A stretch of DNA of 64,000 nt from Deltaproteobacteria bacterium (GTDB lineage Bacteria; UBA10199; JADFYH01): contig JADFYH010000002.1 in assembly GCA_015233135.1 (NCBI GenBank), positions 43,102 to 107,101 on the forward strand, given 5' to 3'. Under the pieces are notes generated by a model. That model did not search any database and had not been told where the DNA came from. It saw only the letters and a program-made list of their open reading frames with translations. Of the stretch, positions 1 through 64,000 are shown one piece after another (positions within the stretch are counted from its first letter, which is position 1; each line of letters begins with the position of its first letter). The translations under genes were made by a program, and so were the position numbers.

Positions 1-2493
1 GATCCGCGCGCAGGGCCTCCAGGTTCGCACGCTCCGCTGCAACTCGTGTTTCAGTGGGATAACAAGCCAAGGTTCTCAAATGCACTTCCACAGCGTCATT
101 GCTGGAAGGGGCCCTATGATTTACAATGTGCCTTTGGTGTGAGGTCCTCTCCAGGGAAGGCCAGCCTTGAGGATTCAGGCCCATTCGAAGCCAGAGGGTT
201 CGTACCCAATTGGCGGCAGAATGCCCGCCTGTGCTGCTTAAGGCCAAAGAAGGGAATACAGTGCTTTCCGTAATCACTTGAGCGGGATGGTGAAGACCGA
301 AATCATCCGGCTTTGGCATACGCGACCAGGCACCCAGAGGGATTGAGACTTCATGCAAAGGCATGCGACCCGTACGGGCCATTTGTCTTCTGGCAATAAT
401 AAAAGACCTTCCCCCCAGCGGTAAACTGATTACAGAAGAGTGGGGAGGATAAGGGAGCAATCCCAAAAAGCCCAGAGGTTCTGCATCAACCGACATGGTC
501 AATTCATCAAAAACATTTGCAGGATAACCTTCTGCTGCCATCTGCACCACTTGCGTCACCGCGCCATCGTACTCATGGGGTCTGCTTCCTACCGGCACCA
601 TGTAGGGCTCTAAGACTCGCGCAATAGGCTTTGGCAGAAGATTCATGAGTCCGTCTTTGCCCAAAATGGAACCCACCTTCCCACGCATCATGTGAACGAT
701 GTAAATCGCGAGAGAAAGAAAATCCCACCAGCTGCTGTGCTTCATGACATGGATGCTTCCTTCACGAGATAAAATATGCTCCACTTCACAAGGCCCCCGG
801 TAACTCACTCCCGTCGCCTCAAAGATCCTGGGTAATTTTGCCTGAGCCAGTCTGTAAAAAGTTCGATGGTTGGCCGCATTGGCCTCTGCGTTACTCATGC
901 GTGGAATAAGAGGAAGAAAGACCCTTAACAAAGGCCCTAAAGCCCTTGCGGTTTCCCAATAAGCTTTTCCCCTCTCTGCAGGACTTTTGCGCATGCCTTG
1001 TAGCTTGCTTAACTTATCTACATAAGGAGCAGAGAGAAGGCTGACCGCACCCAGAGGCGTCCCCTTGGGTAAAGATCTCTTCAGATCCCGACGAATCTCT
1101 TCTAAGGCCTTGAGAGAGGCCTCCAACAGACGATTATAATGGACACCATCGGCCTTGCCTTGGCCATAAGCAACTCCCCTGAAACGAACCAAAAGCGCCT
1201 CATAACGCGCAATCTTTGCCTCTATTATTTTTTGTTCTGCTTCAGGAATTAAACCGACATAACCCTCAATTTGCAAAAGTTGCAGTTGAAAATCGTCTGC
1301 AAAACTTTGTTGTTTGAAGGCATCGTGATCTGCATGAAAGGCATCATTCGCCTCCTGTGCCGCAGCAAAAGCTGCCTTGGTTTTTTCCAACAAGCCTCTT
1401 TTATCAGCGGCATAATCCGCCAGGGCAGCTGCTGCCTCCGGCAACTGAGCGGTGTCTGCGAGCCCAGAAAAAGAATCCCAAAAATCAAAACCAAGGCTTG
1501 CAATAATACTCTCCAAACGTTTTTCATACTCACCCTGGGCCGCAATATTCGTTTGATTTTTTCGGCGGGCCTTCTCTATCTCTTTGGCATAAACTTCCAA
1601 GGCAAGGATGTTTCGATGAAGTTCAGTACGAACCTCGTTTTCGTTTTTTCCTCTTTGACTTCTCACGGCAAAAGAATCGGTATTCTCTTTTAAAGAATTT
1701 AGACGCTCCGCCACCTGCTTTGCGGGCATGCCCAGCAAGGCCCTGCGCAAAAGATTCAACTCAATTTTCGCAATTTGCAAACGTCGGGCTAAAAGGGGAT
1801 TTTCCAAGAAGTTCTTCATGGCCTTTTGAAAAAGAGCCAACTCCGCTTTATAATCTACTCCATTAGGAGGGGTCGAACCATTGGGAGATTCAAGCTTAAC
1901 AAGACATCTTTCAAAGGCATCCAAGGGGTTTTCTTTTGCCGATTTTTCCTTATCTTTCGCCTTGGGGGCTTGATTTTTTAGAGCCTCTAACTGGGTATAA
2001 AAATGTTCCACCGCAGCCCTGAGCTGCTGGGTGGCGGGCTCATCCCTCAAACCGGGTTCCGATAAAAGCAGAAGATAATCCTGCTCACTTAAATCGTGTG
2101 GATTTTCAGCCATCGCCTGGCGTTGTTCTTCAGGAAAGAAATCCAGTCGTCGCAAAGCTTCGTCAATGGCTGCGCCATCCCCTAAAGCCTTCAATCCTCT
2201 TAAAACAGGGGAGGCCACCGCCCACTCACTAAAATCTCTTCCCAGTTCATTAGAACTTGTGTCCAAAAGATTATTTAACCTCTGCGCCTTGCCGTTCAGC
2301 AGCGCATAATCTACTGCAGGCATCTGGGTAAGCACGGCATTCAGTTTTTCGCTTTTCCCTTGTTGTTCTATGCGATGAACCATGTCCATAAAATGGGTCA
2401 TGGCGGCTTCGCGTATCGCTAGATCTGGGATTCTTGCCAGGACCTCTAAACGCCCCCTCAAAAAGGCCAGACTTTGAGCAGGAATTTTTGCAG
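1..2493 (-). CDS. Large hypothetical alpha-helical protein, 5'-partial in window (start ATG at 2491-2493; C-terminus beyond position 1). Not in the ORF track because there is no in-window stop.
   Basis: Manual translation of the minus strand from the ATG ATG at 2488-2493 (MMSAAKIPAQSLAFLRGRLEVLARIPDLAIREAAM...) runs open to position 1 (about 830 codons). It starts 16 bp downstream of the stop of the giant ORF on the same strand. Codon usage is coding-like. Confidence 0.55.
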
Positions 2494-2508
2494 CACTCAT
2501 CATTAAAT

Positions 2509-5500
2509 CTAATTGTCGAACAGTGGTGGGGGCTGGAACTGCAGGACTTTGTGCCGGTTCATACGGGGAATAACCGCAGGGATTTCATCGCCTGCATTCA
2601 CCCCCCTACCCGCACTTTGGAAAATTCCTGTTAACAATTTCTCTGAAGGATGAGCAGCTTTAAATCTTACACCCATTCTAGAAAGGACACCCTTGCCCCC
2701 CCTCTGAACTAAAAACACCGCAACACCCACAAGTGCCAGTGGCAGACCCGCTTCCTGCACCCCATCGGCTCCATGTAAAAAATGAGCCCCCGCTGCGGCC
2801 AAACTCGGAAAAGTTTCTGCGGCATAATGGAGTAATCTTTCTGAGGCCAGGCTAGAAGCTACACTCAGGGCAATCAGAAGAGCTTTGCCTTTGCTACCCG
2901 TAAGACTACGAACGACGGGCATCCCATCTCCACCCCTCTCCACTAATTCAGTAGGTTCACAGTCCTCAAGCTGTGTGCTATTCCTACTCCGCTCGGCTGC
3001 TGCCATCATCGTTACTCTTTCATCGGCTTCAACATACTCGCCATTGTGTGGATTAAATATCGTCCTTTTGCCTCGAAGAGCTTCTGGAGGAGGTTCAGCC
3101 ATCACATAATTTTTTTTAGGGTCACGTTCAAATTCAAACGAGGGGTCCAAGGGAGGAAGTTCAGGTAAAGCCTCAACTGTTGGAACCGCCAAGGGCAATT
3201 GCATTTCAAATGCCTCAGCTCTACGTCTTGCTGATGATAGTGGATTCAAGCTTATTCTATCGCTTGTAGCGACAGCCGGGGCGGGCATATCGGAAATTCT
3301 TTGGGGAACGCCAGCTCCTTGCTTACTTGAAAAACTAGGTCCAACATCAAAAGTGATATCTGCGGGTCCTACTTTCACCGAAAATTGGAAATGCCGTTTA
3401 AACTCGACACTTCCATCTGGATTTTGCACGCGGACCAGTTCAGCAGGATTAGCTCCTGCCAAAGTTTTGCCAGGTTCTATGACATTAAAATGATAGACTT
3501 TACCTTCAAGCCCTTGGACAAAAATAGTGCCCGACTCGCGCCAAATTTCAATTGCTGGCCTATAGCCGGATTTAGATTCGTAGGTGAGTTTTTGTCTTTC
3601 AATATCCAAATAAATTTTTCGATGAACCCCCTCACCCAAATGTTCAAAAGGATTTCCCAACGCTTGAGTAGTAGGCAACTCACCCAAGGCGGGGAAATCC
3701 ACGAAAGCGTGACATTCAATCTCTCCTCGTGCAATGCATCTCGCCATTCTCGCGGCATCCTCGTAGATCTTTGCAAGCGCGACTTGACCCGCTTCAAATT
3801 GTCGCATTCTTGCTTGATGAGCACGCAAACGAGGCCCTACAAGGGCTAGCAATCCTAACGCTAAAGCAGCAGGTAAACCATAGGTTAACAACTTCTCACC
3901 AAACGATGCAGAATGCAGCGCCACAAACTGCAAAGGATGAGCTTCGCCATCCCCTGCACGCAGCAAGGCAGAAGCCCCCAAAGCCAAAATGGCAGGCAAG
4001 GCCTTTAAGACTCCTCCCCGTTCTGAAGTGGCTGCTTGCGCTGCCTTTGCCGCCTCTTCTCTAATTCGATGACGAATCAAATGTTCGGCAAGTCCATCAA
4101 GCAGATCGGCATGAGGATAGGGATCTTTTTCACCCTCCACCGCAAATCGATAACCAGCGCCACTTGCATTGAGTTTCGCATAAACTTCTGCGCGCAATTG
4201 ACTGCAGGCAACCTCGAGTTCTGTTCCTTCTAGTTTTTCTAATTCGTGAAAAGTTTCAGGATTTTCAACTTTAACGGCAAGTTCCCTAAACAACGCAGTT
4301 AGGGCCTGTTCAGGTAAAGTTAAAGAGCGACTCAGTAGCCTCAAACAATGGTAGACCGATTGATAATGATTCCACCCCTCGACGATGGGGGGACTTGCTT
4401 CGATTTGATTAATCTCCGCCTTTGCAGCTGCAAACAAGCCTGGAAGCTCCTTTGGAGAAGCTTCGCGTAGGATAAAAACGCTAGAAATTCTCTCTGCACT
4501 CAAGGGCACAGCGGGGTCATAAGTTTCATCCACTCCCAGCCTCAAAGCCTCACGCGGGGCAAACAATTCAGTGATGCCATTGGGATTTTTTAAATTTCCA
4601 TCCGGATGGCGTGGCTCGGTACCTCGCACGTATACCTCGTTTCCAGGCACCAAATCATGCGCCAAAGCAAAGTGTTCGGTTTCGAATACCAGGGTATTGT
4701 GAGAGCCCCAGCGGTATTCATGAATGAGTTCACCCACATTCACCTTTTGCCCCACTTTAGGAAATACACGAGAGCTAGACACCAGGGCCGCGGAGGTGCA
4801 AACCATCGCGACACGGCCATGCCTGGGAGTTTTAATAGTGATCACTACTCGATGATTTTTACTTTGAAATTGAGTGCCTTCTCTGCCATCCAGATTCTCC
4901 ACCGCATTTTCCAAACGCAAGGCAGGATCCACCGTCTGTAAAACACCGGGGATCAGCTCCACACTTTCGATTTCTCCGGAAACAGGGGTTAACGTTTGAT
5001 GATAATCTTTAGGAGACAGATAAATTGCCATCGCGGTGAGCGACCTGCCTGCAAATTTGGCGGCCGTACTCTCCCCCAACCCTTCACGCAATTTTAAAAA
5101 GGCATCTCCATTTGGTTTTGCTTCTGTCACCGGCGCCTTACCGGCAAGGCGCACACCGGTATCCAACAAGTTTTCACCGCGCGCCACCCAATCTAAAACT
5201 CCATCGTGATGAGCCTGACCCAGATGAACCGGCAATCCGCCTTCGGGCAGCTTCAGCGCCCGCGTGAAGAAATCGTTAAAGGTACGAATGCCTTTCCAGT
5301 TAAAACGTTCGTCGTGCTCGATCTTAAATTTTTTCACCAAGATTGCACGCAAACTATGCAAAGCCTTCTCACCCCACATTTGAGACAATAAACCAGGAAA
5401 AGCATCTCGAACCTCGTCATAAATTCTACTTATTGGCACGGTAGAACAAAGCTGCTCCAAGGCGGCCGTGAGGGCAGGCGCATCCAATTTTTCGTTATAA

Positions 5501-8500
5501 AAATGATTGGCAGCCAGAAAGAGGCGGGATTTGGGATCTTTGACATCCCCCAAACGAACAAACTCTCTCGGCCAGGCATCCTGGGCATCGTATTGTACCG
5601 CTTCATAAAATTGCCCGGTGTGTTCGTCTCCAAGCATATGCTCTTCAGTTGCCCGACTGAGGGAATCTTGCTGCCAGGTGGAATCATCTACTTTTAATCG
5701 ACTCTCTCCATTTACAGTATGCCTATATCCGTCTACGCTTTGGAGTTCCGGATGAGTAGGCATGTAGTCTTGAGGGCCCTTCACTCCGGGATGGTTCCAT
5801 TCGCTCAACAAGGCCGTGTTCTCCAAACGACGCTCTGTCCACAGATGCCGATAAACTCCAACCGCCAGACCTGCCCCCAAGGTGAGGAGATGAGGCACTT
5901 GAGAAACAAGAGACTCGCCTAACACCAAAGTTTTGGTGGCAATAGAAGACACGCCTAAAAGCAAAGCGGCATAACCAAACTTGCGGTAAGAACCTTTTGT
6001 GAAAGGATGAATGAAGCCACTGAGTAAAGAAGGGACTAACCCTATAATTCCTCCCAAACCCGCTGAGGTAGAGAGCATGGTCAATCCCGTATGAATTCCC
6101 GCTTCAATTTTATTCCACTTGGATTGGCTCTCTCTTTGTTCAGGCGTCCAATCGGCATTTCCTTTTCTGCGATCCAGGCGACGACGATTCACCAGATGTG
6201 CGATCCCCCCCACCAAAGCCAGAGTCACCAAGTGCCCTGGAGTGCTGGCCAGCAAAAAATGCCCCGCGTTTTGTAAAAAGTGGGTCAAGGCAGAAGTGGT
6301 CTCCGCTACAACGGGATGCAACTCTTGCGCCTGGGCCTCAGCGGGTTGAATCAAATGGGTAAATCCAAAAACTCCCACCACCGAGGCAACAGAAACCAAG
6401 GATTGTTTTAAAAATTGACCGGCTGACGCGCCCCTCTCCCTGACCCTCTCCCTCAAGGGGAGAGGGAAATTAGATTTTCCTTCCCCTTGAGGGGAAGGTG
6501 CCTGTAAGGCGGATGAGGTAAGGGCTTCTGAATTGGGATTCACGGCATCAGAATTGGAAATCGGATTGGCATCCAATTGCACACTCCCCTCCTCTGCCCC
6601 TGAGGTAGCTTCTCCCCGAGGAGAAGGGAAGACCGTCTCCACAAAATGCACGGCATCCCCATCGAAGGCCACACGCACTTCATCTCTTTGATGCCGCGCA
6701 GAAAGATCCCGAGCCTGCGTTGCACTTAATCTTTCTCTCAAGGCCATGCGCAGCAAATCGGCTTTGGAAGGCACTCTGACGCTTTCGCGATGAGCGACAC
6801 CTAGACGGGCAGGATGAGAAGCTTGCGCGTGTAAAACATCGAGTGCATTTAAAAGTTCCACAAAACCTTCCAAACGACGAATTTGGGTGGCACGTAATAC
6901 AAAGCTTGCAGACCCACTCACCAAAGATTTTGCAAAACGATTAAAAATCTCCCGTGCTTCCGTGCCAGAAAAATTTTGAAGATAGGCATGCATTTGCGCA
7001 AAATATTGCGCAGGAATTCCACCATTCATGCTGCGTGATAAAAATCGGCTCCGTTCTTCTTCACTCAAATGAAAATTATGACTTTGCTCAATCAAATTTT
7101 CCAGCGAATGCCCACGGGCCTGATATTCCAGCGCTTCAGCGATAATACGTGTGCGTTCATCCAGAGAAAAAGTAGTCAGAGGAAGATTCCCCATTTCTCG
7201 CGAATACACTTCATCAATAAGGGCCACCCGCTCGCGTAAAATTTGACCGACTTCTTCAGGGCTTAAGGCCGCATGAATATCCAGCTGCAAATTCTGACGA
7301 TAGGCCGGCACATTTCCCTGTTCTATCCCATGCAGCACCGCCAAAATGCGTCCACCGTCCGCAGAAAGAGGGTCTAATCTTAATCGCTCAAAAAGATTTC
7401 CATATCGAGGCAGAGTCTCTTTCATGTGGTGAATGGCTTCCCAGCGGTGTTTTAAAGGTCCCAAGACGGGAAGATGCCCAGTGATGCGACCGGCAAGGTC
7501 CATCTGCCCCGCTTCAATTGCTTTTCCGGCGAGCCAGGTTCCCCAGGAGGCGGTTTCTTCGTGTTCTCGCAAACCTACGGCTTCTTGCGCTTTGTCGGCG
7601 GTTAAAAATCCAAGCAGAGTAGAACCCACAAAGTTGGCACTGCCCAAACCCGCTTCGGCGGAATGCACCAATCCCCGCTGAGCCAGGGCAGAGAAGGCAG
7701 AGGAGTCGATCAAACGCACGGCACCTGATCTTAACGGTTTGATAATCCGTGAACCAAACAGCTCTCCATGCCCATGACAGGCCAAAAACATCACCAGGTT
7801 CGACAGATATTTTTTTGAAAGATGATAAGCCCCCAAATTCTCATGACGCCAATTTTGAAAGGCGAGTCGATGATGCGCCGGATCGTGCCTGCTTTGACGA
7901 TAGGCCTGGGCCGCACCGAGGGCGGTTTCCAGACCCACGAACACTGCGGCTTCGCCGGCCTTCATCGCCAGGGTACAAAGCAAACGCCCCCCTAAGCTGG
8001 CACCGATTCGGGCAGAGAAAAGCCCACCAAACATGAAAGGCAAAAGGAAAGAGGCATTCGACCAAACACTGGCCTCCCCATGAATGGGCAGCATCTCAGA
8101 GGCACTGGAAAGCACCCCATTCATTTGGGCACGGTGGCGCAAAAGGTCTTGAAGACCTGAAACCTGATCGGCTGGGGCCCCATTTTCTTGCAACAAAGAA
8201 CAAAGCGACAAAGAAACCTGCGCGGCGTTAAAACGAGAATGAGAGAGCTCTAAGGTGAAGGCCTCCAGATTGGCATTCACCTGCACGGCAGAGAGACCAG
8301 CGACCGAATTGGCATTGATGAAATTCAAGACGAGTTGTCCTATCGAAGTTGCAGAGGCCCTATCTTCGTTGCCTAGCAGGTGGTTGACGGAGGCTTCGAT
8401 GTTAAAGGCAGGCGCCTCGGCGGAATGCTCAAAAAATTCTCTGAGGTGAGTAAATCGAGTTTCCGTCGCAGAGCCCAGTAAAGTTTGCATCGCCTGAGCT

Positions 8501-10428
8501 ACCGTCAAACGATGTTCTGCCTCGGCTGAAGTGAGACGACTAATTTCCTGGATGAATAAATCTTTTTCCGCATTCAAGGCTTCCGCTGTATCTGCCCCTT
8601 CGGAAGCAAGGATCCCGACTTGATGATTGAGTGCAACATCGAGCACACGCAGCAGAGTGGCCGATCTCAGGCTGGCACGCTGGCTATTGACCTGGGTTTG
8701 CAGTTCGTGAGCCAGTTGATTTTCGGGATGCTGCAGCACCATGGCCTCTAGTCGGGACGAAATTTGATCCAGCCGATCTGCCGTGAGCTCATGGGTTTCC
8801 ATCCGAAGCACAGGAAGCACTTGAGCGAGCTCTGTGAGACCGCGTTGCTCTTCGGCACCAAGCCTTGCCCTGCCACGATTTCCGGCCGCGGCACAAAGTG
8901 CTCCGAGACTATCCAAGGCCTGTAAGGCTTCGCTATTCATTCCAACGCGGGTATAAATTTGGGCCAGTTCACGATAAAGCCGGGCATTCGCCAAATTGGG
9001 AGTTTTGTTCGCCAGCTGTTCCGAGACCCTTGCACCCAATTCCCGAACGGCGTCTTGAAGTCCAAAAGAAGCGAGGATCTGCAGGGCCTGTGAGGCATTC
9101 TGAAAACTTTGAGTGGACCAGCAACGACTGCTGTTCGCATTGGGAGCCAGTTGATGAGCGATCAGGGTTTGTCTGAAGAAAGTGTCGGCTGAGATGCTAT
9201 CGAGCTGACTGAGACGTTCTTGCCTTTGAGCCTCCGTCCCCGAAGAAAGATAAGCCTCAAAATCGTTCACCGCTTGCTCCGACAAACGGCCGTAGGCCTG
9301 GCGCGAAAGCCCGGAAAATTCTCTACGAAAAAGATCTCGACCCACAGACGTTTGGGCATAATTTCGAATGAGAGTTCTTAAAATTTCTTGTCCCTGTGCA
9401 GAGAGTGAAGCCCGTGAAAGCGATAAGGTTCGAAGCGCTTCCACACTGGCACTGTGACCAGAATGTTGGATGGTGTGTAAGGCAATGGCCGCAACCCTTT
9501 GGCGTTGTTGGGTCAGCCGTTCCGTCACTTGCGCGCGACGTTCGGCCAGTTGAGTAGGGTTAAGGTGATTCCGTGCCCAGTTTCCAATCGACAAAACCGT
9601 GTGAGCCGTGGCGGTGGCCATCTCATGGGCTAAATCACTGATACTTTTTTCATGATTTGGAGTTTGAGTTTCGCTGAGGTTGCGAGCCGTCAAAAAATCG
9701 ATGTCGGCCAAATAATTATTTTCCAGGCTCTCCCGCAGGGTTTCATTGTGAGCAACAAATTGATCGACCTGTAAAAAAGCGAGAGCAGTTTCGGCGGAAA
9801 CCGAAAAAAGAGAAGCCGCAGAATAAAGCTCCGCGCGCAAATGCAGCAGCTGGCCTATCACCTGCGCTTGCAGTTCTTGGGGCGCAGTCGCCGCATGAGC
9901 CAGAAATTGGGTGGCTGCCATCAGCTCCTGAGCCCGTTCGGTCACATCGTGAGAGGGATGCGACAGAACTTGAGTGATCCGCTCAAAACCACTTTGCAAA
10001 ATGCCTTGGGCATAAGAGGTGCCTTCAAGCGCGGCAGCCAATTGGCGTCTAAGCTGCAGCTGTTGTGGCACAGCCAGGCTTCGACTCTCTTCCGAAAAAC
10101 CTTGAAGGATTTCCGTAATTTTTGTTTCATCTCCCAATTCAACCAAACTGGGGAGAAGCATCAAAAGGGCTTCCTGCCTATCTCTGCCCTGAAGATTTTG
10201 GTGAATGAAATGGAGGCGGTCCCGAGTAAACTCTCTCAAGTTTTCCTGTTCGCCCGAGGAAGCGAATCTTCTGGCCACAATAGCGGCCGGTACTGTTGTT
10301 GCCGGCAACAAGGGAACCACACTTAAATTTCGTGGGGGGGAACCAGGCTCTCCTCCAGAAGAAGTCGCATTGACAGAACTTTCCGGGAGTGAAAAAGGAG
10401 AAACAGCAGGAAGAATTCGAATAGCCAT
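2509..10428 (-). CDS. Giant (2639 aa) multi-domain membrane protein with an embedded phosphatidylserine decarboxylase-like domain (encoded at about 4650-5320).
   Basis: Single uninterrupted 7.9-kb ORF. Central hydrophobic multi-TM stretch. PSD hallmark motifs occur in canonical order and spacing: FNDFFTR, YLSPKDYHQ, and the G-S of YRWGSHNTLVFE at the position of the LGST self-cleavage site. Intervening similarity to E. coli Psd (IPGVLQTVD vs VPGDLFSVN). Confidence 0.8.
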   Translation of the reverse strand: MAIRILPAVSPFSLPESSVNATSSGGEPGSPPRNLSVVPLLPATTVPAAIVARRFASSGEQENLREFTRDRLHFIHQNLQGRDRQEALLMLLPSLVELGDETKITEILQGFSEESRSLAVPQQLQLRRQLAAALEGTSYAQGILQSGFERITQVLSHPSHDVTERAQELMAATQFLAHAATAPQELQAQVIGQLLHLRAELYSAASLFSVSAETALAFLQVDQFVAHNETLRESLENNYLADIDFLTARNLSETQTPNHEKSISDLAHEMATATAHTVLSIGNWARNHLNPTQLAERRAQVTERLTQQRQRVAAIALHTIQHSGHSASVEALRTLSLSRASLSAQGQEILRTLIRNYAQTSVGRDLFRREFSGLSRQAYGRLSEQAVNDFEAYLSSGTEAQRQERLSQLDSISADTFFRQTLIAHQLAPNANSSRCWSTQSFQNASQALQILASFGLQDAVRELGARVSEQLANKTPNLANARLYRELAQIYTRVGMNSEALQALDSLGALCAAAGNRGRARLGAEEQRGLTELAQVLPVLRMETHELTADRLDQISSRLEAMVLQHPENQLAHELQTQVNSQRASLRSATLLRVLDVALNHQVGILASEGADTAEALNAEKDLFIQEISRLTSAEAEHRLTVAQAMQTLLGSATETRFTHLREFFEHSAEAPAFNIEASVNHLLGNEDRASATSIGQLVLNFINANSVAGLSAVQVNANLEAFTLELSHSRFNAAQVSLSLCSLLQENGAPADQVSGLQDLLRHRAQMNGVLSSASEMLPIHGEASVWSNASFLLPFMFGGLFSARIGASLGGRLLCTLAMKAGEAAVFVGLETALGAAQAYRQSRHDPAHHRLAFQNWRHENLGAYHLSKKYLSNLVMFLACHGHGELFGSRIIKPLRSGAVRLIDSSAFSALAQRGLVHSAEAGLGSANFVGSTLLGFLTADKAQEAVGLREHEETASWGTWLAGKAIEAGQMDLAGRITGHLPVLGPLKHRWEAIHHMKETLPRYGNLFERLRLDPLSADGGRILAVLHGIEQGNVPAYRQNLQLDIHAALSPEEVGQILRERVALIDEVYSREMGNLPLTTFSLDERTRIIAEALEYQARGHSLENLIEQSHNFHLSEEERSRFLSRSMNGGIPAQYFAQMHAYLQNFSGTEAREIFNRFAKSLVSGSASFVLRATQIRRLEGFVELLNALDVLHAQASHPARLGVAHRESVRVPSKADLLRMALRERLSATQARDLSARHQRDEVRVAFDGDAVHFVETVFPSPRGEATSGAEEGSVQLDANPISNSDAVNPNSEALTSSALQAPSPQGEGKSNFPLPLRERVRERGASAGQFLKQSLVSVASVVGVFGFTHLIQPAEAQAQELHPVVAETTSALTHFLQNAGHFLLASTPGHLVTLALVGGIAHLVNRRRLDRRKGNADWTPEQRESQSKWNKIEAGIHTGLTMLSTSAGLGGIIGLVPSLLSGFIHPFTKGSYRKFGYAALLLGVSSIATKTLVLGESLVSQVPHLLTLGAGLAVGVYRHLWTERRLENTALLSEWNHPGVKGPQDYMPTHPELQSVDGYRHTVNGESRLKVDDSTWQQDSLSRATEEHMLGDEHTGQFYEAVQYDAQDAWPREFVRLGDVKDPKSRLFLAANHFYNEKLDAPALTAALEQLCSTVPISRIYDEVRDAFPGLLSQMWGEKALHSLRAILVKKFKIEHDERFNWKGIRTFNDFFTRALKLPEGGLPVHLGQAHHDGVLDWVARGENLLDTGVRLAGKAPVTEAKPNGDAFLKLREGLGESTAAKFAGRSLTAMAIYLSPKDYHQTLTPVSGEIESVELIPGVLQTVDPALRLENAVENLDGREGTQFQSKNHRVVITIKTPRHGRVAMVCTSAALVSSSRVFPKVGQKVNVGELIHEYRWGSHNTLVFETEHFALAHDLVPGNEVYVRGTEPRHPDGNLKNPNGITELFAPREALRLGVDETYDPAVPLSAERISSVFILREASPKELPGLFAAAKAEINQIEASPPIVEGWNHYQSVYHCLRLLSRSLTLPEQALTALFRELAVKVENPETFHELEKLEGTELEVACSQLRAEVYAKLNASGAGYRFAVEGEKDPYPHADLLDGLAEHLIRHRIREEAAKAAQAATSERGGVLKALPAILALGASALLRAGDGEAHPLQFVALHSASFGEKLLTYGLPAALALGLLALVGPRLRAHQARMRQFEAGQVALAKIYEDAARMARCIARGEIECHAFVDFPALGELPTTQALGNPFEHLGEGVHRKIYLDIERQKLTYESKSGYRPAIEIWRESGTIFVQGLEGKVYHFNVIEPGKTLAGANPAELVRVQNPDGSVEFKRHFQFSVKVGPADITFDVGPSFSSKQGAGVPQRISDMPAPAVATSDRISLNPLSSARRRAEAFEMQLPLAVPTVEALPELPPLDPSFEFERDPKKNYVMAEPPPEALRGKRTIFNPHNGEYVEADERVTMMAAAERSRNSTQLEDCEPTELVERGGDGMPVVRSLTGSKGKALLIALSVASSLASERLLHYAAETFPSLAAAGAHFLHGADGVQEAGLPLALVGVAVFLVQRGGKGVLSRMGVRFKAAHPSEKLLTGIFQSAGRGVNAGDEIPAVIPRMNRHKVLQFQPPPLFDN
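6431..6500. repeat. REP-like GC-rich palindromic element (ccctctccc...gggagaggg family) inserted in frame within the giant ORF.
   Basis: cccctctccctgaccctctccctcaaggggagaggg followed by ttccttccccttgaggggaagg. Same family as copies at 15511, 16597, 33283, 35166 and 41954. Encodes PLPLRERVRERG in the protein. Confidence 0.6.
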
Positions 10429-10570
10429 TTTGGAATCCTCGGTTATTTTTGACTTGTTATTAGTTTTAGGGGGCAGGCCCCTCTACCTCTATTGGGAAGT
10501 GGTCGGCAATTATTAAAAAAAGTTGCTAAAAAAATGCATCCTGTCTCATTTTTTTTATAAAGGTTAAAAA

Positions 10571-12028
10571 ATGCCCAACTCCTTGCAAGAATTTGTTAAT
10601 TTTCTCGAACAAAAAAACGAACTGCTTCGAATTCGGGAAGAAATAGACCCCATTTTGGAAATTAGCGAAATAGCTGACCGCGTCATGAAAAAAGGAGGGC
10701 CTGCCCTGCTTTTTGAAAGGGTAAAAGGATCGGAGTTCCCCCTACTCATCAACACCTATGGCTCGAAGCAGCGAATGGCCTGGGCCTTGGGCGTTGGAGA
10801 CATCGAAGAACTGGCGACAAAGATACGTCAATTAACAAAAACTCAGCCCCCCCAAGGGATATGGGAGAAACTGAAAATCCTTCCAAAAATGATGGACGTC
10901 GCGAGAAGTATGATGCCCAAAGAGGTGGGTTCGGCCCCCTGCCAAGAGGTGGAGATGGAGGAAGTAAACCTTTCCAGGCTCCCGATTTTGAAATGTTGGC
11001 CCAAAGACGGAGGAAAATTCATTACCTTGCCCATGGTCATCACCAAAGACCCCGAGACAGGCCATCGAAACGTCGGGATGTATCGCCTGCAGGTCTTGGA
11101 TAAACAGAGCACGGCCATGCACTGGCAGATTCATAAAATGGGTTCAAGACACTACAACAAGTACAAAGAACTTAAAGAGAAAATTCCTGTGGCCGTGGCC
11201 ATTGGAGGAGACCCCTGCCTCAGCTATGCCGCCACCGCTCCCCTGCCCGATCAAATGGATGAATTCATGTTTGCTGGATTTTTAAAAGGAGAAGGAATCA
11301 AGACAGTCCGATGTCTGACGAACGATCTGCAGGTTCCCGCCTCGGCCGATTTTATTTTAGAAGGCTATATCGACCCACTGGAAGAACTGGTCGACGAAGG
11401 ACCTTTTGGAGATCACACGGGTTACTACACCCCGGTAGAAAAATTCCCGAAATTCCATATCACAAAAATCACGCATCGAAAAAATCCCATCTATTTGACC
11501 ACCCTTGTAGGCATCCCGCCCATGGAAGATGAATTTTTAGGCAAGGCGACGGAAAGACTCTTTCTCCCTCTGGTCCAGCTTACCTTCCCCGAAGTGGTGG
11601 ACATGAATCTTCCCACCGAGGCCTGCTTTCACAATCTCTGCATCCTGAGCATCAAAAAGCAGTATCCCGGACATGCCTTTAAGATCATGCATTCCCTCTG
11701 GGGTCTGGGCCAGATGATGTTCTGCAAGGCCTTTATTGTGGTGGATCACGACGTGGATGTTCAAGACATCCAAGAAGTGGTTTGGCGGGTCTCCAATAAC
11801 ATCGACGCCAAACGCGACATTACTTTTGTGGATGGACCGGTAGATCATCTCGATCACGCCTCCCCTCAGCAATTCATCGGCAGTAAAATGGGCATTGATG
11901 CCACTCGTAAGTGGAAGGAAGAGGGCTACACTCGTGAATGGCCGGAGGATATTGTAATGGACACAGAGATTAAGAAAAAAATAGATCAAATATGGGAAAG
12001 GTTAAATCTTCATCTTCCTCAACCTTAA
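10571..12028 (+). CDS. ubiD: UbiD-family (4-hydroxybenzoate/prenylated-aromatic) decarboxylase, menaquinone/ubiquinone biosynthesis-type.
   Basis: 485 aa. N-terminus [27 protein letters not shown]...[13 protein letters not shown] is typical of the UbiD family. Correct length. Confidence 0.8.
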
Positions 12029-14221
12029 ACTATTCAACACCACGCTCAACGAGGAGAAGACCATGGCCAGTGAAGCGCCCATGGGAGTGAGGTGAAAGGG
12101 AATCCAGCAGTCTAAAAAACCACTCGCCAAGGGAATCAGCAGCAAATTGTAAATAAAGGCCCAAAATAAATTTTGTCGGATCACCTGAAGAGTTTTTTTG
12201 GAAAACAGAATAGCTTCCCAAAGCGCCATCATCGAAGGCCGAATCAAAACCACTTCGGCTGCTTCACGGGCGATTTCGGTGCCCGAAGAAAAGGAAATTC
12301 CCAAATCCGAAGCCGCCAAAGCGGGGGCATCGTTCAAGCCATCTCCCACCATCGCCACCCAACCGTAGGATTTTTTCCATTGCTGAATGATATGCAGTTT
12401 GTCTTCAGGCTTTTGTCCCGCGTACACCTGAGTTACGCCCAAATCTACAGCGACTTCCTTGGTATTCTCCAGGCGGTCACCACTTAAAATTCCCACCTCA
12501 TAATTTTTTAGGATTAAACTCTGCAACAATAACCTGGCATCTTTCTTGACTAAATCTTGCAAAATAAAAACAGCCAGACTGCCCTTGCTGGAGGCAAGAT
12601 ACAAACAGATGGAACTCGAATCACTAAAATCTTTTAATTGATCTTTTAATAGCAGCGAAATTTCTAAACCCTGTTCTATCAAAAAGGCCTCGTTGCCCAA
12701 GTAAAAGTTTTCTCCTTCCAACGCAGCCATCAGACCTTTTCCAGGGAAAGATCGAAATTGCTCCAAGGGCAACAGATCCATCTTCTTTTGCTGGGCCGCC
12801 TGGCCAAAGGCCTCTGCCAAACGGTGCTCGGAGGCCTGTTCAATGCTTGCCGCAATTTGAACCAGCTTGTCCCTGTCCCAAGGACAAGCGGGGGCAAGTA
12901 TCACTTTTTGCAACAAGGGATGACCTTGAGTGAGGGTGCCCGTTTTATCAAACAGAAACGCATTGATTTTAGACAAACTCTCGAGCGCCTGACCCGACTT
13001 GAATAAAATCCCCGCCAGAGCCGCCCTTCCCATCCCCACCACCAAAGCAGTGGGCGTCGCCAGGCCCAGGGCACAGGGACAGGCCACCACCAAAATGGAG
13101 ACAAAATGCAGCAGGGCCACAGACAAGGGCTTATGAAAAAACCAATACCAAGTACTAAATACAGTTAAGGCTAAAAATAAAACCAGGGGGACAAAAATAG
13201 CAGAGACCTTGTCCGCCAGTTTGGCCACAGGGGCTTTTGAGGCGAAGGCCTCTTTTACCCAGGCCATCATTTGAGAGAGGCTGGACTCTGAGGCTACTTT
13301 TAAAATTTTGATTCGTAAAAAACCATTTCCATTGCGACAACCCACCCATACCTTATCGCCTTTTGTTTTCTCTAAAGGAAGAGGTTCTCCACTACGCATC
13401 GATTCATCCACTTCGCTTAAGCCTTTGATCACTTCCCCATCGGCGGGAATGGTTTCGCCGGGCTTAATCAATACTTCATCTCCTACTCTCAATTCTTCCA
13501 CTGCCACCCACTGCTCTCTATCGCCCTGCAGGAGTCTCGCTTGAGGAATTTGAAGTTGAGACAATTTTAAAAGCGCGGTCTGTGTTTTTGCCTTGGCCAG
13601 AGATTCCAGGTAAGTGCCCAGCAACACAAAGCAAGTGACTCCCGCCGCCGATTCAAAATACAAAGAGAGTGCATGAAGAGGCACAGCAGGATGACGCAGA
13701 GATTGAAAAAATACAGTGGAACTGTAGAGATAAGCACTGAAAACTCCCAAGCCAATCAGACTGTCCATATCCGCCTGAAGGCGAAAGAAAAAACGAAAAA
13801 GCCCGCCCAGAAAACGTTTGCCTGAAATAAGGAGGATGAGGGTACAAAGGACAAACTGAATCAAAAAACGGATTTTAAAATCGATAAAATCAAGACCATG
13901 AAAAATATCCGGCATCGCCAAGAGCATTAAAGGAATGAAAAAAATAAAAGAAAAAACAAGCGAAATTTTTAAATGCCCCCCTTGCGGATTCAGATGCACT
14001 GCTGTTTCAATGGGGGTCACACTCGAAGAAAAACCCAGTTTTTGTATTTCATGACTTAGGGTCGAAACTTCCAAAATATTTTCATCAAACTCCACCTGAG
14101 CCGTTTTACCCAAGAGATCGACATTGATTTTTTTGAGACCTGGCAAAGCCGAAACGGCTTTTTCGATACGGCCCACGCAGGAGGCACAGTGCATGCCTTC
14201 AATGGAAATAGTATTTTTCAT
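12002..14221 (-). CDS. copA: Copper-translocating P-type ATPase (HMA domain plus P1B-type ATPase).
   Basis: N-terminal [12 protein letters not shown] metal-binding motif, CPC motif ([13 protein letters not shown]), DKTGTLT phosphorylation motif, [10 protein letters not shown]. 739 aa. Confidence 0.9.
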
Positions 14222-14769
14222 TGCACTCTCGCTTCGATGACATCAATAAAACGACGGGCGGATAAAGCTAGAACGCCCCATTGTAAAGGCAACCAGTAGG
14301 GAATGCCCAAAAAATCCGCATCGGAATACTGCAACAGATGGAAGCTGCTCCCCATAATTTCAAGGGTGGGAAAAAAGAGCGCTCCCAGCAGAAAAAATAA
14401 CCAATCCCATTTCGCATGAAAAAATGCGAGACGCACCACGACGTAAATGGAAAGAATAAAAAAGAGCAGATGGGGATAGATGAGCGTTGAAAGCGAACCC
14501 CCATAGGCTAAAATCAGAGGCAATATCTCTAAAAATACCCAGCGGTATTTGAAACTGAAAGTGGCTGTCAAAAATTTTTCAAGCGGGGGAAAAACCAAAT
14601 CCATCAAGACAAGGAGCAAACCCAAAGAAACGGAGTACCATAAAGGTTGTCGAAGAAAAAAAATGGATTTAAATTCAAGCAAACCATACTTCACTTGAAA
14701 AAATACCAACGGACTGAGAAGTAGTATTCCAACAATAAAGGAAATGATTATTTTTTTGAGTTTTCTCAT
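14218..14769 (-). CDS. Hypothetical polytopic membrane protein. Start uncertain: overlaps the divergent neighbour in the ORF track.
   Basis: 183-aa ORF with about 5 hydrophobic helices, directly upstream of copA on the same strand. Confidence 0.45.
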
Positions 14770-14794
14770 TCTTTATAAATACGCAGAGCCACCC

Positions 14795-15739
14795 ATGAAA
14801 GCCAATAAAAAACAGATTTCTCTACGACTTCTCATCTTCTCATTTTTCTTCCTTTTCTCACTTCCCTCCTCCCACTTCCTTCTTCTCACTCCCCCCCTTT
14901 CTCTTTACGCCTCACCCCTCATGCCTCACGCACCCCCCCTGCCCCACGATGGGAAACTACGCCTCTACAATTATTATCTGGGTGATTTTTTAGAAATTCA
15001 ATACGAAGACCAAGGAGAACCTATTCCGGAAGCACTCGAAAAAATAAATACCTTTTTAAGGTCCCGTGACAGCGGGATCAGTACCCCCATCGACCTCAAT
15101 ATTTTAAGACTGGCCGATCATCTGCAAGATCATTTTAAAGTCGATACCGTCGAAATCATTTCTGCTTTTCGAACCAGGGAATTCAATAATAGCCTCAAAA
15201 ACACAGGCCACAACGTCAGCCCGGTCAGTTTTCACACTCAAGGAAAAGCCCTGGATATCCATTTGGATGAAATAAGAGAAGAAACTCTAAGAGATTATTT
15301 ACTCTCTTTAAAACTGGGGGGCGTAGGTTATTATGGCCCTTTGGATTTCGTGCACATGGATACTGGGCCTGTACGCGCTTGGAGTGAAGGGTCGGAAAAA
15401 AGTAAACGCAAGTTGATTGGGGTGCTAGAGCCCAAAGCAGAGTGGCAATTAACTTCGGACAAGAATGAATATTTATTGAATGATGTAGTTTTACTCCATT
15501 GGAATACTTCTCCCTCCCCTTTGACGGGGGAGGGCCGGGGAGAGGGTGAACAATCACTTAAAATAACACTTCAACATTTTTTTCGCGGCAAGTGGGAGAA
15601 TGAAAAAAAAATGGAATTCGAACCCTCTTTTAAACTGGAAGCCAAAAATCTGAAAGCGGGCAAATATCGTATTCTATTTGCTTTAAAGGATGATTCTAAA
15701 ATTTACTCCAGCAATGAATTTTACGTAAAAAACAAATAG
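14795..15739 (+). CDS. Peptidase M15A / DUF882 (YcbK-like) family protein with signal peptide and Pro-rich linker.
   Basis: MKANKKQISLRLLIFSFFFLFSLPSS signal peptide, then ISAFRTREFNNSLKNTGHNVSPVSFHTQGKALDIHL, which matches the YcbK/DUF882 core. A REP copy lies in frame at 15511-15548 (encodes LTGEGRGEGE). Confidence 0.65.
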   Translation: MKANKKQISLRLLIFSFFFLFSLPSSHFLLLTPPLSLYASPLMPHAPPLPHDGKLRLYNYYLGDFLEIQYEDQGEPIPEALEKINTFLRSRDSGISTPIDLNILRLADHLQDHFKVDTVEIISAFRTREFNNSLKNTGHNVSPVSFHTQGKALDIHLDEIREETLRDYLLSLKLGGVGYYGPLDFVHMDTGPVRAWSEGSEKSKRKLIGVLEPKAEWQLTSDKNEYLLNDVVLLHWNTSPSPLTGEGRGEGEQSLKITLQHFFRGKWENEKKMEFEPSFKLEAKNLKAGKYRILFALKDDSKIYSSNEFYVKNK

Positions 15740-15750
15740 ATTAACCACAC

Positions 15751-16614
15751 ATGAACCTTCCCCAACACAAACTGCTCAAAAATGGAATCTTCTGCATGCT
15801 GCTTTCTTGCGTCTTTTTTTCCTTCATGGGTGCCTTTGTTAAAATTGCACTGCAACGGGTGGGTGTGGGTCAGGCAATTTTTTGTCGCTCCATTATTACA
15901 GCAAGCATCCTGGCTATTTTCATGTTCAAAAATAAAATCTCTTTTGTGGGCCAACATCCTCTATTGCTTTTGGGTAGAGCCTTGGCGGGATTTACGGCCT
16001 TAAGCCTGAATTTTTATGCGGTCTCCAAAATCCCTTTGGGAGATGCCGCCATTCTGAATCAGACTTCACCCATATTTGTCGCCCTGCTTTCAGCATTCCT
16101 CTTGGGTGAGAGGCCCAGCGCTTATTCGCTCTTTCTGAGTGCCGTCTCCTTGCTGGGGGTGGTACTGATTATCAAACCCGTCTTTAGCCATTTGAACATT
16201 GCCTACGTCGCCGGTTTGCTGAGTGGTTTTATGGCGGCGCTGGCTTATCTATCCATTCGACAACTGCACAACACCGATTCTTCGTTTACCATGGCCATGT
16301 ACTTTGCGGCGGTGAGCAGTGTTTTTTCATTCCCCTGGATGCTGCATCATTTTAGCGCTACTTTTCCCTTCATCTGGATATTGCTTGTTTTATCTGGATT
16401 AGCGGGCACCTTGGGACAACTTTTTCTAACCGTCGCCTACAAATACGAAGAGGCCTGGGTAATTGCACCCATCAACTATAGTGGTGTTTTATTTTCTTTT
16501 TTGTGGGGGATCTTTCTCTTTAAAGAAAGTCCGGATTTGTATTCGCTGATGGGGTCTGTGCTTATTATTGTCTCTTGTATTCTGCTGACACGAAGACCTT
16601 CCCCTCTCCCTTGA
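15751..16614 (+). CDS. EamA/DMT-superfamily transporter (10 TM helices).
   Basis: 287 aa, two repeated EamA-like halves, hydrophobic throughout. Confidence 0.75.
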   Translation: MNLPQHKLLKNGIFCMLLSCVFFSFMGAFVKIALQRVGVGQAIFCRSIITASILAIFMFKNKISFVGQHPLLLLGRALAGFTALSLNFYAVSKIPLGDAAILNQTSPIFVALLSAFLLGERPSAYSLFLSAVSLLGVVLIIKPVFSHLNIAYVAGLLSGFMAALAYLSIRQLHNTDSSFTMAMYFAAVSSVFSFPWMLHHFSATFPFIWILLVLSGLAGTLGQLFLTVAYKYEEAWVIAPINYSGVLFSFLWGIFLFKESPDLYSLMGSVLIIVSCILLTRRPSPLP

Positions 16615-16836
16615 GGCATAGGTATCTACACAAGTCAGCAAGATACTAATTTTGTTACTCTTGCTGATCCCTCCCCTTAAGCTAAGGGGAGGTTAGGAGG
16701 GGTTATGAAAGATTTTGCAAATTAGAGAAGCCCTGAATTTTGCAAGGTTTTCCATAACTCCCCCAACCCCCTCTTAGCTTAAGAGGGGGCAATACCAAAA
16801 GATGTGTAGATACCTATGCCCTTGAGGGGAGAGGGT
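16597..16836. mobile_element. MITE-like composite palindromic element: REP units plus 16-bp perfect terminal inverted repeats (cataggtatctacaca / tgtgtagatacctatg) enclosing nested palindromes (ccttaagctaagggg ; ccctcttagcttaagaggggg).
   Basis: Seen directly in the sequence. A related element lies at 35320-35420 next to tRNA-Val. Confidence 0.5.
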
Positions 16837-16853
16837 CAGGGAGAGGGTGAAAC

Positions 16854-18770
16854 TCAAATATTCTTTTTAATATAATCCGCAATCCGCAGCGAAAAAGCCA
16901 TGATGGTCATTTGAGGATTTACTCCCAGAGAAGTGGGAAAGATGCTGCCATCGCTAATGAACAAATTGTCCATCTCGTGAACTTTTCCAAAAGAATTGAC
17001 GACCGAATCTTCCGCCTCTGTCCCCATGCGGCAAGTGCCCAAGGGATGAAAGGCCAGCACCTCCATATCCTTTTTTGTCACTTCCAATTTTTCAAAAATT
17101 TCCAGGTCCGCTCTGCTTTTCAAGACAGGCATGGGATGGAAGGGCGTGTAAACTTCTTTTGCGCCCGCTTCAAAAAAAAGCCTGCACAAGAGGCGAGTAC
17201 CCTGAATGAATTTTTTCACGTCGCTTTTTATCAGGTTATACAAAACCATCGGATAATCTTTGGGGCCCAAATAAACACTGCCTCGCGTGTCATCGCTAAT
17301 CATGAAACCAAAACAGGCCAGATGATCGAATTGCTCCATCACCGTTTTATGCTCAAGCCCCATCAACAAGATGGAAGGCCCTCCGATGGGAGGAGTGAAA
17401 ATTCCTTCAAACATGATGCCTTGGTCATTGTAGTCTTCACAATAGTAGCTTTGTGGTACTCCTTCCCAACCCCGCACTTCCTCTTCAAATAAAGCGAAGG
17501 CCTTGCCCGCAGGATGCAGCGTTAAATTCTTACCCACCTCGGCCAAATTCAACTTTGATTTTTTGAGCAGTACAGGAGAAAAAATACTGCCGGCAGCAAG
17601 CACAAACACCTTGGCCTTCACTTTGACCATGGCCCCTTTTTCAGCCGTCAGAGGATCTACAAATTGTGCCCGCACTTCCCGCACCTTTCCTTTCTCATGA
17701 ACAATTTCTTCCACTCGACATTGAGCCAACAGGCGAGCCCCTTGTTGCAGGGCCTGAGGAATGAAGTTGAGTTGCACACTTTGCTTGGCATCCGTGGGAC
17801 AACCTAAAGTACAAACACCACTTCCCTCGCAGTTAATCACATTTCGAAGCAGAGGCTTTCCCTGCATGCCCATTTTTTGAAAACCGCGCTGTATGATTCT
17901 GGCGCTATTCCCTAAAAGATGTTCGGGCACGGGGGTCACATGCAGGATAGACTCAATTTTTTCAAAATAAGGCCGCAAACCCTCGGATGAAATATCTTTC
18001 AGGTCATATTGGGAATTCCATTTTTGGATCACTTTATCCGGTAGGCGAAAACAGGTCCCGGAGTTGATGGTCGTGGTGCCCCCCACGCTACGTCCAAAAG
18101 GTAAAAGGACAGGAGGAAGACCCAAGGCCGCAAAGAGACCCGACTCCCTCCACATCTGACTGATGCGCTTTCCAATAGGCTCTTTAAAATCATTCAGATC
18201 ATAACGCCCACCTTCTTCCAGGATCACCACTTTCAAACCCTGGGCACTCAGTTCGGCAGCTAGAGGAGCTGCCCCTGCGCCTGAGCCAATCACGCACACC
18301 TCGCAATCGAGGGATAAATCTTTATCCGAATGAAGAAGCACATTCTCGGAATGAAGTGCGGGAGAAGCGGGAATCCGCGGCTTTTTAAGATAAAAACCCA
18401 GGGCCTCTTCTACCTTTTTTTGGCTGTAATATTGAGAGATAATTTTGGCTTCCAGCAGTCTGAAAAGGATCTTTTTGGGATAAAAATGAGAATAATAAAA
18501 AGATTGGACAACTTTTTCTTGCTGAAGAGGCTGAAGTTTTAAAAAAGGTTTTAAAAATCGAAGCAGCCCCCCCCACTCCAGCCATTTTAATCCAAGCCTG
18601 AAGGACTGTTGCATAGTGGCTTGGCAACACTGAAGAGATCTCTCCAAAGAATCGACGAGTTGTAAATCTTCACAGCAAAAGGGAAGTTTCTCTGTCTTGG
18701 GAATCAGCAGATCCACCAAAGCCTGAAGTATTTTTCTCTCCTTTGACTTGAATTGAAAGAGTTTACTCAT
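16854..18770 (-). CDS. GMC-family FAD-dependent oxidoreductase (choline dehydrogenase-like) with an N-terminal extension of about 130 aa.
   Basis: FAD-binding fingerprint CVIGSGAGAAPLAAELSAQGLKVVILEEGG. C-terminal GMC substrate-binding region. 638 aa. Confidence 0.75.
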   Translation of the reverse strand: MSKLFQFKSKERKILQALVDLLIPKTEKLPFCCEDLQLVDSLERSLQCCQATMQQSFRLGLKWLEWGGLLRFLKPFLKLQPLQQEKVVQSFYYSHFYPKKILFRLLEAKIISQYYSQKKVEEALGFYLKKPRIPASPALHSENVLLHSDKDLSLDCEVCVIGSGAGAAPLAAELSAQGLKVVILEEGGRYDLNDFKEPIGKRISQMWRESGLFAALGLPPVLLPFGRSVGGTTTINSGTCFRLPDKVIQKWNSQYDLKDISSEGLRPYFEKIESILHVTPVPEHLLGNSARIIQRGFQKMGMQGKPLLRNVINCEGSGVCTLGCPTDAKQSVQLNFIPQALQQGARLLAQCRVEEIVHEKGKVREVRAQFVDPLTAEKGAMVKVKAKVFVLAAGSIFSPVLLKKSKLNLAEVGKNLTLHPAGKAFALFEEEVRGWEGVPQSYYCEDYNDQGIMFEGIFTPPIGGPSILLMGLEHKTVMEQFDHLACFGFMISDDTRGSVYLGPKDYPMVLYNLIKSDVKKFIQGTRLLCRLFFEAGAKEVYTPFHPMPVLKSRADLEIFEKLEVTKKDMEVLAFHPLGTCRMGTEAEDSVVNSFGKVHEMDNLFISDGSIFPTSLGVNPQMTIMAFSLRIADYIKKNI

Positions 18771-18924
18771 AATTGAATATCCCCGAAAACGTTCGAAAAT
18801 CGAACCCCCGTTTTATTTTCAGACATCTTGATTATGAGCGATTCTTTTCAAGATCTCAAATATTATCTCCTAATCTCTATGGAATAATTTAATTAATCAA
18901 AAATTAACATTGTTTAACATTTTT

Positions 18925-18940
18925 TGGCATCGCTTCTGCA
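18925..18940 (+). promoter_or_regulatory. Candidate sigma-54 (RpoN) -24/-12 promoter, TGGCAT-N5-cTGCA.
   Basis: tttTGGCATcgcttcTGCAtt places GG and GC at the exact consensus spacing (TGGCAC-N5-TTGCA), about 185 nt upstream of the 19126 gene. Confidence 0.3.
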
Positions 18941-18952
18941 TTTTCCTCGGGC

Positions 18953-19114
18953 ATGGAAACTACACAAAAAACAAGGTCACCCAGTGACAGCCAAAAAATA
19001 GTTCAAAAACTTCATAAAGAGCTGCTGGAAGGAGTAAAGCGCGGCGAATTTTACGGGGTCGATCAAAAAATAAAAATTTTGCAGCGCAGTATTTCAATTT
19101 CTACCCGCATCTAA
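18953..19114 (+). CDS. Small 53-codon ORF (METTQKTRSPSDSQKIVQKLHKELLEGVKRGEFYGVDQKIKILQRSISISTRI), below the ORF-track size cutoff. Doubtful.
   Basis: Open frame between the sigma-54-like promoter and the 425-aa gene. No convincing SD. Confidence 0.2.
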   Translation: METTQKTRSPSDSQKIVQKLHKELLEGVKRGEFYGVDQKIKILQRSISISTRI

Positions 19115-19125
19115 AAAAGGGGGAA

Positions 19126-20403
19126 GTGATGAATATCATCAATTTCAATCAGATCTTGATGGGAAGAGCTTATACAGCCACCTTTCCAAACCTCTGCACA
19201 AATTCAATTTCAAATGAGCTGAGTCCAAATTATGCTCAGATCCTTTCTAGAAACTTTGCCAGAAGCTTTACCAAACGCCTTGAAAATCTTTTACAAAGTG
19301 GACAAGCACAGCCTTCCTCTGCTGCCACACAAAACCAAGTGACTCAAGGAGTTCAAGGTATTCAAGGAGAACAAGGCTTTGTCGCCCAGGTCAACAACGA
19401 GCTGCAGCAGCAAATTTATACCCCAAATGTGGAAGAGCAAAAAAAGTTGAATGACATCAATGCCGACCGGGCCAAAGACGGCAAGCCTCCCATCAATTTT
19501 CAGCAAGTCACCCGTGAAATTGAAAACATCATGAATGATCCCAACCTGGATGAAGGGAAGAAAAAGGATCTCGTTGGAAAAATAAAGGATCGTTTGGGCC
19601 TTGGGAAAGGCGATATGAAGTTTTTATTTACCAAGCGCTTGGCAAAACTTCATGAACAAGCAGCTGATAAATTAAATACCCGTTTAGAAAGTTTGGAAAA
19701 AAATGCAAAAGAGATGGAAAGACTCTACGGCAAGAATAGTCCTCAAGCCTTGCAAGCCAATCAGGCCCTGGAAACCTCCAAAAGTGTTTTAGAACCCCAA
19801 AAACAGCAATGGGAGGCCAAGGCAAACTCTTACAGTAAAATGTTCCCTAGTTTTTGGAGTAAACTGGGAGGGGCATTTAAAAAAGTGGTCTCTGCTGTCA
19901 CCAAAGTGGTCAATGCAGTCGCGCCCATTTTAAAGATGATCCCCGGCATTGGAACGATTGCTTCCCTAGGTTTGGCGGCCATCAACGGGCTCAACAGTAT
20001 CGTCCATGGAGATTGGAAAGGTTTTCTGAAAAATGTGGCCTCAAATCTCGCAAGCGCTGTTCCTGCCTTGGGATCTGCAGTTCAGATGGGCATGAATGCC
20101 TTCAACACCGTAAAATCCTTTGCAAAAGGGAATATCATGGGGGGCCTCGGCGGGCTCATGAATTTCACTGGGGCACTCCCTGAAAAAGTGGGGGACATTC
20201 TCAACAAAGGCTGGTCTGCCTTTGGAAGCATTTACTCGGCGGCCAAAGGAAATTTTATGCCCCTCTTCAATACGGCCCTCAACTTTGCTCCTCAAATTCC
20301 TGGTGTTCAAAAGCTGCAAGAGACTTGGAATAATCTCCAGCAAAAAATACCTGTCCCGCTTAACCAAGGAATACAATGGCTTTCGAGTTGCTTTCCCTTC
20401 TAA
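19126..20403 (+). CDS. Hypothetical secreted/translocator-like protein: Q-rich coiled-coil N-terminal half and a C-terminal Gly/Ala-rich bilobed hydrophobic domain.
   Basis: Good SD (aaaaagggggaagtgATG). No homology recognised. Hydrophobic hairpin VTKVVNAVAPILKMIPGIGTIASLGLAAINGL. Confidence 0.65.
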   Translation: MMNIINFNQILMGRAYTATFPNLCTNSISNELSPNYAQILSRNFARSFTKRLENLLQSGQAQPSSAATQNQVTQGVQGIQGEQGFVAQVNNELQQQIYTPNVEEQKKLNDINADRAKDGKPPINFQQVTREIENIMNDPNLDEGKKKDLVGKIKDRLGLGKGDMKFLFTKRLAKLHEQAADKLNTRLESLEKNAKEMERLYGKNSPQALQANQALETSKSVLEPQKQQWEAKANSYSKMFPSFWSKLGGAFKKVVSAVTKVVNAVAPILKMIPGIGTIASLGLAAINGLNSIVHGDWKGFLKNVASNLASAVPALGSAVQMGMNAFNTVKSFAKGNIMGGLGGLMNFTGALPEKVGDILNKGWSAFGSIYSAAKGNFMPLFNTALNFAPQIPGVQKLQETWNNLQQKIPVPLNQGIQWLSSCFPF

Positions 20404-20445
20404 AAAATTTCACTCGGTGAGTTATAACCGATGTGGAAGGCGCAG

Positions 20446-20490
20446 TGAGAGCCTTGTCCTGATTAGGGATGAGGCTCTCCTGTTTTTGGC
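20446..20490 (+). terminator. Probable rho-independent terminator downstream of the 425-aa gene.
   Basis: Hairpin gagagcc...ggctctc followed by ctgtttttgg. Confidence 0.35.
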
Positions 20491-20681
20491 GTTTCATTTT
20501 CAAACCCCAAAAACACTCAAGCGTCCGAAATTCGAACTGGAAAAAAACGACTTAAAGAACATCAAAATATAACCCACTAAAAAGACAAAGTTTTTTTTCA
20601 AAAAAAACACAGGACGAGTTGGCATCTTCTTGGCATTTACAAGAAAGCGTAAACATCAACAAATTTAAAAAGGAGCCTAAA

Positions 20682-22457
20682 ATGATTTCATTAGCCAACC
20701 GAGACGGAAGCCAAAACCTCTACAACGATTTAAGTTCAGGCGAGGCCATTCAAGAATTGAAAGACAAACACGACTTTTCAACCAAGATGCTGCATCCTCT
20801 GATTAGTGGAGAAGAAATGATGCAGACTATCTTTAAGGGGATTAGCGATTCCGACAACCATGCCGCTAGCAGCGAATACATCGACCTTAAAAAGTTTACG
20901 ACAGACAACAACTACAGAATGACCCCCGAAGCTAGAAACGAATTCAACATTTATGAACGTTATGTACGGAATGCTCAATCTCAGGGCAGAACAGGACTCA
21001 ATCCCTTTGAAATGAAAGGCATGTACATGGAGATGAAAAATGCAAATGTGAATTTCACAACTCCAGCTTCTTTTGATAGCCCTGCTTTCAACCAGATTGC
21101 AGGAAGCACACTCCCTCAATACAACGTCATCGGCATGAATACTCCCATTGTTCCCAGTAATAATGGTTATGTGCCTTCTTTTCCTGGAACAAATTTTGTG
21201 GGACAAACTCCCAGCTGGGCTCCCACGGCAGGAATCGCTGCCAATGAAACGGCCAAGGTATGGGGTGACCCTCATTTTGTAGATCCCGATGGTGGACACT
21301 TTGATGTTCAGGGTGAAGCCGGAAAAACCTACAACATGCTGGACGATAACAATTTGAATTTTAATGCCCGTTTTGATGATGCCGGCAAGGGCACAACGGT
21401 GATTGGACAAACAGGGATTACCTTGCAAGGCTGGCGTGGCACTTCCCAGATTCAATTTTCAAAAGAAGGAACAGCTTCGATCAATGGGCAAATCCTCCAA
21501 CCCGGTGCTATGGAAACTCTGGCAGATGGAGGTCATGCCCTTCTCTCTGAAGATGGAAAAACACTCACCCTCAAAACAGGTGAAGGCTATACCATCACCC
21601 AACGTTTAGTGGATGGACGCATTGATGCTGACGTTAAAAGTCCTGCTGAAGGCATAGACACAGATGGCCGTATGCCTGGAGGTTTACTAGGTCAAACTTT
21701 TGATGCGGATAATGTGGCCCGTAATTCCAGTGGGCATCAAGGAGAAGGAGCTATCGCGGGAACAGTCGGTGACTACGAAGTTCCAGGAGGGGTATTTGGA
21801 TTTGCAAATTCAAACAACATTGCCAGCTATCCTAATCTGGTCAATCCTTACCCCCCCACCTATTCGAATTTTCCTGTGGCAAGCGCTCAAGCGCCTATGA
21901 GCATACCCACTTATACCCCTGCCTTCACAGCCTCTTCTTTGGCCTCTGTGATTCCCCAAGTTATGCCTCAAGCCATCCCTCAAAGCGATCAAAGTCTGGA
22001 TTTTATGCTTTCTCAAACTCAACGCGGTGAACAACAGGCAAGCCTCAACGACAGCAATAGTCAGACAGATAAAATCTTGCAGCAGCTTCTGGTCGCACTG
22101 AAAACTGGAAACATCGATGTAGCAATGCTGCTTTTCTCCGACTTAGAAAGCAAACAATCCACTCAAATGACCGGCATGCTCACTCAACAATTAGTGCAAC
22201 TCCAACAATCACGTAAACAAATGATGATGCAAATGAATCAGAATCAAAACCAGACAGCAGGTCAAAATGGAGTAAATCCACAATCTAACACCGCAGCACT
22301 TCAAGCAAATGTTCAAGAAGTAAATGACAGTATTCAAATGTTGACCAGCTTTATTAAAGATATCAGCGAACAGAAAAATCGTGTGGCAGAATTTGCAAAC
22401 AACTATCTTTCCACTGAACATCAGACCAGCATGGACATCGTTCGGGGAATGAGATAA
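20682..22457 (+). CDS. Protein with a VWD-like domain (GDPH motif) and a Q/N-rich low-complexity C-terminus. Start taken at MISLANRDG, which has a good SD.
   Basis: WGDPHFVDPDGGHFDVQGEAGKTYNML matches the VWD N-terminal signature GDPHYxTFDGxxYxFxGxCxYxL. The C-terminal GGLLGQTFDADNV matches the VWD GLCGNFNGxxxDDF signature. SD aaaaaggagcctaaaATG. Confidence 0.7.
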   Translation: MISLANRDGSQNLYNDLSSGEAIQELKDKHDFSTKMLHPLISGEEMMQTIFKGISDSDNHAASSEYIDLKKFTTDNNYRMTPEARNEFNIYERYVRNAQSQGRTGLNPFEMKGMYMEMKNANVNFTTPASFDSPAFNQIAGSTLPQYNVIGMNTPIVPSNNGYVPSFPGTNFVGQTPSWAPTAGIAANETAKVWGDPHFVDPDGGHFDVQGEAGKTYNMLDDNNLNFNARFDDAGKGTTVIGQTGITLQGWRGTSQIQFSKEGTASINGQILQPGAMETLADGGHALLSEDGKTLTLKTGEGYTITQRLVDGRIDADVKSPAEGIDTDGRMPGGLLGQTFDADNVARNSSGHQGEGAIAGTVGDYEVPGGVFGFANSNNIASYPNLVNPYPPTYSNFPVASAQAPMSIPTYTPAFTASSLASVIPQVMPQAIPQSDQSLDFMLSQTQRGEQQASLNDSNSQTDKILQQLLVALKTGNIDVAMLLFSDLESKQSTQMTGMLTQQLVQLQQSRKQMMMQMNQNQNQTAGQNGVNPQSNTAALQANVQEVNDSIQMLTSFIKDISEQKNRVAEFANNYLSTEHQTSMDIVRGMR

Positions 22458-22480
22458 CATAAGAGGAGATATAAAAAAAG

Positions 22481-22519
22481 AAGGCCTTCCGCTCTCGAAC
22501 TCGGAAGGCCTTCTTTTTT
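22481..22519 (+). terminator. Rho-independent terminator.
   Basis: gaaggccttccgctctcgaactcggaaggccttc stem-loop followed by an 8-nt T-run. Confidence 0.7.
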
Positions 22520-22597
22520 TTGGAGAAGAAAACTAGTTTTGACAAGCATCACTTCTTTTTGCTACAAACTCAAACCGCATTCAACCTAGGAGAAAAT

Positions 22598-22810
22598 ATG
22601 GCTCGCGTAACCGTAGAAGACTGTTTAGAAAATGTTGATAACCGTTTTGGTTTAGTTCACCTGACCGCCCGTCGCGTCAGACAAATTGTAAAAGGCTCCG
22701 AAGTTCTCGTTGACTGTGACAACAAAGATATCGTCACGGCCTTACGCGAAATAGCGGAAGGATATGTACGAGTAGACTCGGACACCCTTCCTCAAAACAT
22801 CGACGAATAG
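22598..22810 (+). CDS. rpoZ: DNA-directed RNA polymerase subunit omega.
   Basis: [30 protein letters not shown] is the canonical RpoZ N-terminus. SD ggagaaaatATG. Confidence 0.85.
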
Positions 22811-22812
22811 AC

Positions 22813-23028
22813 CTAGTCCGTAAGGGTGTTGGTATGGGAAGTCAGCCAATTTTCTAAATACTGCTGCTGAATCCTCCATTGCCCACCCACCTTAAAAGCA
22901 GGAAGATTTTTGCTTTTGATCAACCTATAGATGGTCATCTCATGCAAACTTAGCCTATTGGCCACTTCCTTAATGCTTAGGAACTCTTTCCGACTTTGGT
23001 CCACTACAAAATCCGCCATCTTATCCAT
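22813..23028 (-). CDS. Excisionase-family / AlpA-like helix-turn-helix DNA-binding protein.
   Basis: LSIKEVANRLSLHEMTIYRLIKSKNLPAFKVGGQWRI is the HTH_17 / excisionase-type motif. Small (about 72 aa). Confidence 0.55.
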   Translation of the reverse strand: MDKMADFVVDQSRKEFLSIKEVANRLSLHEMTIYRLIKSKNLPAFKVGGQWRIQQQYLENWLTSHTNTLTD

Positions 23029-23470
23029 AAAGAACCTCCCTTGTGTACCCTGTTTATGAAGCAAGAGATATACCAATTTTAGCCATTTTTGCGTTTTCTA
23101 CTAAAATCAATATATTTTAAATAGTTACACATCTTAATCGGACTGTACTTTCCAAACATTTTTTGAATAAAAGGCATTTTTTACCCACATTGCTGACATT
23201 TTTTTGACTCGAGCCCACTTCCCTGGACAAACAAGACTATTCTCTCCCGGCCCCTCTGAAGAGGGGTGATTATTTTTTACCTCCCCTCTTTTTGACAGGG
23301 AAGAAAATGCGAGAGCATTTTCGGGAGTTCACATTATTCAACGCATTCCATTTTTCCTACACTCGTTCGATTCCCATACGCTCCATTTTTTCACAAATTC
23401 AATAACCCCTCATTTTTCATCAACTCTTTCTTTTCAGCAAACAAGCACAGTTCCTGCTTTGTAACTAAGC

Positions 23471-24475
23471 ATGGAAACTCAACTCTCTTTTAAAGACCGT
23501 GCCAAGCAAGCCTTCTATTTTTATGCCGGGATAGGGCAAGGAGTTGTAGACACCGCCAAAGGCCTAGCCAAGCTCTCTCTGCTCCCCGCCACACAAGGCT
23601 TGGATGCCTTGGGAAAAGCGGCCGATTTTATTTCTCATCCTCAAGAAAAAGCAGAAGCCGCTTATCAGGAAGCAAAGCAGGGGTACAAGGATCTGCAAAG
23701 GCTTTGGAGTCAGCCCAAAGAAGAGATTTCAAAAGGGACAGAAAAACTGGGCAACGCTGTTCAGCACGAGTGGAACGAATTCACAAAGCCTTTTGAAAGT
23801 AGTGACCCCAATGTGAGGGCCAAGGCTTGGGGCGAGACAACTTTTAACGTTGCGTCCTTATTTTATGGTGCGGGGGAATTGAAAGGTGCAAGCGTTGCCA
23901 CAAAAGAACTTTCTGTCTTTAGCAAGGCAGAAATTGCGGAATCGAAAATTGTTTCTCAATTAGCAGAAACGGGCGCTGAGATCGCCTCACCTTCTTCAGC
24001 TGCAAGCAGCACCTTACAAGCTTCAGTTCAGTTGTATGAAAGAATTCCAGCGGGTTTTAACAACAGCAAAGAATTTGAAGAATTTGGAAATCTTTTTAGA
24101 GAAGGCCTCCAAAAAAGTGCTGACCCTGAAGCAATTGGAGTGTTAAGAGGGAGTTCGGTCACTGGGGTGAAACATAAAAATGGTTTACCCTTTGATACGG
24201 GAAAGAGGAGTGATTTGGATTTGACGGTGGTGAGTCCGAAGTTGCTCAAAAGGGCTGAGGAAATGGGAGTGAAATTGAGGGAGGGGAAAACTAGGACTGG
24301 GCCTTTGGATCCAGATTTTTTTAGACAAAAACAAATTCTAAAAAAATTAAACCTATTTGACAGCATTCAATCATTGCGAAGCTTTTCTAATAGAGATGTA
24401 AGCCTTATGATATACGACAGTGAAGCTTCCGTTGCAGGCAGAGGCGAGTATATAAAATTTGGAGATAAGAAATGA
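23471..24475 (+). CDS. Putative polymorphic-toxin-like protein: N-terminal pre-toxin (PT-TG-like) Gly-rich region plus a C-terminal nucleotidyltransferase-fold motif.
   Basis: N-terminus AGIGQGVVDTAKGLAKLSLLPATQGLDALGKAADF. C-terminus LRGSSVTGVKHKNGLPFDTGKRSDLDLTVV fits the GS...DxD minimal NTase signature. Overlaps the downstream small ORF by 4 nt (ATGA). Confidence 0.45.
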   Translation: METQLSFKDRAKQAFYFYAGIGQGVVDTAKGLAKLSLLPATQGLDALGKAADFISHPQEKAEAAYQEAKQGYKDLQRLWSQPKEEISKGTEKLGNAVQHEWNEFTKPFESSDPNVRAKAWGETTFNVASLFYGAGELKGASVATKELSVFSKAEIAESKIVSQLAETGAEIASPSSAASSTLQASVQLYERIPAGFNNSKEFEEFGNLFREGLQKSADPEAIGVLRGSSVTGVKHKNGLPFDTGKRSDLDLTVVSPKLLKRAEEMGVKLREGKTRTGPLDPDFFRQKQILKKLNLFDSIQSLRSFSNRDVSLMIYDSEASVAGRGEYIKFGDKK

Positions 24476-24795
24476 AAAATTCTCTGGTCTACGGTCACAA
24501 CTCGAAAGATCAAGTTGAAGTAAAACAAATGCTAGAGCCCATTTTAGACCTTCAATTTGCGGAACACGAAACAGCGGATGAACAACCTTATTACTTTGCT
24601 GGTCAAATTTCGGGAGAGAGATTTTGCATTTATCTTAATTATAATGACTCTGATAATTACTGGAACTATCCCGAACATCAACAATATAAAATACTGTTAT
24701 TAATTAATGAAACTACTCGAGCAGTACCCCTCCAAAAAATGCTCGCCGAAAAAATCCCTGAGCTCGTTTTGTTGGAAGTTTATGAAGAGTGTTGA
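24472..24795 (+). CDS. Small acidic hypothetical protein, candidate cognate immunity protein.
   Basis: 107 aa. Start overlaps the toxin stop. No homology recognised. Confidence 0.4.
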   Translation: MKNSLVYGHNSKDQVEVKQMLEPILDLQFAEHETADEQPYYFAGQISGERFCIYLNYNDSDNYWNYPEHQQYKILLLINETTRAVPLQKMLAEKIPELVLLEVYEEC

Positions 24796-24946
24796 ATATT
24801 TCATCCTCGATTTTTACGCTCCCTCTCTTCGCTTGGGGATTGAATTGGAAAATATAGCACTCCGTCCCCGGGTGGACGAAGCTATCTTCAAACAAAAATA
24901 AAATCTAACTTATTGATTTTTAACGAGATATATACAGATTGAATTA

Positions 24947-24981
24947 GGGAACCGCTGCCCTATCCCCTGAGCTACGGAGGC
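24947..24981 (-). pseudogene. tRNA 5'-half fragment (acceptor plus D-arm like, GCCTCCGTAGCTCAGGGGATAGGGCA), no intact cloverleaf.
   Basis: Read on the minus strand. Matches the canonical tRNA 5' end (GCxxCCGTAGCTCAG..GGATAGAGC) but lacks anticodon and T arms. Confidence 0.3.
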
Positions 24982-24989
24982 GAAAATAA

Positions 24990-25508
24990 TTAGGCGTACT
25001 GCAGGAGAGAAAAAATTTCTTTTCCTTTCAAATTATCCCTTCCCTTTAAAAAGCCCAACTCAATGACAAAGGCCACCTCTAAAAGCTTGCCCCCCATTTT
25101 TTGAATGAGCTCGCAAGACGCATTGGCGGTGCCCCCTGTGGCGAGCACGTCATCCATTAACAATACCTGGTCACCAGGTAAAATCGAATCTTTATGAATT
25201 TCAATATGATCTTTTCCATATTCTAAAGAATAGCCTTGCTTGATGGTTTCTGCCGGAAGTTTTCCATTTTTGCGGATGAGCACCACGCCGGTGTTCAGGG
25301 CATAGGCCAAAGCCGAGGCGAAGATGAATCCTCGAGACTCCACACCCACAATCGCCTTCAGTTTTTGATTTTTATAGCGCTCTACAAAAGAATCAATCAC
25401 TTGCTTGAAGGCCTCTGCATTTGCCAGCAGCGGGGTGATATCTTTAAAGAGGATCCCTGGTTTTGGGAAGTTAGGAACGTCGCGAATAATTTTCTTTAAA
25501 TCGATCAT
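24990..25508 (-). CDS. apt: Adenine phosphoribosyltransferase.
   Basis: MIDLKKIIRDVPNFPKPGILFKDITPLL...VLLMDDVLATGGTA PRTase motif. The ORF-track N-terminal extension was rejected. Confidence 0.9.
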   Translation of the reverse strand: MIDLKKIIRDVPNFPKPGILFKDITPLLANAEAFKQVIDSFVERYKNQKLKAIVGVESRGFIFASALAYALNTGVVLIRKNGKLPAETIKQGYSLEYGKDHIEIHKDSILPGDQVLLMDDVLATGGTANASCELIQKMGGKLLEVAFVIELGFLKGRDNLKGKEIFSLLQYA

Positions 25509-25594
25509 GGGGGGCATCCTTTCTGTGGGATTAGGAGAGCTTCTCCTAGCTGAAGCCAATAATTTCGCAAGACAAAAAACTTTTGCGCCTCATT

Positions 25595-26212
25595 TCAGCG
25601 ATCCGGCAAAAAATCGAGGGGGTCCATAGGCGTGGATTCATAACGAATTTCAAAATGAAGATGAAAACCCGTGGCATGGCCCGTCTTTCCTACTTCGCCT
25701 ATCACCTGGGCTTGTTTTACCTGATCGCCTTCCTTGACTTTCATTTTTGAGCAATGGGCGTACGCAGTAAAATAATTATTGGGATGTTTGATTAAAATCA
25801 GATTCCCATAGCCCTGAAATACAGCAGCAAACACCACCTCTCCCGCAGCCGCGGCTTTAAAGGGAGTGCCTTCCGGTGAACGAATATCAATGCCATCGTG
25901 CATATGACCACTACGATTTCCAAAGGGAGAACTCACTTCCGCTTCCAAAGGCCAAATGAAATATCCGGACAAGACCTTGCCTTTTTTACCTTTACGATTG
26001 GGAGCAGCTATTTTAGCTTTGTCTGCTTTTTTACCGGAACTTTTTTTGGAGTAACCTGCATTTTTTTTGAAGATGCTGGCAAAGTCGGAGCAGGCGCTCA
26101 GAGTGAGGCTAAAAAAGAGGAGGAGGATAAAAGATTTGATTAGAGGGTGTTTCTGCAGAAATACCTCGAAAATTAATAAGCAAAATTTCCCACCATTTTT
26201 ACAAATCGACAT
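25595..26212 (-). CDS. nlpD: M23 family peptidase lipoprotein (NlpD-like).
   Basis: Lipobox LTLSAC. M23 motifs HMHDGIDI and GHATGFHLHFE. Classic surE-pcm-nlpD arrangement. Confidence 0.8.
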   Translation of the reverse strand: MSICKNGGKFCLLIFEVFLQKHPLIKSFILLLFFSLTLSACSDFASIFKKNAGYSKKSSGKKADKAKIAAPNRKGKKGKVLSGYFIWPLEAEVSSPFGNRSGHMHDGIDIRSPEGTPFKAAAAGEVVFAAVFQGYGNLILIKHPNNYFTAYAHCSKMKVKEGDQVKQAQVIGEVGKTGHATGFHLHFEIRYESTPMDPLDFLPDR

Positions 26213-26868
26213 TCTTCGATCATCTGTTTTTTTAAGTGCCCCTTTTCTTTTTTGATATAAACCAAAAATTGTTTCCCCTGGTGGGCAATCGGCATCACCA
26301 GACGTCCTCCTTCGCAAAGTTGCTGTACTAAAGGCTCAGGGACTTCGGGAGAAACTGCCGCTGCGACAATCGCAGCAAAAGGGCCTTTTTCAGGCCAACC
26401 CAAAGAGCCATCTCCTAATTTTAAAATAATATTTTGCAGGCCCAGTTCTTTGAGATGCTTGCGGGCCTTGAGTAACAAGGGGCTTAAGCGTTCTATCGAA
26501 TAGATTTGATCGGCGAGTTGGGAGAGGACTGCACTTTGATAACCACAGCCGGTGCCTATCTCTAAAATCTTCTCATTGCCCTGGAGTTCCAGGGCTTGGG
26601 CCAGCAAAGCCACGGTATAAGGTTGAGAGATGGTTTGTCCCCATCCGATATTCAGGGGGGAATCGCTATAAGCCTGGCTCACCAGGGCTTCTTCCACAAA
26701 GCGATGTCTGGGAATTTTTGCCATCACTTCTAACACTCGTTCATTGTGGATATTTCGGGATATTAATTGTTCTTCCAGCATCTTACGGCGAGCAACCGCA
26801 TATTCGTGACTAAAGGAATGAAGGGAGTGCCTAGATTTTCCAGTTTTTAAATTCTTTAATAGCCGCAT
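26173..26868 (-). CDS. pcm: Protein-L-isoaspartate O-methyltransferase.
   Basis: ILEIGTGCGYQSAVL SAM motif. 231 aa. Sits between surE and nlpD. Confidence 0.9.
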   Translation of the reverse strand: MRLLKNLKTGKSRHSLHSFSHEYAVARRKMLEEQLISRNIHNERVLEVMAKIPRHRFVEEALVSQAYSDSPLNIGWGQTISQPYTVALLAQALELQGNEKILEIGTGCGYQSAVLSQLADQIYSIERLSPLLLKARKHLKELGLQNIILKLGDGSLGWPEKGPFAAIVAAAVSPEVPEPLVQQLCEGGRLVMPIAHQGKQFLVYIKKEKGHLKKQMIEECRFVKMVGNFAY

Positions 26869-27571
26869 GATCGGTCATGTCGATCTGGAGTGGAGTAATT
26901 GTAATTTTATTTTCGTGAATTGCATTGCAATCAGATCCTGGAATATTCACGAAACCACTTTGATCGCCCCCCACCCAATAATAGGGCCTACCCCGTGGAT
27001 CCAGCTTTTCAATGAGTGCTTCTCCGTAATTTCTCTTCCCCAGTTTTACCCATTCAAAACCGTTTATTTCTTTTTCATGAACATTGGGGACATTCACATT
27101 GAGCACCATTCCCCGAGGCAAACCCTCTTTTAAGACTTTTTTGGCCAACTTTACCGCAAAACGGGCGGCAGGGTTAAAGAGAAAACGCTTCCCAAATATT
27201 TGCGATATAGCGATCGCAGGCACGCCCATCAAACAGGCTTCAACCGCGGCAGAAACCGTACCTGAATAATGAACATCATCCGCCATGTTTGCCCCCTTGT
27301 TAATTCCTGAGACCACAAGATCGGGTTTCTTTTTCAAGAGAACATTGATTCCCAAATTGACACTATCGGTAGGAGTTCCGTCAACCGCATAAACCTGTGG
27401 AGAAATTTTTTGAATACGCAGAGGCCTATGAATGGTCAAAGAATGGGAGGCCGCACTGCGTTCACGATCGGGTGCAACGATCCAGACTTCGCCTATTTGC
27501 TTCAGCGCTTTGGCCAAGGCGCGAATCCCTGGGGAATAAACCCCATCATCGTTGGAGACTAAAATAAGCAT
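26831..27571 (-). CDS. surE: 5'/3'-nucleotidase SurE. Start taken at MLILVSNDDG.
   Basis: VSNDDGVYSPGIRAL N-terminal motif. The ORF-track start at 27652 would run into the tRNA-Pro fragment copy, so the internal Met was used. Confidence 0.85.
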   Translation of the reverse strand: MLILVSNDDGVYSPGIRALAKALKQIGEVWIVAPDRERSAASHSLTIHRPLRIQKISPQVYAVDGTPTDSVNLGINVLLKKKPDLVVSGINKGANMADDVHYSGTVSAAVEACLMGVPAIAISQIFGKRFLFNPAARFAVKLAKKVLKEGLPRGMVLNVNVPNVHEKEINGFEWVKLGKRNYGEALIEKLDPRGRPYYWVGGDQSGFVNIPGSDCNAIHENKITITPLQIDMTDHAAIKEFKNWKI

Positions 27572-27612
27572 AACAAAAAAGGGAATAGGTTCAAAACCTA
27601 CTCCCAACAAAT

Positions 27613-27643
27613 TAATCGGGGCGACTGGATTTGAACCAGCGAC
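27613..27643 (-). repeat. 31-bp direct repeat duplicating the 3' end (T-arm plus acceptor) of tRNA-Pro. Truncated tRNA copy or att-like scar.
   Basis: taatcggggcgactggatttgaaccagcgac is identical at 27613-27643 and 27726-27756. The upstream part cannot form D and anticodon arms. Confidence 0.6.
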
Positions 27644-27728
27644 GGTTTTCACAGGGGCTCGCGTCGCCCCTCACTCGGCAAAGCCTCGTGAGCCTCCCCT
27701 CTCGCTCACCTTGTTCGCTATTTACTAA

Positions 27729-27804
<76 letters not shown>

Positions 27805-27807
27805 AAA

Positions 27808-28191
27808 CTACTGTATCATCTCCAGCATCTGATTTAACTCTGTCTTGAGCTTTACAAAGAAATCCTTGTTTTCAGGGGCAGCAAAAAGAGGCATTTGCTT
27901 TGCTTCTTCTTCAGGAACCACCATCCCTCGCTCAATGTCTTTCAAACGCTTTCTCGCTCCACTGATGGTAAACTTTTCTTTGTAGAGCAACTCTTTTATC
28001 TTAAAAACAGTTTCCACCTCTTTGCGCTTGTATAAACGCTGATTCGTCTGACTCTTCCCTGGCCTGATTTCCGGAAACTCAGTCTCCCAATAGCGAAGGA
28101 CATAAGGCTTAACACCTACCAGTTTTGCCACTTCACCAATCTTGAAATAGAGTTTATCGGGAATTTGAACTTGAGTATTTTCAATCACCAT
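27808..28191 (-). CDS. MerR-family transcriptional regulator.
   Basis: N-terminal [28 protein letters not shown]. 127 aa. Conserved position after ihfA. Confidence 0.8.
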
Positions 28192-28287
28192 AGAGGACTA
28201 GTTGCTAATTACCAGTTCCCAGTTATCAGTGGCTAAGCGCTCCCACCAAGCTCCACACACTAATAACTAATAACTGCTCACTAGTAA

Positions 28288-28563
28288 CTACTTGTTGAGT
28301 GCTGCTTTCAGCACCTGGCTAGGGCGGAAAGTCAATACCTTCCTTGCCGAAATTTCTATTTCTTCACCCGTCTGAGGATTTCTACCTACCCTCGGACGTT
28401 TTGCTCTCACCACAAAATTTCCAAAACCAGAAATTTTAATTTTCTCACCCTTTTCCAAAGTTTCTTTCATCCCATCAAAGACCAACTCCACGATATCCGC
28501 AGATTCTTTTTTTGAAAATCCTATTTTCTCATAAATGGCTTCTACGATATCGGCTTTGGTCAT
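28288..28563 (-). CDS. ihfA: Integration host factor subunit alpha (HU/IHF family).
   Basis: MTKADIVEAIYEKIGFSKKESADIVE...GFGNFVVRAKRPRVGRNPQTGEEI. Position after pheT. Confidence 0.85.
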   Translation of the reverse strand: MTKADIVEAIYEKIGFSKKESADIVELVFDGMKETLEKGEKIKISGFGNFVVRAKRPRVGRNPQTGEEIEISARKVLTFRPSQVLKAALNK

Positions 28564-28598
28564 GGTCCCTTCGGGGACTCTTTCTTCTTGTTCCATAA

Positions 28599-30986
28599 TC
28601 ATCTCCATTCCAAGGGTAAAAGGGCAAGCAGTTTTCTTACTGCTTTGTTGTGAATTTCATTCACTTCTTCATCGGTTAAGGTGCGTTCTTCATTTTGATA
28701 ATACAAATGATAAGTCAACGCTTTTTTTCCTTCGGGGATAGGCGCTTTGTCGAAATAAGACACCAGATTCGCTTCCTTTAAGTACTCTATTTTTATTTGA
28801 TCCATGGTTTCCAAAAGCTTGTCCGATCTTAATTCCAAAGGAGCCTGCAGGGTTAGATCGCGCCCAATCCCAGGAAAGCGGGAAAGCTTTTTAAAGCCCA
28901 CGGATGCTATTGGAAATCCCAGCATTTTTTCAAAATCCAGCTCGGCCAGAGATACGGCCTCATTCAAAGAAAATGCCTCCGCCACTTGAGGATGCAGCTC
29001 CCCAAACACTCCAAACATCTGTCCTTTTACAAACAATTCTGCGGATTTCCCAGGGTGAAAACTCCCACGCCTGCTTGTTTCTAGGGTGAAGGCCGGCAAA
29101 GCCAGAGAAGTCCAGAGGGCTTCAACAAATCCTTTCAGATCATAAAAATCCATTTTCTGTCGGCTTCCTCGCCAATGAGCTTCCCGCTTATTCCCCGACA
29201 CTAATAGGGCCAAAGAAAGTCTCTCTTCCACTTCTCCCTGACTATTTTTTTGATATATTTTACGAAGTTCAAAAAAACGAAGATCAGAATTTGAAAAAGA
29301 AAAATTCTTTTTTGCCGAAGCAAGCAGACTGGGAATCAAAGAAGGGCGCAGCGTAGAGAGTTCATCTGAAATTGGATTTTGCAGAGATAAAATATTGCTG
29401 CATTCAACAGCACTTTTTTGAATCTCCTGATGGGAAATAAAACTATAGTGGATCAGTTCGCTAAATCCCTGGGCGACCAGAAAATTTTTAGCGGCCGTCA
29501 GGCGAGGGGAGCTCATGTAATCTCTGCCCGCTTTGTAACCACTGACAGGCAAGGTTTCAGGAATTTTATCGTAGCCATAAAGACGCGCAATTTCTTCGAT
29601 CAAATCAACTTCACGTTCCAAATCTTGTCGATAGCTTGGAATTTCACATTCCCAAACTTGAGAAGAAATTTTACAGGGAGAAAATTCCAGGGCATTTAAA
29701 ATGGAAACGATACTTTCAGCAGGGATCTCCACTCCCAAAATTTTATCCAATCGCTCTTTGCGCAAACTTACTTTTCTAGATGCATAATTTTTGCTTCTTT
29801 TTTCAAGCGCCTGGGCAGAAGCTTTTCCCCCCGCCCAGGCCAAAATCAGTTCCACTAATCTTTCGGATGCAGCAGCCACGGACGCAGGATCTACCCCTCG
29901 CTCAAAGCGATAACTCGATTCGGAAGCAAGGCTCAAACGCTTAGAAGAACTGCGGAGGGTCGCTGGATCAAAATAGGCGGCTTCCAAAAGCAGATTTTTG
30001 CTTTGCTCACTCACCCCAGAATTTTGACCGCCCATGATTCCCGCAATGGCCAAGGGTTTCGAGCTGTCGCAAATGACCAAATCCTTTTGAGTCAACTCAG
30101 GAATTGACCCATCTAAGCTCGTTATTTTTCCTAAAGAAGGATTCCATTTTTGTACGCAGATTTTGCCCCCTTCAATTTTGTCCAAATCAAAGACATGCAG
30201 AGGCTGACCTCGTTCGATGAGGACATAGTTGCTCGCATCTACTATATTATTAATGGATCTTAGACCTACCCATTCGAGACGCTTCTGAACCCACAGGGGA
30301 GAGGCGGCAACCGTCACATCCAAGAGGACACGCCCAATATAAAGAGGACAGGTATCGTCTTTCAGTTCAATCTGGATGCGACTTTCACTGCTAAAATCAG
30401 CCACAGGAAATTTTGGATTATTTTTCTTTAAGGTCTTTCCCGTCAAGGCAGCAATTTCTCTGGCAATGCCTAAAATAGAAAGGCAATCGGCACGATTGGG
30501 AGTAACATTAATTTCAAACACTACATCCGAAAGGGGTAGTTGTTTCTTTAATGCAATTCCAGGCCTTAGATTTTGAGGGAGAATCAACAGACCCGAAGCA
30601 GTTTCCGCCAAACCCAGTTCGGTTTCCGAACACAACATCCCTGCACTCACGACCCCGCGAATCTTTCCGGCCTCAATTTTTTTACCATCAGGAAGGACAG
30701 TTCCCGGTAAGGCCAGAGGGACTAAGTCTCCCTCTTTCATATTCTTAGCGCCACACACAATCGTGCGAATTTCTTCCCCCAAACTCACTTCACACAAAGC
30801 AAGCCGATCGGCACCCGGATGTTTTTCAATTTTTAAAATTTTAACAACAACGACAGTTTCCGGAAAATTCCCTACTTCCTGAATCCCCTCTACTTCAAGG
30901 CCGGCATAGGTAAGCCGCGACGCTAAATCCTTGGCGCTCAGATCAATCTCGACAAATTCTTTTAGCCAGTTGAGGGTGACTTTCAT
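28599..30986 (-). CDS. pheT: Phenylalanine--tRNA ligase beta subunit.
   Basis: 795 aa. MKVTLNWLKEFVEIDLS N-terminus, B3/4 and FDX-ACB domains. Confidence 0.95.
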   Translation of the reverse strand: MKVTLNWLKEFVEIDLSAKDLASRLTYAGLEVEGIQEVGNFPETVVVVKILKIEKHPGADRLALCEVSLGEEIRTIVCGAKNMKEGDLVPLALPGTVLPDGKKIEAGKIRGVVSAGMLCSETELGLAETASGLLILPQNLRPGIALKKQLPLSDVVFEINVTPNRADCLSILGIAREIAALTGKTLKKNNPKFPVADFSSESRIQIELKDDTCPLYIGRVLLDVTVAASPLWVQKRLEWVGLRSINNIVDASNYVLIERGQPLHVFDLDKIEGGKICVQKWNPSLGKITSLDGSIPELTQKDLVICDSSKPLAIAGIMGGQNSGVSEQSKNLLLEAAYFDPATLRSSSKRLSLASESSYRFERGVDPASVAAASERLVELILAWAGGKASAQALEKRSKNYASRKVSLRKERLDKILGVEIPAESIVSILNALEFSPCKISSQVWECEIPSYRQDLEREVDLIEEIARLYGYDKIPETLPVSGYKAGRDYMSSPRLTAAKNFLVAQGFSELIHYSFISHQEIQKSAVECSNILSLQNPISDELSTLRPSLIPSLLASAKKNFSFSNSDLRFFELRKIYQKNSQGEVEERLSLALLVSGNKREAHWRGSRQKMDFYDLKGFVEALWTSLALPAFTLETSRRGSFHPGKSAELFVKGQMFGVFGELHPQVAEAFSLNEAVSLAELDFEKMLGFPIASVGFKKLSRFPGIGRDLTLQAPLELRSDKLLETMDQIKIEYLKEANLVSYFDKAPIPEGKKALTYHLYYQNEERTLTDEEVNEIHNKAVRKLLALLPLEWR

Positions 30987-31027
30987 AAGTTACTTCAAGG
31001 AAGCTCTCCCTCCCTTGAGGGGACTTT

Positions 31028-32107
31028 TCAAAATTGTTTCAAAAACCTCACATCGCTTTCAAAAAAAGCTCTCAGATCATCAATGCCAAATTTCAGCATG
31101 GCAATGCGTTCTACGCCCATTCCAAAGGCAAACCCGCTATATTTTTCACTGTCGTATTTCACATGAGAAAACACGACGGGATCCACCATGCCGCAACCTA
31201 AAATTTCAATCCAACCCGTGTTTTTACAAACTCGGCAACCGGAACCTTTACAAAGAACACAAGAAATATCCACTTCTGCGGAGGGTTCGGTGAAGGGGAA
31301 AAAACTGGGTCTGAATTGCAATTTCACCTCCTCGCCAAACATCTCTTTCAAGAAAAGTTTCAAGAGGCCTTTTAAATCGGAAAAATGAATCTGTTCATCC
31401 ACCACCAAACCCTCTACCTGGTGAAACATGGGCGTGTGCGACAAATCGGAATCACGGCGATAAACCACGCCGGGCGCTATCATACGGATGGGAGGCTGCG
31501 TTTTTTCCATCACCCGAATTTGAACCGGAGAAGTATGAGTACGCAAAAGCAAATTTGACGAAGCAGAATTTTCGGCTCCGCCAAAATTCTGCGCGGGGGT
31601 TTGCCCCAAATAAAACGTATCTTGCATGTCTCTTGCGGGATGATTGGGAGGAAGTCCCAAGGCCTCAAAATTATAAAAATCGTTTTCCACTTCGGGCCCG
31701 CCAAAAACATCAAAGCCCAGACGCATGAAAAAATCGGAGATCTGTTTCAGGATAATACTGACTGGATGAAAGCTGCCTTGAGCGATAGGAGTTCCCGGAA
31801 GACTGATGTCCAATTTTTCCTTTTCCAGACTCTCGGCCAAGGCCTGTTGTTTTTTAAACAACAAGAGCAGCCCAATTTTTTCCTCCAAGGCCTTCTTGAA
31901 TTCATTACTCGCCTGTCCAATTTGAGGCCGTAGAGCAGGATCCAGCAGTCCCACATCCTTGAGCAAATTGGTAAGCAGTCCCTTTTTGCCCAAATATTTT
32001 ACCTTGAGGGAAAGGATTTCTTCTTCCGAATTCAAGGGAAGAAGTTCGGCAAAGGCAGATTGTTTGAGGTCAGAAATTTTTTGTAGCATGGAGGCACAAA
32101 AAAACAA
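31028..32107 (-). CDS. pheS: Phenylalanine--tRNA ligase alpha subunit.
   Basis: 359 aa. Class II aaRS motifs (FRPSFFPFTEPS, GFAFGMGVERIAM). Confidence 0.95.
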   Translation of the reverse strand: MFFCASMLQKISDLKQSAFAELLPLNSEEEILSLKVKYLGKKGLLTNLLKDVGLLDPALRPQIGQASNEFKKALEEKIGLLLLFKKQQALAESLEKEKLDISLPGTPIAQGSFHPVSIILKQISDFFMRLGFDVFGGPEVENDFYNFEALGLPPNHPARDMQDTFYLGQTPAQNFGGAENSASSNLLLRTHTSPVQIRVMEKTQPPIRMIAPGVVYRRDSDLSHTPMFHQVEGLVVDEQIHFSDLKGLLKLFLKEMFGEEVKLQFRPSFFPFTEPSAEVDISCVLCKGSGCRVCKNTGWIEILGCGMVDPVVFSHVKYDSEKYSGFAFGMGVERIAMLKFGIDDLRAFFESDVRFLKQF

Positions 32108-32112
32108 AGAAG

Positions 32113-32155
32113 GGCAGCTTCTGAAAAGAGGCTACCCTTAATTCAATTTAATCTT
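32113..32155 (-). terminator. Hairpin plus T-run between rplT and pheS (attenuator/terminator-like), immediately upstream of the pheS SD.
   Basis: Minus strand: aagggtagcctcttttcagaagctgcccttctttgttttttt, then gtgcctccATG. Confidence 0.4.
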
Positions 32156-32160
32156 TAACA

Positions 32161-32517
32161 TTAAGCCAAAGCTGCCTTGACTCTCTCAATCAATTTACCA
32201 AATCCCAAGGCATCTTGAATGGCAATATCGGAAAGCACTTTACGATCGAGTAGAATGCTGGCCTTCTTTAATCCATTGATGAATTTGGAATAGCTGAGTC
32301 CCGCTTCTCGAACTGCCGCGTTAATACGCATAATCCAAATCGCACGAAAATCACGTTTTTTGAGACGGCGATCTTTGTAGGCATATTGCAAACCTTTATC
32401 GACCGCCTCCTGTGCCGTTCTAAACAACTTCGAACGTCCTCCACGATATCCACTAGCCTGTTTTAATACTTTTTTTCTTCTTCTTCTGGCTTTAAAGCCC
32501 CGCTTAGCCCTTGGCAT
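32161..32517 (-). CDS. rplT: 50S ribosomal protein L20.
   Basis: [19 protein letters not shown]... Confidence 0.95.
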
Positions 32518-32529
32518 AAAGATCCTTTC

Positions 32530-32730
32530 TTAATTTCCGTAAGGAAGTAAATCACGAATACGATTTTGATCGGCCTTCGCAAGTACCGTTGTACCCTTCG
32601 CCTGACGTTTTCGCTTTTTTGGTTTACTGGTTAAGATATGGCGTTTATTGGCTCTGCCAATCAAAACCTTACCCGTTTTGGTAATTTTAATTCTCTTCTT
32701 GGTTCCTTTTTTTGATTTTAACTTAGGCAT
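32530..32730 (-). CDS. rpmI: 50S ribosomal protein L35.
   Basis: MPKLKSKKGTKKRIKITKTGKV... Confidence 0.9.
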   Translation of the reverse strand: MPKLKSKKGTKKRIKITKTGKVLIGRANKRHILTSKPKKRKRQAKGTTVLAKADQNRIRDLLPYGN

Positions 32731-33253
32731 GTTCCTTTTTCCCCTTTGGTGAAACGATCATGAACATATTTCTCCCCTCCATTTTGGGAGGGCTTTCCAC
32801 TTGCACATGATCTTGAATCACAGCAAGCACACGTTTGAGCATTTCCCTACCTTTATCGGTATAGGCCATCTCTCTTCCACGAAAAGTCACTGTTACTTTG
32901 GCTTTGTCTCCCTCTTCGATAAAACGCAACACATGTTTCACTTTAAAATCGAAATCATGCTGATCGGTTGCCGGTCTCAGCTTAACCTCTTTGACATGAA
33001 TGACCGTCTGATGCTTCTTGGCTTCCTGAATTTTCTTGGCTTGCTGATATTTATATTTACCGTAATCGATGATCTTACAAACCGGAGGATTCGAATTCGG
33101 CGACACCTCAACCAGATCCAATCCTTCATTCTCGGCAAGTTTCAAGGCCTCTGGAGTAATAAAAACCCCCAACTGAGATCCATCTGAACCAATTAAACGA
33201 ACCTGAGGGGCACGAATACGGCGATTCACATTCACACGAGCTTCTTTTGAAAT
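32723..33253 (-). CDS. infC: Translation initiation factor IF-3, with predicted AUU start codon.
   Basis: ISKEARVNVNRRIRAPQVRLIG matches the IF3 N-terminus. The codon at 33251-33253 is ATT, preceded by AGGAGGTG at 6-7 nt. The ORF-track upstream extension is a translated REP element. Confidence 0.85.
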   Translation of the reverse strand: MSKEARVNVNRRIRAPQVRLIGSDGSQLGVFITPEALKLAENEGLDLVEVSPNSNPPVCKIIDYGKYKYQQAKKIQEAKKHQTVIHVKEVKLRPATDQHDFDFKVKHVLRFIEEGDKAKVTVTFRGREMAYTDKGREMLKRVLAVIQDHVQVESPPKMEGRNMFMIVSPKGKKEHA

Positions 33254-33282
33254 ACAACACCTCCTGTTAGAATTTGCTGTTA

Positions 33283-33390
33283 GTCCCCTCCCCCCTGGAG
33301 GGGGAGGGTTAGGGAGAGGGGGACATCTAACGTACACTCGAGATCACCCTCTCCCTGGCCCTCTCCCCTCAAGGGAGAGGGGAAAGAGCG
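33283..33390. repeat. Cluster of REP-like GC-rich palindromes between thrS and infC.
   Basis: tcccctcccccctggagggggaggg ; ccctctccctggccctctcccctcaagggagagggg. Confidence 0.6.
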
Positions 33391-33391
33391 A

Positions 33392-35155
33392 TCACTGTTT
33401 TAATTCCATCTGCTGACTTAACTCAAGCAAAAACTGCTCCAAATCCATCTGCCCCAAATCTCCCTTCACGCGAGATCTCACACTCAAGCGCTCCGCCTCT
33501 ACTTCTTTGGCGCCCATCACAACCATATAGGGAATCTTCTGCATTTGCGATTCTCGAATCTTCAGACCTAATTTTTCAGATCGGGCATCCACCTCTACAC
33601 GATAGCCTTTTTCCAAAAGTCTTTCTTTCACTTTTTCCGCATAAGCCACTTGATCGGCCGCAATGGGAATGAGATTCACTTGCACCGGTGCCAACCAGAG
33701 TGGAAATGCCCCTGCATATTGTTCGATTAAAATCCCGAAAAATCTCTCCAAAGAACCCATCAAGGCCCGATGAATCATAATCGGCTGATGCCTGTTTCCA
33801 TCTTCACCCACATATTCAATTTTAAAACGATCGGGTAAATTAAAATCCACTTGAACCGTAGAACACTGCCACATACGCCCCAAAACATCTTTTACCTTCA
33901 CATCGATTTTAGGCCCGTAAAAAACACCTTCGCCGGGGTCCACTTCGTACTTGAAACCCTTTTTCTCCAAGGCAGAGCGAAGCGATTCCGTGGCAATCTT
34001 CCAGTTTTCATCAGTGCCTACGTATTTATCAGGTTGGGTAGAAAGGAAGACCTCATACTCTTTAAACCCAAAGGTCTTCATAAAATAAACCACTAGGTCC
34101 AAAACATCGGAGACTTCTTTTTCAATCTGACTGGGGGTACAAAAAATATGGGCATCGTCTTGAGTAAAACCGCGCACCCGCATCAATCCGTGCAGAGTTC
34201 CACTGCGCTCAAAACGATAGACCGTACCCAGTTCTGCCATGCGTATGGGTAAATTTCGGTAGCTGTGGATGCGCGACTGAAAAATCATGATATGAAAAGG
34301 ACAATTCATCGGCTTGATTTCATAGTCTTGTCCTTCCACCTCCATGGGCGAGTACATACTGTCTTTGTAAAAATCCACATGCCCGCTGGTGCGCCATACA
34401 TCTAGCTTTGCCATGTGAGGTGTAAATACCAACTCATAGCCGCGTTGACGGTGTGTTGCACGCCAGAAATCTTCAATCACCCCGCGAATGCGCGCCCCTT
34501 TGGGATGCCACAAAATGAGACCTGGCCCCCGTTCTTCCAAAGTAGAAAATAAATCTAAAGCCACGCCTAACTTACGATGATCGCGCGCCTCCGCCTCTCG
34601 AAGCTTCTCCAGATAGGCTTCCAGATCTTCTTTCGTCGTAAAGGCCGTTCCGTAAATACGCTGTAGACGTGCATTTTTTTCATCCCCGCGCCAATAAGAT
34701 CCCGAGCTTGTTAAAAGCTTAAAGGCCTTGAGTTCACTCGTTTTGCTGATGTGGGGGCCTCGGCATAAATCCACAAATTCACCATGCCGAAACAAGGAAA
34801 TTTTTTCTTGAAGATCAAGACCTTCAATAATCTCCACCTTGTAATTCTCACCCATCTTCTGAAACAAGGCGATGGCCTCCTCGCGGCTCACTTCTTCTTT
34901 GGTAAACGATAAATTCGCATCCGCAATTTTTTGCATTTCTTTTTCGATGAGTTCCAGATCTTCGGTGGAAAAAGGCTTGGGAGAATCGAAATCGTAATAA
35001 AATCCGTTTTCGATGGTGGGGCCAATCGTAACTTTCACACCCTTAAAAAGCCGCTGCACCGCATCTGCCATAATGTGGGCGGCCGAATGGCGTAAAATTT
35101 CATTTGAATCGTTTTCTTTTCCTTCTCTGCATACCATAAAATCAATTTGCTCCAA
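33392..35155 (-). CDS. thrS: Threonine--tRNA ligase (587 aa form; no N-terminal TGS domain evident).
   Basis: RHSAAHIMADAV editing-domain start. Class II catalytic core (FRHGEF, GPHIS). Anticodon-binding C-terminus. Confidence 0.9.
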   Translation of the reverse strand: MEQIDFMVCREGKENDSNEILRHSAAHIMADAVQRLFKGVKVTIGPTIENGFYYDFDSPKPFSTEDLELIEKEMQKIADANLSFTKEEVSREEAIALFQKMGENYKVEIIEGLDLQEKISLFRHGEFVDLCRGPHISKTSELKAFKLLTSSGSYWRGDEKNARLQRIYGTAFTTKEDLEAYLEKLREAEARDHRKLGVALDLFSTLEERGPGLILWHPKGARIRGVIEDFWRATHRQRGYELVFTPHMAKLDVWRTSGHVDFYKDSMYSPMEVEGQDYEIKPMNCPFHIMIFQSRIHSYRNLPIRMAELGTVYRFERSGTLHGLMRVRGFTQDDAHIFCTPSQIEKEVSDVLDLVVYFMKTFGFKEYEVFLSTQPDKYVGTDENWKIATESLRSALEKKGFKYEVDPGEGVFYGPKIDVKVKDVLGRMWQCSTVQVDFNLPDRFKIEYVGEDGNRHQPIMIHRALMGSLERFFGILIEQYAGAFPLWLAPVQVNLIPIAADQVAYAEKVKERLLEKGYRVEVDARSEKLGLKIRESQMQKIPYMVVMGAKEVEAERLSVRSRVKGDLGQMDLEQFLLELSQQMELKQ

Positions 35156-35165
35156 TTTGGGGGTA

Positions 35166-35193
35166 GTCAGGGGGAGAGGGTCTCCCCCTGACT
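35166..35193. repeat. REP-like palindrome (agtcagggggagagggtctccccctgact) between tRNA-Val and the thrS start.
   Basis: Perfect 11-bp arms. Confidence 0.5.
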
Positions 35194-35229
35194 AGAGCTT
35201 TGCATCTGGCTTTGCCAGTGCAAAGCGGA

Positions 35230-35303
35230 TAGGCACGAGCGGGATCGAACCGCTGACCTCATCCATGTCAAGGATGCGCTCTAACCAGCTGAGCTACGCG
35301 CCT
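35230..35303 (-). tRNA. tRNA-Val (anticodon GAC).
   Basis: AGGCGCG-TA-GCTCAGCTGGTTAGAGC-G-CATCC-TTGACAT-GGATG-AGGTC-AGCGGTTCGATCCCGCT-CGTGCCT-A. Confidence 0.85.
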
Positions 35304-35319
35304 AAGATAAACTTTATCC

Positions 35320-35420
35320 CTATTCTCCTCCTCTTAAGCTAAGAGGAGGTCGGGAGGAGTTATGTCAATTGCATCCAATTGCTACAACTCCCCCCGCCCC
35401 CTCTTAATGTAAGAGGGGGT
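35320..35420. repeat. Nested palindromic repeat element related to the 16597-16836 MITE (cctcttaagctaagaggagg ... ccccctcttaatgtaagaggggg).
   Basis: Shares the cttaagctaag palindromic core with the 16672/16768 copies. Confidence 0.5.
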
Positions 35421-35466
35421 GTACTCGGTACTTGAAGATCTATGCATAGGTCAAGCCAAATTTAAG

Positions 35467-36444
35467 CTAACCCACAGAAATCTGTATCTTTTTTTCTAAT
35501 TCCATTAAATTTTCAAAAGGATTCTTGGCTCCCTGCTCGACTTCGCTTTTCAACTGGGCCAGGCCTGAATCTTCTTTTAAAATTTTCTGCAGGCGATGAT
35601 GAAGAAGCTCACGCAACCCCTCTTCCCATTCTAACAATCTAATTTTTTGAAGTTTCTGTTGGAACAAGGGACTTTGAATCACCTGCTGATAATGCTCGTC
35701 TATCTGTTGACGGAGTTCGCTTATCCCTATGTTTTTCAATGCCTGAATTTGTAAAACAGGAATCTTCCAACCCTGCACCTTGGGTTTCGTGGAGGAACCC
35801 ATTTCAATCATACTGAGTAGTTCCTGATAAATCTTATGGGCCCCGTCCCGATCCGATTTATTGATGGCGAACACATCCGCCGCTTCGAGCAGGCCGGCCT
35901 TCAGGGTCTGAATCGTGTCTCCCGATTCGGGGGTTAAAACCACCACCGTCGTATGGGCCACTTCCAACACATCCATCTCGGTTTGCCCCACCCCCACCGT
36001 CTCCACAATCACCACCTCATAACCAAAGGCATCCATCAAACGCACAATATTGCGCGTCGCCCGAGACAAACCTCCCAGAGCCCCGCGAGACCCCAGACTG
36101 CGAATGAACACCCCTTCGTCTTCCGCATGGTCCATCATCCGCACTCGATCCCCCAGCAAAGCCCCGCCGGTAAAAGGACTGGAAGGATCCACCGCCACCA
36201 CCCCCACTTTTTTCCCCAAGGCCCGATAATGCGCAATCATCTGATCCACCAAGGTCGACTTCCCTGCCCCAGGAGGCCCCGTAATCCCAATCACTTCCGC
36301 CCTGCCTAAAAATTGATGAATGCTGGCTAAAATTGCCGAAACCTGCTCAGGTCTATTTTCAATATAACTCATGAGTCGCGACAAGGCTACTCGGTCACCG
36401 GAAAGCTTTTTTTGAATAAGATTTTGCATAGGAAATTCCGTCAT
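35467..36444 (-). CDS. meaB: Methylmalonyl-CoA mutase-associated GTPase MeaB/ArgK family.
   Basis: Walker A GITGPPGAGKSTL. VIVETVGVGQ. 325 aa. Confidence 0.8.
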   Translation of the reverse strand: MTEFPMQNLIQKKLSGDRVALSRLMSYIENRPEQVSAILASIHQFLGRAEVIGITGPPGAGKSTLVDQMIAHYRALGKKVGVVAVDPSSPFTGGALLGDRVRMMDHAEDEGVFIRSLGSRGALGGLSRATRNIVRLMDAFGYEVVIVETVGVGQTEMDVLEVAHTTVVVLTPESGDTIQTLKAGLLEAADVFAINKSDRDGAHKIYQELLSMIEMGSSTKPKVQGWKIPVLQIQALKNIGISELRQQIDEHYQQVIQSPLFQQKLQKIRLLEWEEGLRELLHHRLQKILKEDSGLAQLKSEVEQGAKNPFENLMELEKKIQISVG

Positions 36445-36450
36445 TCGAAA

Positions 36451-37446
36451 TCATTTGTTTTTATTTTTTTGCACACTCATTGATTTCCAATGAAGCAAGG
36501 GATGAGTTTGTATCAACTGAATCAGCGTTTGATTCTCTGTTAATAACTCAGGCCGAATTTCTCCGTGGTCAAGTATTGCATTTAGAAATTCGATTTCCAG
36601 TTCAGTGAGAGGCAATACAATCTCGAGTTTTGTTCGACATTCTTTAATTAGGCGTTCTATCCAGGAATTTACTTCTTCTTTCGGCAAAAAACCGTTTCTG
36701 AGAACGGGGATGAGCTGATTTTTAAGTTCATGTACGTTGTAGTCGAGATCATCGGTAGAAATTTTTCTCCAATCGCGTCGGTTCATAGCGCCATATAAAA
36801 CAAAACCCAAACGAAGTTTATCCCTTTGAAGATTGCCTTGGGTAAGAAGCAAATGAGCATCAAAGAGATCACGACTTGCTTGACGTGCAAGTAAGGCGGC
36901 AAGCTTACCTGCCGCCAGCTCATGTAAATCAAGCACCGGGATTTTCTTGCTTGAATAAGAACAGACTCGTTTGGATTCCAGTAAAAGAGGAGACCACAAG
37001 GGAACGCGAAATACAAAATTGAGATCTACTTCTATATTACCACCCTCTCCCAACGAACTGTCGTATTGCAATCGCCATTTTCCACCTGCATGCTCAGTGG
37101 GTTGTCGGGTAACACGCATCCCCTCGCGGGAACAAACTGCTTGCACTGCCTGTTCGATCTTAGGGCGTTCAGCAAGCATTACTTCGCGACTGGAGCCTCC
37201 AATATAATTCAGATCAATATCCACAGACAAACGAGGTAAGTCGAAGAAAAAAAGATTGAGTGCGGTTCCACCCTTGAGAACAAAGCGATTTTTAAGAAAA
37301 GGATGACTTTGAAAGCCATCGAGAAGATTCAGCAAATGGATGACCTTTTCCAAAATTTCAGGTCTAAATCCTGTGGCTTGAGATTCAGTAATCAATTTTT
37401 CTTTAGAGATTTTTATAGGATTCCTCCTCCCAACTGCGCTCGACAA
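36451..37446 (-). CDS. abiEii: AbiEii/AbiGii-family nucleotidyltransferase toxin (DUF1814).
   Basis: FVLKGGTALNLFFFDLPRLSVDIDLNY is the NTase motif of the AbiEii family. Confidence 0.8.
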   Translation of the reverse strand: MSSAVGRRNPIKISKEKLITESQATGFRPEILEKVIHLLNLLDGFQSHPFLKNRFVLKGGTALNLFFFDLPRLSVDIDLNYIGGSSREVMLAERPKIEQAVQAVCSREGMRVTRQPTEHAGGKWRLQYDSSLGEGGNIEVDLNFVFRVPLWSPLLLESKRVCSYSSKKIPVLDLHELAAGKLAALLARQASRDLFDAHLLLTQGNLQRDKLRLGFVLYGAMNRRDWRKISTDDLDYNVHELKNQLIPVLRNGFLPKEEVNSWIERLIKECRTKLEIVLPLTELEIEFLNAILDHGEIRPELLTENQTLIQLIQTHPLLHWKSMSVQKNKNK

Positions 37447-38221
37447 GACTCAGTGGAACTATGAGATTCCATTTACTGATCAGTTTACTTTTTTTGTTTC
37501 GTTTCAGATAGGTTGGCTGCTTTGGACAAAATTTTTGAAGCCTTCGCAAGTATTTATCCTCTACCATCAATGTTTCCCGATGTTGTTCCAGAAAGTATCC
37601 CACCTTGGCAATAGTTGTAGCGTTGCCTAGTAGCAATGCATATTCAATTACCAATTCGAGATCAAAATATTCTACAGATTCTAAGGAACGCCAGATTTCT
37701 TCCCAGCCACCCCCCAGCTGAGGTCGATCGAGCACATCCACAAGCGTTCGCTCGAGACTTGTCACATGAATTTCAAGCCCCAAGCGTTCTTCTGTCTTTA
37801 CGCCAAATAATTCTTTATTCTTTTTAACTAAACTTTTTGGAAATGAAAGCCCTACAAAATGACAGCCACGAAATACAGTAGGGTGCACAATCTTACTTGT
37901 TTGATAGTAATAATGATTGAAAACCGAATAAGCCTTGGCATAAAATTCCAAGGCCGTGTGATACGCAAGCACTGCGTCTTCTTTCATCTTAGCCGTTAGC
38001 AGGTAGGGATCAACCGAGTAATTTTTTGGATCTGCTCCCAAAGGCACACTGGCATACAGACCTCGGCGTATAGATAAAATGTGCCCTTGCTTACAATGAT
38101 GTGCAAGCAAGGCCTTTCGCGTCCATCCGCTAGTCACCCCATTCTGCTGCTGCCAAGTAGCAAATTCAGTGCTAGTAAAAACAGGATGCTTCTCTAAAAA
38201 ATTCGTGACCTTCATAAACAA
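37403..38221 (-). CDS. abiEi: AbiEi-family antitoxin / transcriptional regulator (type IV TA).
   Basis: N-terminal wHTH region. Same-strand overlap with abiEii in the canonical order. Likely TTG/ATG start near 38213-38221. Confidence 0.7.
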   Translation of the reverse strand: MFMKVTNFLEKHPVFTSTEFATWQQQNGVTSGWTRKALLAHHCKQGHILSIRRGLYASVPLGADPKNYSVDPYLLTAKMKEDAVLAYHTALEFYAKAYSVFNHYYYQTSKIVHPTVFRGCHFVGLSFPKSLVKKNKELFGVKTEERLGLEIHVTSLERTLVDVLDRPQLGGGWEEIWRSLESVEYFDLELVIEYALLLGNATTIAKVGYFLEQHRETLMVEDKYLRRLQKFCPKQPTYLKRNKKSKLISKWNLIVPLSLVERSWEEESYKNL

Positions 38222-38238
38222 TACCTGATATTAAGTGT

Positions 38239-38267
38239 CAATAGGGCTAATTTAATTAGCCCTATTG
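38239..38267. promoter_or_regulatory. Perfect 29-bp palindrome (caatagggctaat-tta-attagccctattg) about 20 bp upstream of abiEi. Candidate autoregulatory operator.
   Basis: Seen directly. AbiEi antitoxins are known to bind inverted repeats in their own promoter. Confidence 0.55.
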
Positions 38268-38550
38268 TAATAATATATCAAGTAAATCACTTATTAACTT
38301 AACAACCCTGTGCTCATTTATTGATATTTGACTAAGAAATCAAATTCAGCATATTCAAGAACTGAATCACGATCAGAGGCTACCCTCAGGGTTCCGTCCC
38401 TTTGGCGATGCCTCTTTTTTTATTTCCCGGTCACCCAAAAAAAATGCAGTTATTCTTAAAAAAAATTCTTTTTGAAGAAACTTTAGGCTAAACTGATACC
38501 GATAAGCTAATTGGTATTGATTATTTTTCGATAGAAAGAAGGAGATTTTT

Positions 38551-38964
38551 ATGGCTATTAGTGCAGGTGTTCTTGCTGCGATTGCTCTTGGCGCTAGTGC
38601 TATTGTCGGTGCAGGAGTTGCAACGGGCATGTATTTCTCTGGAAGTGCAGCAGCTGAGGCAACCAAACAAGCCTCGGAAAATGCGATGAAAGGGACTATT
38701 GAATCCTCTCGACTTCAAGCCGATGCGCAAATCCACATTTCGGATAACGAAAGACACAACGCCGATGCCGATCGTGCCATTCGTGAAAAAGAAAACGCAC
38801 ACGACGCTCAAATGACTGATAGATGGTTTTCCTATCTCGACAACATGCGCGGAGATGATAACAGCATTGATCAAGCCACGCTTGTGACCCGTCAGGATGG
38901 GGTACAGCAATCTCGTCGCATCGATTTAAGTGAACGTCAGGTCCCCACAGGGTATTCCATTTAA
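38551..38964 (+). CDS. Hypothetical protein with an N-terminal TM helix.
   Basis: Strong SD gaaagaaggagatttttATG. 137 aa. Confidence 0.5.
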   Translation: MAISAGVLAAIALGASAIVGAGVATGMYFSGSAAAEATKQASENAMKGTIESSRLQADAQIHISDNERHNADADRAIREKENAHDAQMTDRWFSYLDNMRGDDNSIDQATLVTRQDGVQQSRRIDLSERQVPTGYSI

Positions 38965-38978
38965 AAAAAGCGAGCCAA

Positions 38979-39473
38979 ATGACCTCAGCCTCAACTCCCA
39001 TTGAAGTGCGCTTTGCTCGGGCAGGAGATCGACAAGTGTTGATTGAGCTTTGCTTGAAATTGTTGCAGCATCTTGACCAATTTGAGCATGACATATTGCC
39101 CAGCCTTGAAAATGCCGAATGGATGGTAGACGTTCTTTTTTTACCCGCTGCCACTCGAGAAGAAGGCATTCTGATTGCTTGGGATAAAGACAAAGCCGTG
39201 GGTGCCATCTTTTGGGCCATACAAAATCTCCCTTATCAAATGCGCTTTAAAACCGCCTATGGCTATGGCACCTATGTAGATCCAAATTATCAGAACCAAA
39301 AAGTAGGGACCTTACTGCGACAAAAAGCCATTCAAGCCCTAAAAAAACTAGGCGTACAAAAGCTTTTGGGAATGGTGCATTTTGCCAATGAGATTTCTGT
39401 AAAAGCAAGCGACAGGCTGGGCTTTAAACCTCATGCGCGCCTGGATCTGCTGGATCTTGAACAATTTTTATGA
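38979..39473 (+). CDS. GNAT-family N-acetyltransferase.
   Basis: Acetyl-CoA binding core ...YVDPNYQNQKVGTLLRQKAIQALKKLGV... Confidence 0.7.
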   Translation: MTSASTPIEVRFARAGDRQVLIELCLKLLQHLDQFEHDILPSLENAEWMVDVLFLPAATREEGILIAWDKDKAVGAIFWAIQNLPYQMRFKTAYGYGTYVDPNYQNQKVGTLLRQKAIQALKKLGVQKLLGMVHFANEISVKASDRLGFKPHARLDLLDLEQFL

Positions 39474-40375
39474 ATCAAATTTCTACTGACCTATTTTGGA
39501 TATTGCTCACTTACAGCGCCAACCCTTTTTCAACGGCGCAGAGCCTCCCACATCCCAATTTTAAGCTTATCCCTTCCGAACTCGGAATTGATCACTTTGA
39601 TGAAATTTGGAAACAAACAAGGGCCTACAGTCTACTTGATATTCATCGCACTCATCAAATATGGAAATTAATGCATGAAGTGGAAACACAGCCAGGCGAT
39701 ATTATAGAATGCGGCTCACACAGGGGAGGATTGTCTTTTTTCATTGCACTTTATATTCAAGAAAAAAAAATCAATAAGAAGGTTTTTTTGTGTGATAGTT
39801 TTCAGGGTCTACCGAAGCCCTCGGATAAAGATAGCTTTTTTACAGAAGGCATGTTCAATGCCAACCTCGAACAATGCAAACAATTAAGAACTCATTTTAA
39901 TCTTGATTCAATTATTGAAATTGTCCCCGGCTGGTTTGAAGAAACGCTTCCAAAATTAACAAAAAACAAAAACCAAAAATTTTGTTTGGTTCATCTGGAT
40001 GCAGACCTCTACGAAAGCACTGAAACAATTTTAGAATATATTTACCCAAAGGCAATAAACAATACCCCCTTCATTGTTGATGATTATCTCATCCCGTCAT
40101 CTGGTGTGCGTCTCGCCTGTTGGAAACAGCTAGATCAAACAAAGGAAACCCTCGAGCAAGGCCCTTGCAGCCAGGCCTATTTTAGAAAAGGGAAAACTTA
40201 TGATACGCCTTTTACACACAAAGATCCTGAGGGAAATTTACTTTCATTTAAGGATCTGCGCATGAATTCATTTTATCAGAAACACCTCAAGAGAGTGCTG
40301 AGTGATATAGAAAATCACAGGCAAACCCTGATATCTTTTTACAAGGCAATTAATGATCTGCCCCTTGAGAATTAG
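39470..40375 (+). CDS. TylF/MycF-family class I SAM-dependent O-methyltransferase.
   Basis: GDIIECGSHRGG, FLCDSFQGLP, HLDADLYEST and FIVDDY are characteristic of macrocin-O-methyltransferase-like enzymes. Confidence 0.65.
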   Translation: MNQISTDLFWILLTYSANPFSTAQSLPHPNFKLIPSELGIDHFDEIWKQTRAYSLLDIHRTHQIWKLMHEVETQPGDIIECGSHRGGLSFFIALYIQEKKINKKVFLCDSFQGLPKPSDKDSFFTEGMFNANLEQCKQLRTHFNLDSIIEIVPGWFEETLPKLTKNKNQKFCLVHLDADLYESTETILEYIYPKAINNTPFIVDDYLIPSSGVRLACWKQLDQTKETLEQGPCSQAYFRKGKTYDTPFTHKDPEGNLLSFKDLRMNSFYQKHLKRVLSDIENHRQTLISFYKAINDLPLEN

Positions 40376-40415
40376 AAATAGATTTCTGCCTTTAATTTTT
40401 ATACAATGGAAGCTT

Positions 40416-41177
40416 ATGACCTCAGAAAAATATCCTAACCAAAAAGAGATGGAACTCATTTGGGCTCAAATCCCCAAAGAGACCCAATTGCCTCCCGGAC
40501 TGGAAGGCGAATACATTCGCTACCTTTCCACCGACCCGCGCTACCTCTACAACACGGGATTTGTCGACAATGTGCTGCATAAACTGGAAGATTGGGAAGC
40601 GGCTTTCCTTCCCTTCAAACAGCCGGATGCAAGCTTTTTACTTTCTAAAGATAATTTCTTAAGCCTTGGAAAATTTCGATATACAGGTTTTATCCGAAGA
40701 CCTGTCGATGTAATGAAAATACGAGATGGATGGTATGACCTGAAAATTTGGAGGGAATTTCTCGTTCGAGATATCATTCCCTCTACTACAAAACTTAGTG
40801 AAGAGGATTTGGATAAAGGGACTCAAGAATCGTTAAAACAAGGCCGAATTAAAGAGGATCGAATATTAGTGGATGAAAGCACTCGCAGAAATCTTAAATT
40901 GTTAATGGATCAATTTCCTTCCCCCACTCGAATGAGGGAAATGGCCCTGGAGAAGGCCTACCAAGAAATTATTAATAAAGCACAAACCACTCAAAATAAA
41001 GCTAAGGTAAGCACCACCTATGACCGAGGGCCTAAAGTGGGAGATGTGCAAAAGAAAGATCTCAAAGAAATACTGGTAAAAAGTTCTAAAATCGCCAGCA
41101 GCGCTGAGCAGAAGCCTACAGTTTCACTCAAGGATTTACAAAAACAAAGCCGGGGCAGTGGAAAAATGAATGGCTAG
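40416..41177 (+). CDS. Hypothetical protein (start uncertain).
   Basis: ORF only. K/E-rich C-terminus. Confidence 0.4.
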   Translation: MTSEKYPNQKEMELIWAQIPKETQLPPGLEGEYIRYLSTDPRYLYNTGFVDNVLHKLEDWEAAFLPFKQPDASFLLSKDNFLSLGKFRYTGFIRRPVDVMKIRDGWYDLKIWREFLVRDIIPSTTKLSEEDLDKGTQESLKQGRIKEDRILVDESTRRNLKLLMDQFPSPTRMREMALEKAYQEIINKAQTTQNKAKVSTTYDRGPKVGDVQKKDLKEILVKSSKIASSAEQKPTVSLKDLQKQSRGSGKMNG

Positions 41178-41266
41178 AAGCAACTCTAGTGAGACTGAAC
41201 TCGATAATAAGTTAAGGGAGCCAGTGGAAATTGAATAACATCAGTTATTAAAATAAGGAGGTTTTT

Positions 41267-41572
41267 ATGTCAGTAGGTGGTGTAGATATGAGTCAGAGAG
41301 TCTTAGACCGCGCTCAACAACAAAGTGATGCAGCCGCTAAAGGCACTGAGCAAGCACTATCCGGACTAGCTCAGAGCATACCCGCATCCTTGGGTAAACT
41401 GGGCGGTGCTGGTGGAAACGAAAGGCCAGGGGCTGTAAATAATAACCACACTGACATCACTCGCAATGTCACTCAGCAAGTAACTAATGTGGGTGCTGGT
41501 GCAAGCGCGACGGTTAATGCTAGCACTGTAAGTGCGACTGGTAGCTCCCGAGTAGCTACTAGTCAATCTTAG
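41267..41572 (+). CDS. Small Gly/Ser/Thr/Asn-rich hypothetical protein.
   Basis: Strong SD aataaggaggtttttATG. 101 aa. Confidence 0.45.
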   Translation: MSVGGVDMSQRVLDRAQQQSDAAAKGTEQALSGLAQSIPASLGKLGGAGGNERPGAVNNNHTDITRNVTQQVTNVGAGASATVNASTVSATGSSRVATSQS

Positions 41573-41957
41573 CAACCTCAACATCCGAATTTGTCCCCAA
41601 ACGCCCGTAATCGGGCGTTTGATTTTTGTGCTGCATGCTCGAATATAAAGTACGCATCTCTTCGATTTCTTTTTCCAGTTCCCGAATAGTTCTGTTCTTG
41701 GCCTTAATTTCCCGCGAACGATAAAAGATACTGATGGCTCCATTAAAAGCCGCAAAAACCATCCCCAAACAAAATGAACTTAACAAAAGTAAGCCTACAG
41801 GAATTGCCGAAGATTCAAGAAAATAACGAGGAGGAATAAAAAGCCGAAATTGGATATTATACGATAAGGCCTGGGAGTTTGAGTTGTAATACAAAAAATC
41901 CCCCAGAACAAAAATGATCAAGGCTAGAAAAATAATTTTGAGAAATCGTAGCATCAC
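41559..41957 (-). CDS. lapA: LapA-family (DUF1049) inner-membrane protein.
   Basis: Two N-terminal TM helices plus a C-terminal coiled coil (RTIRELEKEIEEMR). Position after ihfB. Confidence 0.55.
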   Translation of the reverse strand: MMLRFLKIIFLALIIFVLGDFLYYNSNSQALSYNIQFRLFIPPRYFLESSAIPVGLLLLSSFCLGMVFAAFNGAISIFYRSREIKAKNRTIRELEKEIEEMRTLYSSMQHKNQTPDYGRLGTNSDVEVAKID

Positions 41958-41991
41958 CCTCTCCCTAACCCTCTCCCCTCAAGGGAGAGGG
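41954..41991. repeat. REP-like palindrome (caccctctccctaaccctctcccctcaagggagagggg).
   Basis: Same family. Lies between the ihfB stop and the lapA start. Confidence 0.6.
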
Positions 41992-42011
41992 GATTTCAGA
42001 GGATTTCAAGA

Positions 42012-42296
42012 TTATTTACTCTGGTTAATTCTTTCCCTTAATTCCTTTCCTACCTTAAAAAAAGGAACCCGGCGAGTGGTCACAAATACCGACTGCCCTG
42101 TTTTAGGATTTCTTCCCTGGCGAGAATGGCGAGTGCGCACTTCAAAGGTACCAAAGCCGCGAATCTCAATTCGGTTTCCAGTACTCAGATGTTCGGTCAT
42201 TTTATTAAAAATAGTATCTACGATTAAATCGATTTCTTTCTGAGAAAGATGCTTGATTTTTTCAACCAATGAATTGACCAGATCACTTTTTGTCAT
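42012..42296 (-). CDS. ihfB: Integration host factor subunit beta (HU/IHF family).
   Basis: MTKSDLVNSLVEKIKHLSQKEIDLIVD...RGFGTFEVRTRHSRQGRNPKTGQSV. Confidence 0.85.
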   Translation of the reverse strand: MTKSDLVNSLVEKIKHLSQKEIDLIVDTIFNKMTEHLSTGNRIEIRGFGTFEVRTRHSRQGRNPKTGQSVFVTTRRVPFFKVGKELRERINQSK

Positions 42297-42297
42297 A

Positions 42298-43200
42298 TCA
42301 ATTCCCCCAAAAATAAAGTGCACGATAAGTTTTTATAGAAGCCATCCATTGCAACAATTTGGTTTCAGAATCTTCTTCTCCAAACAAGGCTTTTAAGAGT
42401 GGGCTCCCTTTGTCTGGACGTATCACTTTTGCCTCACCTGGAATTTTGGCTAGAACTCTCGCCACTTCGATGGCATCTTCCAAGCCCCCTAGTTGATCCA
42501 CCAACTTCAATTGTAAGGCCTGCTCGCCGGTATAAACCCGTCCATCAGCCAATTTATTCACGGTTTCAATGTCTAAATGCCTGCCTTCTGCCACTGCCTT
42601 TTTAAACTGTGCATGCATATTAGACAGTAAATCTTGCAGATAGGCGCGTTCCTCCGGCTTCATCGTTCTGAGGGCAGATCCCGCATCTTTCATCTCACCC
42701 GCTTTTAATATTTCAGCCGAGACTTTCGCCCATTTGAGCAGATCATTCACTTCGACATGCTCCATCAATACACCAATGCTGCCGGTGATGGTTCCTGGAT
42801 TTGCCAAAATTTTATGTGCCGGAGCGGCAGCATAGTAGCCGCCCGAAGCTGCTACAGAGCCCATCGAAACGACAATCGTCTTTTTTTGAGCAACTCGTTT
42901 TACCTCGTTGTATATCTCTTGAGAAGGCCCCACCGCCCCACCCGGAGAATCAATGCGAAGCACAATGGCCTTCACCTGCTCAGATTTCAAATATTTTTCA
43001 AGTTTCTCATTCACCTTTTCCGATTCAAAAATAGCCCCCTTAAGCTCTACCACCGCAATATTTCCCCACGAATCTTTCCAATTTGAAGAAGGAGAAAACA
43101 GCAAGGCAAATCCAAAAAACAGAGCACCCCCCATGCAACTAAAAAGCAACACGATCACCAGGACTATCCACCAAATTTTTCGACTGGGTTTATTTTCCAT
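42298..43200 (-). CDS. sppA: Signal peptide peptidase SppA (36K type).
   Basis: N-terminal TM helix. S49 peptidase core (IVVSMGSVAASGGYY). Confidence 0.85.
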   Translation of the reverse strand: MENKPSRKIWWIVLVIVLLFSCMGGALFFGFALLFSPSSNWKDSWGNIAVVELKGAIFESEKVNEKLEKYLKSEQVKAIVLRIDSPGGAVGPSQEIYNEVKRVAQKKTIVVSMGSVAASGGYYAAAPAHKILANPGTITGSIGVLMEHVEVNDLLKWAKVSAEILKAGEMKDAGSALRTMKPEERAYLQDLLSNMHAQFKKAVAEGRHLDIETVNKLADGRVYTGEQALQLKLVDQLGGLEDAIEVARVLAKIPGEAKVIRPDKGSPLLKALFGEEDSETKLLQWMASIKTYRALYFWGN

Positions 43201-43279
43201 CGTTCCCGATAAGGGGTGTAGAAAGGTTCAGAAAAAAAAATCCCCCCGTGTCTCATCGAGGGGATTATCCACTATTCTT

Positions 43280-44926
43280 TTATTCCTTTTTCATCATGTC
43301 CGCCAAAGTCACACGAGACTCTCCCTGCTTGGCCTTGAAATCTGCAAAATCTCTCTTTTGAGAATTTTTCAGGTATTGCTTATAAGAAAGCAGAATGCGT
43401 CTTTCTTTTTCGTCATGACCCGAAACTTCAGCCTCAAATTTATCCCCCACCTTCACGCCTTCTGCCACAGCATCCTTCAACATCACCGAGGCTTCCACGT
43501 CAGATCCCAAATCTAAAATGAGTAAGTTCCCTTCAATTTGTTTTATGGTTCCAGAAGTAACAGTCCCCACCGAATATTGATTACAAGCCTTGGCAAAAGG
43601 ATCTTCTTCCAGTTGTTTTATCCCCAGAGAAATTCTCTCGTTGCCCTTGTCAATATTTAAAACCACCGCCTCAACCATATCCCCTTTTTTGTACAAATCA
43701 GAAGGATGCTTGACCTTGGTGGTCCAGGAAATATCAGAGATATGCACCAGGCCATCGATGCTGTCATCGATTCCCACAAAAATACCAAAGTCGGTAATAT
43801 TCTTAATTTCACCTTTAATTTTAGTCCCCGCGGTATACTTTCCTTCCAGCTCTTCCCAAGGATTAGGTTCAATCTGCTTCATCCCCAAAGAGATTCTTCG
43901 GCTGGGAGCATCCACATCCAGCACTACAGAATCAATCACATCCCCCAGGTTAACAATTTTGGAAGGATGCTTCACTTTTTTAGTCCAGCTCATTTCGGAA
44001 ATGTGAACCAAACCCTCTACGCCACTTTCCAACTCAATAAACGCGCCATAATCAGTAATGTTGACTACCTTACCTTTTACGCGGGTGCCGGGAACATAGG
44101 TATCTTTCACTGCTTCCCAAGGATCTGAAACAAGTTGTTTATAACCCAGAGAAATTTTCTGGGAGGCCGCATCATAACGTAATATAAGAACGTTAATTTT
44201 TTGACCTACCTGGAACATTTCGGAGGGATGACCAATGCGTCCCCAACTCATATCAGTAATATGAATGAGTCCGTCTACGCCACCCAAGTCGACAAAGGCA
44301 CCATAATCGGTAATGTTTTTTACAACTCCTTCTACAACCTGTCCTTCTTGCAAATGGGCAAGCAGTTCATGTTTCGCGGATTCACGTTCTTGTTCAAGCA
44401 CCGAGCGACGAGAAACAACCACATTTCCTTTGGCACGATTGAGTTTTAAAATTCTAAAACGATATTTCTTACCCACGAGCTTATCGAGACTTTTGACGGG
44501 CTTTAAATCGATTTGAGATCCGGGAAGAAAGGCCTTTACCCCGCCAACATTCACGACCATTCCACCTTTAATCTTGTTCACTACCAAACCTTCGATGGGG
44601 GTACCATCTTGCTCGGCTTGAGAAAGCTTATCCCAGGCAGCCAGTGCATCTGCTTTTTCTTTGGAAATAACAACAAGACCGTTATCGTCCTCTACGCTTT
44701 CAAAAATAACATCCACTTCATCTTCGGCCTTCACGGTAATATCGCCATCCAGATTGCGAAATTCCTCTATAGGAATCTGCCCTTCGGACTTGAAGCCAAT
44801 GTCCAAGAGAACATAGTCTCTTAAAACCTTGACGACGCGACCTTTTACCAATTGGCCTGGATTGAGTGCTTTTTGTTTTACGCTTTCTTCGAAAAGTTTT
44901 TCGAAATCTTGGGTTGTAACATTCAT
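43280..44926 (-). CDS. rpsA: 30S ribosomal protein S1.
   Basis: Six S1 repeats. 548 aa. Confidence 0.95.
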   Translation of the reverse strand: MNVTTQDFEKLFEESVKQKALNPGQLVKGRVVKVLRDYVLLDIGFKSEGQIPIEEFRNLDGDITVKAEDEVDVIFESVEDDNGLVVISKEKADALAAWDKLSQAEQDGTPIEGLVVNKIKGGMVVNVGGVKAFLPGSQIDLKPVKSLDKLVGKKYRFRILKLNRAKGNVVVSRRSVLEQERESAKHELLAHLQEGQVVEGVVKNITDYGAFVDLGGVDGLIHITDMSWGRIGHPSEMFQVGQKINVLILRYDAASQKISLGYKQLVSDPWEAVKDTYVPGTRVKGKVVNITDYGAFIELESGVEGLVHISEMSWTKKVKHPSKIVNLGDVIDSVVLDVDAPSRRISLGMKQIEPNPWEELEGKYTAGTKIKGEIKNITDFGIFVGIDDSIDGLVHISDISWTTKVKHPSDLYKKGDMVEAVVLNIDKGNERISLGIKQLEEDPFAKACNQYSVGTVTSGTIKQIEGNLLILDLGSDVEASVMLKDAVAEGVKVGDKFEAEVSGHDEKERRILLSYKQYLKNSQKRDFADFKAKQGESRVTLADMMKKE

Positions 44927-45045
44927 GCGAACGACGAAGCCTCCTTAATATGTTTATTTTTCCCGTGCTTAGGGAGGGTGGCTTATGACCTAATCTGTTT
45001 AGATTGTCAAAATGTTTTTCTTTCGCCTCTTTATTTTTAAAGCCC

Positions 45046-45498
45046 TTATTTTTTGCGGATATAAATCGTTTTAGTCACCCGAGCACAAAGCCGCCCTTCT
45101 TTATCTATAAGATCGATGGGATAGTTTCTATCAATAGAACGCTCGGTTTTGAGCAGCCTTTTAATGGTTTGGATTTCTTCTTCGCTAATCAGCAGACATG
45201 CTTCCAGAAAGTTTTTCCCAGGCTTCAAAAATTCCACCTGAGCACTTTTATCCCAAATAATATATTCAGGTCCCAAAATTTGAATCAACATCAACATATA
45301 CTGAGGATCCACCGAGGCGTAGATACTGCCGCCATAGAGAGTTCCTACATAATTTTTGGTTCTCCAGGTCAAAGGCAAGCGTACTCGCATTTCTCGAAAA
45401 TCAGAAGCAATGTAAGTAATTTTGGCCCCTGTGCCCCAATAGCAGGGCCAGAAGTTAAAGCGATAACGGAATAATTTTGATTTTAGGGATTCAGGCAT
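45046..45498 (-). CDS. DUF4442 / hotdog-fold thioesterase-like protein.
   Basis: 150 aa. YGGSIYASVDP motif. Confidence 0.5.
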   Translation of the reverse strand: MPESLKSKLFRYRFNFWPCYWGTGAKITYIASDFREMRVRLPLTWRTKNYVGTLYGGSIYASVDPQYMLMLIQILGPEYIIWDKSAQVEFLKPGKNFLEACLLISEEEIQTIKRLLKTERSIDRNYPIDLIDKEGRLCARVTKTIYIRKK

Positions 45499-45508
45499 TT
45501 TCTACTTT

Positions 45509-46639
45509 CTAAAACATGTAACGTCCCATCCGAATATTCATCAACAAACCCACCGCCATCATCATGGTGAGTACCGAGGATCCTCCATAAGAAAAAAAAG
45601 GAAGAGGAACTCCAGTAAGAGGAAGCAAACCCAGTACCCCTCCCAAGTTAATCACCAGATGCCAAAAAAATAATCCTACAATCCCCAGGCTCACCAGAGA
45701 ACCAAAGGCATCTTTCGTTTGATAGGCGGCCTCGATGCCTAAAAGCAAAAAAATAAGCATCACGGCCAAGCTCAAGGCAGCCCCCGCAAACCCCCATTCT
45801 TCGGCCAAGACAGGAAAAATAAAATCGGTATGTCTTTCGGGTAAAAATTTAAGTTTGTTCATGTTGCCTTTTAAATATCCCTTGCCAATCAGACCCCCGG
45901 AACCCACCGCAATCTTAGATTGCATCAAATGATAGCCACTGCCTCGTGGATCTTTTTCAGGATTCATGAAAATTTTTATTCGATCTTTCTGATAAGGCTT
46001 CAAGCCCCATTGATACAAAGCAAAACAAGCGAGGGCCCCCACGCAAAATATAAGAAGCACATAACGAATTTTGAAGGGGGTGAAAAAAGTAAGGGTAAAA
46101 AAGAGAAGAATGAAAAACAAGGAACCTCCCAAATCTTTCTGCAAAAGAATCAAACTGGTCGGCAAGATCAAAAGCAACAGCGCCAGCAGCAGCACTTTAA
46201 AAGAAAGCCCTTCGCGAGGAATCTTTTCGGAATAAAAACGCGACAAGGCCAAAATAAAAGCAAGCTTGGCCAATTCGGAGGGTTGAAAGGAAAATTTACC
46301 AATCACAATCCAGTTTTGCTGACCCGCAACGCTGCGTCCAAAGAAAAACACAAGCAACAATAAAAGTATGGAAAATCCATATAAAAGATAAGAGTATTCA
46401 AAGAAAAAATGGGTATCCATCCACAATAAAAAAAAGAGCAATCCCAGCCCGATACAAATCCAAAGGAGTTGGGAACGAAACAAAAGTGAAGCCCCAGGCT
46501 GATCAAAACGATAGGTGGCACTATATAAGTTGATCAGCCCCAAAGACACCCAGAGAAGAATGATAAAAAACACTCCCCAGGGAAAACGAAAAAAGAGTTT
46601 TTTTCGGGAAGAAGATGAAAATAAGGGGAGTTGTTGCAT
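45509..46639 (-). CDS. rodA: SEDS-family peptidoglycan glycosyltransferase (RodA/FtsW).
   Basis: 10 TM helices. Conserved C-terminus GGSSVLTMMMAVGLLMNI. Confidence 0.85.
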   Translation of the reverse strand: MQQLPLFSSSSRKKLFFRFPWGVFFIILLWVSLGLINLYSATYRFDQPGASLLFRSQLLWICIGLGLLFFLLWMDTHFFFEYSYLLYGFSILLLLLVFFFGRSVAGQQNWIVIGKFSFQPSELAKLAFILALSRFYSEKIPREGLSFKVLLLALLLLILPTSLILLQKDLGGSLFFILLFFTLTFFTPFKIRYVLLIFCVGALACFALYQWGLKPYQKDRIKIFMNPEKDPRGSGYHLMQSKIAVGSGGLIGKGYLKGNMNKLKFLPERHTDFIFPVLAEEWGFAGAALSLAVMLIFLLLGIEAAYQTKDAFGSLVSLGIVGLFFWHLVINLGGVLGLLPLTGVPLPFFSYGGSSVLTMMMAVGLLMNIRMGRYMF

Positions 46640-46648
46640 AATACTGGT

Positions 46649-46927
46649 CTAATTCACCATTCCTCGTGGTGCAATTTCCTCTTCGGGAATCGCTCCAAAT
46701 TTTTTTTCATAAAGCCCAATATTTTGCTGCAAGGCCTTCAAAAAACTTTTCGCATGGGCCGGCGATAAGATAATGCGCGAAGCCAATATTCCCCGGGGTT
46801 GAAAGATGCTTAAAAAATCCAGGACAAACTCGCCTTGCCCGTGTTGAATCATCACGTTGTTGGAGTAGATTCCTTTCAAATCTTCATCTTTTGCACTAAT
46901 CTGAATGGTGTTCTCTTGCTTTTCCAT
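46649..46927 (-). CDS. DUF3467-family small protein.
   Basis: IQHGQGEFVLDF motif. Confidence 0.45.
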   Translation of the reverse strand: MEKQENTIQISAKDEDLKGIYSNNVMIQHGQGEFVLDFLSIFQPRGILASRIILSPAHAKSFLKALQQNIGLYEKKFGAIPEEEIAPRGMVN

Positions 46928-47047
46928 GCTTATTTTCTCCTGATTTTTTTGTGAATAATGGGAATCGTTTCTTGCAGGAGTCACAGGGCTTCAGTCAATA
47001 TGAATTATTCACAGAGACCTCGATGCCATTGACAGCCTAGGTCCGCC

Positions 47048-47824
47048 ATGTTTGTAAAATGCATGCTAAAAATTGCCTGCGTCCCTTATCTGAATGCGAA
47101 ACCTCTCATTGCGTCTTTGGATTCCAAAGAATTTGAATTATTTTATCAGCCGCCAGCCCAGTTGGAGAAAATATTGATGCAAGAAAAAGCAGACCTGGCC
47201 CTACTCCCCATCTTGAATTATTTCGAAAATTCCCGGTTAAAATTGGTCCCGGGTCTCTGCATTGGATGTAGGGGCACCGTTGAAAGTGTAAAACTTTTTT
47301 CCAGCAAGCCCATCCAGGAAGTAAGACATATTTATTTAGATGTAGAATCCAGAACTTCACAAAATTTATTGAAAGTAATTTTGAAGGAAAAATATGGGCG
47401 GGATTTGGAGGGGATTTGTTTTTATGGAAGTTTGGAGGAGAGGGAATTAATAGAAGCCTACCTTCTCATCGGTGACAAGGCAATGATAGATCCTCCTCAA
47501 ACTTCCTATGAATACGATCTGGGAGCGGAATGGACCGAATGGCAAAAGCTTCCCTTCGTTTTCGCAGCTTGGATGAGTACTCGAAATTTGGAGACAACTA
47601 TCGCTCAAGTGCTGCAAAAAGCCTTAAATAAAAGTTTTAAATATATCGATTTACTATTGAATGATTTTGAAAATGGACTGGGAAGAGAACGCTTAAGACA
47701 TTACTTCACAAGCTCCATTCATTATATTATGGGCGAAGAAGAACTGAGAGGCATCACTCGTTTTTTTGAACTCCTAAAACCGATTCAAGGATATACCCAT
47801 GAGCTCCATTTCCGCTTTGTATAA
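47048..47824 (+). CDS. mqnA: Chorismate dehydratase MqnA-like (futalosine pathway).
   Basis: MLKIACVPYLNAKPL N-terminus is typical of MqnA/MqnD-fold proteins. Confidence 0.65.
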   Translation: MFVKCMLKIACVPYLNAKPLIASLDSKEFELFYQPPAQLEKILMQEKADLALLPILNYFENSRLKLVPGLCIGCRGTVESVKLFSSKPIQEVRHIYLDVESRTSQNLLKVILKEKYGRDLEGICFYGSLEERELIEAYLLIGDKAMIDPPQTSYEYDLGAEWTEWQKLPFVFAAWMSTRNLETTIAQVLQKALNKSFKYIDLLLNDFENGLGRERLRHYFTSSIHYIMGEEELRGITRFFELLKPIQGYTHELHFRFV

Positions 47825-48866
47825 AAAAATTGAAAGCAAGCAACGCATCAGTCCTCAAGAGGCAGTAAGGCTTTTTAAAGATGGGGATCTGCTGCAACTG
47901 GGCCGACTCGCTGACACCCTTAATAAAGAAAAAAATCAAAACGTCATTGGGTATGTGATCGACCGCAATATCAACTACAGCAATGTCTGCATGTTACGTT
48001 GTAAATTCTGCGCCTTTCGCCGTGACAAAGGCGAAGAAGGAAGCTGGGAGCATCCCCTGCATGAAATCGATGAGAAGATTGAAGATCTTTTGACTTACGG
48101 TGGCACTCAAATTCTGATGCAGGGAGGACACCATCCCCAGTGGAAAATAGAAGACTACACCCGCATGCTCAGTCACATTCGTGGCAAGTATCCACAAATT
48201 CATATTCACGCCTTTTCTCCTCCCGAAATTGATCATATCTCGCGCCTGAATAAAATTTCCTACGAAGAAACGCTGCGTCTTTTTAAGGAGGCAGGCCTGC
48301 ACTCTTTGCCCGGAGGCGGTGCAGAAATTCTGGTCGATCGAATCCGTAAAAAAATTTCTGCCGGAAAGGTAAGCTCCGAGAATTGGCTCAAAGTGGCGCA
48401 AACAGGTCATGAATTAGGAATTCGAGGTTCTGCTACCATGATGTTTGGACACGTAGAAACTGTAGAAGATCGCGTGGAACACCTCGCTAAAGTGCGCGAG
48501 TTGCAAGACAAGACCCAAGGATTTTTTGCTTTTATCCCTTGGACCTACGTACCCGGCAATTCCCCCATGGGAGGCGAACAAGTGGGTGGTCACGACTATC
48601 TCAAAACGTTGGCCATTAGCCGAATCTTTATGGATAACTTCCAAAACATCCAGATTTCCTGGCTCACCCAAGGCATCAAAATGGCTCAAATTGCCATGCA
48701 GTTCGGGGGCAATGACATGGGTTCCACCTTGTTGGAAGAAAATGTGGTGCGATCCACCGGAGTACCGAATCATACCAATGTACCGGAGATCCATCGTGTG
48801 ATTCAAGAGTGGGGCTATACTCCGCGACAAAGAGACACTTTTTATAATACCCTGCAAATGCATTGA
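47799..48866 (+). CDS. Radical-SAM enzyme of the MqnE/MqnC family (aminodeoxyfutalosine synthase or cyclic dehypoxanthine futalosine synthase).
   Basis: CMLRCKFCAF radical-SAM cluster motif. 355 aa. Adjacent to mqnA. Confidence 0.75.
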   Translation: MSSISALYKKIESKQRISPQEAVRLFKDGDLLQLGRLADTLNKEKNQNVIGYVIDRNINYSNVCMLRCKFCAFRRDKGEEGSWEHPLHEIDEKIEDLLTYGGTQILMQGGHHPQWKIEDYTRMLSHIRGKYPQIHIHAFSPPEIDHISRLNKISYEETLRLFKEAGLHSLPGGGAEILVDRIRKKISAGKVSSENWLKVAQTGHELGIRGSATMMFGHVETVEDRVEHLAKVRELQDKTQGFFAFIPWTYVPGNSPMGGEQVGGHDYLKTLAISRIFMDNFQNIQISWLTQGIKMAQIAMQFGGNDMGSTLLEENVVRSTGVPNHTNVPEIHRVIQEWGYTPRQRDTFYNTLQMH

Positions 48867-48876
48867 GGAAAACAAT

Positions 48877-49485
48877 ATGCCTACAAAAAAACAAACACCA
48901 CTCACTCTTGAACAACTTGAAAAGTTTTATCAAAAAAGAATTGAACCCAGATTTGACAGTCTTGAGAAGGACGTATCGATTCTCAAGACCGACGTATCCA
49001 TTCTCAAGACTGACGTATCCATTCTCAAGACTGACGTATCCATTCTCAAGACTGACGTATCCGTTCTCAAGACTGACGTATCCGTTCTCAAGACTGACGT
49101 ATCCATTCTTAAGACTGAGGTAAATCTGCTTAAAATTGAAACAAGAGAAATGAAAAATGACTTGAGTAATCTCAGTCAGAATTTCCAGGAGTTTAAATCA
49201 GAATCCAGTTCAAGCTTTGATGCCATTGAAAAAAGATGGGATACCATGGATCACGAATACACAGTCATCAAGCATCAATTGAAGGAAATGGACCATAAAA
49301 TGGATAGGATCCAAAATGATACGGCAAAAACAAATTATGACACGATAATTATCCGCCGTGAAATTGAGGAAATAAAAAACAAAATTTATGCCACCGAACT
49401 CCATGCCTCCACTTATGTAGAGTTACGCGACCATGTTAGAATTCTGGAACAACGTATCCAGGTTTTGGAACAAAATAGGATTTGA
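48877..49485 (+). CDS. Coiled-coil protein with a heptad tandem-repeat array (DVSILKT repeated seven times).
   Basis: SD gaggaaaacaatATG. Entirely heptad-periodic. Confidence 0.7.
   Translation: MPTKKQTPLTLEQLEKFYQKRIEPRFDSLEKDVSILKTDVSILKTDVSILKTDVSILKTDVSVLKTDVSVLKTDVSILKTEVNLLKIETREMKNDLSNLSQNFQEFKSESSSSFDAIEKRWDTMDHEYTVIKHQLKEMDHKMDRIQNDTAKTNYDTIIIRREIEEIKNKIYATELHASTYVELRDHVRILEQRIQVLEQNRI
48970..49116 (+). repeat. Seven near-perfect 21-bp tandem repeats (gacgtatccattctcaagact).
   Basis: Seen directly. In frame within the 48877 CDS. Copies differ by 0-2 nt. Confidence 0.9.
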
Positions 49486-49569
49486 ATCAAACAAACAAAT
49501 TGCCACTCCAACATTTTTTTAAAAAAAACTTAGCAACTTTTCTCTCCTCAAATCGATAAAGCCCCCGCT

Positions 49570-50127
49570 ATGGAGATTAATTTTGAACAACTGGCGCATT
49601 TGTTTTTTGATCCAGCAGACCCCTTTGAAAGAAAACTCGGCAACTTGGGGATATTGCCGCAAAGCAGCAAGTTTTGTCAGACTTTGCGGGGTCGAATCCT
49701 TAACGAAAGAAGTACTTGGGAAAACTTGAATCCTGAATTTCCTTTGCCAAGAAGTCTGGGAGTTACCGAGCTGCTCTTCTTCGACAGCAATCACGACCAT
49801 TATTTGAGTGATCAAGAGAGAAATTCTGGACCTAATTTATTTAGAGATATTTGTCCTTCTCCACTTGAATTGGCTCCAGCCAGTACCACATTTTGGTCGC
49901 AGGTCGAACAAGTAAGCGAAAGATTGGAATTAGCAAGGCAAACCCCTCCTCCACAAACTGTAAGTGCAACTAAAAAGGCGGTTTTTGTTCTTACAGGCTT
50001 TACTTGTTTGTTTGGAACATCCAGCCTGGTTCTAGGTTTATTTGGCCATATTCCTCTTCGATCCGCAACATTTGCTGTAGTAGCCTCTTGCGCAATAGGA
50101 ATTGCCTTGCTCGAGTTATCGGAATAA
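49570..50127 (+). CDS. Hypothetical protein with a C-terminal bilobed hydrophobic (two-TM hairpin) domain.
   Basis: C-terminus AVFVLTGFTCLFGTSSLVLGLFGHIPLRSATFAVVASCAIGIALL. Confidence 0.5.
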   Translation: MEINFEQLAHLFFDPADPFERKLGNLGILPQSSKFCQTLRGRILNERSTWENLNPEFPLPRSLGVTELLFFDSNHDHYLSDQERNSGPNLFRDICPSPLELAPASTTFWSQVEQVSERLELARQTPPPQTVSATKKAVFVLTGFTCLFGTSSLVLGLFGHIPLRSATFAVVASCAIGIALLELSE

Positions 50128-50140
50128 TATTTTCCGAATT

Positions 50141-51337
50141 ATGTCTTCCTTTAAACTAATCCGCGTTCCCTATCTGCTTCCTATTTCTGCTGACCCAATC
50201 CAAGAGGCTGCCTTGCTTATCGAGGACGATATCCTCGTCTCAATCGGTAGATTTGAAGAGGTCTGGAAACATCCTCAAAGTAAAACCGCTATTCAAATAG
50301 AACTCCCAGATACTGTGTTGTTGCCTGGTTTTGTCAACGCGCATTGCCATCTGGAACTGACAGCGCTGCAGGGCCTTCAATATCCAGGAAGTTTCAGCGC
50401 CTGGATTACAAAGTTAATCCGCGCAAAATCAGACTTGAGTGTAGAGCAGATTCAAATGGGTTTTCAAAGAGGCCTGGCCTGGCTGTTACAGACCGGTACC
50501 ACGACTGTTGCGGATCATGTCAGTGTGGGGACCGATTGGAGTCTGCTGAAAAAAAGCCCACTTCGTTATCAGATTTTTTTGGAAAGTCTGGGAGTAAATC
50601 CAGAATTGGCAGAACAGATTTATGAACTGGGTGAAAAAAGTGAAGTCCCTCACATTCACCTTTCCCCTCATTCGGTGCACGCCCTGCATCCACCTCTTTT
50701 GGAAAAGTTATTGAAATCTTCACGCCCTCTTTTCTCCATTCATCTGGCAGAAAGTAAAGAGGAGGAAGAATATTTTAAAAGGGGATCTGGAAAGTTGTTT
50801 GAGTTTATTCGGGAGAAAAATCCAAAGTCATGGTTCGAGAACCTCACCATGTCCAGTATTCAATATTTAAACAAAAAAAAATTGCTCTCAGATAAAATCC
50901 TTGCGATTCATTGCAACTACGTGGATGACGAAGATATTCAACTGCTTCAAAAACATAAGATGAGCGTCGTCCATTGTCCCAGCTCCCATGCCTATTTTGG
51001 ACATCAGCGTTTCGAACTGGAAAAGTTAAGACAAGCCGGACTCAATATCGCCTTGGGAACGGATTCTCTCAGCTCAGGGGATTCTCTTTCGATGCTCGAT
51101 CAAGTGCGTCTGGCCCGAAAAAATTATCCGGAAATTCCGGCCAGCGAATGGTTGAGAATGCTGACCCTGAATGGAGCCCGAGCCCTAAAAATGGAAAGAG
51201 AAATTGGAAGTTTGGAGCTAGGAAAAAAAGCCGATATCATTGGTTTTAAATTTTCAAATTTTTCTGGTATTCTGGAAGATCTGGCGGAGAATGTTTTGGA
51301 AAAGAAACAAGTGGATTTTATATTGGAGGACACATGA
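50141..51337 (+). CDS. Amidohydrolase-family deaminase (MtaD / aminodeoxyfutalosine deaminase-like).
   Basis: LLPGFVNAHCHLELT metal-binding motif. About 400 aa. Confidence 0.75.
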   Translation: MSSFKLIRVPYLLPISADPIQEAALLIEDDILVSIGRFEEVWKHPQSKTAIQIELPDTVLLPGFVNAHCHLELTALQGLQYPGSFSAWITKLIRAKSDLSVEQIQMGFQRGLAWLLQTGTTTVADHVSVGTDWSLLKKSPLRYQIFLESLGVNPELAEQIYELGEKSEVPHIHLSPHSVHALHPPLLEKLLKSSRPLFSIHLAESKEEEEYFKRGSGKLFEFIREKNPKSWFENLTMSSIQYLNKKKLLSDKILAIHCNYVDDEDIQLLQKHKMSVVHCPSSHAYFGHQRFELEKLRQAGLNIALGTDSLSSGDSLSMLDQVRLARKNYPEIPASEWLRMLTLNGARALKMEREIGSLELGKKADIIGFKFSNFSGILEDLAENVLEKKQVDFILEDT

Positions 51338-51948
51338 TGACTCAACTTTGGCACGACATGATGAGCCTCGACCTCCCTATTTTGGAAAAAATTCTGCGCG
51401 CTGTTTTGGTTTATGCCTTCCTCATTGTCGCACTGCGACTTGCCGGAAAACGCGAGTTGGCGCAGCTCAACCCTTTCGATTTGGTGGTACTGCTCACCCT
51501 TTCCAATACGGTACAAAATGCCATTATCGGCAATGACAATTCGGTGAGCGGCGGATTAATTGGTGCAGCCACTTTATTGGGCATCAACTACATCGTGATT
51601 CGTTTTCTTTACAGCCATGATAAAATCGATCGTTTTGTAGAAGGTTCTCCCAGTTTACTGATTGAAGACGGAAAAGTTATCTATTCTACCCTTAAAGAGG
51701 AACTCATTACTCTGGCCGAACTGGAAGCCGCAGCCCATAAACAGGGCTTTGGATCCTTAAGCCAGATTGAAAGAGGGGTGTTAGAATCAGGGGGTTCTAT
51801 TTCTTTTATCGGAAAACAGCCTAATCCGGATGAAATCCGGCATCAGGAATTAATGCTTCAGCTTCAAGATTTAAAAAATGAAATTAATAATTTAAAAAAC
51901 CGACTTGTTCCCAAAGATTCTGTTGAGTTGATTGACAAAAAAAGGTGA
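51334..51948 (+). CDS. DUF421 (YetF-like) membrane protein.
   Basis: NPFDLVVLLTLSNTVQNAIIG is the DUF421 core. Confidence 0.65.
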   Translation: MMTQLWHDMMSLDLPILEKILRAVLVYAFLIVALRLAGKRELAQLNPFDLVVLLTLSNTVQNAIIGNDNSVSGGLIGAATLLGINYIVIRFLYSHDKIDRFVEGSPSLLIEDGKVIYSTLKEELITLAELEAAAHKQGFGSLSQIERGVLESGGSISFIGKQPNPDEIRHQELMLQLQDLKNEINNLKNRLVPKDSVELIDKKR

Positions 51949-52004
51949 GCCCGCTAATCGAGCGTCTGTTGTCTCTGGTATTTTTTTAAAAAAAGGATTC
52001 CATT

Positions 52005-53048
52005 TTGGCTCACTCTATTACCTACAAAGACGCAGGCGTCGACATTGATGCAGGCAACCAGTTTGTCCAGCGTATCAAACCCTTAATTCAAAAAACGCAG
52101 CGCACCGAAGTGATCTCCAGTCTGGGAGGTTATGCGGGGCTGTTTTCCATCAATATCCTGAAATATAAAGATCCTGTTTTGGTTTCCACCACCGATGGCG
52201 TAGGCACCAAACTGAAGCTTGCCTTGGAGTTGGGGCGCTACAAGGGTCTGGGTCAAGATTTGGTGGGAATGTGTGTGAACGATTTACTTTGTGTTGGGGC
52301 CGAACCCCTTTTCTTTCTGGATTATTTTGCCACCGGTAAATTGGATATTGATATCGCTGTCGAAGTCATCGAGGGCATCACGGAGTGTCTGAAAAATATC
52401 AACTGCACCCTCATCGGCGGTGAAACGGCTGAAATGCCGGGTTTGTATCAAACGAAAGATTTTGATCTTGCGGGCTTTGCCGTAGGCATCGTGAACCGCG
52501 GAGAAATGATCGATGGCTCCAGTATTTCTATCGGTAATAAAATTATTGGCTTGGCTTCCAGTGGAGTACATTCCAATGGTTTTTCCCTGGTGAGAAAACT
52601 GATTCAGGAGGCCCAGGTTAATCTTGAACAACACGATAACGATTTGAAACAAAGCCTGGGGGCAGCGCTCCTGGAACCCACTCGCATTTATGTCAATTCC
52701 ATCCTTGCGCTCAAAAGACAATTCAACGTGTTGGGTTTGGCGCATATCACGGGAGGGGGCCTGCTTGAAAATCCTCCCCGCATCTTTCCCAAACAGTGCA
52801 AAGGCATTTTTAATTTAAAATCCTGGGAAAGGCCGCTGCTGTTTAAAAAGCTTCAGGCCTGGGGGAATATCAGTGAAGAAGAAATGTTGCGCGTCTTCAA
52901 CTGCGGAATTGGAATGATTCTGGTGGTAGAGGCAAACCAGGCTGAGGAGGCGGTAAGCCGCCTGGCGGGCTTGGGAGAACAGGCCTGGATTATTGGGGAA
53001 ATCGCAGAACGTAACGCGGGAGAAGGAGCGGTCTCTTTTGTGGGGTAA
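52005..53048 (+). CDS. purM: Phosphoribosylformylglycinamidine cyclo-ligase (AIR synthetase).
   Basis: YKDAGVDIDAGN N-terminus. 347 aa. Confidence 0.95.
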   Translation: MAHSITYKDAGVDIDAGNQFVQRIKPLIQKTQRTEVISSLGGYAGLFSINILKYKDPVLVSTTDGVGTKLKLALELGRYKGLGQDLVGMCVNDLLCVGAEPLFFLDYFATGKLDIDIAVEVIEGITECLKNINCTLIGGETAEMPGLYQTKDFDLAGFAVGIVNRGEMIDGSSISIGNKIIGLASSGVHSNGFSLVRKLIQEAQVNLEQHDNDLKQSLGAALLEPTRIYVNSILALKRQFNVLGLAHITGGGLLENPPRIFPKQCKGIFNLKSWERPLLFKKLQAWGNISEEEMLRVFNCGIGMILVVEANQAEEAVSRLAGLGEQAWIIGEIAERNAGEGAVSFVG

Positions 53049-53049
53049 A

Positions 53050-53688
53050 ATGTCTCGACTCAAACTCGGAGTATTAGTTTCAGGAAATGGCAGCAATCTT
53101 CAAGCAATCCTGGATGCCATCGGTTCAGGCTTGCTGCAAGCGGAGCTGCGGCTTGTTGTATCCGATAATCCAAAAGCCTATGCACTAGAGCGCGCCCAAA
53201 AAGCAGGAATTCCTTTTGCGATTATAGAAAAAAAGAATTTTGAAAATAAAACTTTATTTGAAAAGGCACTCATCAGTTTTCTCAAAAAAGCAGAAGTCGA
53301 TTGGGTGGTACTCGCCGGCTTCATGAAAATTTTAAGCGCAGATTTTTTGAATGAATTTCCTTCTCGAATAGTCAACATCCACCCTTCCCTACTCCCCACT
53401 TTTCCGGGTTTGAATGCGATTGAACAGGCCTGGAATTATGGAGTGAAGGTGACGGGCTGCACGGTGCATTTAGTGGACGAAGGTTGCGATACAGGCCCGA
53501 TTTTGGGACAAACTCCAGTGTTAGTAGAAGCTGAAGATAATCTGGAAAGTTTAACAAAAAAAATTCATGCAGCGGAGCATGAGCTTTATCCGAGAGTACT
53601 GCAAAATTTAGTAATAAAGAATTCGGAATCCTGTAGGGGCGGTGCCTCTGTGCCCGCCCGCACTCAGCCGTACTTTGAGCCAAAATGA
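53050..53688 (+). CDS. purN: Phosphoribosylglycinamide formyltransferase.
   Basis: LKLGVLVSGNGSNLQAILDA, NIHPSLLP motifs. Start placed 2 nt after the purM stop. Confidence 0.9.
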   Translation: MSRLKLGVLVSGNGSNLQAILDAIGSGLLQAELRLVVSDNPKAYALERAQKAGIPFAIIEKKNFENKTLFEKALISFLKKAEVDWVVLAGFMKILSADFLNEFPSRIVNIHPSLLPTFPGLNAIEQAWNYGVKVTGCTVHLVDEGCDTGPILGQTPVLVEAEDNLESLTKKIHAAEHELYPRVLQNLVIKNSESCRGGASVPARTQPYFEPK

Positions 53689-53738
53689 AAGGCCAAATTA
53701 CGGGCGACCACGGAGGGATCGCCCCTACAAAAAAACAC

Positions 53739-54305
53739 ATGAAGAACATATTATCACTACTCCTTTTGTTTTTAACTTTATTAATTTTTTCTCAAAATGT
53801 CCAAGCCCGCCACGGCTATGCCTTCTCCGCCTATGGTGGCGGGGCATTCAGTTTAACAAACACCTTTCCAGATTTAGATATGGGGGCAGGAGGAGGCATT
53901 GCCCTCGATTGGCGTTTCAACCAGCGCTGGGCCCTCAGCACACGCCTGGCGGTATTTGAGCATGACGGCGAAGGGCTTTCTAAAGGCAATAACGGGATGT
54001 TGTTTTTGAACTTGCCGGATGTGCTCTTGAAATTTCATTTTTTTGGGGATGAAAAAAGATTTGATCCTTATGCCTTGGCGGGGATTGGCTTGGGAGTACT
54101 GACGGGTGGCAGCAAAGGCGACAACTCCGCCGGAGCGGGGCTTACTGCAACGGTAGGAATAGGTGCAGATTATTATCTCAGTGATTCTTTTTCTTTGGGT
54201 CTCTCCGGCGAATTTAAAACCTTTGGTTTGATTCGTAGTGATTCGGAATCTTCGGCCCTCATCTTCATCTCGGCTTTGGGGCATGTGAGTTGGCATTTTA
54301 AATAA
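53739..54305 (+). CDS. Outer-membrane beta-barrel protein (OmpA-like/OmpW-like porin family) with signal peptide.
   Basis: MKNILSLLLLFLTLLIFSQNVQA signal. Alternating beta-strand pattern. C-terminal aromatic residue (F). Confidence 0.65.
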   Translation: MKNILSLLLLFLTLLIFSQNVQARHGYAFSAYGGGAFSLTNTFPDLDMGAGGGIALDWRFNQRWALSTRLAVFEHDGEGLSKGNNGMLFLNLPDVLLKFHFFGDEKRFDPYALAGIGLGVLTGGSKGDNSAGAGLTATVGIGADYYLSDSFSLGLSGEFKTFGLIRSDSESSALIFISALGHVSWHFK

Positions 54306-54317
54306 ATAGAGGTTCTC

Positions 54318-55835
54318 TTGGCAGAAAAATTTTGTGACATTTTAATTGTAGGCTGTGAACTCCCTGGTCTTATTGCGGGAGCCTTCCTCGCAAAACGAGG
54401 CCTGTCCGTGACTGTTTTAAATACAGATCAGGATGTAGGAGTTCAGAAAAAAAACATCCAGCCGAATCTGATTTCCCATTTGGACAGTCGGCTTTTCAAA
54501 ACTATTTTAGGAAGACTTTCCATTTCTGATTCCGAACTTGGCATCGTCAACCGCTACGACACGCCTTTTCAGGTGGTGATGCCCAAGCATCGAATTGATG
54601 TCACTGTTCAGCGCGACGCCTTTTATCACGAATTGAAGCGGGAATTTGTTCATCAAGCCGATGCCATTCGTTCTTTTTATTCAAGTTTGGATGAATTGGA
54701 TATTTCGCTGGATGACGAAAAACTTCAATCGCTTCTCTTACCGCGTGGTCCCTTTCAACATTACAAACTTTATAAGTACATCAAGGCAAATCACCTCGAT
54801 TTAACCATCGAAGATTGGATGCAAAGCCTGAATCTCAACCAGGAGATTGCCTGTTTTCTACAAGCTCAAATCAAAACCCTTTCCAATTTACACGTAGAAA
54901 AACCCTTTTCTTATTTGTTGGCGAAACTACTCGCTAATCAAAACACGGTGCTTTTTGATGTGAAGGGTGGCATCGGGCAGTTGAAAAAAATATTTTTGAA
55001 CAAGATCGAAGCCTATTCTGGAAAAGTAAAAAATGATGTGAAGATTGAGAACATCCTCATCGAAAAGCAACGCGCAAAGGGCGTAAAACTGGGTGGATTC
55101 GAAGGGCTGATTGCCTGTAAATATCTTTTATGGAACGAACCTTCCGCGCAAATTGAACCCTGGTTACCCAAAAATTTTCTTTCCAAATGGCTCATTCGAA
55201 AAATTCAGAAAGTAAAACCCCAATATTATCGTTTCAGCATCCAGTATGATGTCGATCCGGATATCATTCCCGTGGGCATGAAAGGCAATGTGCTGCTGGT
55301 GCAAGATCCTGACAAAGAATTGCTGGCTGAAAACTTTTTGCACCTGCATTTTTATTATCCCAAAGAGGCGGAAAGCCCTTCTCCTTACAAGACCCTGCTC
55401 GTTACCTATTTATTGCCGGTTGGCGACCACACACAAAATGAAGAGTGGTTTGGCAATCTGCATCAGCGCATCACGGAACAGCTTCAGGATTTGATGCCCT
55501 TTAGCCAGGGCCGTATTCATCTCCGCTTTCCCAAGTCGGATGAAAAGATTGAATCCAACGATTTGCTCTTCCCCCTCGAAGACCCGGATTTTGTGGTGTT
55601 TAAATCCAATGCCTTGCAAAATCCGGTCTATGAAGTGAAGGCCCATCGTTTTCAACATCTCTTCCCTTTCCCCAATCGAAGTTTCATCCGGGGGCTCATT
55701 CTTTGCGGCTCAGAAATCCTCGCCTGCCTAGGCTTTGAAGGCGCATTTTTATTGGGTTTGAAGACCACCGATTATGTCTGGACCGAATTTGAATTGCGCA
55801 AGAAAAAGGGATTAAAGCAGAGGAGGATTGCCTGA
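54318..55835 (+). CDS. FAD/NAD(P)-dependent oxidoreductase (phytoene-desaturase-like fold).
   Basis: N-terminal DILIVGCELPGLIAGAFLAKRG dinucleotide-binding motif. Confidence 0.6.
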   Translation: MAEKFCDILIVGCELPGLIAGAFLAKRGLSVTVLNTDQDVGVQKKNIQPNLISHLDSRLFKTILGRLSISDSELGIVNRYDTPFQVVMPKHRIDVTVQRDAFYHELKREFVHQADAIRSFYSSLDELDISLDDEKLQSLLLPRGPFQHYKLYKYIKANHLDLTIEDWMQSLNLNQEIACFLQAQIKTLSNLHVEKPFSYLLAKLLANQNTVLFDVKGGIGQLKKIFLNKIEAYSGKVKNDVKIENILIEKQRAKGVKLGGFEGLIACKYLLWNEPSAQIEPWLPKNFLSKWLIRKIQKVKPQYYRFSIQYDVDPDIIPVGMKGNVLLVQDPDKELLAENFLHLHFYYPKEAESPSPYKTLLVTYLLPVGDHTQNEEWFGNLHQRITEQLQDLMPFSQGRIHLRFPKSDEKIESNDLLFPLEDPDFVVFKSNALQNPVYEVKAHRFQHLFPFPNRSFIRGLILCGSEILACLGFEGAFLLGLKTTDYVWTEFELRKKKGLKQRRIA

Positions 55836-55843
55836 TAAAGCAG

Positions 55844-55990
55844 ATTAGACTTCTTGCATAAATCGCTGCACAACCCAATTGCGGCGTTGCGGTATCCAAA
55901 AAATCCTCATTTGCAGTAGCAAACTCCGGTATTTTAGACCCTCCGCGCCTTGCACTTGGGTCGTTCGCTGATTTATGCAAGAAGTCTAAT
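55844..55990. repeat. 21-bp perfect inverted repeat (attagacttcttgcataaatc / gatttatgcaagaagtctaat) enclosing about 105 bp between convergent genes.
   Basis: Seen directly. Arms abut the stops of the 54318 gene and guaA. Confidence 0.6.
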
Positions 55991-55992
55991 AT

Positions 55993-57530
55993 TTATTCCC
56001 ACTCAATCGTAGCCGGAGGTTTCGACGAAATATCGTAGACCACACGATTCACGCCCTTCACTTCATTGATGATTCGATTTGAAATTCTCGAGAGCAAATC
56101 TGTGGGCAAGTCTACCCAATCGGCGGTCATGCCATCGCTGCTGCTCACGCAACGCAAGGCGATCACGTTTTCGTAAGTACGTTCATCCCCCATTACTCCT
56201 ACGGTTTTAATGGGCAAAAGGACGGCAAACGATTGCCACACCTGGGTATACCAGCCTGCCGCACGAATTTCGGACACTACAATTTCATCGGCGTTGCGCA
56301 AAATTTCCAAACGCTCGAATGTAACATCCCCTAAAATACGAATGGCCAAACCTGGCCCTGGAAAGGGCTGGCGGCTGATGAGCTCTTCGGGGATACCCAT
56401 TTTTCGGCCCATGACGCGCACTTCGTCTTTAAAAAGCTCTCGCAAAGGTTCTATCAATTGGAGTCCCATTTTATCCGGCAAGCCACCGACGTTGTGATGA
56501 GATTTGATCACGGCAGACGGGCCTTTGAAGGAAACGCTCTCTATCACATCGGGATATAAAGTCCCCTGAACCAAAAACTGTGAACCCCGAACTTTCTTGG
56601 CTTCCTCTTCAAAAATGTAGATGAATTCGTTTCCAATCCGCTTACGCTTTGTCTCAGGGTCTTCTACGCCACTTAACACTTTTAGGAATCTCTCAGAAGC
56701 ATCAATGTATTGCAGAGGGATGTGCAGATGCTCTCTAAAAAGTTTTTGAACTTTTTCACCTTCATTCTTTCGAAGCACGCCGTTGTTGATAAAAATACAG
56801 GTGAGCTGGTCGCCAATCGCTTTATGCACAAGATGCGCCGCTACCGTAGAATCGACGCCACCTGAGGTCGCACAAATCACTTTAGCCGACCCTACTTGTT
56901 TGCGAATGCGTTCGATTTCACCTTGCGCAAAATCTTCCAGATTCCAGTCGGGCTTGCAGCCGGCAATTTTAAACAGAAAATTTTTGAGGATTTGTTCTCC
57001 CCGTTCCGTATGCGTTACTTCGGGATGAAACTGAACCGCATAGTGTTGAGAAGCGACAGATCCCATAGCAGCAACAAGACCATTGTCGGATTTGGCAAGA
57101 ATCTCGAAACCCGCTGGCACTTGAGTAACATGATCTCCGTGGCTCATCCAAACTTTCATCCTCCCCTCATCTACCCTATCTGAAAACAACAGGCCCTCTT
57201 TCAAAATCTCAATCCGGGCCCGACCATACTCTCGTGTCAAACCCGCTTCCACTTTTCCACCTAAAGTTTTCCCCATCAACTGCATGCCATAACAAATCCC
57301 CAGCATGGGAATTTTTAAATCAAAAAACCCCGCGGGCATTTGCGGGGCATCTGCAGCGTAAACGCTGGAAGGTCCACCAGACAGGATAATGGCTTTTGCG
57401 TTAAAATTTTTGATTTTTTCGAGAGAAATATTGAAAGGATGAATCTCGCTATACACCCCATTTTCACGGATGCGGCGGGCGATGAGTTGAGTGTATTGGG
57501 AACCGAAATCGAGGATGAGGATTTTATTCA

Positions 57531-57531
<1 letters not shown>
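55993..57531 (-). CDS. guaA: GMP synthase (glutamine-hydrolysing).
   Basis: 512 aa. GATase and ATP-PPase domains (SGGVDSTV). Confidence 0.95.
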
Positions 57532-59009
<1,478 letters not shown>

Positions 59010-59093
59010 TTATAGGGCAGCTTTGTGGGTGTCAAGATCTGTCAGATCAAAAGCTCGACTTTTTTAAAAAAGTCAATAAAGCTAATACGTAAG

Positions 59094-59663
59094 ATGATAC
59101 TCAAGTTCAAATCTAGAGACCCAAGAAGAAATTTACCAATAGACCTCTACCGTAAAAGAGGCGAATCCAATTTTGTTGGCTTATTTGAACGTGCATTTTT
59201 GCAAGAAAACAAAAAAGGCGTCGGTGGCCGCCAATTTGCTGTGTCTGGTTTTGGTGTTGCTGACTTTATCTGGCTCAACCTTTCTGGTTTATCGTCTTTT
59301 AAAAATAACAAAGATATTAATCCAATTGATTTTTTTAAAAATCACCCTCTCATGGCTTTTGAAATGAAGCTTGGTGATTGGAAACGGGCTCTGCATCAAG
59401 CTTACCGATACTCTTATTTTGCTGACCACGTCGTTGTGGTCTTACCAATGAATAAAACTACAGCGGCATGTAACAATCTTGCTCTCTTCAAATATCTGGA
59501 TATTGGTTTATGGGGTCTGGACTCTGATAAAACTATCACTAAATTTTTCACTTCCCATTCTTCAGTCGCAAAAAGTGAAAATGCACGCAACAAAGCTGTT
59601 GATTTAATTGGTCGGAAAATCAATTTCCGCATGTTTGCGGAACAAGCGCAAAGCTTCCTCTAA
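59094..59663 (+). CDS. Hypothetical protein with a possible PD-(D/E)xK-like motif (start uncertain).
   Basis: GVADFIWLN ... AFEMKLGDWKRA gives a D ... E-x-K arrangement. AT-rich. No SD. Confidence 0.35.
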   Translation: MILKFKSRDPRRNLPIDLYRKRGESNFVGLFERAFLQENKKGVGGRQFAVSGFGVADFIWLNLSGLSSFKNNKDINPIDFFKNHPLMAFEMKLGDWKRALHQAYRYSYFADHVVVVLPMNKTTAACNNLALFKYLDIGLWGLDSDKTITKFFTSHSSVAKSENARNKAVDLIGRKINFRMFAEQAQSFL

Positions 59664-60812
59664 CGGTTCGAGGTGCTCATCATTTGATTTCGTATCTAAT
59701 GCAGAGGGCACTGCTTTTATCTGATCGTAAGTTTCCTTAGCCTTGTTGATGAGTTGTTTCATGGCTTTAAGCCCCTCAATCTGTGTGCCTGAAGCAAGCA
59801 TGCCATTAAGTTTTTTCAATGACTGCCAAGACTGCAATACTTCTTGATTACGAGCGGGCTCATCTTGTTGATAAATTTTATCAGTTTCTAGCCCATTAAT
59901 AATGCTTGGAACTTTTCCTTTCAAAGCACTGAGTTCAAAATGCGTAATACGGTTTAAAAGATTAATACTCAAGTAGCGTTGAATGGGTAAGCGACCACCA
60001 CTATTTAAAGGATTAAATCGATCGATCGAAAAATTCCTTAAATTCGACCACCATCCCGTGGCACCTGCACTGCCTCCAGCTATTCCTAAAAATGGAGTCA
60101 AAATATCAGAATATCCATTGATTACCTCAAAGCCATTCAGTTTCAAGGTATGATTGAGCATCATCCAAGCCGCAATAACATCAGGGTTATAAATGTCGGA
60201 GCGGGCTTCATTACTGCGAGCTGCTACCAAAAGATAAAACCCACTGGGAGGGGTTTCTAGCATGGTCACTTCATTGAGAAATTCAAAGAAATCATTTTTA
60301 TCAGTTAGCGCTTCACGAGAAACAGCCAACGTAACATACAACGGTTTGTTATCTTTAATCTTTGTATGATGGACTTCAGCGGCTTGTCGGATAAAATCTT
60401 TTGAGATGCTAGCTTCGATGGAATCGAACGATCGATGAATGAGAATATTCGGAGCAATATAAGCAGTCAGATTAAGTTTTTTTTGGAATTGAAGAGCCAA
60501 AGAAATTATATTTACGACTTCACTTTCTCTTTCAAGCTGGCTGCGTCGTGTGTGTTGAAAATATTCTGTATAGTCATCTTCAAGGTACCCAAGCTTTGCA
60601 CCATCCTGTTTTATTAGAAAGGAAGCATAAAATTGCGGATCAAAATAAAGCTCAATGCTGGGTGAGCTTTTGGAAATATCTTGAATTTTTTTTTCGAGCT
60701 TTTCAAAAGAAACATCGCGCGGGCTGTATATCACACCATCGATTAATTTTTGTGAAATTCCTTCGTTAATTTTTTCACCCTCTTGTGAGCCGTGTTGTGC
60801 GAAAAGTTTCAT
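59604..60812 (-). CDS. Hypothetical 402-aa protein, AT-rich, directly downstream of the kinase gene on the same strand.
   Basis: ORF overlapping the kinase stop by 4 nt. No homology recognised. Confidence 0.55.
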   Translation of the reverse strand: MKLFAQHGSQEGEKINEGISQKLIDGVIYSPRDVSFEKLEKKIQDISKSSPSIELYFDPQFYASFLIKQDGAKLGYLEDDYTEYFQHTRRSQLERESEVVNIISLALQFQKKLNLTAYIAPNILIHRSFDSIEASISKDFIRQAAEVHHTKIKDNKPLYVTLAVSREALTDKNDFFEFLNEVTMLETPPSGFYLLVAARSNEARSDIYNPDVIAAWMMLNHTLKLNGFEVINGYSDILTPFLGIAGGSAGATGWWSNLRNFSIDRFNPLNSGGRLPIQRYLSINLLNRITHFELSALKGKVPSIINGLETDKIYQQDEPARNQEVLQSWQSLKKLNGMLASGTQIEGLKAMKQLINKAKETYDQIKAVPSALDTKSNDEHLEPLEEALRLFRKHAEIDFPTN

Positions 60813-61732
60813 AGTGAACCCTCCAATTTTTTAATCATCACCTGAATATTACTTGGTCTGAGTGCCGGTTTCTTTTTAAGCATCTGGTCAATTATCTGGC
60901 AAAGAGCCTCTGTTAAATCTGGGCGTTCATCCCTGAGCGGAACCGGTTTTTGACGAATGGCCCTTGAAATTGTATTTACCAAATCATCTTGCGATTGTGC
61001 CAGTGGATGCTTGAAACAGGCATATTCATAAATACTCAAAGCTGCATTATAGAGATCACTTCTGTAATCGATGTTCTGACGAAAATTTGGATCCATCATT
61101 TCAGGCGCAAGATATCTGTATGTTGCTGGGGGTAATCGATTTTGTGCGTTAAAGGTCAAAGCTGTATCGGTAGTGGAAAACGCAATTCCAAGATCGAGGA
61201 GAACAAAGGGTCTTTTTTTATCTCCGGTTTTGATGATGTTACACGGTTTGATGTCACGATGAATATAATCATGTTCCCAAAGATTTTTAATTGCCCTCAG
61301 TAAAGCCACAAACAATTGCTTTAATTCTAACTCGCTCGGTTTAGGCCCATTAGATTTGAGTGATTCTCTGATCGAATCAAAAAGGTTTTGACCTTGAATG
61401 AATTCTTCTGAATAAACGAAATATTCCTGAGCACCCAAATGGGTGAGTTGGTGTGTTATTGATCCAAGTTTGACAAGTTCGTTTACCTTGCATTTACCTA
61501 GCGCTAAAACCTCACGCTCAATTCTACCAATAAATTCTTTGCGAATTCCATCAGCTTCTTCTGAATTTTCTAGCATTGGAATTTGTACAAGTTTTACGGC
61601 TTCAATAATACCGGAAACTTTAGCCTTATAAACAACTTTGAATCCACCAGTGGCAATGTGCTCCAGATCAGATATTTGGGAAAACTTTTGTTTGATCAGT
61701 TCTTTGTTGGGTAATTCAATTGCCATACACAT
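60809..61732 (-). CDS. Eukaryotic-type Ser/Thr protein kinase domain protein.
   Basis: Gly-loop/VAIK-like IATGGFKVVYKAKV...AVKLV. Catalytic loop HRDIKPCNII. DLG (DFG-like). APE motif YLAPE. Confidence 0.8.
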   Translation of the reverse strand: MCMAIELPNKELIKQKFSQISDLEHIATGGFKVVYKAKVSGIIEAVKLVQIPMLENSEEADGIRKEFIGRIEREVLALGKCKVNELVKLGSITHQLTHLGAQEYFVYSEEFIQGQNLFDSIRESLKSNGPKPSELELKQLFVALLRAIKNLWEHDYIHRDIKPCNIIKTGDKKRPFVLLDLGIAFSTTDTALTFNAQNRLPPATYRYLAPEMMDPNFRQNIDYRSDLYNAALSIYEYACFKHPLAQSQDDLVNTISRAIRQKPVPLRDERPDLTEALCQIIDQMLKKKPALRPSNIQVMIKKLEGSL

Positions 61733-61769
61733 CCCTTCTATAAAATAAGTTTTCTAATACATTTTGTGA

Positions 61770-64000
61770 TCATGGTTCACCCCACACTCGTGCAAGTGTG
61801 ATTTGTATTTTTTTCTCAAAGCGCTCTATCAACTCGTTGTTAGCATTCACTAGTCTTTGCTCGGCTTCGATCTCGGCGACAATTGTTTGCTGCGTGGCGA
61901 GGGGTGGGAGGGGGATTTTAATTTGCTTCAAGTGTGATGGCCCAAAATTTGGCTGTGCCGCGCCCGTAATTAGCCTGTCTATTTGTATCTTAAAGAGTGG
62001 GCTGTCGAGAAAGACCTTGATGTAGCCTTGAAGAATACGTGTAGCATCCTTGGGATGAAGACGAATATTGCTCGTATTCACCATGACCGGGAATCCATGG
62101 TTTTTGAAAATCGCATTTTTTCCGTAGGTTGCTCCCGAACTAGCCAAGATAATGTCACCGTCCTCAACTAAGAAGTGACTATATTTTGCTGTGAACTCCT
62201 CCTCTGAAACATGCTTGTCGGAATTATCTAGAATGACTCTGTCCCCAACGATATTTTTTACGTTTAGCAGCTTGATACCGCTTGATGTGAACTGCCAATT
62301 GCGAATACCAGGCCCTTCTTGGAAGAACACAATTTCATCAAACGACACCATCGGCCAATCAGGATGAATAGGTATATGCGGACGATAGTTATCAAGCACA
62401 GCACGAGCACCATCAATCACTTTCTGATAGCCCTCGATCTCTGCCACAATCTCTTTCTGCACCTCCAGCAGCGGTAAGGGAATTTTGTATGGAGCAATGC
62501 TCTGCCTTGTGATTTGAGGCTGCGCAGAACCAGAGATCGTCGAAGATAGGTCAGAATATTTTAGGATTTGGAAAAGGTACTCTTTGAGAATCGATTCAAT
62601 TTTTGGAGCAAAGACCATTGCGTTGCCTGTAATCCATGATTTTGCTTTCGAATAGTTTAGAGTTCCGCAGGTTGCTCCGCGACAAGTTACGATTACTTCT
62701 GGAAACTCATGATTGAATTTATCATACCTTCCAATGACACCATTCGCTCCGTAAACAAGATAAGCACCATCCTCCTTCATATCCTGTTGAGTAATGGTTT
62801 TTGGTTGATAAATTTCACATAAATCACCAAGCGCCACGAATGGATGAATTAAATCTGCTGCTCGTTTTTCCCGATACCTTTCCCCACTCAGATTATAATC
62901 CCCACTCGCAGCAATCTTTTCTTTCGCCACAATCAAACCACAACCCAGCTGAAGCTTACTGATATCTTGCCGATTGTGAAGAGCTTGCAGATAAGCCTCA
63001 AGTTCAACTTTTACCTGCGGAAGATCATTCTTATCAAAAGAACGACGCTGAGCACCTAATCCAAAGCCATCATTTTCCACTTTGAAAAAGGCGATACTAT
63101 CACTTTGCCGCGCGAGAGATTTGTCGAGAATAAGAATAGAAGTTTTCACTCCAGAGTAAGGATTAAAACAACCCGCTGGGAGTGAGATCACTGCGACGAG
63201 TGAATTTTCTACCAGCATTTTTCGCAGCTCTTTATAAGCACCCTGACTTTGAAAAATAATTCCTTCAGGAACAATGATACCCGCACGTCCAGTGGGAGTA
63301 AGATGTTCAGCGATATAATCGACAAACAACACTTCGCTGCGTTTAGCCTGAATTGAAAATCGTTTATGTGGCTTGATGCCGCCTTTGGGTGACATGAAAG
63401 GTGGATTGGCGAGAATGACATCAGCAAATTCGTTCCATCGATCTTCAGAAGTGAGTGTGTCATATTCAAAAATGTGAGGATCAGTAAAGCCGTGTAAGTA
63501 AAGGTTCACCAGCGAAAGGCGTACCATGTCGGGTGAAATATCGTAGCCCTTAAAGTTTTTCGAGAGCTGCCCTTTTTCATCGGGTGTTAAAGTGCTGGAA
63601 TTTTTATCGTCGCTATTGCTACGCAAAATATGTTTATAAGCGGAGATGAGGAAGCCTGCAGTACCGCAAGCTGGATCAAGAATCATTTCGCCTTTTTTGG
63701 GGTTTATTACTTCGACGATGAAATCAATAATGTGTCGTGGGGTGCGGAATTGGCCTGCATCACCTTGTGAGCCGAGAACAGAAAGTAGATATTCAAACGC
63801 ATCACCTAAACTCTCACTGTGGTCGTAGCTAAACTCGTCGATAATTTTGAGAAAACTTTTGAGGGTTTCGGGATCACGATAAGGCAAATAAGCATTTTTG
63901 AAAATGTCGCGAAACAGTGGAGGAATTCCCGCATTCTGAGGCATGGTGCTGATACCTTCACCGTAAAGGCCAATCAGTTCATAGCCGCCAATACCAGCGC
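61770..64000 (-). CDS. Type I-like restriction-modification fusion: N6-adenine DNA methyltransferase (HsdM-like) fused to a complete two-TRD HsdS specificity region. N-terminus lies beyond the window edge.
   Basis: HsdM motifs DPACGTAGFL (motif I) and NPPF (motif IV). Two TRDs, each followed by the conserved PLPPL.EQ..IV linker. The frame stays open upstream of the listed Met to position 64000. Confidence 0.8.
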   Translation of the reverse strand, partial: AGIGGYELIGLYGEGISTMPQNAGIPPLFRDIFKNAYLPYRDPETLKSFLKIIDEFSYDHSESLGDAFEYLLSVLGSQGDAGQFRTPRHIIDFIVEVINPKKGEMILDPACGTAGFLISAYKHILRSNSDDKNSSTLTPDEKGQLSKNFKGYDISPDMVRLSLVNLYLHGFTDPHIFEYDTLTSEDRWNEFADVILANPPFMSPKGGIKPHKRFSIQAKRSEVLFVDYIAEHLTPTGRAGIIVPEGIIFQSQGAYKELRKMLVENSLVAVISLPAGCFNPYSGVKTSILILDKSLARQSDSIAFFKVENDGFGLGAQRRSFDKNDLPQVKVELEAYLQALHNRQDISKLQLGCGLIVAKEKIAASGDYNLSGERYREKRAADLIHPFVALGDLCEIYQPKTITQQDMKEDGAYLVYGANGVIGRYDKFNHEFPEVIVTCRGATCGTLNYSKAKSWITGNAMVFAPKIESILKEYLFQILKYSDLSSTISGSAQPQITRQSIAPYKIPLPLLEVQKEIVAEIEGYQKVIDGARAVLDNYRPHIPIHPDWPMVSFDEIVFFQEGPGIRNWQFTSSGIKLLNVKNIVGDRVILDNSDKHVSEEEFTAKYSHFLVEDGDIILASSGATYGKNAIFKNHGFPVMVNTSNIRLHPKDATRILQGYIKVFLDSPLFKIQIDRLITGAAQPNFGPSHLKQIKIPLPPLATQQTIVAEIEAEQRLVNANNELIERFEKKIQITLARVWGEP

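What the first reader, a model, noticed from the sequence alone, without database searches (positions are those of the whole stretch)
22813..24990. Toxin/immunity-like pair with PT-TG-like and nucleotidyltransferase motifs, beside an excisionase-like gene and a tRNA fragment
The 334-aa protein (23471-24475) has a Gly-rich N-terminus resembling pre-toxin TG domains of polymorphic toxins. Its C-terminal GS...SDLDL motif is typical of minimal nucleotidyltransferase-fold toxins. Its stop overlaps the start of a 107-aa acidic ORF, a typical immunity gene arrangement. The block is bordered by an AlpA/excisionase-type HTH gene (22813-23028, divergent) and a tRNA 5'-half remnant (24947-24981). Together these suggest a decayed integrative islet carrying a toxin cassette.
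Basis: inference. Interest (0 to 1): 0.6.

Follow-up and report, generated by a model that had tools for sequence, protein, structure and literature searches.

The report
Polymorphic toxin cassette beside broken tRNA
Two overlapping genes between rpoZ and apt encode a modular bacterial toxin, whose killing domain looks like a small nucleotidyltransferase, and its acidic antidote protein; this kind of system is well known, but this toxin domain and its antidote match no model in the standard family databases.

Summary
The 334-aa ORF (23471-24475), the overlapping 107-aa acidic ORF (24472-24795), the excisionase-type HTH gene and a tRNA stump are all present.

The pair is a polymorphic toxin-immunity cassette:
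- Paralogs in the same MAG keep the N-terminal ~140 aa but carry different C-termini; one has the RNase domain Ntox50.
- The C-terminal 147 aa belong to a family of about 1000 cluster representatives.
- That domain almost always sits at the extreme C-terminus of Rhs, CdiA/DUF637, PT-HINT, WXG100, eCIS and phage-portal proteins.
- Homologs of the 107-aa protein follow the toxin gene in 8 of 9 loci, spanning Pseudomonas, Phyllobacterium, Streptomyces and Deinococcus.
- Neither family matches any Pfam, NCBIfam or PADLOC model.

A minimal Pol-beta nucleotidyltransferase fold is supported by the invariant GS...SDxD motif and by recurrent weak hits, but no match is significant.

The PT-TG claim fails.

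The tRNA fragment is the 5' half of tRNA-Arg(CCT), a gene that follows apt in many phyla. It is cut right after the anticodon loop.

A decayed integrative islet is plausible but unproven: there is no integrase, no att repeats and no close relative to compare.

This is a new variant of a known kind, of moderate interest.

The parts
22595..22810 (+). rpoZ (RNA polymerase omega), the left housekeeping flank. Its stop lies 2 nt from the stop of the HTH gene.
   Evidence: Pfam RNA_pol_Rpb6 1.7e-17. The mechanical ORF starts at 22520; the likely start is MARVTVEDC at 22595.
22813..23028 (-). Small excisionase-family HTH_17 DNA-binding protein (71 aa from the ATG; the ORF extends to 23076 from a TTG). 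It is divergent from the toxin operon.
   Evidence: HTH_17 3.6e-15; TIGR01764 excisionase family 1.8e-15; phrog_66 6e-12. It is not found next to the cassette in other loci.
23029..23470 (.). 442-nt low-GC (0.378) intergenic region between the divergent HTH and toxin genes. It holds promoter-like hexamers and a GC-rich hairpin with a T run at 23250-23267.
   Evidence: These are consensus matches only; function was not tested.
23471..23890 (+). Toxin N-terminal domain (residues 1-140): helical, lineage-specific, and shared by paralogs that carry different C-terminal toxins. Presumed trafficking/pre-toxin module.
   Evidence: 91% identical to P0004 (C-terminus = Ntox50), 69% to P0002, 61% to P0112. 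No Pfam, NCBIfam, PHROG or PDB match. Absent from genome contigs and metagenome contigs. AF2 pLDDT below 50.
23891..24031 (+). Variable linker (residues 141-187) between the N-terminal domain and the toxin domain. This is where the paralogs diverge.
   Evidence: Alignment A1. P0003 and P0004 share a different linker and diverge from each other right after ...ETLLSKIN.
24032..24472 (+). C-terminal toxin domain (residues 188-334): basic, alpha/beta, with the invariant motif G227-S228...D242...S247-D248-x-D250...R275...R308...R324. It resembles a minimal Pol-beta-type nucleotidyltransferase.
   Evidence: 987 representatives at E<=1e-3. The domain ends within 5 residues of the C-terminus in 136 of 149 proteins. 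It is fused to RHS, PT-HINT, DUF637, eCIS_core, WXG100 and Phage_portal. AF2 pLDDT 94.8. Motif conservation. Weak nucleotidyltransferase signals.
24472..24795 (+). Cognate immunity protein (107 aa, pI 4.5), translationally coupled to the toxin gene by an ATGA overlap.
   Evidence: Homologs lie directly downstream of toxin homologs in L001, L002, L003, L004, L085, L088 and L089. The profile hits nothing else among 8434 ORF segments. No Pfam, PADLOC, PHROG or PDB match.
24859..24882 (-). Terminator-like hairpin plus T run on the minus strand, downstream of apt and the tRNA stump. It faces the 3' end of the cassette.
   Evidence: 9 pairs, 5 G-C. Consensus match only.
24944..24981 (-). 5' half of a tRNA-Arg(CCT) gene (acceptor 5' strand, D arm, 5' strand of the anticodon stem, anticodon loop TCCCTAA). 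It is truncated right after the loop, and position 33 is C instead of U.
   Evidence: Best alignments are all to tRNA-Arg(CCT): score 26 against a random maximum of 11. apt-tRNA-Arg(CCT) synteny in 16 of 76 loci. Not called by ARAGORN or Rfam. No second copy of the loop/stem core in the window beyond chance.
24990..25508 (-). apt (adenine phosphoribosyltransferase), the right housekeeping flank and last gene of a surE-pcm-M23-apt string.
   Evidence: Pfam Pribosyltran 2.5e-16. Neighbours. The surE/M23/apt order is kept in L010, L041 and L044, and M23-apt in L065.

Best explanation
The block is a two-gene polymorphic toxin-immunity cassette.

The 334-aa protein has three parts:
- A lineage-specific helical N-terminal domain (about 140 aa). 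At least three paralogs in the same genome share it, and it presumably directs export or delivery. This role is inferred.
- A variable linker.
- A basic 147-aa C-terminal toxin domain.

The toxin domain belongs to a large, widely distributed family without a database name. Members cap Rhs, CdiA, PT-HINT, WXG100/T7SS, eCIS and phage-portal proteins.

Its invariant G-S...S-D-x-D motif, its predicted alpha-beta-[GS]-alpha-beta[DxD]-alpha core, and recurrent weak matches to NTP_transf_2, Pol-beta and minimal nucleotidyltransferase (MNT) proteins point to a divergent minimal Pol-beta-type nucleotidyltransferase. The most likely action is Mg-NTP-dependent nucleotidylation of an essential target in the recipient cell (a tRNA or other RNA 3' end, or a protein), or NTP consumption. 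This is inferred.

The translationally coupled 107-aa acidic protein is the cognate immunity protein. It most likely binds the basic toxin domain 1:1 and blocks its active site in the producer. This too is inferred, from conserved gene pairing and charge complementarity.

The toxin-domain-plus-immunity module has lower GC than the N-terminal domain. It occurs in many unrelated contexts elsewhere, so it was probably acquired by recombination.

The cassette and a divergent excisionase-family HTH gene sit between rpoZ and apt. They lie directly against the stump of the tRNA-Arg(CCT) gene that normally follows apt. This fits a former tRNA-targeted insertion of which only cargo remains.
For: Polymorphism within one genome:
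- P0004 (HQM15_08685, same MAG) is 91% identical over residues 1-140, but its C-terminus is Pfam Ntox50, 1.5e-24.
- P0003 (HQM15_08935) and P0002 carry the same C-terminal domain as the window protein.

The C-terminal domain is a toxin module:
- The profile search gave 987 representatives at E<=1e-3 and 235 at E<=1e-30.
- The domain ends within 5 residues of the C-terminus in 136 of 149 proteins.
- Upstream domains are RHS repeats, PT-HINT plus PT-TG, DUF637, eCIS_core and VWA.
- A census of 74 further proteins added Phage_portal x6, PT-HINT x4, WXG100, PPE, PT-VENN and T7SS_signal.
- JGI names many fragments 'filamentous hemagglutinin'.
- On a P. aeruginosa plasmid the domain lies inside an orphan toxin/immunity array.

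Immunity:
- The ORF right after the toxin gene is homologous in L001 (41% identity, 3e-25).
- The same holds in L003 (3.5e-12), L002 (3.9e-8) and L004 (2.3e-4), all, and in L085 (7e-7).
- A profile built from those six hit only the downstream ORFs of Streptomyces L088 (8.9e-11) and Deinococcus L089 (1.1e-7) among 8434 ORF segments.
- Immunity proteins have pI 4.3-4.9; the median toxin-domain pI is 9.4.

Nucleotidyltransferase fold:
- Invariant G227, S228, D248, D250 and R275; R308 99%; D242 97%.
- The AF2 model of the domain has pLDDT 94.8 and pTM 0.88, with GS after strand 1 and DxD on strand 2.
- 9 of 38 family members give sub-threshold NTP_transf_2 hits (best 0.0094). There are also hits to Polbeta, MTPAP palm and DUF294.
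- The HMM alignment to the MNT protein AF0614 (1ylq) superposes GS and SDxDxAIVS exactly.
- Three nucleotidyltransferase-named viral proteins are in the BFVD top 8.
- JGI calls one homolog 'predicted nucleotidyltransferase'.

Acquisition:
- GC is 0.488 in the N-terminal domain, 0.395 in the toxin domain and 0.364 in the immunity gene. The window mean is 0.449, sd 0.043.
- Other loci carry the cassette next to transposases.

tRNA stump.
Against: - No biochemical or toxicity data exist.
- No recognised secretion signal or trafficking domain is present in the window protein. No secretion-system genes were seen among the larger window ORFs scanned.
- No nucleotidyltransferase match is statistically significant. 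The window domain itself gives no Pfam hit even at E<=10.
- The better structural model has no Foldseek hit in PDB (best E 0.8) or BFVD.
- The GS-to-DxD spacing (19 residues) is longer than the canonical 9-13.
- No invariant third carboxylate lies on the strand where Pol-beta nucleotidyltransferases usually carry it.
- For the islet part: there is no integrase, no att-type direct repeat and no displaced 3' tRNA half. The remnant is a 5' half, whereas classical tRNA-integrating elements leave an intact tRNA plus a 3' fragment.
- The toxin start codon has no obvious Shine-Dalgarno sequence.
Confidence: 0.75

Rival explanations
1. The pair is not exported. It works inside the producer as a toxin-antitoxin-like addiction or defence module, an 'orphan' toxin-domain/immunity cassette kept for stabilisation or phage defence. 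The N-terminal domain would then be regulatory rather than a delivery signal.
For: - The window protein has no signal peptide or known trafficking domain.
- No secretion genes were found among the scanned window ORFs.
- Many homologs are short stand-alone proteins of 130-250 aa, often beside transposases.
- Rhs orphan modules have been reported to behave as type II TA modules (PMC7043789; title and abstract only).
Against: - The same N-terminal domain is reused with an unrelated toxin (Ntox50) in the same genome. This is the signature of delivered polymorphic toxins.
- The toxin domain is attached to Rhs, CdiA, WXG100, eCIS and portal carriers in other organisms.
- PADLOC has no match.
- The gene order, toxin first and small acidic non-DNA-binding partner second, is that of immunity genes.
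Confidence: 0.15
2. The pair is a toxin-immunity cassette, but the C-terminal domain is not a nucleotidyltransferase. The GS/DxD motif would serve another chemistry, for example a metal-dependent nuclease or phosphodiesterase, or a new fold.
For: - The high-confidence model has no significant structural neighbour.
- There is no significant HMM match.
- The motif spacing is unusual and the third carboxylate is missing from the expected strand.
- Several invariant arginines (R275, R308, R324) would also suit nucleic-acid binding.
- Published screens found polymorphic-toxin DNases with new folds (bioRxiv 10.1101/2021.10.19.465003).
Against: - All the weak signals point the same way: 13 of the weak Pfam hits are families of, or annotated as, nucleotidyltransferases.
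- Solved MNT structures appear by both sequence (1ylq) and structure (1no5 and 1wot).
- The motif sits exactly where the nucleotidyltransferase core has it in the predicted topology.
Confidence: 0.3
3. The block is not the remnant of an integrative element. The toxin gene is a resident paralog whose toxin-domain/immunity end was swapped by homologous or illegitimate recombination. The HTH gene is an ordinary local regulator. The tRNA-Arg(CCT) gene decayed independently, which is tolerable because tRNA-Arg(UCU) can read AGG.
For: - There is no integrase, no att repeats and no 3' tRNA fragment.
- The GC drop begins inside the toxin gene at the domain junction, not at the borders of the block.
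- HTH_17 proteins are common stand-alone regulators, and this one is not linked to the cassette elsewhere.
- Classical tRNA integration leaves 3' fragments, not 5' fragments.
Against: - The truncation falls exactly at the 3' edge of the anticodon loop. From my own knowledge, not tested here, this is a known crossover sublocation for tRNA-targeting integrases.
- The foreign-looking genes abut the stump directly.
- The window holds another tRNA-associated scar, a perfect 29-nt repeat of the tRNA-Pro 3' end. This region of the genome has therefore seen tRNA-targeted integration.
- The HTH matches excisionase families best.
Confidence: 0.45

Closest known systems
Polymorphic toxin systems (Rhs, CdiA-CT/CdiI, LXG/WXG, eCIS and MuF/portal-linked toxins; Zhang et al. 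2012, PMC3482391)
   Same: - Modular toxin with a conserved N-terminal part and an exchangeable C-terminal toxin domain.
- An immunity gene lies immediately downstream.
- Paralogs in one genome carry different C-terminal domains.
- The same C-terminal domain is found on Rhs, CdiA, PT-HINT, WXG100, eCIS and portal carriers.
- Orphan toxin-domain/immunity cassettes occur in arrays.
   Different: - The N-terminal domain matches none of the known trafficking domains and has only about six detectable relatives.
- Neither the toxin domain nor the immunity protein matches any of the Pfam Ntox/Tox/Imm models or any NCBIfam model.
- No secretion system was identified.
Minimal nucleotidyltransferases of the Pol-beta superfamily (MNT; e.g. 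HI0073/1no5, AF0614/1ylq, MntA of HEPN-MNT modules; Pfam NTP_transf_2 and Polbeta)
   Same: - The hG-S ... S-D-h-D-h-A-h-h-S motif aligns residue for residue with AF0614.
- The predicted core is alpha-beta-[GS]-alpha-beta[DxD]-alpha.
- The domain is about 140 aa.
   Different: - A 7-residue beta-hairpin insert lies between GS and DxD.
- No conserved third acidic residue lies on the next core strand.
- No match reaches significance.
- In HEPN-MNT pairs the MNT is the antitoxin; here the domain occupies the toxin position, and its partner is a small acidic protein, not a HEPN RNase.
MenT / AbiEii (DUF1814) nucleotidyltransferase toxins of type IV/VII TA systems
   Same: A Pol-beta-fold nucleotidyltransferase used as a growth-arresting toxin. 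From my own knowledge, MenT enzymes add nucleotides to tRNA acceptor ends, which is a plausible model for the target here. The window also carries a true AbiEii gene at 36451-37446.
   Different: - There is no sequence match to AbiEii or DUF1814.
- The domain is much smaller.
- It is neutralised by a small acidic protein rather than by an AbiEi/MenA-type partner.
- It is found as the C-terminal domain of exported carrier proteins.
RelA/SpoT-like polymorphic toxins (e.g. Tas1, a T6SS (p)ppApp synthetase)
   Same: This is the only nucleotidyltransferase-fold toxin class listed for polymorphic toxins in Zhang et al. 2012. They are delivered between bacteria and are neutralised by a downstream immunity protein.
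   Different: There is no RelA_SpoT Pfam match, and the motif set differs: GS/DxD of the MNT type rather than the RSH synthetase motifs.
tRNA-gene-targeted genomic islands with integrase and excisionase
   Same: The cargo (toxin cassette) and an excisionase-family HTH gene lie directly next to a disrupted tRNA gene. The break is at the anticodon loop.
   Different: - There is no integrase and there are no direct repeats.
- The tRNA is destroyed rather than regenerated.
- The block is only 2.1 kb.

Membership tests
Polymorphic toxin system | The C-terminal toxin domain recurs at the extreme C-terminus of proteins with diverse N-terminal carrier or trafficking modules. | tested here: met
   In 136 of 149 homologs the domain ends within 5 residues of the C-terminus. 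Carriers include RHS, PT-HINT, DUF637, PT-VENN, WXG100, eCIS_core and Phage_portal.
Polymorphic toxin system | Paralogs or alleles share the N-terminal region but carry unrelated C-terminal toxin domains. | tested here: met
   P0004 from the same MAG is 91% identical over residues 1-140, and its C-terminus is Ntox50, 1.5e-24.
Polymorphic toxin system | The cognate immunity gene lies immediately downstream and is conserved as a pair with the toxin domain. | tested here: met
   A homologous small acidic ORF follows the toxin gene in 8 of 9 loci across four or more phyla. The window pair has an ATGA overlap.
Polymorphic toxin system | A recognisable secretion or trafficking determinant (signal peptide, PAAR, VgrG, LXG/WXG, TPS, MuF and so on) is in the toxin or encoded nearby. 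| tested here: not met
   Residues 1-187 have no Pfam, NCBIfam or PHROG match. The scanned neighbours are housekeeping genes. The N-terminal domain may be an undescribed determinant.
Polymorphic toxin system | The toxin domain is toxic and is neutralised specifically by the immunity protein. | not testable with these tools
   This needs expression and co-expression experiments.
Pol-beta-type minimal nucleotidyltransferase (NTP_transf_2 / MNT) | An hG[GS] motif after strand 1 and Dh[DE]h on strand 2. | tested here: met
   G227-S228 and D248-L-D250 are invariant in 139 sequences. They sit after E35-39 and on E62-67 of the pLDDT 94.8 model. The spacing is 19 residues instead of 9-13.
Pol-beta-type minimal nucleotidyltransferase (NTP_transf_2 / MNT) | A third catalytic carboxylate on the following core strand. 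| tested here: inconclusive
   There is no invariant Asp or Glu on strand 310-315 (consensus V-x-F-M-I-Y). The only other near-invariant acid is D242 (97%), in the inserted hairpin.
Pol-beta-type minimal nucleotidyltransferase (NTP_transf_2 / MNT) | A significant profile match to a nucleotidyltransferase family. | tested here: not met
   The window domain has no Pfam hit at E<=10. 9 of 38 relatives hit NTP_transf_2 only below threshold, best E 0.0094. The PDB HMM search gives 1ylq at E 0.57.
Pol-beta-type minimal nucleotidyltransferase (NTP_transf_2 / MNT) | Structural superposition on solved nucleotidyltransferases. | tested here: inconclusive
PT-TG pre-toxin domain (PF14449) | A match to the PT-TG profile or its conserved loop motif. 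| tested here: not met
   There is no PF14449 hit in P0001-P0004 at E<=1 or in P0010 and P0112 at E<=0.1. The model does detect PT-TG in the unrelated carrier P0105.
tRNA-targeted integrative island | Located at a tRNA gene. | tested here: met
   The stump of tRNA-Arg(CCT) at 24944-24981 abuts the block.
tRNA-targeted integrative island | An integrase gene and flanking att direct repeats. | tested here: not met
   Between 22811 and 24990, searches identify only the HTH, toxin and immunity genes as plausible coding ORFs, and none matches an integrase family. There are no flanking repeats above chance and no 3' tRNA fragment.
tRNA-targeted integrative island | Absent from the same site in close relatives. 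| not testable with these tools
   The nearest apt loci are only 49-58% identical. None has rpoZ, the HTH, the toxin or the immunity gene nearby. Lineage-specific queries found no usable contig.

The most novel reading that the evidence does not exclude
The C-terminal domain founds a large, unnamed class of interbacterial toxins that are minimal Pol-beta nucleotidyltransferases. They would be delivered by Rhs/T6SS, CdiA/T5SS, WXG100/T7SS, eCIS and phage-portal carriers. They would kill by nucleotidylating an essential RNA or protein, which is MenT-like chemistry used as an exported weapon. A dedicated family of ~105-aa acidic immunity proteins would block them. In this deep-branching lineage the domain rides on a new N-terminal delivery domain.
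Probability: 0.4. Interest if true: 0.7.

Novelty: new variant of a known kind. Interest (0 to 1): 0.5.

Why it matters
Polymorphic toxins are a main source of new antibacterial enzymology. In the survey consulted, the only nucleotidyltransferase-fold class listed among their C-terminal toxin domains is the RelA/SpoT type (PMC3482391).

This locus leads to a toxin domain with about 1000 cluster representatives across Pseudomonadota, Actinomycetota, Deinococcota, Bacteroidota and uncultured lineages. That domain travels with its own conserved immunity family, and neither family matches any Pfam, NCBIfam or PADLOC model. If the MNT-like chemistry is confirmed, it would link intracellular nucleotidyltransferase toxins (MenT, AbiEii) with exported interbacterial weapons. 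It would also give annotators two new families.

For this genome itself the finding is ordinary biology: a small acquired weapon cassette in a housekeeping region. It comes with a clean example of a tRNA gene cut at the anticodon loop.

Tried and rejected
Family and structure searches that found nothing:
- Pfam, NCBIfam, PADLOC and PHROG scans of the toxin and immunity proteins gave no family.
- phmmer and hmmsearch against PDB sequences gave nothing significant for the toxin, the N-terminal domain or the immunity protein.
- Foldseek of the high-confidence domain model against PDB and BFVD gave nothing significant.

tRNA and boundary checks:
- ARAGORN, including relaxed and intron modes, and Rfam, including a stretch cut at the fragment end, do not call the tRNA stump. 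The only ARAGORN call in intron mode was a spurious tRNA-Gln on the opposite strand, which I rejected.
- Searches for att-like direct repeats and a displaced tRNA 3' half found nothing above chance.
- I considered that the hairpin at 24859-24882 plus 'CGGAGTGC' might be the missing T arm and acceptor of a split tRNA. I rejected this because the loop is not a T loop and ARAGORN gives no support.

Searches for paralog loci and relatives:
- Exact-protein look-ups for the paralog loci P0003, P0004 and P0001 were not on record.
- Alignment A1 was too divergent for the search for related loci.
- The N-terminal-domain scans of genome contigs and metagenome contigs returned no relatives.
- The apt scan returned only distant genomes.
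- The ORF612 scan returned one 1.3-kb contig.

Mobile-element collections:
- tblastn of the toxin domain found one plasmid hit and no phage hit.

Literature:
- Searches found no description of an MNT-like polymorphic toxin domain in the held library.

Full report
**1. What is in the sequence**

- A 334-aa ORF lies at 23471-24475 (+).
- A 107-aa ORF at 24472-24795 (+) starts inside the toxin's stop codon (ATGA). A GGAG lies 7-10 nt upstream of its ATG.
- A 71-aa ORF at 22813-23028 (-) runs divergently from the pair, across a 442-nt intergenic region.

rpoZ ends at 22810, 2 nt from the stop of the small minus-strand ORF. apt (24990-25508, minus) closes the other side. Beyond apt lie an M23 peptidase gene, pcm, surE, tRNA-Pro, a MerR gene, pheT, pheS and thrS. 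Upstream of rpoZ are two orphan proteins and then ordinary metabolic genes. The block is therefore a 2.1-kb insert-like unit in a housekeeping neighbourhood.

**2. The small minus-strand gene**

It is an HTH_17 / excisionase-family DNA-binding protein.
- Pfam HTH_17: 3.6e-15.
- NCBIfam TIGR01764 'excisionase family': 1.8e-15.
- phrog_66 'excisionase and transcriptional regulator': 6e-12.
- The AlpA model scores only E 0.096.

This fold family also includes many plain regulators. The gene is not found next to the cassette in any other locus examined.

**3. The 334-aa protein is a polymorphic toxin**

No Pfam, NCBIfam or PADLOC model matches it. A search of 5.8 billion proteins found six sequences including the query itself.
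- Three of the five relatives share the N-terminal region.
- Two (P0005, P0006) share only the last ~145 residues, behind unrelated N-termini.
- P0004 comes from the same MAG (locus tag HQM15_08685; the window protein is HQM15_01050). It is 91% identical over residues 1-140, but its C-terminus is Pfam Ntox50 at 1.5e-24. Ntox50 is a predicted BECR-fold RNase toxin of polymorphic toxin systems (PMC3482391).
- P0003 (HQM15_08935) shares P0004's linker and switches to the window-type C-terminus right after '...ETLLSKIN'.

One conserved head with exchangeable toxic tails in one genome is the defining behaviour of polymorphic toxins.

**4. The C-terminal domain is a widespread, unnamed toxin module**

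A profile search of 1.84 billion cluster representatives found 987 proteins at E<=1e-3 and 235 at E<=1e-30. Almost all match only profile positions ~190-334.

In 136 of 149 listed proteins the domain ends within five residues of the C-terminus. N-terminal extensions range from 0 to 3619 residues.

The upstream parts are classic toxin carriers.
- RHS repeats, PT-HINT plus PT-TG, DUF637 (CdiA/hemagglutinin), eCIS core and VWA/TSP3.
- In a census of 74 further members: Phage_portal (6), PT-HINT (4), DUF637, RHS, WXG100, PPE, PT-VENN and T7SS_signal.

JGI names many fragments 'filamentous hemagglutinin' and one 'predicted nucleotidyltransferase'.

On a P. aeruginosa plasmid, an unannotated copy lies in an array of orphan toxin/immunity cassettes. 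Its neighbours are glutamine deamidase + YrhB, an endonuclease + a hypothetical protein, and transposases. No phage record carries the domain.

None of these proteins has a Pfam domain over this region.

**5. The 107-aa protein is the cognate immunity protein**

It has no family match and only itself in the big database. The ORF directly after the toxin homolog is nevertheless homologous in locus after locus.

| Locus | Source | Result |
|---|---|---|
| L001 | another MAG | 41% identity, 3e-25 |
| L003 | ENA metagenome | 3.5e-12 |
| L002 | Pseudomonas asplenii | 3.9e-8 |
| L004 | Phyllobacterium | 2.3e-4 |
| L085 | P. aeruginosa plasmid | 7e-7 |

I built a profile from these six proteins (the window protein and the five above) and searched 8434 ORF segments from all fetched loci. 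Apart from the six training sequences, it hit only the ORFs right after the toxin in Streptomyces (L088, 8.9e-11) and Deinococcus (L089, 1.1e-7). There were no false positives. Only the Cytophagaceae Rhs-linked copy (L087) has an undetected, possibly different, partner.

The immunity proteins are acidic (pI 4.3-4.9). The toxin domain is basic (window 9.45, family median 9.4).

The genomic contexts are otherwise unrelated, so the pair moves as a unit.

**6. What the toxin domain probably does**

*Conservation.* Across 139 domains the invariant or near-invariant residues are G227, S228, V230-T231-G232, F241-D242, S247-D248-x-D250, R275-T276, R308 and R324. All are intact in the window protein.

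*Structure prediction.* AlphaFold2 with a 38-sequence alignment gives a confident model, pLDDT 94.8 and pTM 0.88. Its order is helix, strand, GS, short helix, inserted hairpin, strand carrying DxD, helix. That is the core order of Pol-beta-type nucleotidyltransferases as I know it; this comparison rests on my own knowledge.

*Independent weak signals.* They all point the same way.
- 9 of 38 members hit NTP_transf_2 (best E 0.0094). Others hit Polbeta, the MTPAP palm and DUF294.
- The profile aligns to the solved minimal nucleotidyltransferase AF0614 (1ylq), with GS on GS and SDxDxAIVS on SDIDVAIVS. The family differs by a 7-residue insert (E 0.57).
- The first, poorer model had the minimal nucleotidyltransferase HI0073 (1no5) as its Foldseek top hit, with probability 0.84.
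- Three nucleotidyltransferase-named viral proteins are in the BFVD top eight.

*Caveats.* None of these signals is significant on its own.
- The better model finds nothing in PDB below E 0.8.
- The GS-DxD spacing is long.
- No third carboxylate sits on the expected strand.

I therefore rate 'divergent minimal nucleotidyltransferase' at about 0.6. The specific chemistry (nucleotidylation of an RNA 3' end or a protein, or NTP consumption) is inference by analogy with MenT/AbiEii and RelA/SpoT-type toxins.

**7. The N-terminal domain**

Residues 1-140 are helical and poorly modelled.
- They match no family or structure.
- Detectable relatives are only the three proteins sharing the head (P0002-P0004), P0112 (a 131-aa N-terminal-domain-only protein) and the more distant P0010.
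- Neither the GTDB representative genomes nor the JGI metagenomes contain the domain.
- The PT-TG model (PF14449) does not match, at E<=1 for P0001-P0004 and E<=0.1 for P0010 and P0112.
- The region is not Gly-rich.

Its reuse with two different toxins argues that it is a delivery or pre-toxin module. The export route is unknown, and no secretion genes were seen in the window.

**8. The tRNA fragment**

ARAGORN and Rfam do not call it. The minus-strand sequence GCCTCCG-TA-GCTC-AGGGGATA-GGGC-A-GCGGT-TCCCTAA (24981 to 24944) nevertheless aligns best to tRNA-Arg(CCT) genes. Its score is 26, against a maximum of 11 for 200 random window 38-mers.

In the 80 apt loci fetched for synteny, 76 had enough downstream sequence. 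In 16 of those 76, from many phyla, tRNA-Arg(CCT) lies on the same strand within 1.5 kb downstream of apt, mostly at 10-125 nt. In the window the fragment starts 9 nt after the apt stop.

So this is the stump of the ancestral apt-linked tRNA-Arg(CCT). Similarity stops exactly after the anticodon loop (...CCTAA | TTCAATC), and position 33 is C.

**9. Is it an integrative islet?**

In favour:
- The tRNA is cut at the anticodon loop, with foreign-looking genes abutting it.
- An excisionase-family gene lies at the other border.
- The toxin domain and immunity gene have low GC (0.395 and 0.364, GC3 0.35 and 0.32). The window mean is 0.449 (sd 0.043), and the N-terminal domain is 0.488.
- The cassette is mobile elsewhere.
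- A separate att-like scar lies nearby: a perfect 29-nt repeat of the tRNA-Pro 3' end, 84 nt downstream of that gene.

Against:
- There is no integrase, no flanking repeats and no displaced 3' half.
- The tRNA is destroyed rather than regenerated.
- The GC step lies inside the toxin gene, which fits toxin-domain/immunity replacement by recombination equally well.

The decisive synteny test failed for lack of relatives.
- The best apt matches are 49-58% identical.
- Some keep surE-M23-apt.
- None has rpoZ, the HTH, the toxin or the immunity gene nearby.
- A lineage-specific query found only a 1.3-kb contig.

I rate the islet reading at about 0.4-0.5.

**10. Comparison with what is known, and novelty**

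The system works like, and passes three of the four computationally testable criteria for, a polymorphic toxin-immunity system. It lacks a recognised trafficking determinant.

Pfam, NCBIfam, PADLOC and PHROGs have no model that matches the toxin domain or its immunity partner. The papers I could search do not describe an MNT-like polymorphic toxin domain. Zhang et al. 2012 list only RelA/SpoT-type nucleotidyltransferases among such toxins.

New polymorphic toxin domains are, however, reported in batches, so this is a new variant of a known kind rather than a new category.

| Claim | Confidence |
|---|---|
| Toxin-immunity cassette of the polymorphic type | ~0.9 |
| Nucleotidyltransferase fold | ~0.6 |
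| Exported rather than purely intracellular | ~0.7 |
| Remnant of a tRNA-targeted element | ~0.45 |

Noticed in passing
window 27615-27643 (-) and tRNA-Pro gene 27728-27803 (-): A perfect 29-nt direct repeat of the 3' end of tRNA-Pro(GGG) (GTCGCTGGTTCAAATCCAGTCGCCCCGAT) lies 84 nt downstream of the gene. It overlaps the mechanical 5' extension of the surE ORF. It looks like an att scar left by an excised or deleted tRNA-targeted element.
   Followed up: partly
L017, L021, L024, L026, L033, L040, L043, L050, L056, L066, L068-L071, L076, L077 (just downstream of apt): tRNA-Arg(CCT) lies on the same strand within 1.5 kb downstream of apt, mostly at 10-125 nt, in 16 of 76 loci. The loci come from Acidobacteriota, Elusimicrobia, Omnitrophota, Clostridia and others. 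This apt-tRNA-Arg(CCT) linkage across phyla is what identified the stump in the window.
   Followed up: yes
window 36451-37446 (-) and 37403-38221 (-): The first ORF is an AbiEii nucleotidyltransferase toxin (Pfam 3e-32). The overlapping upstream ORF may be its AbiEi partner, but that ORF was not scanned. This would be a second, unrelated nucleotidyltransferase toxin module in the same window.
   Followed up: no
window 19126-20403 (+) and 20619-22457 (+): Two large orphan proteins (425 and 612 aa) have Q/N-rich, low-complexity stretches and no family match. The second contains 'WGDPHFVDPDGGHFDVQGEAGKTYNML', which resembles a GDPH-type autoprocessing motif. Only one 1.3-kb JGI contig (L086) encodes a relative.
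   Followed up: partly
window 22473-22520: A perfect 19-bp inverted repeat (AAAAAAAGAAGGCCTTCCG / CGGAAGGCCTTCTTTTTTT) with a 10-nt loop lies between ORF612 and rpoZ. It is flanked by A and T runs, so it is a strong bidirectional terminator-like hairpin. It produced the spurious Rfam leader and miRNA hits.
   Followed up: no
window 2509-10428 (-): A giant 2639-aa ORF has only one recognisable domain, a phosphatidylserine decarboxylase-like segment at residues 1780-1933.
   Followed up: no
L001 3373-5037: In the other MAG, a PhdYeFM/YafQ TA pair follows directly after the toxin-immunity pair. After that comes an overlapping 253-aa + 109-aa gene pair (3950-4711 / 4708-5037) with no family match, possibly another toxin/immunity cassette.
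   Followed up: partly
P0008-P0152 set; L085 5001-5381: Six proteins fuse a phage portal domain to this toxin domain, suggesting toxin delivery linked to phages or phage-like particles. In P. aeruginosa plasmid NZ_CP116719, the copy of the toxin domain is not annotated as a gene at all.
   Followed up: no

What the first reader, a model, noticed from the sequence alone, without database searches (positions are those of the whole stretch)
59025..64000. AT-rich defence-island candidate: fused HsdM-HsdS methyltransferase/specificity protein next to a eukaryotic-type Ser/Thr kinase and two unknown genes
Downstream of guaB the composition drops in GC. A single at-least-740-aa ORF (N-terminus beyond the window edge) fuses a gamma-class N6-adenine MTase (DPACGTAGFL, NPPF) to a complete two-TRD HsdS (two PLPPL.EQ..IV linkers). 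No HsdR is in view. Immediately downstream on the same strand are a Hanks-type kinase (HRDIKPCNII, DLG, YLAPE) and a 402-aa unknown protein (4-bp overlap). Convergent to these is an ORF with a possible PD-(D/E)xK signature. Kinase-coupled methyltransferase modules are known from BREX-type-2/Pgl (PglW/PglX) and kinase-mediated abortive infection. This M-S-fusion-plus-kinase-plus-unknown arrangement does not match those canonical layouts.
Basis: partly seen in the sequence, partly recalled or inferred. Interest (0 to 1): 0.7.

Follow-up and report, generated by a model that had tools for sequence, protein, structure and literature searches.

The report
Portable kinase / TGT-fold / nuclease triad
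The region holds two separate things: an ordinary type I-like restriction-modification gene with fused methylase and specificity parts, and next to it a widespread, so far unnamed three-gene cassette (protein kinase, a barrel enzyme shaped like DNA/tRNA base-swapping enzymes, and a small DNA-cutting enzyme) that travels between bacterial phyla and often sits beside known anti-virus genes.

Summary
All four genes exist as described. The M-S ORF runs off the window; the full protein is 813 aa. It belongs to a large family of HsdM-HsdS fusions. In 5 of 5 relatives with context, an HsdR-like gene lies upstream on the same strand, so an hsdR probably lies just beyond base 64000. None of those relatives carries the kinase cassette.

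The kinase, the 402-aa protein and the convergent 189-aa protein form a conserved triad. It occurs in 36 of 38 genome loci from many phyla, and in metagenome contigs (kinase 54/60, nuclease 64/64). The neighbours vary: type I, IIG and III RM, BREX, Hma, a PLD-helicase, Druantia-like genes, or housekeeping genes.

Only the triad is low in GC (0.387); the M-S gene is not.

Verdict: the single-system reading is not supported. The triad is most likely an autonomous, undescribed defence or exclusion module. Its mechanism is inferred, not shown.

The parts
61770..64000 (-). HsdM-HsdS fusion ('Type IMS'-style methylase/specificity protein). The C-terminal 742 of 813 aa are in the window. This is a separate module from the triad.
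   Evidence: Pfam N6_Mtase plus 2x Methylase_S. PADLOC MTase_I 8.9e-91 and Specificity_I. Full-length P0391 is 813 aa. Relatives are paired with an upstream HsdR-like gene.
60809..61732 (-). Hanks-type Ser/Thr kinase, kinase domain only; the first gene of the triad. The probable start is the ATG at 61726.
   Evidence: Pkinase 7.3e-25. PADLOC PD-T4-6 1.8e-29 and mad6 4.6e-26. The Gly loop G29-G30, K47, E74, H158-R159-D160, N165, D180-L-G and A209-P-E are conserved in 33 orthologues.
59604..60812 (-). U402: a TIM-barrel protein with a tRNA/DNA-guanine-transglycosylase-like fold and a C-terminal helical region; the second gene of the triad.
59094..59663 (+). U189: a small PD-(D/E)xK (restriction-endonuclease-fold) protein, convergent to U402; the third gene of the triad.
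60809..60812 (-). ATGA stop/start overlap between the kinase and U402 (translational coupling).
   Evidence: A 4-nt overlap is seen here and in 73 of 104 loci. Most of the rest are within 3 nt.
59604..59663 (.). Convergent 3'-end overlap of U402 and U189 (60 nt here).
   Evidence: The overlap is greater than 0 in 95% of 109 loci, with a median of 36 nt.
59001..61769 (.). Low-GC segment that coincides with the triad, bounded by the guaB start (59000) and the M-S stop (61770).
   Evidence: GC is 0.387, against a mean of 0.451 and a minimum of 0.408 for the rest of the window.

Best explanation
Two independent modules lie side by side.

(1) The M-S fusion is the methylase/specificity half of a two-gene type I-like RM system, with R separate and M and S fused. 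Its hsdR-like partner is inferred to lie just beyond the window edge.

(2) The kinase, the TGT-fold barrel (U402) and the PD-(D/E)xK protein (U189) form a self-contained, horizontally mobile cassette. It has landed between guaB and the RM operon. It is most likely an anti-phage or anti-plasmid defence/exclusion system.

Proposed working of the triad; every step is inferred.
- U402 and U189 are the functional core, built like a modification/restriction or antitoxin/toxin pair.
- U402 uses a TGT-like pocket to act on, or read, a flipped-out DNA base. This marks or spares self DNA.
- U189 cuts DNA that is not so marked or is recognised as foreign.
- The kinase is made together with U402 from one coupled message. 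It acts as a switch that tunes or triggers the pair, and it is dispensable for keeping the pair.

I put about 0.8 on 'two modules, triad autonomous', about 0.6 on 'triad is a defence/exclusion system', and about 0.3 on the specific base-directed modification/restriction mechanism.
For: SHOWN
- Triad order and orientation are conserved in 36 of 38 genome loci from Verrucomicrobiota, Planctomycetota, Chloroflexota, Myxococcota, Elusimicrobia, Ignavibacteria, Bdellovibrionales, Aminicenantes and others.
- They are also conserved in metagenome contigs: kinase 54/60, nuclease 64/64.
- The kinase/U402 ATGA overlap and the convergent U402/U189 overlap are conserved.
- Flanking genes are not conserved.
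- The closest relative, L007 (84% identity in U402), has a type IIG enzyme upstream instead of the M-S gene.
- Only the triad is low in GC.
- Defence genes lie immediately next to the triad in many loci: type IIG (L007, L012, L017), type III Res (L019), HmaC (L020), PLD-helicase (L022), BREX PglX..BrxL (L004/L015), an MmeI-like enzyme (L024), a DruE-like gene (L018, L024), and type I downstream (L078/L079). In L033, L035, L037 and L044 the triad sits inside a type I operon between hsdS and hsdR.
- It also occurs with no defence neighbours (L001/L010, L009, L026, L030), so it does not depend on a partner system.
- Catalytic motifs are intact and conserved in the kinase and the nuclease.
- U402 is the most conserved of the three, with more than 100 invariant positions. 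Many polar or aromatic ones follow the model's barrel strands.
- TGT-family proteins are the top fold matches by two methods.
- In a plasmid-linked lineage the kinase is reduced to a 60-residue remnant, while U402 and U189 stay intact next to Rep3/RPA genes.
- M-S relatives pair with an upstream HsdR-like gene in 5 of 5 cases.

FROM ESTABLISHED KNOWLEDGE
- An engineered HsdM-HsdS fusion plus HsdR is a working RM enzyme, named 'Type IMS' (PMC3510504).
- DpdA, a TGT homologue, exchanges a DNA base in the Dpd R-M system (PMC10164549).
Against: - No experiment. The defence role rests on neighbourhood, mobility and domain content.
- Roughly half of the sampled loci have no recognised defence neighbour.
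- U402 shows no sequence relationship to TGT or DpdA: hhalign probability 0.2%, no PDB sequence hit and no Pfam TGT hit in 27 members.
- U402 lacks the CxCx2Cx22H zinc motif.
- By strand-order mapping it has Gly-Trp-Trp where the TGT/DpdA nucleophile Asp would be. The chemistry may therefore differ from transglycosylation.
- Foldseek TM-scores are only about 0.5, and other TIM barrels score close behind.
- No queuosine/preQ0 synthesis genes or DpdB-like ATPase are linked.
- The hsdR of this contig was not seen.
Confidence: 0.6

Rival explanations
1. One reading: the M-S fusion, kinase, U402 and U189 form one integrated methylation-plus-kinase system, a new relative of MADS or BREX type 2/Pgl.
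For: All are packed within 5 kb, with three on one strand and a 37-nt gap between the M-S stop and the kinase start. The M-S and kinase proteins hit the PADLOC mad2, mad5 and mad6 models. Kinases do occur in methylation-based systems such as PglW and MAD6 (family names; PMC12839542).
Against: The M-S gene is absent from 36 of 36 other triad loci, including the 84%-identical L007. M-S relatives never carry the triad. NCBIfam scores are far below cut-off: MADS2 98.6 against 720, MADS5 60.8 against 400, MADS6 55.7 against 460, PglW 30.8 against 990 and PglX 17.8 against 500. GC content differs between the two parts.
Confidence: 0.07
2. The triad is an accessory 'back-up' module that guards a neighbouring DNA-modification-based system, much as PrrC guards EcoprrI. 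It fires when a phage disables the RM or BREX enzyme.
For: It often sits on the same strand, within 1-45 nt of the 3' end of RM, BREX, Hma or PLD-helicase genes. In four loci it lies between hsdS and hsdR, the same slot prrC occupies in the EcoprrI locus (my own knowledge; positions). M-S relatives also carry variable accessory genes at that end.
Against: The partner systems are mechanistically unrelated, so a specific physical guard is unlikely. Several loci have only housekeeping neighbours. The U402+U189 pair persists next to plasmid Rep genes with no RM nearby.
Confidence: 0.15
3. The triad is a type IV-like system. U402 recognises hypermodified bases in phage DNA (for example 7-deazaguanines, the natural ligands of the TGT fold), and U189 cuts that DNA. 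This would complement neighbouring RM systems that such phages evade.
For: The TGT-like fold. Frequent co-location with classical RM. No linked base-synthesis genes are needed under this model.
Against: Known modification-dependent enzymes usually fuse reader and nuclease (my own knowledge). The convergent, overlapping gene pair, and its retention next to plasmid Rep genes after kinase loss, look more like a toxin/antitoxin or R-M pair. The very high conservation of U402 gives no hint of tracking diverse phage modifications.
Confidence: 0.12
4. The triad is not a defence system. It is a signalling or metabolic cassette in which the TIM barrel acts on a small molecule and the kinase regulates it, or it is a plasmid maintenance function.
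Against: A conserved PD-(D/E)xK nuclease with an intact active site is always attached. Distribution is patchy, with 50-59% identity across phyla, and GC is anomalous. There is strong enrichment next to RM, BREX and other defence genes.
Confidence: 0.1

Closest known systems
Type I RM with fused HsdM-HsdS and separate HsdR ('Type IMS', Roberts et al. 2012, PMC3510504); NCBI name 'restriction endonuclease subunit M/S'
   Same: A gamma-class N6-adenine MTase domain is followed by a complete two-TRD HsdS in one chain. Relatives have an HsdR-like gene directly upstream.
   Different: The R partners in relatives are short (mostly about 843-879 aa) and carry HSDR_N_2 rather than the classical HSDR_N. 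Activity and stoichiometry are untested. The hsdR of this contig was not seen.
PD-T4-6 (single-gene Ser/Thr kinase defence from the E. coli functional selection, PMC9519451) and Stk2-type kinase abortive infection
   Same: A kinase-domain-only Hanks kinase of similar size. PD-T4-6 is its best PADLOC match (1.8e-29).
   Different: Here the kinase is translationally coupled to U402 and always accompanied by U189. It can be lost while the other two genes persist. PD-T4-6 works as a single gene.
DpdA / Dpd 7-deazaguanine DNA modification-restriction system and bacterial TGT (PMC10164549)
   Same: U402's model is closest in fold to TGT and DpdA. It pairs with a nuclease, and it has an invariant Asp-x3-Tyr after barrel strand 3 that resembles the D-x3-F/Y acid/base plus stacking motif.
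   Different: There is no detectable sequence similarity and no zinc site, and no clear nucleophile Asp. There are no DpdB/DpdC, no DpdD-K helicase/nuclease set and no linked preQ0 genes. A kinase is present instead.
Cap10 of type IV CBASS (a TGT-family enzyme that conjugates a deazaguanine to the CD-NTase; bioRxiv 10.1101/2025.04.06.647259)
   Different: There is no CD-NTase, no QueC-like Cap9 and no cyclic-nucleotide effector. The partner here is a protein kinase.
MADS and BREX type 2 / Pgl (methylation-based systems that include a kinase)
   Same: A kinase gene lies near a type I-like methylase and specificity module.
   Different: All family-specific profiles score far below cut-off. The other MAD, PglZ and BrxC genes are not in view. 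The kinase belongs to a cassette that is independent of the methylase.
prrC inside the EcoprrI type Ic locus (accessory gene embedded in a type I operon; my own knowledge)
   Same: In L033, L035, L037 and L044 the triad occupies the slot between hsdS and hsdR.
   Different: The proteins are unrelated, and the triad is also found alone and beside many other systems.

Membership tests
Type I RM, M-S fused ('Type IMS') | Gamma-class N6-adenine MTase domain with motif I (DPACGTAGFL) and motif IV (NPPF) | tested here: met
   Pfam N6_Mtase 3.8e-51; PADLOC MTase_I 8.9e-91. The motifs were read in the translation.
Type I RM, M-S fused ('Type IMS') | HsdS part with two target-recognition domains and two conserved helical linkers, in the same polypeptide | tested here: met
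   Two Methylase_S stretches: 370-506 and a second at about 529 onward, seen in the PADLOC Specificity_I matches. Relatives are 800-840 aa with the same Pfam set.
Type I RM, M-S fused ('Type IMS') | Separate HsdR (nuclease plus SF2 motor) encoded with it | tested here: inconclusive
   No HsdR in the window. The sequence beyond 64000 was not retrievable. Five of five relatives have an HsdR-like gene upstream.
MADS | Proteins reach the NCBIfam equivalog cut-offs for MAD2, MAD5 and MAD6 | tested here: not met
   98.6 against 720, 60.8 against 400 and 55.7 against 460 bits.
BREX type 2 / Pgl | PglW kinase, PglX methylase and PglZ present | tested here: not met
   PglW 30.8 against 990 bits; PglX 17.8 against 500 bits. 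There is no PglZ-like ORF in 59025-64000.
Hanks-type Ser/Thr protein kinases | Gly-rich loop, beta3 Lys, alphaC Glu, HRD..N catalytic loop, DFG-type Mg loop, APE | tested here: met
   Pkinase 7.3e-25. All motifs are conserved in 33 orthologues, with DLG in place of DFG.
PD-T4-6 | Matches a PD-T4-6 profile and acts as a stand-alone single gene | tested here: inconclusive
   The profile match is 1.8e-29, but these are generic kinase-domain models. The gene is part of a conserved three-gene cassette. Function was not tested.
TGT / DpdA transglycosylases | (beta/alpha)8 barrel with TGT-type overall fold | tested here: met
TGT / DpdA transglycosylases | Sequence membership (Pfam TGT profile or detectable homology) | tested here: not met
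   No Pfam hit in 27 members at E up to 10. hhalign against E. coli Tgt gives probability 0.2%. There is no PDB sequence hit.
TGT / DpdA transglycosylases | Structural zinc site CxCx2Cx22H (PMC10164549) | tested here: not met
   No invariant Cys in alignment A1; only C351 is nearly invariant.
TGT / DpdA transglycosylases | Three invariant active-site Asp residues (acid/base, base recognition, nucleophile) (PMC10164549) | tested here: inconclusive
   D58-x3-Y62 after strand 3 resembles the acid/base plus stacking motif. D211 and D236 are invariant, but the loop after strand 8 is G253-W254-W255. No residue-level superposition was available.
Dpd system | DpdB ATPase, DpdC and the DpdD-K restriction genes accompany the transglycosylase | tested here: not met
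   No recurrent neighbour beyond the three genes in 38 loci. No PADLOC Dpd hit for U402 or U189.
Type IV CBASS (Cap9/Cap10) | CD-NTase, QueC-like Cap9 and an effector next to the TGT-like gene | tested here: not met
   None among the conserved neighbours. No PADLOC hit.
PD-(D/E)xK nucleases | alpha-beta-beta-beta-alpha-beta core with Asp on strand 2 and (D/E)xK on strand 3 | tested here: met

The most novel reading that the evidence does not exclude
The U402/U189 pair is a second, Dpd-independent kind of restriction-modification system. Self is marked, or foreign DNA read, by a TGT-fold enzyme that exchanges or removes a DNA base rather than methylating it. A minimal PD-(D/E)xK enzyme does the cutting. 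A Hanks kinase, co-translated with the base-acting enzyme, works as an on/off switch. The cassette would be a compact, phylum-hopping immune module that has been missed because it is absent from cultured model bacteria, sequenced plasmids and phages.
Probability: 0.2. Interest if true: 0.85.

Novelty: new variant of a known kind. Interest (0 to 1): 0.66.

Why it matters
If the triad is a working immune module, it adds a widespread system found in many bacterial phyla. It comprises at least 575 sequence clusters at 50% identity.

Its two core proteins belong to families with no profile in Pfam, NCBIfam, PADLOC or PHROGs.

It would also be a third recruitment of the TGT fold to immunity, after Dpd and type IV CBASS. 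This time the fold is coupled to eukaryotic-type protein phosphorylation.

The proposal is directly testable with a 2.7-kb construct. The result also corrects the annotation logic: the neighbouring M-S fusion is an ordinary R + M/S restriction system and is not part of the cassette.

Tried and rejected
- Exact-protein look-ups for the kinase and U402, meant to extend the contig beyond 64000, found nothing. An exact 40-mer from the window edge was not found in the metagenome collection. The source MAG is not among the GTDB representatives. The hsdR of this contig therefore could not be seen.
- Sequence-level links of U402 to TGT all failed. I tried hmmsearch of A1 against PDB sequences (only noise), hhalign against E. 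coli Tgt, and a Pfam scan of every member at E up to 10. The same Pfam scan for U189 also found nothing.
- The afdb50 fold library was unavailable.
- Viral origin was rejected. U402 has no relative in IMG/VR with a single sequence or a profile, none in INPHARED phages and none in PLSDB plasmids.
- Promoter and terminator scans gave no more sites than shuffled sequence.
- No tRNA or integrase marks the island border.
- No contig showed terminal repeats indicating a closed small plasmid.
- Six keyword searches of the held literature found no description of this cassette. The one TGT-containing BREX-related system in PMC12839542 has a different gene set. This is absence in a limited library, not proof of novelty.
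- MADS, Pgl/BREX-2, Dpd and type IV CBASS membership were considered and rejected on profile scores and missing partner genes.

Full report
**What is in the window**

Bases 59025-64000 hold four intact genes.

- **M-S ORF (minus strand).** It ends at 61770. Its frame stays open to base 64000. It carries Pfam N6_Mtase (3.8e-51) and two Methylase_S stretches. PADLOC calls it a type I methyltransferase plus specificity subunit.
- **Kinase (minus strand).** It follows after a 37-nt gap, at 60809-61732, 307 aa. Pkinase scores 7.3e-25. The ATG at 61726 is the likelier start, judged from the GAAGGG ribosome-binding site.
- **402-aa ORF, 'U402' (minus strand).** It lies at 59604-60812 and overlaps the kinase stop by ATGA.
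- **189-aa gene, 'U189' (plus strand).** It converges on U402 at 59094-59663. NCBI's own model is P0271. It overlaps the 3' end of U402 by 60 nt.

guaB starts at 59000 on the minus strand, so the cassette sits directly upstream of guaB. U402 and U189 match nothing in Pfam, PADLOC, NCBIfam or PHROGs. The window comes from a Deltaproteobacteria MAG, on a contig of 126,781 bp.

**The M-S fusion is an ordinary member of a big family**

The full protein is 813 aa (P0391), so only 71 residues are missing from the window. Sources name them 'type I restriction enzyme M protein' or 'restriction endonuclease subunit M/S'.

I looked up five relatives at 60-70% identity that lie on long contigs. They are Nitrospira japonica and four others (L045-L049).

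- All five have an HsdR-like gene (HSDR_N_2 + ResIII/DEAD + SWI2_SNF2) upstream on the same strand. Four are 843-879 aa; the L047 copy is 672 aa. It lies directly upstream or is separated by one to three small genes (KilA-N, PDDEXK_3).
- What follows the M-S gene differs each time: AAA_13 + nSTAND3, DUF3037, PDDEXK_4, or nothing.
- None has the kinase cassette.

Roberts et al. showed that an engineered EcoKI HsdM-HsdS fusion plus HsdR is a working enzyme, and proposed the name 'Type IMS' (PMC3510504). No HsdR homologue is in the window. I could not fetch sequence past 64000. That an hsdR lies just beyond the edge is an inference from the five relatives.

**The kinase, U402 and U189 are a conserved, portable triad**

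U402 has 791 homologues in the 90%-clustered database, at 53-59% identity across phyla. It has 575 clusters at 50% identity, nearly all about 400 aa.

A profile scan of one genome per species returned 38 loci.

- In 36 of them tblastn finds the kinase immediately upstream of U402.
- In 36 of them it finds U189 convergent downstream.
- An all-against-all clustering of 625 neighbouring ORFs found only these three families in more than four loci.

A second scan of metagenome contigs gave 80 more loci.

- The kinase is in place in 54 of the 60 with room upstream.
- U189 is in place in 64 of the 64 with room downstream.

The ATGA kinase/U402 overlap occurs in 73 of 104 loci, and most of the rest are within 3 nt. 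The convergent 3' overlap is positive in 95% of 109 loci, with a median of 36 nt. In a distant branch (Rhodospirillaceae LM-1, L040) the nuclease homologue is still there but co-directional.

The M-S gene is not part of this conservation. The closest relative of the window's triad is L007 (U402 84%, kinase 75%, U189 82% identity). It has a type IIG enzyme upstream instead.

In the window only the triad is compositionally odd. Its GC is 0.387, lower than every 2.6-kb stretch of the other 59 kb (minimum 0.408). The M-S gene at 0.437 is average.

**Context of the triad**

Immediately adjacent genes, often on the same strand within 1-45 nt, include the following.

- Type IIG enzymes (L007, L012, L017).
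- A type III Res subunit (L019).
- HmaC (L020).
- A PLD-helicase (L022).
- BREX PglX..BrxL (L004/L015).
- An MmeI-like enzyme (L024).
- DruE-like helicases (L018, L024).
- A PrimPol/PbeA-like gene (L034, L031).
- Type I systems. In four Opitutaceae/Akkermansia-type MAGs the triad lies between hsdS and hsdR (L033, L035, L037, L044).
- In L078/L079 it lies between a TraG/VirD4 coupling protein and a type I operon.

Other loci have only housekeeping neighbours: aldehyde dehydrogenase and malic enzyme in L001/L010, GH31 in L009, a VWA protein in L026, and histidine ammonia-lyase in L030.

The triad is therefore not tied to any one partner. It is clearly enriched in defence islands and on mobile DNA. 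No relative of U402 is found in IMG/VR, INPHARED phages or PLSDB plasmids. It lives in uncultured environmental lineages.

**What the three proteins are**

*Kinase.* It keeps every Hanks motif in 33 orthologues: the G29-G30 loop, K47, E74, H158-R159-D160, N165, D180-L-G and A209-P-E. It has no extra domain. Its best defence-database match is PD-T4-6 (1.8e-29). That match is at kinase-domain level.

*U189.* The model is confident (pLDDT 87) and has the alpha-beta-beta-beta-alpha-beta restriction-endonuclease core.

- D57 on strand 2 and E90-M-K92 on strand 3 are invariant, as is QAYRYSYFAD.

*U402.* It models as an eight-stranded beta/alpha barrel plus a C-terminal helical region (pLDDT 81, pTM 0.87).

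- Foldseek independently puts archaeal TGT first (E 2e-6). It gives full-length alignments to bacterial TGT with TM about 0.5, against about 0.33 for other barrels.
- At sequence level there is nothing: hhalign against E. coli Tgt gives 0.2% probability, there is no PDB sequence hit, and there is no Pfam hit in any of 27 members.
- Of the features that define TGT and DpdA (PMC10164549), the zinc motif is absent. The Asp-x3-aromatic motif after strand 3 has a look-alike, with invariant D58 and Y62. The loop after strand 8, where the nucleophile Asp should be, reads G253-W254-W255.

I therefore call U402 'TGT-fold', not a TGT family member. Its chemistry is open.

U402 is the most conserved of the three proteins, with more than 100 invariant positions. 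Many of these are Arg, Asp, Tyr or Trp that immediately follow the model's barrel strands (H7, R32-D33, D58, N232-D236, W254-W255). That pattern points to a constrained active or binding site rather than a fast-evolving phage sensor.

**A lineage that lost the kinase**

In about ten loci the gene upstream of U402 is a plasmid replication initiator. These loci are L036, L038, L108, L111, L114, L116-L119 and L122. The initiators are of three unrelated Rep3/RPA types.

In five of these loci the last 30-65 codons of the kinase survive between rep and U402. U402 and U189 stay intact. In a neighbour-joining ordering these loci sit together.

The kinase is therefore dispensable for keeping the pair. 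The pair behaves like the addiction-type modules (R-M, toxin-antitoxin) that plasmids carry.

**How it most likely works (inferred)**

The core is U402 + U189. They are two enzymes encoded tail-to-tail with overlapping ends, an arrangement that lets each be controlled separately and lets transcription of one interfere with the other.

U189 is the DNA-cutting effector. U402 either marks or spares self DNA, or recognises foreign DNA, through a TGT-like base-binding pocket.

The kinase is made in fixed ratio with U402. It acts as a regulator or trigger, as kinases do in Pgl, MADS and Stk2-type systems.

My probabilities are as follows.

- Two modules, with the triad autonomous: about 0.8.
- The triad is a defence or exclusion system: about 0.6.
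- The specific self-marking, R-M-like reading: about 0.3.

**Comparison with known systems and novelty**

The M-S fusion is a new member of a known kind. The triad matches no system in PADLOC 2.0, NCBIfam 20 or Pfam. Six literature searches found no description of it. The TGT-containing BREX-related system of PMC12839542 has a different gene set.

The triad's parts are familiar: a kinase, a restriction-fold nuclease and a TGT-fold barrel. Its likely role as a defence-island cassette is also a known kind. I therefore rate it a new variant of a known kind.

There is a 0.2 chance that it is something further out, namely a kinase-controlled, base-exchange type of restriction-modification. That is worth testing with a 2.7-kb clone, nucleoside mass spectrometry and point mutants.

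Noticed in passing
L036, L038, L108, L111, L114, L116-L119, L122 (e.g. L108:3168-6319): In a kinase-less lineage, three unrelated plasmid replication initiators (Rep3 or RPA) sit directly upstream of U402 and the convergent U189. A remnant of the last 30-65 kinase codons survives between rep and U402 in five of these loci.
   Followed up: partly
L033:5542-14952, L044:5981-15293, also L035 and L037: In Opitutaceae and Akkermansia-type MAGs the triad is inserted inside a complete type I operon: HTH-HsdM, HsdS, the triad, then HsdR. This is the same slot prrC occupies in EcoprrI.
   Followed up: partly
L078:184-13935 and L079: The triad is flanked by a TraG/VirD4 type IV coupling protein upstream and a type I RM operon downstream. 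This suggests carriage on a conjugative element.
   Followed up: no
L040:9073-11870: In a distant branch (Rhodospirillaceae bacterium LM-1, about 30% identity) the nuclease homologue is co-directional with the kinase and U402 rather than convergent (hmmsearch 2.5e-11).
   Followed up: partly
L045-L049: R + M/S systems related to the window's methylase carry variable small genes between R and M/S (KilA-N, PDDEXK_3). They also carry variable genes after M/S (AAA_13 + nSTAND3, DUF3037, PDDEXK_4). The 3' end of these operons seems to be a landing site for accessory genes.
   Followed up: no
L029:9366-11737 and L036:9992-11132: These are decayed copies. In the Aminicenantes MAG the kinase and U402 are broken into several pieces. 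In L036 U402 is frameshifted. U189 looks intact in both.
   Followed up: no
window 61724-61740: The kinase ORF has two in-frame ATGs, at 61732 and 61726. The GAAGGG Shine-Dalgarno sequence abuts the first, so 61726 is probably the real start. This may be why the exact-sequence look-up of the 307-aa product failed.
   Followed up: partly
window 63942-64000: The ORF lister reports the M-S ORF as starting at ATG 63944 (724 aa). The frame is in fact open to the window edge, and the true protein starts 71 codons beyond it.
   Followed up: yes
U402 residues 255-278 (window about 59979-60050): The loop after barrel strand 8 is modelled with pLDDT below 50. Yet it contains many invariant residues: W254, W255, N257, L258, F261, S262, F266, G272-R274, P276, R279, Y280 and S282. 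It may order only on binding a partner or nucleic acid.
   Followed up: no
L021:4274-8818: Three copies of an ORF of about 354 aa (one ORF cluster) lie just upstream of the triad in a Sedimentisphaerales MAG. They are possibly an insertion sequence. They were not annotated.
   Followed up: no
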